Positions 1 through 64,000 of a DNA stretch of 64,000 nucleotides are shown here, one piece after another. Within the stretch, counting starts at the first letter, position 1. Every line of letters begins with the position of its first letter. Origin of the DNA: Cyanophora paradoxa CCMP329 (taxonomy: Eukaryota; Plantae; Glaucophyta); the NCBI GenBank assembly GCA_004431415.1, contig QPMI01000209.1, positions 95,406-159,405 on the forward strand, given 5' to 3'. Below the pieces are notes generated by a model that worked only from the letters and a program-made list of their open reading frames with translations, ran no database searches and was not told the DNA's origin. Both the position numbers and the translations under genes were made by a program.

Positions 1-635
1 TTTTCTTTCACAGTACTTTTGATAGCACTCGATAACCATGTGCACGTGCCACCAGGTAGTGCCTCGACGGTCCTTTTTCCTTGTCGCATCAGTGCACCCG
101 TATCGATCGATAGCTCTTCTTAGTTGAATGAACAAGCATGATCATGATGCATGCGCGGGTTTCCGCTACGGAATCACACTACGGAATCCTTGTGCATGTA
201 CATGTACAGCCGCTCAGCTCCTGCAAATTTACTACGTATACGGTACTGAATCTTCAGAAAAATAACGGAATTCGAATGTAGTAGCTATAGTACACTGCAC
301 TTCCTGCGGGGGCCGCGGGGCGCGGCTAGATACGCGTCCTCCGAGGCTCGCGGGCGAATTCGAATCATCAAATGAAAATAGAATTTATACGTGCACGGGC
401 GTGATTCTACGCATACCATAATCTATCTCACCAACTGCATCCTACACTCCATCCCTCTGCGAACTATAACGCCATACTAAGCTACGCTAATCCACCAAAC
501 TACCGTAGTACCGCTAGACTACTAGCTATAGGCTACAATCCACGGCTACTTTAATGAACAGGCCTAAGGGCGCAAGAGGAGTCCACACGGCGCGAAAGGA
601 GAGAGTCTACAGGGCCGCGCGTGGCGGGCGGGCGC

Positions 636-1850
636 TCACGCGGCCTCCATGGAGCGAACGGAGGAGGAGCACTGGCTGCACGTGGCGACCTCCGCGTCGG
701 GGTAGGGCCAGGCGGGGCCGCCGCAGGCGGGGGCGGGGGCGGGGGGGAGGGAGGCGGAGGCGCGGGGGCCCGGGAGCTCGGGGGCGGCGCCGGGGGCGTC
801 GGGCGGGGGCAGGTCGTAGGAGGCGAGGGAGCGGGCGACGATGCGGGAGACGAGGGCGATGCCGAGGGTCTTCGTGGAGGAGAGGAAGACGACGGTGCCG
901 AGGACGACGGCGCGGGCGTCCACGTGGTCCAGCAGCGCCGCCCGCAGCACGGCCCGCGTCGCCGCCACCGCCACGCCGAGCAGGTCCTCCCCCAGCAGGA
1001 TCGACGCGAGCCGGAGCGAGAGGAGCGAGCCGGCGGCGCGGAGGGCCGCGCAGAAGGGGTACGTGATGATCGCGGGGACGTCGGCGCGCCAGCAGAAGCC
1101 GAGGGCGAGGGCCACCGGCGCCGTCACGCAGGCGAAGAGGATGGGCGTCTGCGGGGCGGCGCGTCGGCGGCGGCGCGCGGCGCGGGGACCGCGAGGGCGC
1201 ACCTGCACGCCGCTGGAGAGGAAGAGGAGCACGGTGCTGATGCCGGCGCAGAGGATACCTGCGGGCGCGCTTCAGCCCGCGCGGGGGCGCAAGTTAATGC
1301 GCTAAAGAAGGCGCGGCACCTCGTCGAAGCCCATGGGCCAGGACGATGTAAACGCAGGGCAGGGCGGAGAGGCAGGACAAGAGGAGCCGCGCCGGCCACA
1401 CAAAGGCAGGTATGGACGCCCCGAGCAGGACGCCTATGCAGGATGTAGACGCCATGAAGGCACTGACGACGATGCGCCTCGCCTTGGCTGCGGGGCGGCG
1501 TCCGTCAGCACGGGCGGGAGGCACGCTGATCACAGAAGCAATCTAAGATCTCTGGCGGGCTCGGAGACTGTCAAGTGCTAGTGCGGTGGTTCAAGCTTAG
1601 TACAGAACGTTGGGCGGTGAGCCCGCGCCGTCAAGAGCACATGACGGGCTCTGGCCTGGGCTGTCACGCGGAGGGCATGCGCACCCAGGTGGTCGGGCGT
1701 GGCTGCGGTGGGCACGTCGTTCGCCTCATAGGCACAGAAAACGCCGCAATTAGCGCGCCGTAGCGGCTCGGCCGCGCGAACGACGCGAAGGACGCGGTGC
1801 GGGGAGAAGCGGGAGAAGGGGCGGGGGCTGAACGGCCCGCATGCTGAACT
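636..1850 (-). CDS. Multi-exon hypothetical membrane protein (5' end uncertain)
   Basis: Joining across introns at about 1524-1488, 1319-1260 and 1202-1149 gives ...ILDCFCDQPKARRIVVSAFMASTSCIGVLLGASIPAFVW...GILCAGISTVLLFLSSGVQ/TPILFACVTAPVALALGFCW... with several hydrophobic segments. Stop at 636-638. Confidence 0.55.
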
Positions 1851-2183
1851 CCGTAGAGACGGGCGTGCCCCCGGCGCCCGTGAGACGGCGCCGGGACAGG
1901 TGCGGCTGCGGGTTGGATGTGAGGAGTGAAGTCCCGGGACCGAAGGCGTCACGGAGAGCCGGGGGAAAGCCGCCGTTGCACTGCAGGCCGCGAAGGAACA
2001 GCAGGGCGGCAGCGGCATCTTGCCGCGAACGGGGCCGCCTGCTTCACGGGTACGCGAACGTCATAGCCAGCCAGACCCAACCCACAGCCAGCTTGCTCTC
2101 TCTTTCCCAAATTGTCGTCTTTAGCATCTTGAAGTACAGGGCCGGGAAGCCCCACCGAGCAGCGCGGGGCAGTCCTCGATGCC

Positions 2184-3789
2184 ATGCTCAAGCTCAAAGC
2201 GAAGCTCAAATCGCTCGGCTCCAACGACAATGTTGCGACCCACGGTGCGGCGGAGAACGCACTGGCCGCGGTGACCTCCAGCCCGTCGTCATCACAGCTC
2301 GCCGCCAAGCTGCGGGCGGCCGAAGACGACCTGAGCGCCACTTCAGACCAGGTTCGAGCGTTCTAGCCGAGCGAAGCTCACCGGCCCGGTTGCGCTAGCA
2401 CCTGCGAGCTCGCGTTCCGAACCTCGCCGCCTCGCGCAGTGCCAGGTGCTCTCGCAGCTCATCGTCGTCGCTCGGGATGAGGCCGCAAAGAAGGTGCTGA
2501 AATCAGCTATCCTGCCTCGCCTCCTCGCGCGCGCCATGCCAACCTCCGCAGGACGAGGAAATCGACTCGCTGAAGCAGCAAGTGGCGCGGCTCGAGCGCG
2601 AGCTCAAAACCACGCGGGAAATCTTCCGCAAGTACCTCACCGATCTGGTCCGCCCGCCGAGCCGCCGTGGGCCCGGAAAGAAGGGGCGACGCCCGACGTG
2701 GCAATCGCTGCAGGGTCGCCACGAGGACGAGATCGCGGTACTCTGCGGTTTCGCGGAGGACCACCCAGATGAGCAGAGGAAGACCGCGGTCGCCGCGCCG
2801 CCGGGAAGCGCCACGGAAGAAGCCCGGCCGTGCGGCCCCCGCGACCCGCCGCCGCTCCTTTTTCTGATCTGCGGCGAGCAGGGTCACCGACAGCGACATC
2901 ATGGCGCAAATTACGCGGGTCAGTGGCCGCTTTCTATTCTTGCGCGTGCCGGCCCCTCGCCGCTCAGACCTGCGCAGGCATCCAACAGCAGCAGCAGCAG
3001 CAAGGGATCCGCTCCCGCCGCCACCCCCTCCGCTCCTACTTCCGCCCCGTCCTCCCCTCATGCTCCCTCCGAACGCGCCGCCGCCCCTGCGCCGCCGGCC
3101 CCCGCTCCCGCGCCGCCGGCCCCCGCATCCAACGCGCCGTCCACCGCCACCGCGCCCGCGCCCGCGGTCTCCATGCCGCCACCGCCGCCGCCGCCGCCGA
3201 AGGCGAAGCCGCCGTCCCCGCGCCGCCTGCGGACATCGATCCCGAGGTGGAAAAGATGCGCGCCATGTTCGGGTTCGGCGGCCTCAAGCCGTCGGCCTCG
3301 AGCTGCGACGTCGCGGCCGCCGGCAACGGCGCCGCCGCCCGCCCTCCCCTGCCCCGCTCGGCCGCCTCCTCGCCCGTGCCCCAAGCGATGGCCCGCGTGG
3401 CCTCGCCGAGCCCGTCCTCGTCTCCGGCGGCGGGGCCCTCGCCCTCGCCGCCCCCGGCGCCGGCGCTGGTCGTGGAGGCGGAGGCGGAGGCGGAGGCGGC
3501 GGGCGCCTCGGACCCCGTGGACGCCCTCCGCGCCAAGTTCGGCATGGCCGTCGACGCCCCCGGCTCCCGCAGCTCCTCCCCCTCCGCCCGCCCGCCGCCC
3601 CTCCCCCGCACCCGCACCCGCCGCCCCGCCCCGGACCCCGCGCCCCTCTCCCCGTCCGCCTCGCCCGTCCCGCCGGCAGACCCCGCCCCGCCGGCGCCGC
3701 CGCCACCGCCGCCCCGGACCGGCTCGGGGGACGACGAGCTCGAGAAGATGAGGGCGATGTTCGGCTTCGGCGGCCTCAAGCCCAAGTAG
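2184..3789 (+). CDS. Multi-exon coiled-coil protein with Pro/Ala-rich tail and repeated C-terminal EKMRAMFGFGGLKP motif
   Basis: Exons MLKLKAKLKSL...SATSDQ / VLSQLIVVARDEAAKK / DEEIDSLKQQVARLERELKTTREIFRKYLTDL / GRHEDEIAVLCGF are separated by GT...CAG introns. TAG at 3787-3789. Confidence 0.65.
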
Positions 3790-3977
3790 CCGGCCCGGTC
3801 CCCGCGCGCCGGCCTTGGTTGTTAGTTAGCTAGCGGGGGCCTGCATGCAGGAGTCGCTCAGCGCCCCCTTCTTTCAAGGGAGGACGGAGGAGCTTGCATT
3901 TCGAGAGGGAAGGGGGGGCGGGAGGGGCGAGCGGGGCCGGGGGAGCGGGAGCGGGGGCGGGGGGCGCGGGGCGGGGC

Positions 3978-5812
3978 TCAGTAGGTGGTGGCGGAGGGGA
4001 AGAGGCCGCGGGCCTCGCGGGAGTCCTTGGTGCTCTTGGCCGGCTTCCGCGCCTCCTCGGCCTGCTTGCCCAGCAGGCAGCAGAACCAGTTGCCCACCTG
4101 CGCCCCGCCCCCGCGCCCTGCACGTCACGAGCCGCGCGCCAGCGGGGCGGGGCGGGGCGGGGCGGGCGGGGCGGGGCGCGCCCTGCCGAAGAAAGCCATG
4201 CTGAAGAAGTCGGGGGAAGGTGGCCGCGCCGGCGCGTTCACGACGCTCTGCGGCTCCGGGCTCCCACGGGGCGCCGCCGCGACGGGCCCGCTGAGAGGCG
4301 CCCGCTCCGGGCCGGGGCGCGGCCGCGTGGCGGCGAGGGCGTCTGGGAGCGCCGCGGGATGCGCCGCTGCGAGTGCGGCGGCGGCTGCTTCGAGAGGCGG
4401 ATGCGGTCCTCGTCTGCCGCCCCGGTCGGCGGCGGGCGGGGCGGGGCGGAGATAAAGGCGGAGGCGGGGCGGCGCACCGCAGAAGGGGAAGTCGGCAAGG
4501 GCCTGCGCGCCGTTGGCCCAGCGCTGCTCGGGCGCCTCGCGCAGCAGCCGCCGGACGAACGCCGCGAGCGGCCCGCTCACGCTCTCCCGCGGCGTCCAGT
4601 TCTGGAAGTACCTGCGCTCGAGTCCGCGTGGGGAGGCTTCTCGGGGGACGGGGGCCGGCCCTGCGCACGTGCGCGACGGGGCCTGCTTCGTGAGGAGGTT
4701 GAGGCACGTCGCCCCGAGGCTGCCGCGGGGCTTCAGGGGCGGCCGACGTCGCGCACGGGCGCGGGGCGGGCGGGGCCGGGGCGCTCGCTCGCCTGTACAG
4801 ATCGGAAGCGGGACCCGCCTTGCCCTGCACCTGCTCCGGCGCCGCGAAGCTTCGGGGGGCGTGAGCGGAGCGCCCCGAGCCCGCCGGGGGCGAGGGTGAG
4901 GGGCGGACGCGGCGGTGCCGACGTTGGTGGTGAAGGTGGCGCCGGGGGCGGACCCCCGCGAGTGCCCGAAGTCGACGAGGAGGAAGCGGCCGTCCCCCCT
5001 CCTGTGCACGATGTTCTCTGGCTTTACGTCCCTGCCCCGCGGTCGGCCGGCCGCCCGGGCGGGGAGGCGGCGCGGCGGGGGCGCCTGTGGACGAATCCCT
5101 TGGAGTGGAGGTAGGCGAGGACGGGGAGGATGTCCATGAGGAGCTTGCGGACGGTCTCCTCGTTGAAGCCGGCCGTGGTCCGCGCCAGCAGCCGCCCCAT
5201 GTCCTCCCCGTCCGCGTACTCCATCGCCACGAAGCTGCCGCCCGCCCCCTCGGCGCCGCCCCGCGCAGCGCGGCGCGGGGCGGGGCGGCGCACTTGTTGC
5301 CGTCGGCGTGCGTGCCGCTGGCGATGAGCGCTGGGACGTTCGGGTGGCGCAGGACGTTCAGCGCGCCGACCTGCCGGCAGCGTCAGCCACAGGCAGCACT
5401 GCGGGCACTCGGCGGGACGCGCCTCTGCCTCAAACAGGACCTGCGCGTCGGTCGTGCGCCCCGTGTACACCTTGAGTACGCAGAGGCTCGATTCGCTCGA
5501 GGTTGAAGCCTCATCCTGACTGTGAGAGAGATCCCGCGCCAGAAGGATGCTCGTGTGCGGGCCCTGCGGTAGGTGTCACCTCCGAGTAACATATCACTCG
5601 GAATAATTGCCACGGGGCCACCTTCGCGAGCAGACGCAGAGGTTTGAACCGCTCGTCGTAGAAGAGCGGAGTCCTCTTCTGGGGGCACCTGATGCAGCGT
5701 CAGCTGGGGGCTGGACGTTTGGGGGCGGACCGGGCGCGCTTGTAGTCGGTCAGGGGAACGTCTGGCAATGTGACCGCTGTGTGGCTCCGCTTGCATGCGA
5801 CGCAGTAGACGC
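3978..5812 (-). CDS. Ser/Thr protein kinase, Hanks-type, resembling cyanobacterial Pkn2/Spk family (5' end uncertain)
   Basis: Spliced motifs: YCVACKRSH...CPQKRTPLFYDERFKPLRLLAK/GPHTSILLARD; CVLKVY (catalytic Lys); FEAEAR; RHPNVPAL; VAMEYADG; LAYLHSKGFVHR/DVKPENIVHRRGDGRFLLVDFG; NVGT; GKAGPASDLY/SLGATCLNLLT; EQRW. Confidence 0.9.
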
Positions 5813-6938
5813 TGGACACTTGTTAGCTCTAAAGCGACTTGGAGGCCTAGGGCTCGCGTGGACTAGAGGCCTACAGCGCACTCTGTCTCAAGGAACTGCG
5901 CGCCCGTCGTCGCCCCGGCGACCGACGTCGACGGCGGCATCGGCGTGCTGCTCAGCGACAGTTTGCCTGATGCTGCCGCTCTGCTGGGGTGCGAGTAGGT
6001 GGATGCGGTCAGTCGCACAGGCCGAAAAGCAGCCGCTGTTATCACAGGCTAGCAGGCGGAATGGCGGCTATCGATTCGAAGTTGAACGGCTTGAGAAGAA
6101 CGTACCCCCATGAGCCGCACCTGGATCGGCGCTCTCTTGGGCTCTAGCTCTCGTTAGCGTTCCCCTCAATTGCGAGCTTCGACGACTTCCAGGTGAACCC
6201 GCATATGTATAGTTCTCCAGCTGCAGATGCACCCGACGCGAGCGCCTTGCACAACTGTAACCCGCCCCCGTTCCTTCCCCCAACATCGACCTCCTCCCCC
6301 TCGAGCTCCGCCAAAGCTCCAAGCACCCGGTCGCGGCGGCACCGTCGCGCGCGGGACCGTCGGACCCGCGAAAACAAATTAAGCTCCGAGGCCTCTCTCT
6401 CGCGTCGCAGCTGGTAGCTCTCGAGTCTCGAGGTTGCTTAAAGCTTGTGGTGCCCCGCCCGGGTAGACCGATCGGAGTTTTCGGCGGCACCAGCTAGCCG
6501 TCATGCAGGGCTAGCTTCTGTGGCTGTGCGCCAGCGCTCAGCGGCTAGCCGCGGCACCGGTGTCTGCAAGCATTGAAGCTGCGGTCGCCCCGCAGCTTCT
6601 GGTCCGACGGTCTCTACATCTAGATCATTGCTGAGCCGCTAGGCCTAGGCTAGATCAATTTCAGTGCAGCTATCGGCTATCCAAGCGCTTCTAGATCTCG
6701 CCAGCAGCGAGTTGCTCTGCGTGACGGCCGCGCATCTACACAGGTGCCACTTAGCCAAGCGTTTCCGCGGCGAGCATCGCAGCCTCACGCAGCTGGGGCG
6801 AACAAGTCGACAAGAAGCCGTCGGGGGCGACGACGAGCTAGCGAGCGCTGCTGAGCGCATGCGCAGCGTTGCTGCGTGCGCCAGAATGGAGAGCCGCAGC
6901 AGAGCGATGTGCTTGGGCGTATACAGAAGCAGATAACG

Positions 6939-9900
6939 ATGCAGCCCTTTTGCGCCTCGGCTGAGCAGATGCGTCCTGCGCGTGCTCGAGGGCCGCGCCA
7001 GTGCTCGGAGGACCGCGAGCCCTTCCAGCTGGCCGATGCATGTGCAGTGCACTTTGCGGTGCACCATGCATCCGCGTCAGCGACAGAGGGCCACACGGGC
7101 GCGAAGATCCGCAGCGGCCTTCCAAGCGACGTAGAAGCGCTGCGCCTGGCGGAAGAGTGCGGGGCGGAGCAGCGCTGTTGCTCTGCGCACCACCCACCGC
7201 GGCGGAGACTCGTGCGGCCGGGAGCGCTCGCGCGGCTGGCCATTATCAGCGCGCTCCTCGCGCTCCTGGGTCTCGCGCCGGCGTGCCTGGCCCAGAACAT
7301 CCGTGCGCAACGGTCCCGATTCCGCTGCGTCGCCCGCCGGCGCTGACACTCCGCTCAGCGGCCTTGCCCCCGATCTACGCGGTGGCCATCGCCCAGAACG
7401 AAACCTACGCCTACCTGCGCCTCCCCACGCCCATGGAGCTGGACTTCTCCAGGCGCGGCCCCGCCTTCCTGCGTGGCTCCGCGCCGCCAGCGCTCACGCC
7501 CGTGCAGCGCGGGGGCCGGGGCGATGCTGGAGGCGTGGATCAAGTTCGACGCGCCGCCGGACGCCGGCCGGGAGTTCGTGCTCTTCGACCTGGTGGCCGC
7601 GGTGGCGGACCCCCTCGCCGATCCCCCCGTCCCGCCCTCCCGCGTCCGCGTCGCCGTGGACGACCGCGCGCTGCTCCACGCGCACGTCACGGGGGCCGAC
7701 GGCGCGACGGTCAGCGTCTCCCCCACAGCGACCCTCGCCGCGCCCGCCAAGAACCTCTCCTCGGGCGACTGGCACCACGTCATGCTCACGCTCACGGCAC
7801 GTGTCCCCAACCCTCCCCCCCACCCCCCTCCCCCCCACCCCGACCCCCCTTCCCCGCCCCCGTCCTCCACATCCCTCTCGCCCCTCGCGCCGCGCGCCTG
7901 ACGGGGGGCGGGCGCAGGCGGCGGGCTCCGGCGGGGGCCCGAGCCACGCGACGCTCTTCCTGGAGAGCGAGGCGTACAGCGAGGCGACGCCGGTCGGGCT
8001 CGACACGGCGGCCGCCGTCTCGTTCGCGCGCGCCCACTTCGGGCGCTCCGCGGAGTCCATCGACGCCGGCGGCGTCCACAACCAGACCTTCCTCGTCGCC
8101 ACGCTCCGCGTCTGGCGCGCCCCGCCCCGCCCTGCCCCGCCCCCGCCCCGCCGCGGAGTCGTTCCCCCTTGTGACGCCGCGGGGCGCCGCAGGGGCCGCA
8201 TCCCCGAGGAGTGCTCCATGCCCGAGATCCCCCGCCTGGTCTTCCAGTCCCCAGTGGACGGCCTGCTCGTCCAGGTGCGCGGCCGCCGGCGCGGCGCCGT
8301 GCATCCGCGGCTCGGCCCACGCCGGCGCGGCAGGTCGCGCTGGAGGAGATCGAGCTGACGGACACGATCCCGACGGTCGGCTCGCTCGGCTCGCCCACCT
8401 TCCGCTACGCCGGCCTCGAGGAGAGCAGCCTCGCCCAGTGCGCCCCGCGGCGGCCGCGGCGGCCGCGGCGGCCGCCCCCGCCCGTCCCCCCCCTCCCCGC
8501 CCTGACGCGCCGCCCCGGGGCCGGCAGGATCACTTCCAACTCGACGCTGGAGCTGTTCCCGTGCCGGTACCCCTACGAGTTCTCGGTGTCGCACCCGAAC
8601 TCGATCGGGCAGCTGGACGGCGTGATGGGGTACCTGAGCGACCGGGACGCCGTCCTCCAGCTCGAGCCGGTCACCATGAACGCCACCACGCTCTACACGT
8701 ACGTCAACGTCGGGATCACCTTCAACGTGAGCTTCCAGTACACCGGCGGCCCGGACCCCGACGTCCTCCGCGAGGAGGTCCAGAAAAAGGACCAGAATGG
8801 CATCCCAATGATAGACCCGGACACATTGCAGCCCATAATCGAAATCAAGGAAACAGTCATTCGGACGCAATCGACAGTCGTCTCTCCGCCGAGCTGCCCG
8901 CTCACCACCAGGCTGGACTTCACGCTGCCGAACATCCCCGCGGGGCTGGCATACATCGTCTCCAGCACGCCGGTCGGCCTCTTCGGCGGCGGCAGAGTGA
9001 CGATCACGGCCCCGGAGCCGCCGAAGTACCTCGTCGCCTCCACCGTCGGCGAGGGCGTGAACCAGCCCATCTACCTCATGGCGCGCCACCCCGGCCCCAC
9101 GCCGGCCGTTTCCCGGGTCCTCACCGTGCCCTGCAGGGCCCGGCCGCCGTCTTCAAAATCACCGCGTACGACAAGAACGGAATTAACAGGGAGTACCCCT
9201 CCGTTCTCGTCAAGGAGTGCGTACACCCGCGCCGTGCGCCGCGTTGCGCCGCGGCTCGTGACGGCGGCCCGGGCAGGCTCAACGCGGTCGTGATGGATCC
9301 GGAGGGGAACTACTCGTGCTCGATCTCGCCGCCGTCGTCCATCTCCAGCGTCGGCTCGGAGTGGGAGCTCCCCATGTTCTGCGAGAAGCCGGCGACGGGG
9401 CCCGGCCTGCTCTGGACCGACCCCCCGCTCTACGGGGACGGCTTCTGGTCCTTCTACATCCGCTGTGCGCCGCCCGCCGGCCCCGAGCGCGCGCGGCGCA
9501 GACGCGCCTCACCCCGCGGCGCAGTCCAGCCGAAGTTCATCGAGATCGTGCTGAGCGACAACGCCTTCTTCGACGAGGCGTCCGAGCGCTGGGCCCTCAC
9601 CGTCGGCGAGACGTACACGATGACGTTCTTCCCCATAAACTTCGCGAAAACAGTCTGGTGCCTGGGCGACGACGTCCGCATCCGCGCGGAAGGGCCGCTG
9701 AGCCCGCTGCCGGCGCTTTATGGCCCGGTGGAGACCCTCGGCATGTCGACGTCCTTCACGTTCGAGGTGACGCCGAATAAGACGGGCAGGGGCCTCATCG
9801 CCGGCCGCGGCCGCCAGAAGATCGACGGCGGCGTCTTCCTGTACAACGTCTTCGGTGCGATTCGAACCCGCGCGGGTTGTGCGGTCGCCGCTGACGGGAG

Positions 9901-12900
9901 CGCCGGCAGGCGCGCCGAGCGCGATGAAGCTCACGTTCCAGGAGACAGGGGAGAGCACGATCGTGACCCAGGCCGGCGCGACGCTCACGCTCCGGGTCGC
10001 CTCGGTAGACTCAGCGACGCTGGCCCCGATCCTCATCTTCGTCAACGCGGAGGAGATGCGGTGCGCGAGGCCCGCGGCCGTGCCCGCGGCTCGGGCCCGC
10101 AGGGGAGGGGAGAGCCCTTACGCACGCGCGCCCCAGGATCACGGCGACGGACTTCCTCACGAACACGACATTCGAGTACCCGGAGCTGTACGGGACGGAC
10201 TGGGCGATAACCTTCACCGTGCCCGCCTTCGCCTTCGGTGCGGCCAAAATTGAATCGGCGTATCCCCCCTCTCTGGGCGCCGCCACCGTCTTCGTCACCG
10301 GTCCGTCCGCCCGCCCCGTCCCCCCGGCTCCGGCGCGGCTTCGAAATTCGATGCCTGAGCCTCGCCGCAGCGAAATTGACGAGCGTGGTGGTCACGCTGC
10401 CGCCGGGCCTGCTCCGGGGCAACGAGACGGGCATCTACGCGTACACCGTGAACACCACGATCACGGTCACCGTGACGCCCAAGAACTTCGGCAACGCCGT
10501 CTACGTCCCCGCCACCATCTTCGAGTGCGCACGTCGGCCGGTCCTGCCTCGCGCTGTTCGAATTCGCTGATGATGCGCGCCCGCAGCCTGCGCGCGTCGG
10601 GCGCGCTGACGACCGCCGACCTTGACACGCCGGTCGCGACGCCCGACGTCAGGGGCTTTGGCTCGCAGTTCGTGATGAAGGTCAAAATCGGGTTGCGCAC
10701 GGGCACCGCGTCGATCACCAGCCGGCCGCCCCTCGAGTTGCCCGTCTCCTTCACCGTCGTCGGTCCGCCTTCCGCCGCCGCCGCCGTTGTATCTCCCGCT
10801 CTGCCTGACGTGCGCCGGCGCCAGACTCGCCGGACCAGGTCCGCCTGGTGCTGCCCGAGGGCGTCGGGAAGGACAGCGCGTACCGCGTCAACTCGACCTT
10901 CGCGGTCACGGCGCGCCCCCGCAAGGCGGGCTCCGCCATCTTCATGACATCAACGGGCCTCACGCTCTCTGCCAGCGGCGTCCTCAAGAACTCGAGCATC
11001 CACCCCATCCCGCTGGGCGTCGACGCGATGTTCGCGGTCAACGTTTCGACCCCCGCCACGGGCGGCCTCGCCGCGCTCCACGCCAGGGGAGGCAACGTCT
11101 CGTTCGCCATCGTCGGTGCGCCGGCGCGCGCGGCTCGCCGGAGCCCGCTCACCGCGCCTGCAGAGATGCCGACGGAGTTGACGTTCTCCATCTCGTCGCC
11201 GGCCTTCCGGACGCCCGAGTTCCCGATCTTCGTCTACTCGAGGACGCCCGCCATTAACTGCACCGTCGTTCCCAGAATCGCCGGCCGCACCGTCATCACT
11301 CACTACACGGACGTCCGGTGCGCCTCCAGCGTCGTCCGGCGTTTCCGCCCCGTGGTTCGACACCCGCCGCAGGCTGAGCTCGTCCGGCGCGGTCCCCACT
11401 GCGGCGCTGCCACCCCTCGTCGGCGGCAACTTCGGCGTGACGACGTCATTCTCCTTCGTGATTCCCTTCTCGGGCACCACGGGCCCCGTCAACATCACCG
11501 GCACGCCGGCGTTCAACCCGCCCCTCGTCTTCGCCATCGCCGGTGCCTCTCCGTGTCGCCCCGCCGCTGCCTACGCCGCACGCTGAGCGCACAGCCAGAC
11601 GTACCGACGGGCATGCTGGTGGACGCGTCCAAGCCGGAATACATGGGCCCCGTCTACATGGCCAACACGACGATTGCCGTGCGATCGCCCCACGCCGTCG
11701 ACGTCCCTGCAATCGCCGCTCACGCCTCTTGCAGCTGACGGCGACTGCTGTCCGCCGTTCCGACCGTATTTTCGCTCTGAACGAGACCATCAAGTCCGCC
11801 ATCCGCATTTCAAGTTCTTTGTTCGACCGCTGATGTCGCGTGCAGGCTCGCGAGCTTGGGGGTGCGCACGCGGTTCAGCCCTCTGTCGCCGGTGTACAGC
11901 AACGCGTTCGAGCTCACGGCGACGCTGTCGAACGACACCGGCCCCGCCGCTTTCGAGGGCACCCCCGGCCTCATGCAGCCCTTCACGTTCTGGGTGGTCG
12001 GGCCGCCGACGATAGCGGAGCTCACGTGCCCGCCGGTTATGATCTCCGCCGACTCGGGCCCGATCGAGTGCACGCTGAGGTCCCTCGTCGGCCTCAACCA
12101 TACGACCTGGACGCACCACTCGTGGATCGACGCGGCGATTTCCAACAGCGCCGCGTCGGCGTCGGTCGCCTCGCCGCAGTACCCCTACGTCGCCACCTCC
12201 TTCAGTGTCTTCGTGCAGGCGTCGCAGGAGGCCGCCGCGACGGGCAGCGAGTCAACGCGCGCCTTCGGCACCGTTTCCGCGGCGTTCACGATGCCCGACG
12301 GCGTCGTCGTCCAGTCGCCGTCCGTCAACATCAGCATGGCGTTCGTGCCAGACCGCACGAGCAGCGTGACCTGCTTCCCGCTCTACTTCGACCCGAGCAC
12401 GGTCACCAACTGCACCTTCGTCGCCCGCCGCAAGTCCGTCGCCGTGCACACGTCCCTCACGCTCGTCCCGTCCACTATCGGCCCGCTCTCCATCGTCTGG
12501 GTGGAGAACGCGACGAGCTTCGGGAGCCCCTCGTTCCGCTTCTCGGCGCGGGCCACCAACCTCGGCGGCCCCGCCCGCGCTGTCGTCTCTTCCCGCACGG
12601 CGGACGGCCGCTCCTTCTTCCTCGCCGACTTTGCGGTCACCTCCGCCGGTGCGTGGCGGCGCGCTCTCTTCCGAATTCCCGTTCTCATCCGGGTTCTCTC
12701 TGACAGATTACCCGTCGGCCGTGCAAGTGGACATGATGACGCCCGTCTCGGCGGGACCCGTGTACAACTACAACTCAACTATCACGGTCTCTTGTTCTCT
12801 TGTTCGCCCTCCTGAGCACGCACGGGCTAACTTCGCCTTCAGATGACCGTAACGCCTCTGAAGAACGGAACGAGGATATACGCACTGAACTCTTCCATCA

Positions 12901-15900
12901 TGTAACGCCCGGAGTCACTCTTTCGTTGCATTCCGCCGCATCTGATGCCGCGCAGCTTCACGACGGCGCTGCTCCGCGGGACGTTCGGTCGACTCGCCGC
13001 TCCGGTGGCCAACGGCTGGATCCTCACGTTCTCCCTGTCCGAGGACACGGGCCCCGGCCGCCTCGAATTCACGCCAGCCGCCACGCAGCCCGTTCTCTAC
13101 TGGGCCATCGGTGCGCCTCGTGTCGCGCGGTGAAACGTGCGCCCCTCTGACCGCCGCGCAGGCGTGCCGGACGGGGCGAACCTGACGTGCCCGAACGTGA
13201 CGACCGCGCAAGGCAGGAAGTTCAACTGCACGATCACGGCGCTGCGCGGCGGCGCGCCCGTGACCGTCCTCCCGAACGCCATCCGAGGCGTGGTCGCGAA
13301 CAGCCTGGCGTCGGCGGACGCCGCCATCGCGCCCTGGCCGCACGCCTCGACGACCTTCTCGCTGCCGTTCCTCGTCGCGAGCCAGCCGGCGCGCGTTCTG
13401 CCCGCAAACACGACGGTTCGCGCGTACGGCACGGCTGCGGCGACGATCACGGGTGCAGGCGGCGCTTTGATCCCCGTGGCGCCGGTGAACGTGAGCGTCG
13501 CGTTCGAGCCGGACCGCACGAGCAGCGTCTCCTGCTTCCCCCTCTACTTCGACAAGTCGGCCAGCCCGCTGTGCACCTTCATCGCGCGCCGCAGCAACAT
13601 TGTCGTCCACTCCTCCCTCGTCCTTTCGCCGGGCACCGCCGGGCCCCTTGCAGTCCTGTCGTACGACCCGGCCGCCGTGGCGTACGGGAGTTGGACCTTC
13701 GACTTCGTCGTCGTGCCGCTGCCGCTGGGAGGGCAGGCGCGCGCCGTCGTCTACTCGAACCGGACCGCCGACGGAGCGCAGACCTTCCTCGCCGACTTTG
13801 CGCTGACGGCCGCCGGTGATGCCGCCGCCCCCGCCCCCGTTGGACTTCGTCTCACTCGCGACGCCCTCGCAGACGAGCCGACGGACGTGCGCGTCGAATT
13901 CCAGAATCCTCTCGCCCCGGGACCCGTCTTCAACGCCACCTCCACCATACAGGTCACGCTCTTCTTCCATCCCGAGTATTCGGACAACGCCCTGATACCG
14001 GCGCGCAGATGACGGTCACGCCTCTGAAAAACGGGACCCGCATCTACGCGCTGAACAGCTCCATCAGGTCCGCCTCCTGGCCGATTCTTCTGGTTGGTTT
14101 TGCTGATTTCTCGGCCCAGCTTCACGACGCTCCTGCGGGGCGAGTTCGGGAAGCTGACGGCGCCCGTCGGCAACTCGTGGGTCCTGACTTTCACGCTCTC
14201 GGACGAGACGGGCCCCGGGAGACTCGACTTTACGCCCCCCGCCACGCAGCCCGTTATCTACTGGGCCATCGGTGCGTGGCGAAACAGAGCGAAACGGCGA
14301 CCCGCCGGCTCTGAACCACTGCGCAGGCGTCCCCGACGCGGCGGACCTGCAGTGCCCCGGGGAGCCCACGGCCGAGAACTCCAAGTTCAACTGCACCATC
14401 ACGGCGCTGCGCGCGGGCCAGCCCGTCTCCGTCCTGCCCAGCTTCATCCGCGGCATCGCGTCGAACAGCCTGGCGTCGGCGGACGCCGCCATCGCGCCGT
14501 GGCCGCACGCCTCGCCGACCTTCTCGCTGCCGTTCCTCGTCGCGAGCCGTCCGTCTCCGACTGGGGACCCGCTCCTCCGCGCGTACGGCACGGCTGCGGC
14601 AACCATCGCGGGCACCGGAGGCGTGCCGATCCCCGTGGCGCCGGTGAACGTGAGCGTCGCGTTCGAGCCGGACCGCACGAGCAGCGTCTCCTGCTTCCCC
14701 CTCTACTTCGACTCGAGCGCCACGACGCGCTGCACGTTCGTGCCCAGGCGCAACGGCATCGTCGTGCAGACGTCGGTGCCGCTGGTGCCGTCGACGGCTG
14801 GCCCGATGGCCGTGGACTGGGTTGACGGCTCCGCGACGGGCTTCGGAAGCGACCTGCTCGAGTTCACGGCGGCCGTGCTGCCGATCGGCGGCCCCAGCAA
14901 CGCCACCGTCTCGGCCATCGCCTGGGCAAACAAGACGCTGCCGTGCGACACGTCGCTCTGGGCCGGCCTCGTCCGGCGTTCCCTGCTGCAGAGCCCCACG
15001 AACGCCTCCGCGGAGAACTGCACGTCGGCGAACGCCACGGAGCCGTGCCTGGACCCGGGCGCGACGCCCTCGCCCTCGCCGTCTCCGTCGCCGACGCCGA
15101 CGCCGGTGCCGCTCTGCCCGGCGCTCGTCCAGGTCAACAAGTCCCTCGCCGAGTTCGGCGTCATCACCGCCGACGAGCCGACCGCCGTGCAAGTCGACTA
15201 CCTCTCGCCCAAGTTCTCGGGGCCCGTCTACGTTGCCGAGACCGCCATCGCCGTGCGTCTCCGTCTCGCGCCCGCGCCCGTGCAGCGCCGACAGCTGACG
15301 GCCCCGCAGGTCTTCGTGACGCCGCTGGTGGAGAACGGGACGGTGATCTACGCGCTGAACACCTCCGTCTCGTTCGCCACGGTCGGCCTCAACGCGACCT
15401 TCGGCACGCTGGCCGCGCCCGCCGCCAACGGCTGGCTCCTCGACCTCTGGCTCCCCGAGAGCACGGGCCCCAGCGCCCTCGAGTTCCAGCCGCCCTCTGT
15501 CGCCCCGCTCCCGTACTACGTGATCGGCAACGCCGACGGGGGCCAGATCCGGTGCCCGGCGGGCCCCTTCTACGTGAACGCGACCTTCAACTGCAGCTTC
15601 GAGGCGACGCGCAACGGCAGCGACGTGCACCTCCACGTGACCAGCGTCCGCCCGAGCGTCGCGGAGAGCCTCGCCTCGGCGCTCACGCCGCTCGCGACCT
15701 CGGCCTGGCCGCACGTCTCCACGGCCTTCGACGTGACGATGACCGTCGCCGCCGAGCCGCGGGCGCCGCGGGACAGCTCGCGGCCGGCGTACGGCATCGT
15801 GGGCGGGAGCCTGGCGGCGTCGGACGCGCGGGGGAGGCCCGTCCCGCTCGTGCCCGTGGACGTCGAGCTCGTCTTCGACGCCGACACGACGAGCCAGCTC

Positions 15901-18900
15901 GCGTGCAGCCCGGCGGGCGTCTTCGACGCGACGAGCACCGCCAACTGCACCTTCGTAGCCCGCCGCCGCGGCATCCCCGTCCGCTCCGTCTTCCCGCTCA
16001 GCCTCAACGTCTCGGGCGCCATCGCGACGGACGCGCCGGCCGAGTACAACGCCTCCACCTGGACGTTCTCCTTCGTCCTCTCTCCGCTCACCATCTACGG
16101 CGGCGTCGGGCACCTCGCCGTCTACTCGTACCCCAGCCCGCCGGCCCCGCCGCCCGCCGCCGCCGCGGCCGCCGCCCCCAGCGCCGCCGCCGCGAACTCG
16201 ACGGGGGCGAACGGGACGACGCCCTCGCCCTCGCCCTCGCCCTCGCCGACGCCGACGCCGCTGCCGATCGTCCGGCCGCCCCCGATCCTCCTCGCCAACA
16301 TCACGATCATCGTTGCCGCCATCCCCGACGCCTCGTCGTCCTTCGTGCGCCCCGCCCCGCCCCGCCCCGCCGCCCAGCCGCGCACGGCTGACGCGGGGCG
16401 CGGCAGGAGTGCGCGACGAACCTCACGTGGGTCGGCTCGCCCGTCCTCTGCGACTTCACGCCGCGCCTCGAGGGCGAGTCCGTGTACGCGCGGCACGGCT
16501 ACCTCAACGTCGACTGGCCCTACATGCGGCCCGACCACCTGGCGGCCATGTACGGGGTGAACTACGCGACGACCTTCACCCGCGTCTCGATCGCCGCCGG
16601 CACGCTCGCCGACTCGGCCCCGGTGAACTGCACGGGCCTCTGCACCTTCACGCTGACGGCGCCCGGGCGGGGCGCCATCGCGGCGCTCGACTTCATGGTC
16701 GTGGGGCGGCCCTCGAAGGCGGTCTCGACCATCGCGTGCCCCGTGAACGAGCTCGCCGGCAACCAGTCCGCCGCCTGCACGTTCCGCTCCGTCTCGCTCG
16801 TGCAGGGCGAGCCGGTCGTGACCGACCTGCACGCCCTCCGCGTCCTCGCCACGCCCGTCATGCTCGGCACCGCCTGGCTCGAGCCGCTGCCGCCCGCGCG
16901 CGACACGGGCGAGTGGGACGGGCGCTACTCGGACACGTTCACGCTGTGGGTGACCGCCGGCACGAACGTCGCCGGCACGCTCAACGTCGCCGTCCACCCG
17001 CTCGCGAACCGCGGCGCCGGCTCGCCGCTGCCGGCGGCGGCCAGCGTCTCGTTCTTCATCATCGGGACGAACATCGCGTCGGTGCAGCCGCAGGCGGCCA
17101 ACGTGCGCGGCGGGATCGCCGTCTCCGTCAGCGGCCTCGGCTTCGTGCTCCCGCCCGAGCCGCTCGTGCTGACCTTCTGCGGCGTCGAGGCGCGCGTGAC
17201 GAGCCGCTCGACGACGACGCTCATCGCCATCCTCCCGCCGCTCCCGGCGGAGTACATGGAGGCCGGCCGCCGCTCCTGCGACGTCGTTGTCACCCTCACG
17301 CAGCGGCCCGCCGCCGCCCCCGTCGTCCTCAAGGACGGGTACACCTACAACGTGCCCCCCGTCGCCGCCGCCGAGCGCCTCGAGTCCTTCTACCCCCTCC
17401 CTCGGGAGATCGTCCTGAACGGCAGCGCCAGCGTCGGTGCGGCGCCCTCCCCTCCGCCCCTTTCCTCCCTCCTCCTCCTCCTCCCGCCTCACTTCTTACG
17501 GGGCAGACCCGGACGCGAGCGCCGGGGCGAGGAACCGTGGCCTGCGCTTCAAGTGGGCGGTGGTGGAGCGGCCGGACCCCGACGGGGAGGTCGTCCTCTT
17601 CGGCTCCAGCGAGGAGGTCGCCCTCGTCGGCCCTCTCCAGGTCGCCGGCTTCTACGCCTTCGAGCTCACCGTCACCGACGCCGGTGCCCCCGTCCTTTCT
17701 CCACCGCCCGCGCCCCCGCCCCTCTCCTCTTCTGAGGGCGCGCAGGCGGGGAGACCTCGACGGTGGGCATGAACTTCACCGCCGAGTTCCTCCCCGGTGC
17801 GCCCCCGCCGGCCCCGCCCCGCCCGGGCGGCGGGCGCGGCTGAGCCGCCGGGGGCGCAGAGCTGGACCTGGTGATCCGGCTGGAGACGGAGTTCGACCCG
17901 TTCAAGGAGCAGTACGACAACGACGAGGCCTTCCGCGACTCGATCTGGATGGCGACGGCGGAGGAGTTCGGGGTGGCCGTGAGCCGCATCCAGGGCATCG
18001 GCCTCGCCCAGGGCTCCGTCCTCCTCAGCGTCCGCCCCGCCCCCGCCCCCGCCCGCCCCCGCCGCGTTGGGCTCTGACGGGGCCGGCGCGGCGCGCGCAG
18101 ACGACGATCTCGGCCGACAACCTCGTCGACGCCGCCTCGCTCGTGGCGCTCCCGCGGACCTACACCGGTGCGCGCGGTGCGAGCCGCGGGGGCCGGCGGG
18201 GCTGAGGGCGGCGCCCGCGCGCAGGCGTGGCGTACAACCGGGTGCTGGGCGGGGGCGTCTCCTCGTCGGTCATCTCGTCGCGGACGCGGCAGCGGACCGT
18301 GAACCAGGCGCCCGTGGCGAACATCACGGTGCGGTGCAGGTCGAGCCCGCTGCCCGACGGGAGCTACAGCGTGCGGGCCTCGGCGTGCACGCTGGACGGC
18401 AACGGGAGCTTCGACCCGGACGGCTACGTCGGGATCTTCACGTGGAGCCTCATCCAGACGCCCGAGTCGAACTGCCCGGTGTTCCGGGGGACGAAGAACT
18501 GGGTGGACGGGCGCTCCAAGGGGACGCTGCTGATGATCTTCGGGGAGCAGCAGGGCGTCTGCGTCGTCGCCCTCTCCGTCCTCGACAACAACGTCCGCCC
18601 GCCCGCCCCGCCCCTCCGCCCCCGCGCCGCCCGCCCTCTCTCTGAGCCGCGCGTGCGCAGAACCTGCGGAGCGCGCGGCAGGCGAACGTGACGCTGCGGA
18701 TGGAGGGCGTCCTCGTCAACAGCCCGCCCGAGTTCGAGTACGACGCCCAGGCACGCCCCACCCCGCGCGCGCGCGCCGCGATCCCGCCGGGCCTCCTTCT
18801 CCGCCGCCGCCGCCGCCGCCGCTCACGGGCCGCGCTTCGCCGCCGCAGGTGACGGTGACGGTGAGCCTGGAGGACGGGGCGTACGACAACTCGACGACGG

Positions 18901-21900
18901 TGGAGCTGACGGCGATCGCCGCCGACCCGGACGGCCTTCTCGCCTCGGCCGCCTGGTCCTACCTCGACGGGCCCATCAACGCGACCCTCCGGCCCCTCCT
19001 CGCCGTCAACGCCTCGGCCGGGGCCGAGCCGGTGCAGCGCACGCCGGTGACGTCGCGGGCGCGCGTCGTCGGCCTCGGGACGTGGCGCTTCGAGGTGGCG
19101 GCGACGGACGACCTGGGCCTCACCACGCGCAACGTGACGGCGCTGACCGTGCGGCTCGGGCCCCCGCCCCCCGTCACCGACTCGATCGACCCCGAGGTCG
19201 CCCGCCGCGTCGCCATCTCCGTGCGCCCGCCCCGCTCCGCCCTCCGGTCTCCGGGCGCGTCTCGACGCCCTCACACCCGCGCGCGCCCCCCAGCTGGCGG
19301 CGCTGTCGCTCTTCTTCATCGTGGTGAACATCGTGGGGAACGCCGTCGAGTCGTGCATGCAGACGTGGGCGGGGGCGGTGCCGACGCGGGTCGTGAAGAC
19401 GGCGGCGACGGCGGGGAGCGTCTTCGCCATCGCCCAGTTCCAGATGCTAGCCGCCCTCGGCCTCCTCACCAACCAGGACATGGTCCGCCGCACCCCGGTC
19501 GTCCCCCTCGCCCCCCACGGCTATCTCAAGCCAGCCCGCCCCGCGCAGCCGGCCTCGTTCCACGCCTTCTGCGACGGCATCTACCCGTACCTCCTGCAGG
19601 GCCGGAGCCCCGGTGCCGGCCCCGCCCGCCCGCCCCCTCTCTTTCGCGCCCCGCGCCCCCCCGCTCACAGCCCCCGCCCGCAGACGGCCTGACGGTGCCG
19701 ACGAACGTGCGGGCGCCGATGGTGCAAGCGCGCCGCTCGCTCCTCTACGCCCGCGAGCGCGACGTCGTCGCCGGCTTCAAGGTCCCGCCTTCCCCTCCCG
19801 CCGCCCGCCCCGCCCGCCGCGCCCCGCCTCAAAGGCGCGCAGTCGGCGCTGCTCTACTCCGGCATCGCGATGGGCTTCGTCTCCCTCGTGCACGTCGCCG
19901 CCTCCTGGTTCTTCCGCCGCGCCTGCGGCCGCAAGACCCGCCTCCGCGGCGCCCTCGCCGCCCCCCGCCCCGAGCTCCTCGTCTTCCTCGCCGCCTTCGT
20001 GCGCCCGCCCGCCCCCCCGCCCGCCCGCCCGTCCGCCTCGCCGGCCTGACGACCGCGCGCGCAGCGACCGCTGGCGATCGCGGCGGCGGCCGTCGTGCGC
20101 TTCGAGAGCGGCGGCTGGCGCGTCTTTGCGGGGGCCTACCTGGTCCGCCCCCCGCCCTCCCGCTCGCCGCCCGCCCCCCCCCGCCGCCAACGGGACGCCC
20201 GCCTCGGGGCGCGCAGGCGGTGGCCGGCGTCTTGGCCTTCGTGGTGCTGCAGGCCGTCCTCGTCTTCTTCCTCTGGCACGTCGGCGCCGTCGTCTTCGAC
20301 GTCAACCCCCACCGGTCCGCCCGCCCCCGCCCGCCGGCCCCGCCGCCCCCGCCCCGCCTCACGCACCGCACCCGCCAGCGCCATGCTGCGCTTCTCCAAG
20401 CCGCCCCCGGCGAAGCCCGGCGCCGGCGACGACGCCGGCGCCGAGAAGAAGAAGAAGAAGGGCGAGGGCGAGAAGACGCTGGCGGCGTCCCCGCCGGAGC
20501 CGGCGCGGGCGCCCCCGCCGCAGCCGCCCCCGCCCTCGTCCCTCATCGAGCGCATGTTCCAGTTCTCTCAGACCGTCCGCCCCGCCCCTCCGGCCCCGCC
20601 CCGCGGCTCGGCCTGAGGGCCGGGGGCAGACGCGGAAGAAGGTCGTCAAGGGCCGCTGGATCGTCGACCGCCACCTCGGCGAGCGCGCGCACTGTGCGCC
20701 CCCCTGCCCCGCCCCGCCCCGCCCGGTAGGGACGCCCCTCACACGGGGCCGGGCGCGCAGGGTTCGCCGACGGCTTCGCGCCCATCTTCTCGCCCTTCAA
20801 GGGTGCGCCCCCGCCCGCCCGCCGGCCCCCGCGGGGGCAAGCGAGCGGGGCGCGCAGAGTCGCGCTCGGGCTTCCGCTCGTACGAGCTCTTCCGCGCCGC
20901 CGCCTGGGCCGCCATCCTCGCCGTCTTCGCCCGTGCGCGCGCCGGCCCCCGGCCCCCGCCCCGGCGCCGGCGCCGCCCTCAACGGGGGCGGGGGGCAGGG
21001 AACGCGGGGACGGCCCAGACGGAGGGCTTCAACATCGCCAAGGGGCAGGCCTTCGCCGAAGTCTTCTTCCTGACCACCATCGAGCTCCTTGAGATCGGGT
21101 CCGCCCCGCCCCGCCCCGCCCCGCCCCGCCCCGCGCCCCCCGCCCCTCTGGCCCGGCTGACTGGCGGGGGCGGGGCAGCGTGCAGCTCTTCTTCCAGCCG
21201 CAGATCTCGTGGTGGGGCACCGCGCTCGGCCTCCACTGGTCCGCCCCGCCCCCCGCCCCCCGCCCCTTTGACAGCGGCGCGCTGACGGGGCGGCGGGGGC
21301 GGGGGCGGGGGCAGCTCGCTCTGCTTCGTGGGGATCTTCGCGGCGCTGGCGTGCGCCATCCTGCGCCTCGGGTGGCCCTTCGACGTCGGGCGCGCCCTCT
21401 TCCTCCTCGCCCTCGCCGCCCTCCTCCCCGTCCTGCTCGACCAGGCCATCGACGCCGCCGCCGTCCTCCTCGTCCGCCCCGCCCCGCCCCGCCCCTCCCC
21501 CCTCTTCTCCCCTCTGACTGGGCCGCACGCAGAGCATCGCGAGCAAGGTGAGGCGGCGGGTGGAGCGGAGGCGGCAGGGGCGGATGGGCGTCATCGCCCC
21601 CAACTCGCCCCTCGCCAAGGGCCCCGACGGGGCGCCGGCGGCCGCGCACGCCGACGAGAGCGACGACGCTACGACGGAGGAGAGCGAGGACGAGGCTGCG
21701 GGCGGCGGCCCCGCCTGGATCGCCGCCCGCCGCTACGCCCCGTCCCTCGCCCCCGCCGCCCCCGCCCTCGCCCCCGCCCTCGCCCTCGCCGGCGCCGGCG
21801 GCCCGCAGCCGTCCCTCTCCCTCCTCTCGGACTTCTTGACGAGGCAGGACGGCGGGGCGCGGGCGCCGGGGGCGCGGCGCGGCTCGACGCACTCCCAGGC

Positions 21901-23274
21901 GTCGGACACCGGCTCGGGCGCCTCCTGGATCGCCGCCGGCGGCGCCTGGCACCGCGTCGGGGAGCCCCCGGCCGCCGCCGCCGCCGCCGCCGGCGTGGGG
22001 CGGGCGGAGCGGGGCGGGCTGGTGGCGGTGGAGGAGCGGCCGGCGGGGCGCAGCGCCTCGTTCGCGGGGCGCCGGCGCGGGCGGTGCCCATCGCCGGGGC
22101 CCTCGCCCTCTCCAACTCGGGCGTCGCCAACCTGCCCGCCTCCGTCCTCGTCGCCGCCTTCGGGGCCCCCGCCCGGCCCGCCGCCCCCGCGCGGGCCCCG
22201 GCCCGCAGGGCCCCCTCAACCCGCGAGGGCCCCCGCCCCGCCCCCGCCGGGGTCCCCCGCCGGCCCCGCGCCGGCCCCGCCGCCGCCTCCGCCGGGGCTG
22301 GCCCTCCGGGGGCGCCGGGGCGGGCGGCCGCCTCGGCCTCGCCGCGGCGGCGGGGCTCGCTCTCCCTCGCCCCGCGCCCCGCCTCCTTCGGCAGCCTCCC
22401 GCCCGCGCCCGCGCCCGCGGCGACCTCGGCCCCGGCGCCGCAGCGGGCCTCGCCGGCGGGGAGCTCGGCCGGGAGCGCGGGGCGGCGCGGGCGGCCTCTC
22501 TGGTGTCCCTCCCCGCAGCCCCCGCGCCCCTCTTCGACGCCTCCCTCCTCGGCGCCTTCGACGACCCGCCCCCGCCCGCTCCCGCCGCCGCCGCCGCCGC
22601 CTCCGGGGCGGCCGGGGCGGTCAGCGTGCAGGTCGTGAAGCCGGCCTCGGCGGCGGGGCTCCCGGCGCGGCCGCTGCCTCCTCCGGCGCCTCCTCGACCG
22701 CCTCCTCCGCCGCGCCCAGGCGGCGGCGCTCCAGGGGCGCCCTCCCCGCGCCGCCCGCCGCCGGCCCCGCGCCCGTCGCGCTGCAGCCCCGCGCGCGCTC
22801 CCGCCCTGCCCCCGGCCGGCCCCGAGCCGCCCCGCCCGCCGCCGCCGCCGCCGCGGCCTCGGAGGAGGACCACGACTACGACTTCAACGAGCGCCTCGAG
22901 GCACTCCTCGGGGCCGCCTCTGACCCCCCGGCGCAGGCGCCGGCGGCGCCCCCACCGCCCCGCTCCACCTCCAGCGCCTCACACGCCTCCCGCTCCTCGG
23001 GCTCCCGGCCCGGGACCCGCCCGCCCACGCCTTGGCCCCGCCGGCGGCCGCCGCTGGGGCCCCCTCCCGCCCTCGCTCCGGCTCGGTCGCCTCCTACGCC
23101 TCGCACTCCTCGCTCCCCTCGAGCGCCCCCCGGGCCAGCGCGCGCTCGCCGGCGCAGGTCGCCCGGAGGGACCCCCCGCCGCGGGCGGCGCCCCTCGCCG
23201 CGGAGGAGGACCCCGAGGCCGCCGCGGAGCACAAGCGCCTGGCGGACCTCTTCCTCGGCGGCCCCCCCGAGTAG
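6939..23274 (+). CDS. Giant multi-exon cell-surface receptor-like protein A (LamG, Cys Ig-like repeats, IPT/TIG, PKD, SEA, PKD, multi-pass TM, low-complexity tail)
   Basis: Signal-like ARLAIISALLALLGLAPACLAQ (about 7230-7295). LamG-like MLEAWIKFD...GDWHHVMLTL...LRVW (7525-8115). Repeats PDRTSSVSC...CTFxxRR. IPT IASVQPQAANVRGGIAVSVSGLGF (about 17070). PKD LNGSAS...FKW...FELTVTD and LDGNGSFDPDG..FTW. SEA GSVLLS (about 18010). Hydrophobic helices at 19290-21540. Many NxS/T sequons. Start and tail frame approximate. Confidence 0.8.
13297..14712 (+). repeat. Near-identical exonic modules in gene A
   Basis: 13297-13553 versus 14462-14712, with a perfect match over the IPVAPVNVSVAFEPDRTSSVSCFPLYFD codons. 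Confidence 0.9.
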
Positions 23275-25066
23275 CTGCCAGGCCGCTCGCGATTCGCGCT
23301 GTGGATAGCACAAAATGCATTAGATCTGTAGCTACACAACTAGCAGCACATCTGTACGTACATGCGGTCTACGCCGGGCGACAATGAGTACGGTAGGCTA
23401 TGAATATTGTGGATAAAGTTCGAGTTCGCTCCGAGGCTCTGTCGATGTCGTCGCCGAGTCGAGTGTGGCCCTCAGCTGCAGCCTGGGCCTCAGGGCCTTA
23501 ATTATATAAGCTTGCCCGAATTAATATTCGCCGAGTCGAAGGCCCGGCCGTTCCGCCACGATCATGAGTGTCCAAGAGCGAGCGCACTCTGTCTAGGCTA
23601 GTTATCATGATGGCAGTCTGCTGCCGCCAGTGCAAACAGTGCCAAACACTGCAACTTGGGCAAAGCAGTGCGAACTTGAAATCGGCGAGCGTTCCTCAAG
23701 GCTTCGCGATCGGCGATCGAGCGACTCGGCGAGCTGGCGGCGCCTGGCGCTACTAGGCTAGGGCCCGCCGCCGAGCCGAGGGCCGGGGGCATATTTGGGA
23801 GGGACTGGATTCACTGGAATGCCCAACTCGCACCCCCAAGGTTGCAGGCTTGCAGCGATTACTGCGGCCGGTACCGGGTACTACCGGCGCGGCATGCGCA
23901 GCTGCAGGAAGTACTAAGACCCTCGAATTGGAATATTAATGGTACATGCACATGTATATATATGTACCCGTCTGCCGGCCCAGCCGCTGAGCATGCGCAG
24001 CGGTACCGTAGTACCAGCGGCGCGCCGGCGCCCGGGCCGGCCCGGCCGCTGCAGCTGAGCATGAGCTCGAGCCGCATGCACATGCGCACGTACTGCGGCG
24101 CGTGCAGTGCGCAGCTGTGCGCTCAGTGAGCGGGTCGACCGTATACGTACCGGTCCGTACGCCGACGGTACGCGTCCGACGGTCGGCGGCGTCGCCTGGA
24201 AGTTGCTGGAACAGGTTGGAAGGCCCTGCAGGCTGCATCGCATCGATATCATTCGATTCGCATGCGCAGCCTGAGCTGCAGGCTGCGGCTGCTGCACTCT
24301 GCCAGGCTGGCACTGCTCCGAGCCTGCTCGGTGGTCAGCCGCTGAGCCGTCTCAGCGCCGATCGCGACTCCCGGCCCGCTGCTAGTGCTTCGCAGTGTTC
24401 GCATGGGCAGTACTAGTGCGCATGCGCACTCACTGAGTCACTGCAGCGGTGATACTTGGTAGACAGCGAGGATCCGCTCCCCGGGCCCCCATGCACTGCG
24501 GCAGGCCGCAGCTGTCCCCCTAGTAGTGATCCTCATGCATCCGAGCGCGTGCAGCCGAGTCTGGCCGAGCTTGAGCGGCGCGCGCGCGCGCGCTAGCGCT
24601 GGCCTCCTCAGGGCCTAGGCCTAGGCCTCGTCCGATCATCTTAATTGCAAGCTAGCGCTAGGCAGCAAGCGCGCTGCAGCTGAGCTTTGCCAAAACGTGT
24701 GGTGGCTTGGCGAGCTCTGCGACCGCAGCCCCTATCGAGCCGTGCGCGTGGGATGCAGCGCTCGCACTTCCGTCAGTACTAGTGCCTGCAGCTGCAGAAC
24801 AGCACGTGAGCGCGCCAGGGGAGCAGGCGCGCTGTCTGGAGTTCGAAGAATGCCTCATCCATATGCATACGCGTTCGCTTGGAGATAGCATCCGACTGCT
24901 GGGGCGCGCGGACGCCGGCTCGCGCGGGGCGACGATGAAGCCGAGCGTCCGCCGGCGCCGGAGCAGCTGCAGGCGCCAGCTGGGCGCGACCGGCGCAATT
25001 GCAAGTGGCTCACGGCGAGAGCTCGAGGCATCCGCCTGTGCCGCGCTCCGGCGGGGTCAGGCCTGC

Positions 25067-28000
25067 ATGCGCGTCTTCATACTTGTCGCCGTGTGCATCG
25101 CCTGGCTTCCACGCTACGAAGGTGCGCCCCTAGACAGCGCTCCCGCGCGCGCATGCGATATTTACGTGCAAATATATATCGATATCTACTAAAACTTAAT
25201 CAACGTTGCTGCTCGCGCAGCGGTCATTCTGCCGACGACCGGCGTGCACCTGAACGACCTCAACCCCAAAGCCCTCAGCCTCGCGGGCGGCTACATCGCG
25301 CCGCAGCCCGCCGCCGAGCTCGACTGGAGCAGCGCCACGATGCAACTCACGGTCGAGCTCTGGTTCGAATTCGCGCTCGCTGTACGCTTCGGTGGTCCTG
25401 GTGCTCGGCGACCGACGCGCCCGACCGCAGGCTCAAGCCGAGTGCGGAGTCGGCGAATGCATCGGACGTGCGGGGCATCTTCGTCCGGGGGGACCCGGGG
25501 ACTTCGGATGTAGATTTCGCCCTCGTGCGCCCCCGCCCTCCCTCTGCTCTTACCCCCCCCCCTCCCCCCCTCCCCCCCCTCCCCCCCCCCCGCCCCCCCC
25601 CGCAACCCTGCCCAACCTCCGACCTTCGTATTCCCATGGCCGCCCCTGTTCGAATTCTCTTCCCCCGCTTCCCATCCCCCTAGGCCTTGCCTCTCCAAGC
25701 TTAAGCCGTAAAATTGCCTCCATAAACCGCTGCACATCATCCGCTCCAACGCGGCTATAGCTACTCCTATCCTCGTCGAAACTATAATTGCCCAGCTGCA
25801 GGCACGCGCGCGCGCGCGCAACGGACAGCTGACGCGATGCTCATCTCGCAGATCGTGACTGCCGGGGCGCTGCGTGTGGAGCGGGCGCGAGGAACCGTGC
25901 AAACTGAGCCAGTTCTGGTCGCTTCCAAGGTGATTTCGGCTATTATCACATGTCGCATCCAGCCTTATCCCCTGCTGACTCGATGAGCCGCACGCGTGCG
26001 CTGCAGTGGACGCACGTGGCGGTGTGCTTCCTCGCAGAAGAGACGAATGCGTCCGCCTCGATTTACGTGGACGGCACGCTGCGCAAGACGGGACCCCTGC
26101 CAGCTGCGGGCGGTGCTTGGACGGGGCCGCCAGTCATCGGCGCGGCGCCCTTTGCGGGCTCATTGGCAGCCGCGCGGGCGTTCACGGGTGAGTTTGGATC
26201 TCTTAACTCTGTGCCGGAGGCGATCTTTGCGTTTACCGGACGGGGGCACCTTTGCGATCGCGAGCAGGTCTCATCGACGAAGTCCGAGTCTGGGGGCGGT
26301 TACTTGCTGCGGACGAGCTTTCCTCTATTGTTCACGGAACATTTGCAATTAATTTCTCATCAGCAAACTCAACATCCGAATCCGCAAACTCAACATCCGA
26401 ATCCGCAATGCGCCTTTTCTACAGGTTGATTTCGGATTTACTGCTTCGCGCTTCTGTACATGTGGCAGCGGCTGAAACCAACCCGCTGTGCAGCTTCGAC
26501 CAGGATCCGGACACAGCGGAGTTTACGACGAGAGACGTGAGTCCCGCGGCTGCACATCCAGCGACGTTCTACGATGCCGCTGGATCGGCGCTCAGCACAC
26601 CGTCGCCCTTGGTGCAGCGCACCGTGCAGAGCGCGACCCCGGACAGGACTTCCTCCGTCTCCTGCCCCGCATACGCAGCGATCCCCGGGGACACAATACG
26701 GTGAGCCGTACGCGTCTGTTCCGCTTGCGCGATTGCGACCTCGGTATTGCTTACGTGCTGTTTCTCGCGCCTTAGTTGCACCGTAGCCATGCGACGCTCC
26801 AACTCCGCTGTCACTTCCGAGGCCTCCTGGCTGCGCGTCGCCGTGTCCTCTTCCACCACCGTCCGCGCCACGCTCGGGCCCCTCTCTCCGGCAGAACCGA
26901 GTGCCAGGGCGGGTCTCGTTGTGTTTGACGTGACTTTCCCAGCCTCGAATCCCTCCACCGGTTCGCCTACGGATACTGGAGCGGCTTGTGACAGATCATG
27001 GGCTATATAGAAACTCAATTAAAATTGCCGTGCAGGTCTTTTGGAGTTCGCCGTCTTAGTTCCGGCCGGCCAGGTGAGCTCGGATATTAATGCTTCAGAT
27101 CAAGATCTCAATGCTTCAAGTTGGGTCTTTCTCAATGCTTGCGCAGTTGGGAGCTTCGGTCCGGACGTTCATGGCAGAGGCCACCACGTCGACTGCGTTC
27201 AACAGCTCCTACATTCAGTGGCAGACGCACTGGGGGTACTCGACCCCCTTCCCGCCGACAGCGCGGGGCGAGGTCCTGTATGGCACCTTCTACCCTCGAA
27301 GGGGCCTGAACGTCCCGTACATGATTCCCCGGTAGGCTTCTTCTGCCACTGGGAGCTTCTCAATTATTATTCGCAGACGTCTCACCCGCTCTCCTCCAGC
27401 TCTTCGATCGTCGTAAACCCGAGCCGGACAACCGGGAACGTCAGTTTTGAGTGGTGGCCGCCGGCAACGGCCTTCTGGTACACGGAGAGTCTCCGGCCGG
27501 ACTACGACTCCGCTTTCCCTTTCACCATCACGTTTCACGGGGACAGCGAGATTGAGCCGACGTTGTGGGACAAGATCTGTGTGACTAGAAGGTTGGGAAA
27601 CAGTGATGACGGCACAGCCATTCGGCCGAGACTGACTCCCGGTGCCAATTCCAGGTTCTCGTTTCGAGTGGCAATTGGGAACAGGTCTCTAGATACCCCT
27701 GCCTACCCCTTCTCCGTCTGCGGTGTGCCATGCTTTAAAAATTGCATTCAGACCAACAGCTGCTAACTCGCAATCGATGAAATGCGCAGCCGGACTGCTT
27801 GACTACGCGTGCGCCCTCCTAACTTTTTCTGTCAACGTTGGCCACATTCAAGCTCACTTGGTTTTGCGTGACCGCACCGCAGCTGGTACAATAAGTACAA
27901 CGCAAGCAGGACGATGACTTTCCGATTCATTAATGTGCAGAAACTTCTTTTTCGTTCCCTTCGGAAATAATCGTTGCACAATCTTTGTAAGTTTTACTTG

Positions 28001-31000
28001 ACGTGCTTTCTGTAAAACAGTTCTGGGAATCCGCCCTCCTCTACTTGCCGCGGTACGGATATCAATGTTCTCGTTCATCGCCCATACGTCGCGCTCTCTC
28101 GAATCTCGACCTCAGGGAAAACACCGGGAGTGCAGTTCCGGAACTCGGGAATGTGCGCGGCCGCGGCCCTCGACATGATTCCCTTCCTAAAACAGCTTCT
28201 TAATTCGCAGCTAACTCGTGATGGTAGCCTCTACTTTAATGAATCCAAGGTCTTGAAATGCCCCCCTCGCGCTCGAATGTCCCCCTCTCGCTCGCATGTT
28301 CTCGCTCATCGATATCTCTCGATCGAAATCGGCATAGACGCACTACCACATCGTCTACGTCGACCCCGACATTTTGCAGACATTCGTGAGCCATGAGCTT
28401 TCAGTTACGCTCAAGATTCGTTTCTCTGAACCCTCGTATCCGCTGTAAATACCTAGCCCTACACCGATCCTGGTGCGCGCCTGCATAAATATCGAGATTC
28501 GCGATATCGAGATCCGCGATATCGAGATTCGCGATCGAGAGAAACATATATTTGTTTATACTAAAGGAGTTCTTTTCTGAAATCATGATCAGGATACAAG
28601 CGAAGATTGGGAGAATTGTGAGCTTTCGAACCTCTGCATTCCTCGCTCGATCTCTTCGGTTTTAGACTGAGTATCCGTGACAAATTAATACAGGGACCCG
28701 TCGTGGGGATACATGCAAAGCTGCCAATGTACCATGAGATGGGTTGGTGGTTGGCACATGTGCAGAATCGGGTTCAATGCGGTTCGCGGCGCCGCTCTTG
28801 TATGTTAGATCGCGATCGCTAACCGTTGGCTAAACACTCTCTCAACGCAGCTTAAAGTGTGCTTCCCTATATTCGGCACCACATGGTGTATTTACCTCGT
28901 TTATCCGTACTTCTTCTGTGACTGGTTTGTGCACCTTCTCGATTCTGCTTTCGCGTGCATTGTAATCGCGTCCGTGGTCAGGCATCTCCCGCACGGAGAC
29001 TCTAACAGAACAGCAACAATGGACCTCCGTGCGCGGGCCGCACTTGTTTGTGCCGGGCACACGTGCACGGCAGCTAATCAGATTTCTTGTCGAAGGCGAT
29101 ACGCCTTTTACATTTCAAACCGGGAGGTATTCGCGCTTTTGGCTTTTCCCGCGCCTCCAGTTGCATTCATGCCAGTGGGCCTACTTTGCAGCTACAACTT
29201 TGCAAGCGGGCGGAAGATTGCCACTAGTTGGATCACGACATGCAACGAGATCAACTGCACAGGAGGTGCTCCATGAAATTCGCGATTGCCTTTCCTCATG
29301 ATCGCCTCTCTGCTGAGTAATTCTCATTTACAGGGGGTTTGTCGAACTCAACGGTTTCTTCCTCATTCATGATATGCTCTTAAACATTAAAGCCCCTCAT
29401 CGTCGACTTTGCGCAGTTTTATGACAACAATCAGCTAGTCTTAAATTATGCGGAAGCCACGTTTCAGCCAGATTGGCCTCAAGTAACAGACACTTGCGAC
29501 TGCAATGCAATATGTTGTGGCTCTGCTGCTATGCCCTCCAAGATCCAGCTCTCGATTCTCGGGGATTCCAACCCAGCCAACTGGATCTCAAACGCGCTAC
29601 CCGACCTCCCTGACGCCACCAGCATTATAGATTGTGGCAGAGACTCTGTTCCCGTGAGCCGGCGCTTTACATTCTCCGCGGCCTATTGATATTCCGCAAT
29701 CCCTCGCGATCGCCTTGCGATTGACACTTTGGTTTCAGAGCGGTGTGGTCATGAACTGCACGTACGTCGGTCTATACGGGAAGCTTCCGATCTTCTATCG
29801 GTTCTGGTAATTGCTTTTCTTTGCCGTAAGATCGCAATAGCGCCAATATGGCCGCCCACCCTCTTGGCACTTGCGCGCTCGCAGGGACATGTCCGTTGTG
29901 AGCATCGAGTACACCCGCGGCACGATCAGCGACATCACGCCCTTCGATCCCCCCGCGACGACCTACTTCGTCTACACCAAGAACTGCACGTTTTCGCTGC
30001 GGTTGCATACCACCATCGAGATGAGCGGAGCGGGTACTTTGAGGGTGCGCCTCGCCATGAAGTCTACTCCAAGCGTGGAGTCTGAGAGCAGTCTTGCAGT
30101 TCTACGGAAGGAACGGCATTATTCTCGGCTCGACGGATTTCACTGTCTACGGTGCTCAGTTCCTTCTAATTTATTTACTCGTTGTTGTATTCATTGTTGT
30201 TGTTTTCGAACCCCTCCGGCAGCGTTCGCTGACGACAGCAGTTTCATGGACTGCGGGACAGTCACTGTGGTGGCCACGGGCACGGCTGTCATCTGCTTCG
30301 TCTATCCACACTTCGAAGGGCAGCGCCTCGCCACCATTGCGTCAATGTTCACCACTGGCGTGTCGGGTACGGCCGTCAACGGCTCCGCGCTACCCAGAGA
30401 TTCCCTCGGCAGTGCGGCTCTTCCCGCGGACACATCGGACGCTCTACGAGTCGTCATTACCGCCGGCACCGTCTCTGGCACTATGACTGTAACTGCTGCG
30501 CCGTGCACAAACTCGGTTTCACTCTACGTCACTAGTGCGTTCTGCTCTACATCTCGCAGCTGGGCTCTTCGAACTGCCGATTCGCTAATCAGTATCGCAG
30601 CCGACCCCGACGCGATTAGCTTCGCGCACAATCGCGTGGACCCATTTTGGTTCCGCATGGGCACAGACGTTCAGATTCGCGCCACGATGGCCGCCACGCT
30701 ACGCTCGGAAACGGTGTACCCCAACGTTGCGGGGCTTCGGCTCGCCGCCAGCGGCAGCCTCGTCCTGGCGACCATAAGCGATGTCAACCATACAGCTCCG
30801 GCGCTGCCCTCGATGACAGTGACTTTGGCCACCAGCCCCGACATCTGTCTCACTTGCACGGGGCCTGGAACCCTCACGATTCGGAACGCCGCGGGGCAGT
30901 TCCTCCACAGTTTGTCTGTCCTCGTGTACAGTGAGTTATCCAGTTACTTGCGAAGTCCGAGTCGTTTTCCGCCTGCTACATCGCTAACTTCCCTGCCCAG

Positions 31001-34000
31001 CAACTCCGGGGGCCGCAGTACTTAATTGCCCGAACACTCCGATTCCAGCGCAACCGTTCAACTGCACCGCCACCTTCTACGACGTCCTCGACGGCACTCC
31101 GCTGTACGTCAACTTGGATGACGTGTCGGCGACTGCGGCAGGCGGCTCGGCGAGCATAGTGCCTCCGAGCGATGGACTCGTGCAGTCGCGGATCACTGTT
31201 ACTGTCCACCCCACGACGGACCCTCCCCCCGGATTCAGCGGCAATGTCGCGGTGCAGGCGGTGCTGAAGAGCGGCCAGCTCCTCGGGACAGCCCTCGTGC
31301 CGATCGTCTACGTCGCGGACAACAGCAGCAGCGTCGAGTGCGCCAAGCCGCAGGTTGCATTGGCGGGTACTATCGAGTGCACCCTCACGCCGCGGCGTAT
31401 CAGCGAGCTCGTGTGGACGGATGCGGCCACCATCGGGTTTGACGGAGACGGGGCCCTCGCCCCGGTAGCGGGAACGCTGTCTCCGACGACCGGACCGGCT
31501 CAGTCCTTTTCGTTCCAAGTGCGTGGTCAGTCGGGACGGCTGCTGACAGGTCCGTCGGTTGCAATGGCGCTCTCGTCCGGCGTGTCGATTGCGAATGCGA
31601 CCATCATCGTGTTCACATCCCCTGACGGGACGAGCAGTGCGGTGCGCCGCTTGGCATCATACGTCTTGCAATTTCCTCATACATCTTGCAATTTCCTCAT
31701 ATGAATGCGACTGATCGACAACGTGCTCGGACAGGTGTGCCCTGATCGTGTGTGGGCGGGCGAGTCCACGATCTGCACGTTCTATGCTCGCAAGGTGCTC
31801 CGCATTCCTTGCCACGGCCCCGGACTGCGTGCCCAGAGCATCACTTAAAGTACCGCAGAATTCGCTTGTAATCTGGGCAAACCTGGCGGACATCTCGTCG
31901 ACCGGCGTCGCGAGCGTGAAGGGCGCGTCGCTCATGTCCGGCTACGCGGTGGAAGGTCAATTTGACATCTACACCACGTCCAACCCGTCGCCCGATTACT
32001 CGGGCCCGGGGAGCGTGGACCTCAGATCTTCCTCGAATCTTCAGCTCGCTCTTGGCTCGATCGCCGTTCTCGGTGCGGCTGACAAGCGAAACCTGCAAGC
32101 TCTGCCGTCCTGCGACCGCAGCTCACAGCCGTTTTGCTTGCAGACGCGCCTTCATACGACGGGAGTTCTCTTTCCTGCCCAGCGACTCCGATGGTTGCGC
32201 TCGTACCGTTCAATTGCACGTACGTCCCCAAGCGAGTGGGGTTCGCGATTTACGGCATCCCAGAGAATGTTTCGGTTAACGCGACGAACGCACACGCCAC
32301 CGTTGTGGAAGCTGCTGGCGATTTCGGTCAGCGGTTCACAGTGACAGTCGTGGCAGATCAGAATCCTGTCATCGGCGGCGGAAGCGCTATCCAGGTCTTT
32401 GCGTGGCTGGCGGGCACCGACGAGCGACTCTCGGAGGCAGAGGCCGTTGTTGCCTATGTGGCCGACTCGTCCAGCAGCGTCGATTGTGGCGCTCAGCAAC
32501 TGGCGCTGTCGAATTCTGTCGATTGCTCGCTCACTCCGCGACGCCTGGGCGAGCTGGTGTGGGCTCTGGCATCCACGATCGGATTCGACGGAGATGGGGC
32601 GCTTGCTCCAGTGGCTGGGACGCTGCTTCCAGCGAGCGGGCCTGCACAGAAGTTCTCGTTTCAGTTGGTGGGGGAGTCCGGCCGCATCTTGACGGGCAAC
32701 TCGACGGCTATGGCCCTCTCGAACGGCGAATCGGCTGCTAACACGACAGTTCTCGTGTACGGGCCGCCGGATGCCACAAGCGCCATCGTACGAGCACACC
32801 TGCCTCTAAGAGTTTAATCTAAGGTATAGCTACGCCTCTGTGCCTATCTTACTGCATTTCGCTTCAGACCTGCGACAACCCGGTCGCAATGTGGGCGGGC
32901 TCCATATCGAACTGCGTTTTCGAACCGAAGATGGTAAATGCTTCCGAAGTATTGTCATTTTTGACAATGCAGAGATGCTCGCTTTCGTCGCATACAGAAT
33001 TCGACGACAATCTGGGCGTATCTCAATGACGTGACTTTCGTTGTCAGCGGGAGCATCAAAGGCTTCGTGCGCACTACAATGGACGGACATCAGACGAGCG
33101 GGAGGTTCACTGTCGTCACCACAAATGTTCCGGACGCTACGTACACGGGACCAGGCGCTGTCGCAGTGGTCGATCCTGTAACTAGCGTCACTCTGGCATC
33201 CTATTCTGTCATCGTTATTGGTTCGCATCACCTTGCATCGCTTTTCGGGTTGATTTGATCGCGGCCGTTCCCTAACAATGCTTTCTGTTAGACAATCCCG
33301 ACAGCGCGCTTGCCACATCGGTGATCGAATGCCCGACGGTTCACCAGACGGCGCTTGTTGCCTTCAACTGCATCTTCTATCCCAAGACTGGCGATGTAGC
33401 CGTTTTTGGTATCGCATCAAGCGTCACTGCGTACTCCGCCAACTCTACCGCAATCGTTGCCGACCCACCGTCTACCGTCGGAACTCAGTTCACTATCACC
33501 GTTACTGCGGCGGCAGCCCCGGTTTCCGGCGGCGGAAGCAGCATCGTGATCGTGGCGTACCTTCTCTCTCTGAACGGCTCGTCGACGGGAATGGCACTCG
33601 CTCGCAGTACTGTACCAATCGTGTACATCGCCGACGAGAGCAGCAGCCTCGCGTGCGGCGTCGCGCAGCTCATCCTGACGGCCGTCGTCGACTGCACGCT
33701 GACGCCGCGGCGACTGGGCGAGCTCGTGTGGGCGGACGCGGCGACCATCGGGTTCATCGGCGACGGGGCGCTGGCGCCGGTGGCGGGGTCGCTGCAGCCG
33801 GGGGCGGGGCCGGCGCAGTCGTTTGTGTTCCAGATGATTGCAGAGCCCGCGCGGCTGCTGACGGGCCCGTCCGTTGCGATGGCGCTGTCCGCTGGGGCCT
33901 CGGTGGTGAATGCAAGTGTGCTCGTGTACGGCGCACCCGACAACACGTCGATGGCGGTGCCCTCCCCCGCACTTTGATTCGCTTTACGCATACTGAGCCA

Positions 34001-37000
34001 GCTTGACCGATCGGTTCGATCTTGCAGGCTTGCGATCAGAACATTTGGGCTGGAGACTCTGCGTTGTGTTCGTTCATTCCGCGTCTGGTGCGCCAAACAG
34101 TGTTCGGCCAAATCAAACACAATTATCTTCGAATCTTCGAATGAATTCGAAATTAAATCGTCAGACAGTATTCAAATAAAATAGGGTGGATTTATATGAA
34201 CTATCGATCGCGCGACTTCGAATGAAATTGAATCGCATGTCCGTCGGCTAAGTGAGCATTTGCAGGGCTCGGAGGTAATCTGGGCTCTGCTGGACGACGT
34301 AATCGCGCTTCCCTTTGCGAGCGTCAAGGCTTCTAGCTTCATGACTGGTTACGCGACGGGGGGCAACATAACTTTCGATACGACCGCCTTCCCCATGGCC
34401 GACCACACGGGCACGGGTGGCGTTGAGTTCCGGTCTAGGTCTGCTACGGAACAGCTGCTAACCACAGGATATACTGTCGTGCAAGGTGCTGCGAATTGTT
34501 TGAGCGGCTCTCTTTCGCTTCTTTTCGTATACGTAGCTTACCCGTGTCACATACGCGTGCGCTAGATGTGCCGATCAACATGGACGATGGGTGCTCGCTG
34601 GTTTGTCCAAACACGCAACAGACGGCGCTAGTTCCCTTCAACTGCACCTTCGTTCCCAAGCGCGCCGGCTTCGTCATCTACGGCCTCGCCGACAACGTGA
34701 CCGCCAACGCAACGAACGCCGACGCGGTCGTCTTTGAGCCCGCCGGCTCCCTCGCGACCCAATTCACCATCACCGTCACGGCGTGGGCAACGCCCGTGAC
34801 GAACGGCAGCAGCGCGATCCGCGTGCTCGCGTGGCTCCCGGGGATGGAGACGCAGCTCGCGGAGGCCGGCAGCGCGATCGTGTACATTGCCGACGAGAGC
34901 AGCAGCCTCGCGTGCGGCGTCGCGCAGCTCATCCTGACGGCCGTCGTCGACTGCACGCTGACGCCGCGGCGACTGGGCGAGCTCGTGTGGGCGGACGCGG
35001 CGACCATCGGGTTCAGCGGCGACGGGGCGCTGTCGCCGGTGGCGGGGTCGCTGCAGCCGGGGGCGGGGCCGGCGCAGTCGTTTGTGTTCCAGATGATTGC
35101 AGAGCCCGGGCGGCTGCTGACGGGCCCGTCCGTTGCGATGGCGTTGTCGGTTTCGGCTTCGATTGCAAACGCAAGCGTTTTAGTGTATGGACCTCCCGAC
35201 AACTCAAGCTCTCTCGTGCGGTCATTTTTTCTCGTGCGATCATGCACGTGCTCATACATCGTACAGACGTGCCCCGATCGTGTGTGGGCAGGTCAGCTTG
35301 CTGATTGCCTGTTTATTCCGCGCTTGGTGCGCATGCGCTTTCGTTCTTCAATTTGTTGGCTTTATATTTTAAAGAAAAGCGTCGGGGCAGTTTATTATTC
35401 CAAAAGCTGATTTGCTGACGCTGATGCGTCGTCCTAGAATGAGTTCAACATCTGGGCTCGTCTTGATGACACGGCTGTATCTCTTCACAACTTAGTCCTG
35501 GGCGCTGCTTTTCCAGCAAGCCTCACGGGCTACGTCCCAATGCTCGGCTACGCCACATCTGGTCAATTGATTGTAAACACGACGGCCGAGCCATCTGCAG
35601 TATTTACTGGCCCTGGCCTCGTTGAAGTCGTACTGCAAAGCAGCCCGGGGAATCCGCTTGTTGTGCTTGCTTCGGCATCAATCCACGTCATGGGTTCGTT
35701 TGATTTGGCTGCATTCACCTTTCTTATTTCATCCTTACGCTGTAATCATGCGCTGTACGTGTTCGGCCTATCCAGACATTCCACAGAATGCGACGGACAA
35801 GTCGACGCTCTCGTGCCCCTCGCACCAGCTTCCAGCCTTGGTTCCCTTCAACTGCACCTTCGTTCCCAAGCGTGCCGGCTTCGTCATCTACGGCCTCGCC
35901 GACAACGTGACCGCCAACTCAACGAACGCCGACGCGGTCTTCTTTGAGCCCGCCGGCTCCCTCGCGACCCAGTTCACCATCACCGTCACGGCGTGGGCAA
36001 CGCCCGTGACGAACGGCAGCAGCGCGATCCGCGTGCTCGCGTGGCTCCCGGGGATGGAGACGCAGCTCGCGGAGGCCGGCAGCGCGATCGTGTACATTGC
36101 CGACGAGAGCAGCAGCCTCGCGTGCGGCGTCGCGCAGCTCATCCTGACGGCCGTCGTCGACTGCACGCTGACGCCGCGGCGACTGGGCGAGCTCGTGTGG
36201 GCGGACGCGGCGACCATCGGGTTCATCGGCGACGGGGCGCTGTCGCCGGTGGCGGGGTCGCTGCAGCCGGGGGCGGGGCCGGCGCAGTCGTTTGTGTTCC
36301 AGATGATTGCAGAGCCCGGGCGGCTGCTGACGGGCCCTTCGGTGGCAGTCGCGCTGTCAAGTAACGAATCCATCGCCAACTTTTCGATCACCGTGTATGG
36401 CGATCCGGACGCGACTAGCTCTCTGGTGCATCTGCGTGTCCCGCTCAAGAACTTATCAATGCTCACCCTTATACAGATTTGTTCTTCGGAGCCCGTGTGG
36501 GCTTCGAATTTCACAGCCTGCACGCTGATCCCTCGCCTGGTGCGCACGTACTGTTCCTGTGCATATGCCAGATCAACGAGCTGAGTCGGGGTCATCCGCA
36601 GGCCTCTCAGCGCATCTTTGTTCTGATGGATGATCTCTTCGTTTCTTGGGGGGGCAGCGTCCTCCAGGTGGAATCGCCGAGCGGGATTCTCCCTGAGCCC
36701 GTGTTTTCCGTCTCCACGTATTCGTTCCCAACGTCGAGATGTGAGTGCAAATAAAATTGTCGTCGTGTCGGGGCACTCAACCGTGACCTGATCGGAACGC
36801 AGACACTGGGCCCGGCGAGGTCACGGTGGCCTTCCGGGCAAACGCGTCCGATGTTGTCGCATCTGCCTCGATAACAGTAATCGGTGCTCTCGAGTGACGC
36901 CGCGCGTCCGGGATCCCCTAAACTGACTGATCGCTGACGATGTTCATTTCGGGAAATGGTTAGATTTGCCGCGCGACAGCTCGTCTAGCCTCGTCTGCTC

Positions 37001-40000
37001 CGCGTTCAGCATCGTCGGCGGCCAATCTGTGAGCGCTTGAGCTCCGACCTGCTTGTTGATCGCCAGCCTGCGGCTTGACCGTGACACGCGCAGATCAACT
37101 GCACCTTCAGCCCTGCGCAGATGGGCGTGCCTCTAGTTGCGCCCCTCGCGAACATGTCCGTCGTCATTCGCGGAGTGCCAGGCTCAGCCTCCTGGATGCC
37201 CGACGCGCCCGCGATCGGAGACCTCTTCCTCATTTCACACACGGCGCCGATGCTCGTCACGGGCGGCTACATGCTCGCCGTGTACTCGACGGGGTTCAAT
37301 GGCACCGTCTTCGAGGACGCCGCGTCAACGGAGCTCTACGTGACGAACTCGGTCACGGAAGACGTGCATCCGAGCATTGGCTCAATGACGGGCGGCACGC
37401 GCGTGACTCTCACCGGAACGGCCCTACCTTTGAACACCGGCGCGATCATCGAAGCACGCGTCTGCGGCTCACCTGCCACAGTCCTGTCTCTGTGCGGGTT
37501 TTCTCCGCCTACATCTGTTCCATCTCTATCTCACTGTTAGCGCATAGGACTACGACGGAAGCGATTATTCTCACGCCCTCAGCCCCTGGCTATGTCGCTC
37601 CAAGCAAGCTTCCGGCCGCGGCTCCCTCGAACTCAAGTGCGACTGCGTCTGCCGCGAATGGAACAGCGGACGCTTCGAATGTCACTTCATCCACTTCAAA
37701 CGTCACTTCAGCCGCTTCGAATTCGAACGTCACTTCAGAAACTCTGAATTCGACTGCCGCTGCAGCATCAAATGCCACTGCTACGCAGCGTCGACGCGTT
37801 TATCAAATCGAGATCAACGTCAACGAGACGACGACGAATAGCACCGCGCCCCCGGGCCCGGTTTCTACTTTCTCAAACGACACAGCAGCGCCAGCGCACA
37901 ACGTGTCCGCACCTGCTACGAACGGCACCGCAACCGCGGGCAACGACACGATGCCGGCCCCCCAGCCCGTCGGCCTCACTTTCTGCGACATCGAATTTTC
38001 CGTCGGGGGCGTTCTGTCCGGCGTCTGGCCCTCGAGTTTCAGGTCCGGTTTCCGCTGATTTATCGCATTCAAGATCTAGACTTCATACTGACAATCCATC
38101 AGGTACAACAATCCGCCGGTCGCTTACATCGAGCCTCTTCCTTCGCGCGTGGCGCTGCCCATTGCGAGCCTGCCGCTGAGCGCATTTCTCTCCTTCGGTA
38201 AGCAGCGCTTGCGCAAATCGTGTCGTTCCGCCGACGGTGAGGTGTTTGCGTGCGCCACCGGTCAGATCCCGACATTGTGGCCCAGCGCGGCGCGCCGGCA
38301 CCTTCGGAGGGCCTCTTCTTTGCGTGGAGCGTCGTCGGCCCCGGCCCCGCGCACTTCGGGAACGACTCGCTGGCGAACGTGACGGTCGCGAACCTCACCG
38401 CTCCCGGCATGTACACGTTCACCGTTGATGTAATGGACGAGGACGGGGGAGAACTCGCGAGCGCATCGGTGACGACGGAAGTCGTTCTCCTCCCCGGTGC
38501 GCAAGCTAAAGCCATTTATCAGTTTACTTGCTCAATTAGCTTCGCAATCTCGAAGTGTTGACGCGCGCGTTTGCTGCGCACGCGCGCGGGCGCAGTCCTC
38601 GTGACCACCTTGAGAATCGACACGGCCTTCGACGCGTTCCAGCTCAAATACGCGGAGCCCGCGTACAAGGCGTCCGTGCGGGGCTCGCTTGCAAAAGCAT
38701 ACGGAGTCTCCGATGGGTGCGCGCACCGAGAAAAATTTTTTTCGCTCCTCCCGATAATTTGAGAACTCGGCTAAAAGTCGGGCCCCGCTCGCGCTATCTT
38801 TGCAGACGCATCGCTGGGTTGAGCGCGAAGGCCGGATCCGTGATAATGAGTGTCAACATCACCGCGACAAGTCTCGCCGAGGCGGATTCTCTGCAGCAGA
38901 TAGCGCAGGGCTTTGCCGTGCAGCCGCTTGCGGACGTGCTGCAGGTTCCTGCGAGCAGCATCGTCCAGACGAATGCCAGCATCCTCAATCGCGGTGAAAA
39001 CACGCCGCCGATGCCTATTCTCAACGGGCCAAAGGATATTGAAGTCAACGGATCTACTTTCTGGGCCCGTGCGTGCTTCATTTGTTCTTTTTCATTGGGG
39101 GCGCTTTATGGTTTCGAAATTCGAATTCCTCGTGAGCTCACATCCACGTGCACGTCCGCAGTGTTCGACGGGCGCCAGAGCAGTGATGTTGACGGATCTG
39201 TACAGACGTATGTCTGGAACTTGATTCCGGATCCCGGCTGTCCTCTCACACAGTGCGTGCTTCTAGATCTAGTACCTAGGCCTGGAGTATATGCGATATT
39301 TGACATCGACTAAATACGTGTGCAGGGCGGATCTGGACACTTCTGTGCCTGGGTTCTGCAATGTGACAGCGAAGAAGCAAGGCTTCTGTCAGGTTCGCTT
39401 GGCGGCCGCCGCTATCGGCGAGAAGGGAAGTTGCATGGCGGATCGTGATGCGTTTTCCTGCAGATCGAATTCAACGTGGAGGACGCGGACCTGACCACGT
39501 CCACGGAGCCGGTCACCATCAACCTCGTCATGAACCCGCGGCAGAACCTCCCGCCTGTCATCTTCGGCACCCGGAAGATCAAGGGCCGTCTCGAGTCAAA
39601 AATGACGTCGACGTCGCTCAGACTTGAGCCGCGCATCGCCGACCAAGACGAGGACGGTGCGAGGACCGCGTTCCCCGACCCACGGGATGTTTCCTCGCTG
39701 ACTTCAAAATATACACGCAGGCTCCATCGCGTCCGTGAGATGGGAGCAAGTGTTTGGGCCTGGCAACGCAACCCTGAAGTCCAGTGGCCAGACCGCGGTC
39801 GAGGTGATTCCCATCCTCGGCCGCACGTCCCCCGGAATGTTTCGCGTTCTGACGCGGAGCGCGCCGTCCTCAGATCTCGGGGCTGACAGCGGGCAAGTGG
39901 CGGTTCCGCGTCCTCGCGACGGACAACGGCGTTATGGGAGTTCTTCCTCCTATGACCTCCAAGGCCGACTTTGATGTCGAGGGTGCGGGAGTTTGCGGCG

Positions 40001-43000
40001 GTCGCTTGCTGTGTTAATATTTGTACATGACTTTGGGGTGTCGAGTGCTTGACATTGCGCACGCACAGTCGTCGCGACGAACGTGGTGGACTCGGTGGAC
40101 CCGGAGACAGCAAAGGCTGCCGGCCAGGCTGTGAGTGCAATCGCGACGGGCAAAGTACAAGCGGGGGCTAATCGTAGCTTGCGCCCCTCAGATTGCGACC
40201 GCCGTGGCTTCCACTGTCGCTGCCAGCGTTGCAGTCGCGGTCGCTGGAAGCGTCGCGGGAGCAGTGGCAGGCGCAACTGCCAGTGCCGCAGCCGCGGCCG
40301 CTGGAGCCGCCGCTGGGTCCGCTGGCGCTGCCAGCGCAGCGAGCGGCGCTGCAAGTGGCGCGGCCGGTGGCGCGGCGGGAGGCGCGGCGGGCGGGGGCGG
40401 AGCTGCGGGCGGAGCCGGCGGCGCCGGTGCCGCGGGCGGCGGAGGGGCCGACGCGCCGAGCCCGAAGGTCGAAGGGGACACGAACACGGGCACGACGGTG
40501 CGCGGAGCGCCACCGCTCTCATTCTACACGCAAATGAATTTAATTTTCGCCTTTCTGCGGCAGACCCTCATCAATCAGACGCAAAAGATTGCGGTCATTG
40601 GGGGTATTGCCGGCGACAACGTCCCCGAGTCCTACAAAGCGATGTCGAGCTCCCTCGGCACTTTCATGCTCCAGGTTCGCGTTGTTTTGAGTCACAGCAG
40701 AGTAAGTTCAGCTTCGCTGCTGACATCCTCCGTAGTTCAATGTCGTCCCTATGGACGGCGCAGGCAGCGGAGCGGCTTCCGGTCCCACCCCGACGTGAGT
40801 CTTGCTTCACGCCCTTGCGTTCTCCTTTAATTTGATCGGCTCCCCCGTGTCGTTGCAGGCCGTCGGCGCGCCCGACTGCTCGCAAGATGCTCCAGGCTGC
40901 GGCGACAGCGGCGACGATGAGCGCGAGCGAGACGGCGCGGAAGGCCTTCCACAGCGCGATGCTGTACGGCTTCGGGATCCTGGCGATCGTGACCGTCGTG
41001 CACCTGCTGCTCCACGTTCTCCTGGTCCGCGTGCTCAAGAAGCTCCCAAAGCTCCCCGGCAAGCTCGGTGCGCGCTCTTTCTGCTTACCGACAACCCGCG
41101 CAATTGCAATTGCAGGTGCTGACCCGTTCCCACCGCAGCCTTCCCGTTCCCCGAGCTGGCGGTGCTCATGTGCCTGTACCAGCCGATGGCGCTGGCGTCC
41201 GCGGCGTACCTGCCGCTGGCGCCGCCGGACGTCCAGGCGGGCATCTTCATATTCCTGGTGCGCCGCACTGAGACGATGTCGCGCGTTTTTAGCGCTCGCT
41301 CGACGGCCGCCGTCGCAGATTTTCGGATGCGTGCTTGTGCCGGTCCTGTTCCTCTGCGTGCTTATATACCGCATCCGCCACGACCGCCTCCTCATCTACG
41401 AGCCGTTCGAGCCGCTCTTCCAGGTTCCCCTCCGCCTGCTTTCCGGTCGATGCGTCTCCTTGCTGCTGACAGCCGGGCGCCCCGGCCGCGGGCAGACTTT
41501 CACGGGGTCGCGCGCGCCGGCCGTCTTCTGGGACGAGCTGCGGGAGGAGCAGCGGGAGCGGGTCGAGATGGGCGCGTACCGCCGCCCGGGCCAGCGCGCG
41601 TTCGGCTCCAGCCTGCCCCTGGCGCCCGACGAGGAGCCGCACGCGAGGCGGAGCGCGGACGGGAGCGAGTCGACGACGACGGCGGCGCAGTCCGAGCGGA
41701 CGGACGCGCTGCTCGAGGAGCTCGACGACGCCGGCTTCGACTCGGACGGCCGCGCCCGCCGCACGACCGCCGCCAGCCGCATCCGCATGCGCCTCCGCCG
41801 CGCCGTCGCGCAGTTCGCCTTCCGCGTCGGCAACGCCGTCGACTTCTTTTTCGACAAGGTTCCTTCGTTTGCATAGTCTTTATAATTAATTACAGTCCCG
41901 CATTCACATGCGGATCCGGTGGCGAATGATGTCGCACGCAGCTGGAGAGGATCATGTTCCGGGGGACGTGGGTGGTCAACGACCGCGAGCACGGGCGACG
42001 CGCCCAGGATTTCGCCGACGGCTGGAGCGTGCGCGCGTCCTATTCCTCGCGATTTCGAGCTGACGCGGTGCCGCGAGCAGCTTCTGTACTCGGACTTCAC
42101 GGACAAGCAAATGGCCTTCTTGACGAGCGTTCTGTCCCTCGTCCGGCAGCTGCTCAGCGTCCTCATCGTCGGCATCATGTCCGCCCAGCACGCGCAGCGC
42201 AGCTCGGGCGAGGCCCCCAACGGCGACAACGTCGTCAGCAGCGCGCTCGCCACGGTCGGCGAGTCGTTCACGCCCATGCTCCAAGTGACGCTGCTTTTGG
42301 GGATCAACATCTTCACGCTCGTTCTGCACATAGTCGCCCGACCCTTCCTCTGTCGCTGGTTCGCCGATTGGTGCTGCGCGTTTTCGGCGCCGGTGCGAAG
42401 GCTCACCGGTACCGCCCCTCAAAACATTCAGGGTCGGCATCGTGGAGGCGATTACCCTCCTGGAGGAGACGATCATGATGCTCGCCATCCTGCAGGTGGA
42501 CCTCGGCTGGGGCTGGGATGCCGGTGAGTTTTTCTGGGCTCTTCGGAGGATCGCGGCGCGCGGCCGTCGCTCACAATCACCCGCGCGCCCGCGAGCAGGC
42601 GCGATCATGTTCCAAGTCGCGGTTATCATGAGCTTCGTGCTGGTGGCCGACAACATGCTCGGCAAGCTCCAGCTTCTCAAGGCGCTCGTGCAGAAGCGCG
42701 AGACGCTCGCGAACGGCGTGCGGTCGGCGTGCGGCGCCGTGTCGGACCTGATCACCGGCCGGGCCCGGGCGCTGCGCATCAATTGCTCCGAGTCGCGCAT
42801 TGCCCTGGAGCTCCTCGCCAGCAAGTGAGCTGTCGTCGCCGCAAGTGTAATTGGGCATTTCCGCTGAGCACGCTCGACAGGACGCGCAACGCGTGGACGG
42901 TCTTGACGGACATCGAGTGGACGCTGCGGCCAGACGCCGATCCGCCCGCTGGCGAGGCCAAGAGCAAGAAGGCGGCGCACGACAGTCAGCCAAAGCCGAC

Positions 43001-44526
43001 GAGCGCCTCGGTCGACCTGGAGTCGCCTTACAGGTCGGTTCCAAATAAAACTTTGAAACAGCGATTAATATTCGCCGGGTTTGCGCTTGACGTCGACTTG
43101 CTTACGACAGGTCGCGCTACGACTCGATGCTGCTCGGGCTCTTGCGCGCGCTCCGGCGGACGCCGGCGGCCGTGGACGGGACGACGCGGCTGCGCATCTC
43201 GGTGGCCGAGCGCGACGCCCGGGAGGGGGCGCTGCACGGCGACCTCGCCAAGGCGATCCGCGCCGTCGCGGCGCTGAAGAGGCAGAAGCGACGCGAGGAC
43301 GCCGCGCAGAAGGCCGCGGCGTCCAGGCCCCTCCTGCACTCTCTGCGCGCTCGATTCGCAAAGAAGAAGAAGGAGAAGGTGGATGACGGAGCCGAAGAGG
43401 AGCAGGCGGCGGCGCGAGCCGACGGCGCGGATGATGCGGATCCGGACCCAGCGCTGCGCCCGACAAACGCCGATCCCGACGCCAACGCCCCCAAGGCCAA
43501 AGGGGATGCGGACGGCGTTGACAGCAATCGCGAAGAGAACGCGGAGAGCGAGAAGCCCGATCGCGAGCTGAAGTGGGGCGAGGCGGAAGCCAAGCTGGGC
43601 AACGACGTCGCGCTCGACGAGCTCCTGGGCAAGCACGGCCTCTTCTCGGAAGAGGAGCGCGCGGCGGAGCTCGGGCGGCGCAAGAGCGAGCTCGCGCGCC
43701 TCGCGGAGCGCGGGCGGCTCAAGGGCGACCGGGGGCAGACGCGCAGGCTGCAGGCCGAGTGGGAGACGGCGGACAAGGAGCGGGCGCGCCGCATGCGGCA
43801 CTGGCGCGGCGTGGCGCGCGAGCTGTGGCGCTTCGAGCACGCCGAGCTGCTGGCGCCGGGGGCGCCCCGGCGGAGGGCCCCAAGTCGCCCGCCGAGGCCC
43901 ACCGCGCGCGCCGCACGCGCCGGCGCTCGCTCTCGAGCCCGGCGCTCGCGCGCGGCGCAGCCGGGGCTGTCCCCAAGGTCGACGTCGTGCTCCTCGACGA
44001 CTCGTCGCTCCCCAGCCGCAGCAGCGCCGCCGGCTCCTCGGAGCCCTCCAGCTCCCTCATCGACATGTACCCCCCTGCAGCTGGGGCGGCCCGCCGCACC
44101 GGCACCGCCACGCCCGCCAGCCCCTCCCGCTCGCCCAGGGGCCCCCCGCATCCGGCGCGCCCTTCGGGCCCCCCGCGCCCTCGCCCCTCGCCCGCCTCTC
44201 GGGCGTGCAGCACCCCGTCGCGCCCGTCTTCGACCTCTCGCCACCGCCCGCGCCCGCGCCGCCGGTGTCGGCCCCGGCTCCGGTGCCTCGGCGCTGGATC
44301 GGCCGGCGGCGGCGGCGGCGCAGGGGGCGGACGCGCGGTCGCCGCCGCTGCTGGCGGACGGCGCCGGCTCGCGCAGGGGCAGCCTCCAGCCCGACGCCGA
44401 CCCCCTCGAGGCCGCCCTCCAGCGCCTCCCGCCCCCGCCCCCGCCCCCCGCGGCGGCCCCTCGTCCACGCTGCCCCACCACCGCGTCCGCCCCGCCGCTG
44501 GCTCCTATCCAGCAAAGCGGGGCTGA
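25067..44526 (+). CDS. Giant multi-exon cell-surface receptor-like protein B, tandem paralogue of protein A
   Basis: Signal MRVFILVAVCIAWL. LamG LTVELW...WTHVAVCF...SIYVDG...PVIGA...LIDEVRVW. PDRTSSVSC (about 26640) and ADESSSLAC...CTLTPRR repeats. IPT VHPSIGSMTGGTRVTLTG (about 37360). PKD FFAWSVV...PGMYTFTVDV and FDGRQSSDVDG..YVW. SEA AGSVIMSV (about 38830). TM region 40100-42710. Charged coiled tail. Confidence 0.8.
28489..28540. repeat. 15-bp tandem repeat (ATATCGAGATTCGCG), about 3 copies
   Basis: Directly visible, probably intronic. Confidence 0.8.
33618..36337 (+). repeat. Three near-identical exonic modules in gene B
   Basis: 33618-33884, 34877-35143 and 36087-36337 are almost identical. 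34630-35127 matches 35840-36337. Confidence 0.95.
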
Positions 44527-44570
44527 GAATTTTTGTCTAGTGCAGCTGGCTCCCTAGGCCTCTTTGCCCC

Positions 44571-44671
44571 TGCGAAAGGCTACACGCGGCGAAACCGGTT
44601 CAAGTTCACAGCGAGCTCCAACAGTTCCGACCTGGCCCCCGGGCTCCCCCCCCCCCCCGGGCCCCTGGCCC

Positions 44672-44702
<31 letters not shown>

Positions 44703-45272
44703 GGGCTCCCCAGCTTTGCAGGTGTCCATGTAATGATTATTACTATGCACAAATCAAAGACAGGTTCGAATTCTGCTAGTGTAATAGTTCTAGCTCTAGT
44801 ACCGACGAAGCCTGATCATGAAGTAAGCCATCAAGATCATGCATATGTGCTACCGCCGGTTCTAAACAAGCTTGAGGGCTAGGAGGGTTCCCCACCCTTA
44901 ATCTTACGCCTGATCCATGCTGAATCGATGTATATATCGCGTACGTGCATTTTCCATGCATGTGCATGTAATAGTCGAAATTTCTAGCTCTTCGCATGCG
45001 GGTGGCGTTTGATCATGAAAAAATACGTATACTCGCACGGCAAAGCACTGCCAGGCTGCTCCCAACGTTCTACACTCAGGATTCTGAATTCCGCAACTTG
45101 ACTGCGAAAGGCTTCGCGCGGCGTAACCGGTTCATGTTCACAGCGAGCTCCAACAGTTCCGAACAGCCCCCCCCCCCCCCACCCCCCCACCCCCCCCTCC
45201 CTCCCGCACGCACACACACACACACTCACCAGGGCTCCCACGGGCTTCCCCCTACCCCCCCGAGCTTGCAAG
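44571..45272. repeat. Two copies of a repeat of about 150 bp (44571-44720 and 45103-45272) with internal poly-C tract
   Basis: TGCGAAAGGCT...AACCGGTTCA.GTTCACAGCGAGCTCCAACAGTTCCGA, then C-runs, GGGCTCCC and ..TTGCA in both copies. Confidence 0.8.
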
Positions 45273-45833
45273 CACGCCAATAAACTGCTCTTATTTATAT
45301 ATACCTACGCGAGGACGAAAACGAAAACTGCTCTACTCACAATAAGACGCCTACGACTCGATGGAAACCGATCGCGACAGCTGAACATAAAGCGACCGAT
45401 CTCGATGGATGGATAAGACTTAAAAAGCTTCGCTTTATTATATCTGGAATGCAAATGTGTATACCGTACGCGTATACGTACTCATCTGCCACGGTACCGT
45501 TACGTAACACAATAATGATTGTACGAGACAAATCGATCGCGACGTCAAGCGTTTAAAAACAATAGGGGAACGTGTGCGAGACAGGCCGATAGGTATACGT
45601 ATGCCTAGCATGCGCATTCATATGTCTATGTACATGGATACCTTGCAATAAATCATTATCATAATCACTGAATCCGCTGAATATCAACATCTAAATCTGC
45701 ACATGTATACGTTTTATGGCCGCAGGCCGAGAGAGTTTAAGGCAAATTAAAGTTTGAGCAGCCTCACAACGAGGTGCGGATATCAATAGATCTGCAGTCA
45801 GCTGCAGCTGCTGTACGTAGCCAGCTACAGTGC

Positions 45834-48800
45834 TCAAAGAAATACGAACGAGAAATCGTTCGCACGGTCGGCTGGCACAAGGACGGGCGGCGCGTACACT
45901 TGGCTTTCGCGGGAAATGGGTTGCGTGCGCGGCAGCCTCGCTGCCGGCCCCGCATCGCTTCGAGCGTGCAGCCGCACGAGGCGGCGCCAAGTCACGACCG
46001 CGACTGTGACTAGCAACGCCGCCCCAGCAACTCCGACGACAACGCCGACGACGACGGCCGTTCTGGGGCTCTCGGAGCCCGCCTCTTGATCCACGGCCGC
46101 CTTGGCCGACTTGGCCTGGAGCACGGGAACGGATCCACGGGGCGGCGGCGTCGTGCCCGTGTAGATGGACGCTCCCGTTGTGCGGACGGTGTAGCCGGCG
46201 GCGGCGTCGGCGGTGGGTAAGGAGAGCGTCCCCTCCTTGGCGGCGACCTGAACGGCCGAAAGCGAGTCGAGGAGAGCAGCGGCCTGGGGGCCCTCCAGGC
46301 TCCGCACAATGAAAGCGGCCTGCATGCGCAGCGGCGCGGGAGGTCGGTCAATTCTCGTATACAAAGCGGCGAGAAAGGCAACCAGCTGCAGGTCATGCAA
46401 TATTAATTGCAAGCAGACTGACCTGGATCGTCGACCCTTCTTGCAGGAGGCGCCGGCTCGTGCCGAGAATGGCGTCCGTGGCGACGCATCGGATCTTTGC
46501 ATACTTCATCTGCTCTCGGGAGATGTTCAATGCCTGCAAGGGGGCTCGTGAGGGGACGGACGACCGAAAAGGTTCACGCTTGTAGTTATAATGCGTGAGA
46601 CAATTTGAGATTGACGTCCTGACGTTCCGCACCGTGCGAAGGTCCGCGAGGATGGCCCGCACGAGGTCAGCGGTGAGCGAGTTGCAGGGCACGTTGGCAA
46701 ACGAGATCGTGAATGTCCACAGGACACCGTTCGCGCTTGGACTGCCCGTTGTTGCAGGGCTGGAAAGGTAGAGAGCGTCCACCAGGTCATCTGGGAGAAT
46801 GAATTATGAAGCCCGTACGTCAGCCGCGCGTACTCGAAATCAGAAAGAACATTAGAAGTGCGGGATATTTTATAATTACCGAGCTCGGAAGGAGGGAAGA
46901 GATCGGTGACGGGGATATCGCGATCGACATACCCTTGGGCGGCGGAGGCGTTGGCGCCCGGGGTGTGCAGGAAAGCCCGCGAGGAGAGGACGGAGAAGTT
47001 TGAGCCCACGTCGACAACGAAGTGCTGCTCTACATAGACGACGTAGGAAGCGCTGGGCTCCAGCCCCTCCACGATGGCAGGACTCGCAGGAACGCTGAAC
47101 GATTGCGATTTCGCCGCCGTGCCCACGGCGCTGACTGCAGGCTCGGCGAAGATAATGAAGGAAGTCCCGGGGGCGGCGTAGAAGTCTCCGAACTCGCCGC
47201 TCCGAGCTGCGGCGGTCGTGAAGAGGCCCGCGTCGAAGGCGAAGGGGGTCCACGCGACAGCGACGGACGCGGTGGACGACGCGTCGAGGAATCCTCCGGC
47301 TTTGAGGATTGGGCTGGTGGGAAACTGCAGCGAGACAGTGTTAACGTTGGCGCCGAACTTGCAGGGCTGTCCGCCCGAGCAGAGGAGGGCCACGCGGAGC
47401 TCGTAGACGATGGCAGGGGTGAAGACGCGAGGAGGGCTCGCGCAGGCTGTAGCTGGCCCCGATGCGACGCCGCTCGCATGCGCAGTGAAGCAGGCCAGCT
47501 CTGAAGTCGTGATGATGAGGCCGGCCGGAGGGAGCGTCGAGAGGGGCGAGGAGGCCCAACGTGGCGCGGCGGGATCTGCAGCCGCGCCACCCGGGTGAGC
47601 CACGAGGGCCCACGTCCTGCAGCCCCCGTACAGCCGCGAGTATCCGAAGCCGTCGTCGATGGAATCGTCGGCCTGTACAGCGCTGGCGGCGGCGGCGGCC
47701 GAGCTCGATGGTACGGACTGCATAGGGCCCCACTGCAGCAGCACGGATGTGGCGTTGAGGAGCGTACCACGCAGCCACTGCGGCGCAAGGCGGCATCCTG
47801 CGGAGATTTTGAGTCCACAGAGTACACTCCAGCGATCGCGAGCGATCTGCAGCCGCGAGGGGCGCGGCCCTAGAGTTGAAGAACGCGCACCAAACCCATC
47901 GTAGGCATTACTTGACCAGACATTGTAAGCTGCGCATGCGCACGTGCAGAACGTTTAACTTTAGGCGAGGCAGATTGCGCGAGCTCGAGGAAGCCGGGGA
48001 TACAATTCGATGCAGAAGCATATGCGTGCGCACCAGAGAGGGAGTTGACAGTCGCCGAAGTCGCGCTCGACACGGAGCCCGCGGCCCCTGGCGTGAAGGT
48101 TGGGCCCGCGGTTACCGTCCCCGCGTATGCAGTCACCGTTGCGTTGCACACAAGCTCAAACAACGCGCTTCTGTACATTTTCGGGAGACCCAAGATCGTC
48201 ACGGTCGCGCTCGTCGACCCCGGCGCGATCGCGCTGCCTGCCAAAGAGCCAGTCCTCGTCACGCCTGCCCCCAAGCAGCTCGCCTCCAGCTTCTCGTATG
48301 TCGGCGCCACACCGGCCCCGCTGTACCCCACCGCCGACAGCGTCCAGCTCACGGGCACCACCAGTGACGTCGCCGAGTCCGCAGTTGGCGTGCCCACCGT
48401 AACAATATCGACTGTCTTTGCGTTCGCTGCGCGGCAAGCCTGTTTTAATTTGAGGTTAACCTTCGCGGCCGGGCCGTCGCGGCCCGGCGCGGAGATCTAG
48501 AGCCATTAAATTAAAGCTACTGAGAATCGTCAGAAACCAGATTCGGCATATAATAATTAGAACCATGGCAGTTTCAAAAACAGAAGAGATGTTCGTATAG
48601 CTATATATATATATAGAGCTAGGCCGTCGTAGAACACACAACTCTGGACACAGCGCGCGATTTATTGCCACGGCGATTCCGGTTTTTGTATGATTAGCAG
48701 TATTCGTACTGCTATGTATACGGTACTTATCCACACACATAGCATATTTATATTATCGGATTATTTCAGCGGACGGTAGTTCTAGACATCGCGTATCGTA

Positions 48801-51420
48801 CTGCATAGAGCTAGCTCACCGAAGAGAAGGCTGGCAGTCGCCGAAGTCGCGCTCGACACGGAGCCCGCGGCCCCTGGCGTGAAGGTTGGACCCGCGCCGG
48901 TCACCTTCCCCACGTATGCCGTCACCGTTGCGTTGCACACTATCTCGAGCGAAGTGCTCATCAAAGGGAAGCCGGAGATCGTCACGGTCGCGCTCGTCGA
49001 CCCCGCCGCGATCGCGCTGCCTGCCAAAGAGCCAGTCCTCGTCACGCCTGCCCCCGAGCAGCTCGCCTCCAGCTTCTCGTATGTCGGCGCCACACCGGTC
49101 CCGCTGTACCCCACCGCCGACAGCGTCCAGCTCACGGGCACCACCAGTGACGTCAAAGATTCCGCAGTTGGAGTGCCCACCGTAACAGTCTCGACTGTCG
49201 TTGCGTTAACTGCGCAGCGAGCCAGCCTCGCGATCAGCCTCAATTGTAACTCACTTCCGGATCGGGACGCCAGCTATATATGAGCATACGCGTCGCGAAG
49301 CTCGCGGCCGCCCAGCTGCAGTGCACGTTCGAATGCGCATGCCACGATTGCGAACCGGTGGAGTATGACGTGGAACTCGTGGCCACCCCGCCGAACGAGT
49401 AGTAGACAGTAGCCACGCAGCTCGTCACGTGCGACCGCGTATCCCACGACCCGGAGCCCGCAGCAACCGACAGCACGGCCGAGCCCAACCCCGTTGCCGA
49501 CACCACGGTCGTCGTGGACGCCAAGCCCCCCACGCCGTTACTGGAGCAGGTGACGGTAACATTCTTGTACGCGGGATCGGTGCTCGACGTCCCGGTCGTG
49601 GTCCAGGACACAGTTACCGAGACGTTTGTGGCCGAAGCATCATCAGGCACCAGCACCAGCACCGACGGCGGCGCCACTGACTTGGCTGCGCCGCACACGT
49701 GCAGAACTCAGCGGTGTGCCATGAAGACTTATCCTACATTAACGAATTATGCAGCTGATCGTGACACTGATCATGACATACCGTACAGAGAAGCGACTGA
49801 ATTTGAGGCTGTAGAATCGAGTACTTCCGTATTTCCGGTTGTTAGAGTCGCTACTGGCGAGCCCGTGGCGTTGCCCAAAAAGAATACCAGGGATGCTGAG
49901 CACGAAATTTCGTAGGAAGAGCTCATCTCAGGTAGCCCGCTGACTGTTAGAGACGAGGAATTGGCGCCGGTTGCATCTGTCAAAGCAATCGTTCCGTTCA
50001 CCGTAACGCCGTTGTCCGAGCAAGTCGCGGAGAGGTTGCCGTACGGCGGCGTTGAGGGGTATCCGGTAGAGAGCGTCCACGTTACGGGCACAACAACCGA
50101 AGTGGTCGAGACAGGAACCAAAGTCCCGACTTGGAGTGCCGACGGAGTTTTGAACGCAACTGCGCACAGAATTCGGATATTGATGAGCTGGAAATATTGC
50201 GAGCACTGTGAACAAAAATTTCGGCTTTATCCGCATTGAAAGTATGTGCTATAGCTATTAAAAAGCACGCGCCTGTGGTAGAGCCGGCGGAGCTCGTGAT
50301 CGTTCCGTTGTACGAGTACGTGACGGTCACGTTGCAGGCCACGGGGTAAGAGGTTGTGTCCCACTCCGCCGACGAGACAGTTGCAAAACGGGTAAAATTA
50401 GCGCCGTTCGCAAGGCCGGTCGACGCGTTCGAGGCGCTGACGGAGTTACTGACGCATTCAACAACTTGGGCCACGTTGTTAAAATTCCAGGTGCCAGTTG
50501 AATGGGTGAGCGCGGCGTTGTTGACAATAACGCTGGTAGCAGATCTGGCTGTCACCGAGGGCGTGGCGATTGCCGTGATCGTTTTCGCTGCGCGCGAGGC
50601 CGTGCACGTGGCGCATCAGTCGAATTCGAAGTACGTTTACGTATATATATAATATATATGCATGTGCACAGTCAAAGGTGTTCGTTTAATTTTATAGAAT
50701 TAAATATATATAATAGCGAATTGCAAGTACTAGCCCCGAGGCACTCAGACGCGGCCTAGGCCTCAAGCTTGCAGAACCGCTTTATATACAATATATGTAT
50801 ATGTATATATCGTTGCATGCACCTGCATCGAGGCGGATCTCGCAGGACGGCGAAACGCAGCTTGTGCAGTTCGCGAGGACAGGGTTCGGCGTGCACGTGC
50901 TGCCGCAGCTGACGCCCACGATGGGATGTCCCGCAGCCGCAGGAGTGGTGCAGCCTTTGCCAGCGCAGGACACATTGTACGTCGCGAAGCACGTGACGTT
51001 CAAGGGGGCCGCTGACTGAGGAAATCCGTTCGGAAACGTGCCAAAAGCAATGGCAGGCGTGGTCCTTTGGATTACATTGTTGCCAAGATCTACGTTGTCC
51101 ATCAGTAGGCCGCCAGTGTTGTTTCTGCCAATGTTCACATTGCTACGAGTCGCGCTAAACGTGGTGCCGTACGGATGGACGCAAGTAAAAATGACAGTGG
51201 GCAATAGCATTCGCGTGTTGTCGGGCGTCGACGTCACAAGCGAAGACTTCGTATACTGGAACGTCCACTCCACATCGACACGCGTTGAGCTCGCAGTCGT
51301 GCCGGATGCGGCCTGGCAGCCGACGACAGAATGGACATGCTGCGCGGAAGCCGGCTGCAGGCCCAGTCCAAGAGCGAGCAGATAGACGAACGCTAGCGTT
51401 AACGTTGCGCTGTTTTGCAT
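45834..51420 (-). CDS. Type I membrane glycoprotein with Thr/Ser/Val-rich FN3/Ig-like repeats and SEA-like juxtamembrane region
   Basis: Signal MQNSATLTLAFVYLLALGLGLQPASAQ. Repeated units VGTPTA..TSLVVPVSW...C...CNATV. GTSRRLLQ. Single TM TAVVVGVVVGVAGAALLVTVAVVTW followed by RR. Stop at 45834. Confidence 0.75.
48050..49197 (-). repeat. Duplicated exon in the type I membrane protein gene
   Basis: 48050-48415 versus 48835-49197 are highly similar at DNA level. The flanking introns are unrelated. Confidence 0.9.
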
Positions 51421-52111
51421 ATGCATCGATATCCGCGCTGCGCTGTAAACGCCTCGAGCTCGCACATACGCATGCGTAGACGTCAACAAGAATGGATCTA
51501 GATCTAGAAGCTGCTGTCGACGTCGCGGTTTCTGCACATATACGCACGTGCACTGCTGCAATTGCAAGCTTGAGGCCGCATGCGAGTGCATCCTTCGGCT
51601 ACGTATACGGTATACCCTAGTGCGCGTATACGCGTACGTATACGTACATATATATAACTCTACGTATACGTATACCGTTAGGTGGCCTAAACCGTGCTAA
51701 ACGTTTGCCGCCGTGGAACGTAGCCGCCTCGCCAAGTCGTTGCCAACCGTTGAACGATGCCAAATTAACTTTGCGTTACCGTAGTACCAAGATCGATATC
51801 CCGAAGTCCGACGGTCATGAATCCAGACTCATGATCACCCGTGGGCCGCGGGCCGCGGGCCGGGCCGGCCGCGGCCCGCGGCGACGTCCCAGTCCCGGCC
51901 CCCGGGACTCGGCCCGGAGTCGTTACACTGTCACAGACTCACAGTGTTAACGTTAACGTTAACGTTACACTGTCGATGTCGAGTCATTGTCGACGTCGAC
52001 GTCACTCTTCCCGTTAACGTTACTAAGTTACACTGTCGATGTCGACATCACTCTTCCGTGTAATACTTAAGCTTACTGGGTATACGGTATATTATATTAC
52101 TAAGTTAATTA

Positions 52112-52215
52112 CCGTAGTACCGCGACAAAAACACACTGTGCACGTGACAAATTACCGCACTCAAAATTTCTGCCGCAGTGCGCGGCGCCGATATACGCGC
52201 TTTAGCGCGGTACTA
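52112..52215. mobile_element. Probable degenerate small MITE
   Basis: TA|CCGTAGTACCGCG...CGCGGTACTA inverted ends, with the right terminus incomplete. Confidence 0.4.
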
Positions 52216-52228
52216 ACTTTGTAAATTA

Positions 52229-52413
52229 CCGTATAACAGAATATTAGTGCGCGCATAATATTAATGCGCCCCCAATTTAATGCGTTTTCTGCCGTATAAC
52301 AGAATATTAGTGCGCGCATAATATTAATGCGCCCCCATAATATTAATGCGCCCCCTGGGGGTCCGGGTCCAAAAACGCATTAATATTGAGCGCATTAATA
52401 TTGTGTTATACGG
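52229..52413. mobile_element. MITE, 185 bp, TA TSD
   Basis: TA|CCGTATAACAGAATATTAGTGCGC ... GCGCATTAATATTGTGTTATACGG|TA: 24-bp TIR with 2 mismatches. The left end is duplicated internally at about 52292. Confidence 0.85.
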
Positions 52414-52711
52414 TACGGCGTTTCCATGAAACCTGAACCCACATCACACACGCTTTCCGATGCACCGCTCATAGCGGTGTGGTTATCATACACGCTTTCC
52501 GATGCATGCCTTCCGTGTTCGAATCGCCCTGCGATGAGAATCACGCCTTCAAATCCCGCCCGTTCCACATAATTCCGATCGATCATGCCCCACCTTGCCT
52601 GTATACGCCCCCACAGTGCTGGAGTAGACTAGAGGCTGTGGCCGGTAATTCACCAAAAAAAAAAAAACCTGAACCCGCCCATAGAATTAGCAGTGTTAGC
52701 AAAAGACATTA

Positions 52712-52949
52712 CTGTAGAATTTCGAACTAGTTAATTTAGTACAGGAAAAATAATTAGTACTTCGCCAAAACTGCCACTTTAGCAGCAAGTAAATCTTAAG
52801 TAGGTCAGTCTTCGCAGGGCTCTTGTATGGCGGAGGCGGGACTACCCCTACAAATTCTCAGCTTTAGCAGGCGGGAAATATTTAGTAGGTCGCCCAAAAA
52901 CTTTAAGTACTATAAATATGCAGCCCACTAAATATTTCTAGCTCTCCAG
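52712..52949. mobile_element. MITE with CTGTAGAA-type ends, TA TSD
   Basis: TA|CTGTAGAA...ATTTAGT and ACTAAATATTTCTAGCTCTCCAG|TA. The right half recurs at 53863-53984 ending TTCTACAG|TA. Confidence 0.65.
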
Positions 52950-53172
52950 TACTGCCGCATGCCATGCGCTACCAAATTATAAATTACCGTGGTAGTACGG
53001 TGGTACCGGCGTACCGCGCGCCTTCTAAAACTTTTGAGTATACCGTGCCAGGGCCGGGTGTGGCACAATAATCTTGACGTACCGCGATAATTTGGTGCCG
53101 CGGTCACGGCCCGGGGTAAGAACCTGCTGTTGAATGCTTCGGATTCCGGATCCATAGTCGCCGTCGCCGCTA

Positions 53173-53767
53173 CCGTAGAACAGGAAAATACTGGACGCTG
53201 ATAATTAGTGGAGCCCGAAATTAGTGGACCGAAATCTTGACTCAGTCCACTAATTTCGGGATCCAGTATTTCCCTGTTGCTGAGATGCCCCATGCATACA
53301 GTACCCCCCCGAATTACTGCCTCATCAAGCCTGAAAAGGGGGGGCGCATAGCCCAGTGGTTAACGCTGCTCCTTGGCAAGCCCAAGACGCGTGTTCGAAT
53401 CCCGGTCGTCATATTACGCGGGCAACACGGTCGAAGGGCGGGGTTCAAATCCCACCAAGTACGATAAGTGACCCACTCGTCCTACCCGGACAGCCCGTGC
53501 CCAGTGAGGCAGTATCCGCGATGGCCGCGGGGGAGTGACTCAAAGGGTGGCGCTTAGGCGCCGGATCTGACCAGGTCTCTGTCCGTCCCACTGGGCGGGG
53601 GGACCGCATTGGGCAGTGAACACCGTGGGGGCGATGCCCTCACCCCTCCCAAAAAAAAAAGCCTGAAAAGGTTTTGGTCCACTAATTTCGGGCTCCAGTA
53701 TTTTGCCTAAGGAAGGGCCGAGTTTTATGATCCACTAATTTCCGGCCCAGTATTTTCCTGTTCTACG
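53173..53767. mobile_element. MITE (Tc1/mariner-pogo-like), host of the SINE
   Basis: TA then TIR CCGTAGAACAGGAAAATACTGG at 53173-53194, inverted CCAGTATTTTCCTGTTCTACG at 53747-53767, subterminal CCACTAATTTCGGG repeats. Further TIR remnants near 54788-54823 and 54970-54990. Confidence 0.8.
53340..53658 (+). mobile_element. tRNA-derived SINE with poly(A) tail and 13-bp TSD
   Basis: A-box TAGCCCAGTGG at 53349-53359, B-box GTTCGAATCC at 53393-53402, A10 run at 53651-53660, TSD AAGCCTGAAAAGG at 53327-53339 and 53659-53671. Confidence 0.9.
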
Positions 53768-53782
53768 CCGACTCGTATAGGT

Positions 53783-53861
53783 TTGGTCCACTAATTTCGG
53801 GCTCCAGTATTTTGCCTAAGGAAGGGCCGAGTTTTATGATCCACTAATTTCCGGCCCAGTA
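53783..53861. repeat. Direct duplication of MITE right-subterminal segment 53674-53752
   Basis: Identical GGTCCACTAATTTCGGGCTCCAGTATTTTGCCTAAGG...GGCCCAGTAT. Confidence 0.85.
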
Positions 53862-53862
53862 T

Positions 53863-53984
53863 AGGCGGAGACGGAGCTACCCCTACAAATTCTCGGCTTT
53901 AGCAGGCGGGAAATATTTAGTAGATCGTCCAAAAACTTTTAGTACTATAAATATGCAGCCCACTAAATATTTCTAGTTCTACAG
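53863..53984. repeat. Partial second copy of the 52712-52949 MITE
   Basis: About 120 bp nearly identical to 52829-52949. Confidence 0.8.
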
Positions 53985-54228
53985 TAGTCGCCGTCGCCGC
54001 ACTGCGGCAGTACCTACTAGTACGTAGTCGCCGTCGCCGCAGTACCTACTAGCCTAGTACTAGGCTACCACTGGCTATATATAAATATCTACCAGCCGAT
54101 GATGCGCACGGCCTGCATCATTGGCCGGGGCCATTCGTGGCATCACTCATCATTGCATTATTGATCATGACGTCGACTAGTACTCCGAGTCTCCGATAAA
54201 AGAGTCCGATTCATGAGTTATCACCGAT

Positions 54229-54360
54229 CACTGACGGCAATTTAATTTCAGTGAATCTTTGTTTTTTGAGAGACTCCCCCCACTGAATCACTGACGGCAC
54301 GAAAAGAGCCTAATTCAATGATTCGAATCACTGACGGCAATTTAATTTACGGCAATTTAA
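54229..54360. repeat. ATCACTGACGGCA short dispersed repeats, 3 copies
   Basis: At about 54228, 54287 and 54327. Possibly subterminal repeats of a decayed element. Confidence 0.6.
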
Positions 54361-54782
54361 TGCCATGACTGACGTCAACCCTAAGGACCACTTCTGAGTC
54401 AAGTTCTGACTTAGTACAGTCCTAATTATATAAGTACTAGAATGCTAGTAGTACTAGGATCCTCGGAGTGCGCAGTGGGTGCCACTGCGCGGCGCTGCGC
54501 CGGCGCATGCGCAGTGCGCACTGCCGCAGTGCGCGCGCTGCGCTGCTGAGTCTGCGGCGACTCTGCGCGCAGCCTGCGCGGCGCAGGCCCAGCGCGGCCG
54601 CGCGCCGCCGCGGCGGCGCGCGCACTGCGGCAATGCGCCGCGCATGCCATGATATTGATGATGCGCATCAGCGCATGCGCACTGCGCCGCAGTCAGAGTC
54701 TGCGCGCACCATGGCATGGCGCAGCCGCTGATCCGATGATCATGAAAACCGGAATACGTATGGTACGTACTGTATTTTCATG

Positions 54783-55120
54783 AATGGCCAGTATTTTCCT
54801 GGCCAGTAATTTCCTGTTCTACGGTACGTACGCGTCACTGAGTCAGCTTGGCAGCCTGGCAGTGAGTGACAGGCTGACAGCTGCGCATGCAGTGACCGTC
54901 GACGTCGACCGTCGGACGTCCGACGGTCGGACGTCACGCGTACGCTGCACTGCGGCAGCTGCATTAATGGCCAGTATTTTCCTGTTCTACACGTATACGG
55001 TACGTACGCGTCAGCTTGGCAGCCTGGCAGTGAGTGACAGGCTGACAGCTGCGCATGCAGTGACCGTCGACGTCGACCGTCGGACGTCGGACGTCACGCG
55101 TACGCTGCAGCTGCATTAAT
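54783..55120. repeat. Tandem duplication of a unit of about 150-185 bp whose copies differ by 8-bp footprint insertions
   Basis: Shared CCAGTATTTTCCTG...TCAGCTTGGCAGCCTGGCAGTGAGTGACAGG...GCTGCATTAAT. Confidence 0.9.
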
Positions 55121-56155
55121 TTTTGCATTCAAATGATTAACATTCAATGATTATGCGACGTCGACGTTTTGGAGTCTACCGGGTACTTGCCTACTACTTT
55201 CTGAGTGCGATCATAAGCATAGTGCAAGCCTTTCTAGTCCTCACTCGAACCCGACTGCCCCGCGGCCGGCCCTAGGCCTAGGCCTCGCGATCGGGCTCGG
55301 CCGCGGGGTCCGACCGATTCCCATGCGCTATATATATGCCTCGGCCTGTGTTATCGATCGCGACACTAGTACTAGTACTCGATCGTGCTAGCTTGAGGGT
55401 TAGCTTAAGTCCTTCAAGGCTTTTGCTCGACCTGTATATACGTAGTACTAGTTCGCCACCGTTCGCATATTTAAAATTTCGATTGCACACCTCGCGCGGC
55501 GAAGCCTGCAGCTGCGCATGCTTTAATTTTGCAATTGATCATGATCAGTGATTCTGAGCTCGAGGCTAGATCCGCCCGATCCGCTTCCGTATTAAATTTG
55601 AAAAATTCCCCTTGAACTCCGGATCCGGATCCCTCTCCTCAGTTCGCCAGAAAAAAAAGACAAATTCGTGGTTGACGTTAACAGATTTTACGGTATATAT
55701 ACACGGAGAAGCTGTTGCGATGATCGTGATGATCATGATCACCGTCTGAACCCCGCCTGGCCTCGCCTGATCATGACTTCGGAGACGGGGCTGGCGCCTC
55801 ACGCCTCGCGGGGTGGGGTCCGGGGGGGCGGGCCCGAGCGGCCGCCTGCTTCGGGGATCGACGAGAGGCCGTTGCGCTACGCGCGCGGGGGCGCCCCCGC
55901 CAGTCAGGATCAGTCCAGCCGGTTGTAATTAGCGCCGCTCTAGACCTGGATCTGGGCCCGGGGGAGCGGCTGTGGGAGCAACGATGATCGATATACCACA
56001 GGGTTTAGATTGATATTAATTGAGAAGATTTGTCTATATAGCCATGTGCATATTAGAATCGACGAAGCAAACGTGCGCGGGTCTAGATTCATGGCAGGGG
56101 ATCTGGCTCTGGTTTGAACTTGTAAACGGTGACCAGCTCACGATCACGATCACGA

Positions 56156-59100
56156 TCAGATCTAGAGCGGGGCGGGATCGCGGGGCGGGGGGGGGCGGGG
56201 CGCGGGGGCGGGGGCGGGCGGACCTCGGGGCGCTCGAGGACGTGCCGCGCGATGGCCGCCCGCAGGGTATCCCGCAGGACTGCATGGCGCGGGTGAGCGG
56301 GGGGGGCCGGCGCCGGCCGCGGGGCCGGGGCGGGCGGGCGGGGGCGGGGCCGCACTCGGCTTCGTGAGGTGGTCTGCGCGCGCGTGCGCGGCGGGCGGGG
56401 CGGGCCGGGGCGGGGCGGGCGGGGCGCCGGCGCGGTCAGCTGCAGAGCGGGGCGGGCGGGCGGTGACATATAGATATCCCTCGTCTAGCGGCGCTGCTCG
56501 CCCCGCGGCGGTGGCGGAGCGGACCGTCCATGCCGGCCTCGAGGGAGCGCGCCGAGTCGCCTACCGTCGAGTGCGCCGTCAGCGCCTGCCGCGCGCGAGA
56601 CCGATCTCGAAGGCGAGCGACGCGGGACCGGCGGGGGTCGGCCGGGCCGGGGGCGAGGAGCGCGGGAGGGCTAGAGGGGTACACGGCACCACGATGGGGA
56701 CGCGGGGCGGGGCCGCCCCGGGGCTCGCCTCCGCCCGGGCCCGCTCGATCTCGCGGATCTCCCGCGTCGCCTCGTACCCGTCCTTCGCCGGCATCTGGGG
56801 GTACACGTTTTCAGATTTTACAGATGCGGGAGGTCGACGATAAACGCACCTGGCAATCTGCGCTCGGAATTAGATGGGGCGGGACGGGCTGGGGGCGGGC
56901 GGGGCGGCGGACCCATGAGGACGAGGTCGGGGGGCACGTCCCCTCCCGCGAAGGCGGCCACCGCCTCGTTGCCTGCGGCCGGCCGTGGGTACGTACGGCC
57001 GCGGGCGGGAGACTGCTAGCAGGCGGGGGCGGGGGCGGGCCATCGGAGGCGACGGAGACGGAGCAGCCGAGGCGCTCGAGCATCGCCCTCGCCAGCCGCT
57101 GGTTCACCGCGTTGTCTGCGCCCCCGCGCCCCCACGCGCTCGAGCTCGGAGGGCCGCGGCGCGGCAGCGGCGACGGGGGGCGGGCAGGGCCCCACCCTCC
57201 ACGAGGAGCACGCGCACGCCGGAGAGGTCGCGCCCGGCGGCCGCCCCGGGCCCCGCCCCGGCCGCTCCCCGCCAAGGCCGCCCCCGCCGGCCGTCATCGC
57301 CGCGTACGTGATCGCCTCGCGCTGGAGGGAGAGTGGGGGCGGCGGGGGGCGCAGAAGCGCTGGAGCGCGCACGAGGCCCGTCGACTCGTCGAGGAGCGCC
57401 GAGGGCCGCCCCCCAACCCCGCCCCCGCCCGCGCGTGCGCCTGCGCCGGCGACCCCCCGCCGAGCTGCGGCGGCGGGGCCGGCGCCGGTGATCATGAGCT
57501 CTGGCGGCTCTTGGAGAGGGGTGGGATGGGCCGCGCCTGGCGTCCGCAAAGAAGACGGGGGAGCCGAGCGCGAAGGCTGACGGGTCGGCCCCGGGCGGCG
57601 GCGCGCTTGCCACGCCGCTGCGCGTGCCGCCCGTCGCGATCGCGAGAGGCCGGCGCCGGCGCGGGACGCGGTCGCGGGCACCGGCGGGGCTCGGCGGGGG
57701 CGGCGACGGCGACGGCGGCGGGCGGGAGGACGAGGGCCGGCGGCTGGCGCGAGCCGCGGCTCCGCGCCAGGATCGCCAGGTCGGAGCCTGCGGGGGCGCT
57801 CGCGCGGGGGCGGCGCTAGCGGCGGCGGGCCGGGGCCGGGGCCGGGGCCGGAACGCACCGCGGAGGGGCGCGAAGCTGGCCGACGTGGTGCTCGAGCGCT
57901 GTCAAGGGCCTAAGCGGCGGGGCGCGGAGCGGAGTGGGGCGGGGCGGGGCGCACCTGCGAGCGCGCGCTGGAGGCCGTCGAGAAGGGGATCGAGCCGCGG
58001 CGCCCCTGCGCGCTCTCCTCCAGGCTCCCCAGCAGCGCCGAAGCGATGCCCGAGAGGGGCCGGGGCGGGGCGGATGCGGGGCGGCTGGGCGGGGGCGAGG
58101 CGGCCGGCTCGCGCTCCTCCCGGCTCGTCGTGCGGGGCGCCCCCAGGCTAGCGGTGCCCTGCGTCGATCCCGCCACGCTCCGCCCTGGCGGCGAGGGCGA
58201 CGGGCTGCGCGGGCTGCCCCCGCGCCCCTCCGAGGGCGACCGCGACGGGCTCCGCCCCCGCGTCAGCGGCGTCGCCACGCCGCTGACGCTCGACCGCCGG
58301 CGGCCCCGCGCGGCGGCCTCCTCGGCGGCGGCGGCGGCGGCGGCCCCGGCGGAGGTGCCGTACTCGGGGGCGTGGGAGAGGGGCGAGAGGGCGCGGCGGA
58401 GGGCGGCGGCGGAGAAGGCGCCGGCGGGGCGGTGGGCGGAACCGAGGGAACTCGGGGCGAGGCCGGGGCGGGGCGGCCCGCCCCGCGCGGCGGGCTGCTG
58501 CTCCCGCTCGAGCTCGTCACGGGCTTCGGGCGGATCACCGGCGAGCGCTGCGCCGGCGCCGGCGGTCGCGCGGGTCAGCGGCGGCGTCAGGAGGGCTAAC
58601 AGCGGCGCTTCAGGACTCGGGCGCACCTCGTAGGCCGAGGTGGACTCGGTCTCCGTCTCGGCGCGCTCGGAGAGGGCCGGCGGGGGCGGCGAGAGGCGCC
58701 CCGCGGCGCTGGCGGAGGAGGCGGCGGCGGCGCGGCGCGAGCGGCGCCCGGGCTCGCGGTCGTGCTCCGGCGTCGGGGCAAAGAGCGACTGCGGGCGGTC
58801 CGGCGCCGGCGCCGGCGCCGCTGGCGACCAGGAGGAGCGGCCGTGGCCGGCGGCCGCCGGCGAGGGCGCCGGCGGGGCCGAGGCCGGGCGCAAGAGGGGC
58901 GTCTGGAGCCTCGATTGGACCCCGGAGCCGGAGGCGGCGGGGAAACGATGCGGATGGCCTTGGGCGCCGCGGCCGGGGAGGGGGCCCCCGAAGGAGGCGC
59001 CGGGGAGAGGACGCCGAAGGCCGGCGAGGGCGCCGGGCTCCCCTGCGGCTGCCCCGAGGCGGCGGCGCGCGCCGCGCCGACGTCCGCCGCGTCCTCCACC

Positions 59101-62100
59101 ACCGCTGCCGGCGCGCGCGGCGCGGCTCCGGCGGTCAGGCTGGCCCGGCGGCACGGCCCGGAGGGCTCGGGCGGGGCGGGGCAGGCGACGCGCCGCCGCA
59201 CCGACGTAGAGGGGCGCGGCGGGGCCGGCGCCCCCGGCGGAGGCGGCCGCCGACGCGACGGGCGTCACCGTGATCTGCGCGGCCCGTCGATGCCTGGGGC
59301 GATCGGAGGCGGGGCGGGCCGCCGGGGCGAGCGCACGCAGACGGGGGCGCTGGCGCCGTCGGGCCGCACGGCATACGTCAGCTCCCGCATGCTCCCGCCC
59401 CCGGCCGCCTCCCTGCGCCCGCGGCGTCAGCGCAAGGCGACAATGACAGGCGGCGCGGCGCGGCGCGGCGCGCGCCGCGAGTCGCTGGGCGCTGTGAAGA
59501 GGGCCGCGGCGCTCGTCCCCACGACCCCGCCAGGCCCGCCCTGCGCGCGCCCTTCGAGCTTCAGGGAAACGAAGGGCGGTGCGGGGCGGGGCGAGGGAGG
59601 GCGGGCGGGCCTGGGCGCCGACGAGGGCGGCGAGGGCGGGGTTCGCAGCGACGACCGTCCCTGCGCCCCGCCCGCCCCGCCCCGCCCCGGGTCAGCCGGC
59701 TTCGCTTCCACTCGCAGAGCGCGCCTCGCATCCGAGCGACGCAGGCGGGGCGGGGCGGGGCGGGGCGGGCCTCGGCATCCAGGACGAGGAAGCCGAAGGG
59801 GGCGTTCTCCCACACAAGCCCGGGGCCCGGGCCAGCCTGCCCCGCCCCGCCCCGCGCCGCCCCGGCTTAGCATGAGGAGGAGGGTGCTGGGGCGGGGAGT
59901 TGGGGGGGGGGGGGGGGGGGGGGAGGGGGGGGGGTTGGAGGGAGGGGAGGATGCGCGCCGTGCTCTTGGTGGCGGGGGCGGGGCGCGGGCGCTCTTCTCC
60001 ACCGCGGGACCTGTCGCGGCCGTCCTCCGCCCCGGGTTGCGCCTCCTCCTGCCGCTCGCCACGTCAGTTCAGCTGCCGAATGAAGGGGGCGGCGAGGTAA
60101 GACGCGGCGGAGGCGCTGGACGCGCTCCCGCGCGCTTGCTCGACGGCATGCAGAGTAGATTCCGTTTCGGAGCGCGGGCCGGGGCGGGCCGGGCGGGGGC
60201 CGCGGGGGCGGCCGGGGCGCACGAATTTGCCGGCGATGAAGTCGGCGATGATTTGGACGGACTGCATCAGCTGGTGCGGGATCCTGCCGCTCTCATCGTC
60301 AGGAGGCGGGCGGGGGCGGGGCGGGGCGCCGGCGAGGGGCGGGGGAGAGGGGGCGGGCATGAGGAGGAGGGAGACGGAGACATTGCCCTCCTCCTCCAGC
60401 TCCCGCAGCACCGGCAGCACCAGCCCCGCTGCCCCAGCGCGCGTCAGACTTTTGATCACGAGGAAACGGGGTGGGGGTTGGTTGATACCGAAGGCGAGGG
60501 CGAGGATGACGACGGCGCCCTCTGCACACGGTACCCCGCCCGAGGGTCAGCGGGCCGGCTGCAGCCCTGTGCCTGCGCCAAGCGTCGCGCTCCACGCACC
60601 GAAGATGGCTTCCTGCGCGCGCGGCGCGCCTCAGAAAAAGACCGAAGGAGGGGAGGCGGGGGCGGGGGGGGGGGCGGGGGGCCGGGCCTGGTAGCGGGCG
60701 GCGCGGCGGAGGGCGCGGGTGGCGTCGGCGCGCAGCAGGCTCTCCGAGGCCTCCAGCTGCCAGGCGAGGAGCGAGCGCATCGCGCCGTCCGCCGAGGCGT
60801 ACGGCCCGCTCGCCCCGTACGCGAGCTCCTCCTCTGATCACGCGGCGCCCGCTCTGAGCTGACGCGGCAGAGGCTAGAAGAGCGGGAGGGCTCACCGGGG
60901 GCGTTGGCGAGCTGGCGGCAGTCGTCTGCGCAGGAGCGGAGTGAGGGAGAAGGAGCTGGGAGGGCAGCGGGGCGGGGCGGGGCGGGGCGGGGCGGGCGGG
61001 CGGGGGCGGGCCGAGGAGGCGGGAGACGCTGAAGTCGAGGCCGTAGTGGGCGCGGTCCGCCGGGCGGGCCCCCTGCAGGCGCGTCCGGAGCTGGCGGGGG
61101 GCGGGGCGGGCGGGGCGGGGCGGCGGACGTGGGAGAAGTTGAGGGAGAGGCGGTTCGCCGCGTCGCTCGCCAGCCTCCACGCCGTCTGCCCGCGCGAGGG
61201 AGCTCGCGCGAGGGCGGCGCGAGGGGCGGCGCGGCGAGGGGCGGGGCGGGCGGTGCGGCGGACGTGGAAGTGGCCGAGGTGCTCGCCGGGGGCCGGGTCG
61301 AAGGCCGGGCTCCCGTACATCAGCTCCTCCAGCGTCTCCAGCCGCCGCGACATCCCTGCGAGGCCCAGCTGAGCAGATGGAGCTCCGGGCGCGCAACGCG
61401 GCCGGCGCCGGCGCTGGCGCCCCCGCGGGCGGACCGGGGAGGCCGAGCTCGGGGGAGCCGAAGTGGAGGGCGGCGTGCAGGGCGCCCGCCGCCGCCACCT
61501 CCCGCGCCAGCAGCTCCCGCACCTGTTGCCCCCGCCTCGGGCCAAGGCGGTCTCTTCGGGGCGGGGCGGACCGGGGGCCGGGGCGGGTGGCCCCACGTGG
61601 AGGCGTCCCCCGCCAGCAGCTCCAGCGCCAGCGCCTGCCGCGCCCTCAGGAGCGGGCGCGAAGGAGCGGGTCGGAGGCGGGCGGGCGGGGGCGGGGCGGG
61701 CACGTGGAGGCGGGCGGCGAGGACGTGGCGGCGGCAGGTGGCGGCGACCTCCCGCGCCGTCGCGATCCCGCGGTCGCGTGCCACGCCGCGTGCCCCACCT
61801 GCCCCGAGCCCTTCAGTGCCGGCCCCGAGATGCGCAGCGGGGCTGAGGCGCGCCATGGCGAGGACGCAGAGGGCGAGGATGCCGAAGGCCGCCCGCAGGC
61901 GCCGCGCCGCCCGCTCGTCCAGGCCCCGCCGCGCCGCCTGCGGGCGGGCTCGGGCCTTCGAACGGAGCGAAAGGCAAAGGAAGGGGCCGCACGGCGGAGG
62001 CCTCGGCCATGGCGACCTGCCGCTTCTGCGACGCCGTGAAGCGCACCTTGCGGCGCCGGCCCTGCGCCGCCTCAGAGGTGGGCGGGCGCGCCGGGGGGGG

Positions 62101-64000
62101 GCCCTCGGCCCGCGGGCCCGCCTGCGAGGATGCCTGCGACGAGCCGCCGCCGGCCTGCGGAGGCGGGTGGCGGTTCGGGTTGGACGAAGGGGGAGCTGGG
62201 CTGGGCTGGGCGGGCGCACGGCGGCGCGGCGGGCGGAGGGGTAGTCTGCAAACCCGAGGTCCACCGCCTCTTCCTGCGGGCCCCGTTCGATCCGACGGGA
62301 GAGCGGGGGCGGGCCCCCGGGGGCGGGGGCGCAGGGTCGCAGGGGCGCGCGTCCTCGGCGGTGGACTCGTCCTCGGCCTCCTGCTCCGCCTCCGCCGCCG
62401 CCTCCTCCTCCTCCTGCCCCGCCCGCAGAGCTCCCTGAGAGGGTGCTACGACTTCTGAGGGCGGGGGCGCGGGGGGGCGGGCCTCCTCCTCGAGGATGAC
62501 GTCCTCCTCGATACGGAGCGTCGCCAGCAGGTCCGACACCGCTGCCGCGCGCTGAGCGGGGCGGCGCGGCGCGGCGGGAGGGGGCGGACCGTCCTTGGGG
62601 ATGGCGGCGAAGATGCGGAGGGCGCGCCGCCGCTCCTCCTCCATCCCCGAGATCGCCGGCTGCCGCCCCGCCCCTCAGCACGGAGCACAGCGGGCGGGGC
62701 GGGCGGGGCGGGCCAGGATGAGGAGGGAGCGGACGAGGAAGCCGGCGGCCAGCAGGGCGAGCCCCAGGGACGCCTGCCCCCGCGCCGGCCTCAGACTCGG
62801 CGGGGCGGGGGCGAGGCCCCCGGGCCGGGGCAGGCTCGGGGACCTGGAAGGCGAGGTGGTAGCGCCCCTTGGAGGCACTCTGCGAGCTCGATCGGACGGC
62901 GCGGGCGGGGCGGGGCGGGGCGGGGCGGGGCGGGGCGCGCCGTGGCCCAGAAGAGGTCGACGGCGCGGGAGAAGGCCTCGAGGACCACCCCCGGGCCGTT
63001 GTCCACTGCCCCGCCCTCGTCGGGCGCACGCGCTCGCTTCGGCGGGGCGCGCGGGGCGCACGGACGAAGCGGACGTCGATGTGGGAGGTCCCCGCGCGCA
63101 GCGCCGCCCCCGCCAGCTGCGCCACGTCTGCCGCCTGCGCCCCGGCCGGCGCCGGCGCCGCTCGCGGCAGACACACGAGAGAGGGCTAGGGGGCGGGGGC
63201 ACGCGCGCCTTGCGGGCGAACATGGAGCCCAGGTCGAGGAAGGGCCGCATCTCCACCCGCCTACGCGCCGGCTAGTGAGAAGGCGGTGGGGCGGGGTGCG
63301 GCCGCGGGGGCCGGGGCGCGCGAGTTGTTGGCGGGGCCCGGGATGAACTCGCGGGCGGGGAAGAGGGCGCTCTCCATGAGCTCCCGCGTCGCCGCGTCCC
63401 CCGCCCGCGTCGCGTACGTGAAGATGTACCTGCGTATGCCGTCCCGCCCCACCGCCTCAGCCGCGGCGCCGAAGCCGCGCGGAGCGCCGGCGGATCGACC
63501 GGTGGATGCGGAAGAGGCGGCGGGCGGCGGCCCAGAGCTCGGCGCGGGCGCGGGCCTCGAGACCGGCGTCCCCCCGCTCCGCAGCGATCTGGCGGCCGGC
63601 GGTGAGCCCGGCGGCAAGGCGTGGCGGGGGCCGGCTCGGAAGGCGGACGAGGAGCTCGCGGGCGTGGAGGGCGGCGGCCTGCGAGAGGCGCGCGCGCTCC
63701 GACGCCAGCGCCACGAACTCCACCGACGACGCCTGCGAGCGGCCGGGGCTCGAGGAGGCCAGGGCCAGGGCCAGGAGCCAAGGGGCCGAGGCCGGGCGGG
63801 GGCGGGGCACCGTGTTCTCGAGGAGGGCCCGCACGGAGAGGAGGAAGAGGAGGCCCAGCAGCAGGCCCGCCTGCCCGGCGGCCGGGTGAGGCGGCGCGGT
63901 CCCATCTGCTCTGAGCGGGGCGGGACGGGGCGGGGCGGGCGCACGGCGCAGACGGCGAAGACGCGGCGGGTGAGGCCGACGAGAGAGGCCGAGCGCGACG
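56156..64000 (-). CDS. Partial multi-TM sensor with PAS domain and C-terminal response-regulator receiver domain (5' end outside window)
   Basis: Receiver: GVRVLLVE/DNAVNQRLARAMLERLGCSVSVASDG/NEAV..DLVLM/DCQ/MPAKDGYEATREIR..RVPIV/ALTAH..SLEAGMD/DHLTKP (about 56230-57225). PAS: WENAPFGFLVLDAE/GTVVAANPAL...VRPDG...ITVTPV (about 59255-59815). TM segments near 60500, 61870, 62740 and 63850. Confidence 0.8.

Follow-up and report, generated by a model that had tools for sequence, protein, structure and literature searches.

Uniform 11-base palindromic scars in Cyanophora paradoxa intergenic DNA: probable hairpin-type excision footprints of a cut-and-paste transposon

Between positions 23429 and 24616 of the 64-kb stretch of Cyanophora paradoxa DNA analyzed here (the window), the sequence follows a rule in which a triplet NNN is succeeded by C, by the reverse complement of NNN, by G and by NNN again, giving an 11-mer with an arm length of 3. 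What kind of event writes such a pattern? By reading of the sequence, this spacer follows the 3' end of a large + strand gene and precedes the start of the next, and no Pfam families were found in its ORFs. The species is probably haploid, and the paper describing its genome is silent on palindromes (PMC6704402).

An earlier note on this DNA had listed 13 copies in the spacer, all of which were recovered, and a 14th was added at 24004. These 14 perfect copies compare with a mean of 0.08 and a maximum of 2 in 500 dinucleotide shuffles, and the remaining 15 spacer pairs give 2 matches in total, so that the count over all 16 pairs proposed in the note singles out C/G. Across the window there are 47 C/G 11-mers vs. 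5–7 from Markov models of order 1 to 5. The next-ranked pairs, C/C (16) and G/G (14), are close to the GC-driven expectation, and the reversed order, G then C, occurs in only 3 copies. Forty-two of the 47 copies lie in five spacers comprising 9,859 bases, with 0.23 expected (the figures for C-centered and G-centered palindromes spaced 4 apart are likewise 42 vs. 0.23), while the remaining 54 kb holds 5 vs. 6.3 expected. The statement that all copies are intergenic is thus accurate for 42, with the five in genes at chance level. Arm lengths of 4 and 5 yield zero C/G copies in intergenic DNA, and the enrichment is limited to C/G among the spacer pairs and to 3 among the arm lengths. Relative to a bare triplet the 11-mer is a net gain of 8 bases (+8). 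A form without spacer bases, the 9-mer NNN-rc(NNN)-NNN (+6), had been overlooked; with 153 copies vs. 6.4 expected in intergenic DNA it is about 3 times commoner than the +8 form. The sites along the window are as follows (features are unstranded unless a strand is given).

23429–24616: scar-dense spacer between two + strand genes, with 14 11-mers and about 22 interleaved spacer-less +6 events
23429, 23451, 23488, 23528, 23722, 23750, 23982: 11-mer starts in this spacer
24004 (TAC), 24174, 24299, 24337, 24430, 24493, 24606: further 11-mer starts in this spacer
339–511: first spacer, with two 11-mers (339, 501)
6355–6612: spacer between divergent genes, with three 11-mers (6355, 6536, 6602)
44671–45058: spacer between convergent genes, with 11-mers at 44671 (doubtful, within a C run) and 45048
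51400–56160: second scar-rich spacer, with 21 perfect 11-mers, zero of them in the young MITE/SINE block 52229–53985

The window has a GC content of 67%, for which the earlier chance rate of about one copy per 65 kb is too low. Even the 5–7 copies that such GC-rich DNA does yield fall far short of what is seen, and with 14 copies vs. 0.08 locally it is confirmed that the pattern is real and far above chance. The 11-mers are also not an artefact of assembly, since all sampled words of 23280–25250 are present in 14 runs from 2012, 2019 and 2024 (12 of the 14 may be of the source strain), and the pattern is reproduced by independent short-read contigs. An origin by chance or misassembly is therefore scarcely conceivable.

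The net event is visible in tandem duplicates, where one copy carries the 11-mer and the other the bare triplet.

54798–55120, + strand: tandem duplicate, with 11-mers at 54835, 54918 and 54947 (copy A) vs. bare triplets at 55011, 55086 and 55107 (copy B)
53985–54062, + strand: short tandem duplicate, with an 11-mer at 53999 vs. a bare triplet at 54039
51955–52060, + strand: fifth before/after pair, triplet TTA, bare at 51965 and expanded at 52020
51946–51966: three stacked +6 events in a run, adjoining the TTA pair of 51955–52060

In alignment, all five pairs differ by exactly +8, triplet vs. 11-mer, and the duplicated unit in these paralogue pairs is 3 bp. The copies of 54798–55120 are separated by three triplet/11-mer changes, one irregular 8-base indel and a single substitution; the irregular indel (54989–54996), located where a TA-MITE terminus ends, can be read as a +6 scar combined with a duplication of 2 bases. 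Four of the five pairs fall in stretches reproduced by independent contigs of 2012–2024. Contigs of the 2012, 2019 and two 2024 runs cover 51400–52256, 53960–54871, 54891–55039 and 55059 onward with zero differences at the pair sites, so that both states of the pairs are real. The comparison of contigs and reads between cultures, which the earlier note had suggested as a way to catch alternative alleles, covered 51400–56200; over its covered stretches the cultures from 2012 to 2024 are identical and no ongoing activity was caught. No element-occupied allele of an 11-mer site was found in the window or in the contigs and reads over 51400–56200, and no loose ends at 11-mers appear among the read matches listed for that region.

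The pairs alone do not give the direction of change. Expansion follows from the fact that 42 copies cannot be ancestral chance, together with the absence of 11-mers from young repeats and an excess of copies with one mismatch. The young high-copy repeats at 52229–53985, a block of high read depth, contain 0 11-mers vs. 21 in the neighboring sequence (binomial p ~2e-5). About 28 one-mismatch 11-mers are present beyond expectation, corresponding to ~0.06 substitutions per site, which means that the scars decay slowly. We thus observe a net change from NNN to the 11-mer of fixed size, fixed C/G polarity and independence of the flanks, in copies that are eroded by point mutation and missing from young repeats. 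A regulatory or structural motif of promoters and terminators, maintained by selection, would fit the fact that the +8 form is strongly confined to spacers. This explanation seems highly improbable given that the 42 intergenic copies fall into 16 triplet classes with no common sequence, that one tandem copy has the motif and the other does not, that it decays by substitution, and that an Rfam search of the 64-kb window gave no match.

The scale of the process is considerable. Collapsing 14 +8 and 22 +6 events removes 20.5% of 23429–24616, and collapsing both classes spacer by spacer removes 6–17% of each. The scar density is approximately one event per 54 bases, or ~180 events in 9.9 kb, and scars make up ~13–20% of spacer bases, with the +6 class supplying most. 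The proposal that this intergenic DNA was written de novo thus holds insofar as scars form a large share of it, but what is seen is a spacer modified over ~13–20% of its bases, mostly by +6 events.

Where do the C and G come from? Only 9 of the 42 intergenic 11-mers have C at −1 together with G at +1, and C-NNN-G flanks are missing from three of the five pairs, so the two bases must come from outside the site. This rules out an Ac-type geometry acting on a 5-bp C-NNN-G target, for which the flanks are too variable (9/42), and local template switching fails for the same reason: a polymerase template-switch insertion would have variable length and a local template, whereas here the gain is fixed at +8 and the spacer bases are not in the flanks. 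The simplest origin of the C and G is the terminal bases of an element that once lay between two copies of the triplet.

We consider it probable that the 11-mers are hairpin-type excision footprints of a cut-and-paste transposon with a 3-bp target site duplication (TSD) and C...G ends; that they are uniform excision scars, if the variant with immediate removal discussed below is counted in, is very likely. Insertion of the element would duplicate NNN. On excision, the transposase would nick the non-transferred strand one base inside each element end, and the freed 3'-OH would attack the opposite strand at the junction, sealing the flank as a hairpin tipped by the element's first C. A host nuclease would then open the hairpins into palindromic tails, as is known for hAT, MULE and RAG, and the tails would anneal and have their gaps filled in to leave the 11-mer. 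Annealing is expected since a 3-bp TSD makes the tails complementary, both being parts of the inverted triplet. By enumeration, 10 of the 16 combinations of tail lengths 0–3 yield the 11-mer, including all 6 with microhomology, and the convergence of most opening positions on one product would account for its uniformity. Opening exactly 3 nt in, as the earlier note had it, does give the exact 11-mer by annealing on the TSD, but is sufficient rather than required.

Where tails join unannealed, rarer and longer products would be expected, and candidates of this kind are present.

23622–23633: candidate +9 sibling, two 2-nt palindromic tails in an unannealed join, with C and G retained
23652–23663: second candidate +9 sibling, a 3-nt tail plus a 1-nt tail
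55127–55152: a +9 sibling and a canonical 11-mer with the same triplet, 15 bases apart

These three independent siblings of C/G polarity (23622, 23652, 55127) compare with ~0.2 expected and 0 in the G/C control, although the numbers are low and the comparison is post hoc. A similar +7 excess is seen in the spacer-less class, likewise in low post hoc numbers and partly due to nesting and duplicates. NNN-CG-NNN was considered as a further sibling product and discarded as non-specific, its 24 copies vs. 11.7 being paralleled by a raised GC control (29 vs. 17). The scars carry what opened flank hairpins leave behind, namely P-nucleotides that form perfect palindromes at either former end, and microhomology joins accompanied by rarer unannealed siblings (three, a small number). 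Perfect palindromes with a zero- or one-base loop are a residue of opened covalent hairpins (PMC5873905, PMC5499845). Two points count against the proposed excision pathway: a nick inside the element is without precedent for a flank-hairpin pathway in the literature we found, and the scar density would demand very many jumps.

The +6 class could arise by the same chemistry with the nick placed exactly at the element border, probably by a second element. The ratio of +8 to +6 is 42:141 in spacers vs. 3:69 in two large gene bodies (p 2e-4); in annotated introns alone it is 1 vs. 18, which is not significant by itself (p 0.08), and the +6 excess in gene bodies may in part reflect in-frame tolerance of +6 in exons. 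The near absence of +8 from gene bodies, unlike +6, suggests two elements. A single enzyme picking its nick independently at each end is ruled out, as independent nicks would lead one to expect ~80 mixed-end products but 27 are seen, nesting by itself would supply 18, and roughly half of those seen represent duplicates, C/G runs or TA-type footprints. Triplet preferences and C at −1 are common to the two classes, which fits less well with two unrelated parents, and our reading is that two related elements lie behind +8 and +6. Many spacer-less 9-mers also occur in the introns of the minus-strand gene at 45.8–51.4 kb, and some apparently in its exons, whose reading frame a gain of 6 bases preserves. 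Stacked +6 arrays are also present in contigs from other loci (other MITE copies), which indicates that the grammar extends beyond the 64-kb window.

The mixed ends also bear on an element-free origin, in which a staggered break would be filled, an untemplated C added (Rev1- or TdT-like), and a miniature inverted triplication completed by self-copying or template switching. We regard this as decidedly unlikely, even though no element is seen in the window, +8 and +6 share site preferences and there is a mild in-register stacking excess (15-mers, 9 vs. 3.0), an excess too mild for self-expanding palindromes. Snap-back synthesis depends on a paired primer and a multi-base loop, and its templated inserts vary in length; here the loops are 0 or 1 base, the arms are always 3, and the spacer bases have no local template. 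Moreover, independent addition of C at each end would make mixed ends common, which is not observed.

If an element is responsible, to which known group would it belong? The 11-mer works like a flank-hairpin excision footprint, yet hAT, Transib, Harbinger and mariner each differ from it in a defining property. In Ac/Ds and other hAT elements, as here, palindromic P-nucleotides are centered at the former ends and joins use microhomology (PMC5873905), and a few footprints can dominate (PMC2921059). The hAT palindromes, however, center on the complement of the neighboring host base (PMC5873905), with an 8-bp TSD and varied footprints, whereas the 11-mer has a fixed C or G tip, is independent of the flanks, is built on a 3-bp unit and is the one dominant product; an Ac-type source would require every copy, rather than 9 of 42, to be flanked by C (−1) and G (+1). 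In hAT, Transib, RAG and MULE systems, one strand is nicked, the 3'-OH of the flank seals a hairpin and host enzymes open it (PMC5499845), and RAG1/Transib and MULE resemble the present case in this; their CAC ends would agree with the C...G predicted for the parent. The border nick of RAG/Transib, however, would produce the +6 class and not +8, leaving no element base at the tip; its TSD is 5 bp and that of MULEs is longer, whereas arm length 5 gives two spacer-less matches and none with C/G. Repair after Muta1 excision is mostly precise, unlike the uniform 11-mers. PIF/Harbinger elements target TAA/TTA and are mostly repaired precisely, and these triplets account for only 2 of the 42 intergenic 11-mers. 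Tc1/mariner footprints do place element-derived bases between duplicated target bases, but involve no hairpin, no inverted target copy and TA targets only, whereas the 11-mers span 16 triplet classes and contain the triplet in inverted form.

The likeliest source of the putative parent is the CACTA/EnSpm-Plavaka-Transib group, the CACTA label resting on geometry. EnSpm elements are defined by CAC...GTG ends and a 3-bp TSD, and PlavakaB has CATCA ends and a TSD of 2–3 bp (PMC12730594); En/Spm, Tam1, Tgm9, Tdv1 and ATENSPM3, along with PlavakaB (TSD 2 or 3), thus share C...G ends and a 3-bp TSD with the predicted parent, and the scar unit is exactly 3 bp. Accessible accounts describe CACTA footprints as small and heterogeneous, e.g., 0 and 4 bp for Tgm9 (PMC4015899) or “small rearrangements” (PMC3193017), in contrast to the uniform +8 seen here. 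The literature on CACTA hairpin footprints and Cyanophora transposons offered no account of the 11-mer pattern that we could find, nor did we find CACTA footprints described that form a uniform +8, with terminal C and G enclosing an inverted triplet, or that make up 13–20% of spacer DNA.

Scans of the 64-kb window for inverted C...G ends flanked by a 3-bp duplication returned only chance-level matches plus one ambiguous 21-bp candidate, and no transposase, including the Tnp2-type DDE, was found among the window ORFs scanned. Of the earlier claims, the stereotyped +8 event is borne out by the pairs, the foreign C and G and the siblings, whereas a CACTA/EnSpm-like parent is a candidate to which the geometry of the scars points. 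Of the CAC...GTG ends that such a parent would have, the scars allow only the first C and the last G to be inferred. The 21-base candidate (51926–51946) has 6-bp inverted ends, CACTGT/ACAGTG, between two TTA and a V(D)J-type heptamer inside; it is ambiguous between a minimal CAC-ended element and a long palindromic tail. CACTG strings after TTA or AAT (51926–52031, 54229–54329) are ambiguous as element ends, as half-scars of ACA and TCA spell the same, and TA-flanked MITEs have the wrong TSD to be parents. Metagenome and viral collections gave no matches.

The many events without a resident parent raise the possibility of hit-and-run or host-driven removal, with the same chemistry but re-excision after gap filling or a domesticated, excision-only transposase. 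Besides the ~180 events in 9.9 kb, events exceed substitutions by ~3–4 to 1 in one duplicate. Nevertheless, ordinary cut-and-paste in a haploid leaves one scar per jump with a flat copy number, ATENSPM3 excises 0.92 times per transposition (PMC6668482), and no enzyme for it was found among the window ORFs; we therefore take this variant to be rather unlikely. In its broader form, a transposase-derived system would insert elements and at once remove them, or purge insertions, by cutting one base inside, acting as a programmed-like mutator. This is unlikely, but if true, DNA flanking genes would be rewritten as fast as by point mutation.

Under the preferred reading of transposon excision, the genome would preserve the traces of very many excisions with a readable cut geometry, and these predict base by base how a C...G transposase with a 3-bp TSD cleaves, i.e., with a flank hairpin and a nick one base inside the end. 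To our knowledge, cleavage by the CACTA group has not been reconstituted so far. Excision scars would then be a main mutation class beside genes (13–20% of spacer bases here), would explain why Cyanophora spacers are so rich in palindromes, a property that escapes repeat finders, and, being collapsible, could serve as a clock for dating duplicates. That footprints are a source of indels is known, ATENSPM3 in Arabidopsis being a major one once active (PMC6668482); we found no description of their uniformity, fixed tip base and scale. What the window contributes are five contig-checked pairs, the convergence of products with its siblings, the arguments that exclude Ac geometry and independently nicked ends, and the differing distribution of +8 and +6.

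Other features of the window were noted in passing. Two very large intron-rich genes (7200–23273 and ~25000–44557) encode repeat-built, probably cell-surface proteins, with close relatives found only in Cyanophora; the second has PKD-like and TIG domains and is apparently split into several EukProt models. In protein searches with single exons, ORFs or database ids as queries, two EukProt Cyanophora paradoxa proteins (tig00000882 g5278 and g5279) match window exons at 100%. The minus-strand gene at 45.8–51.4 kb contains a duplicated exon (48028–48440 vs. 48814–49223), and the end of another minus-strand gene (56270–64000) resembles, by eye, a response-regulator receiver domain, as in a hybrid sensor kinase. 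TA-flanked MITE-like elements or ends with CCGTA or CTGTA starts (Tc1/mariner-pogo-like) lie at 52229–52413, 52724–52951, 53174–53768 and 53864–53986 and are multi-copy by read depth, and 15 strings of TA-CCG-TA type in spacers may be TA-MITE footprints. Two tRNA-like, poly(A)-tailed SINE-like inserts (52430–52672 and 53340–53660) are each flanked by direct repeats of ~12–13 bases; ARAGORN reports no tRNA in them, and the former reaches several hundred times single-copy depth. Finally, two copies of a 60-base sequence, each followed by long C runs, are found at 44570–44720 and 45102–45270.
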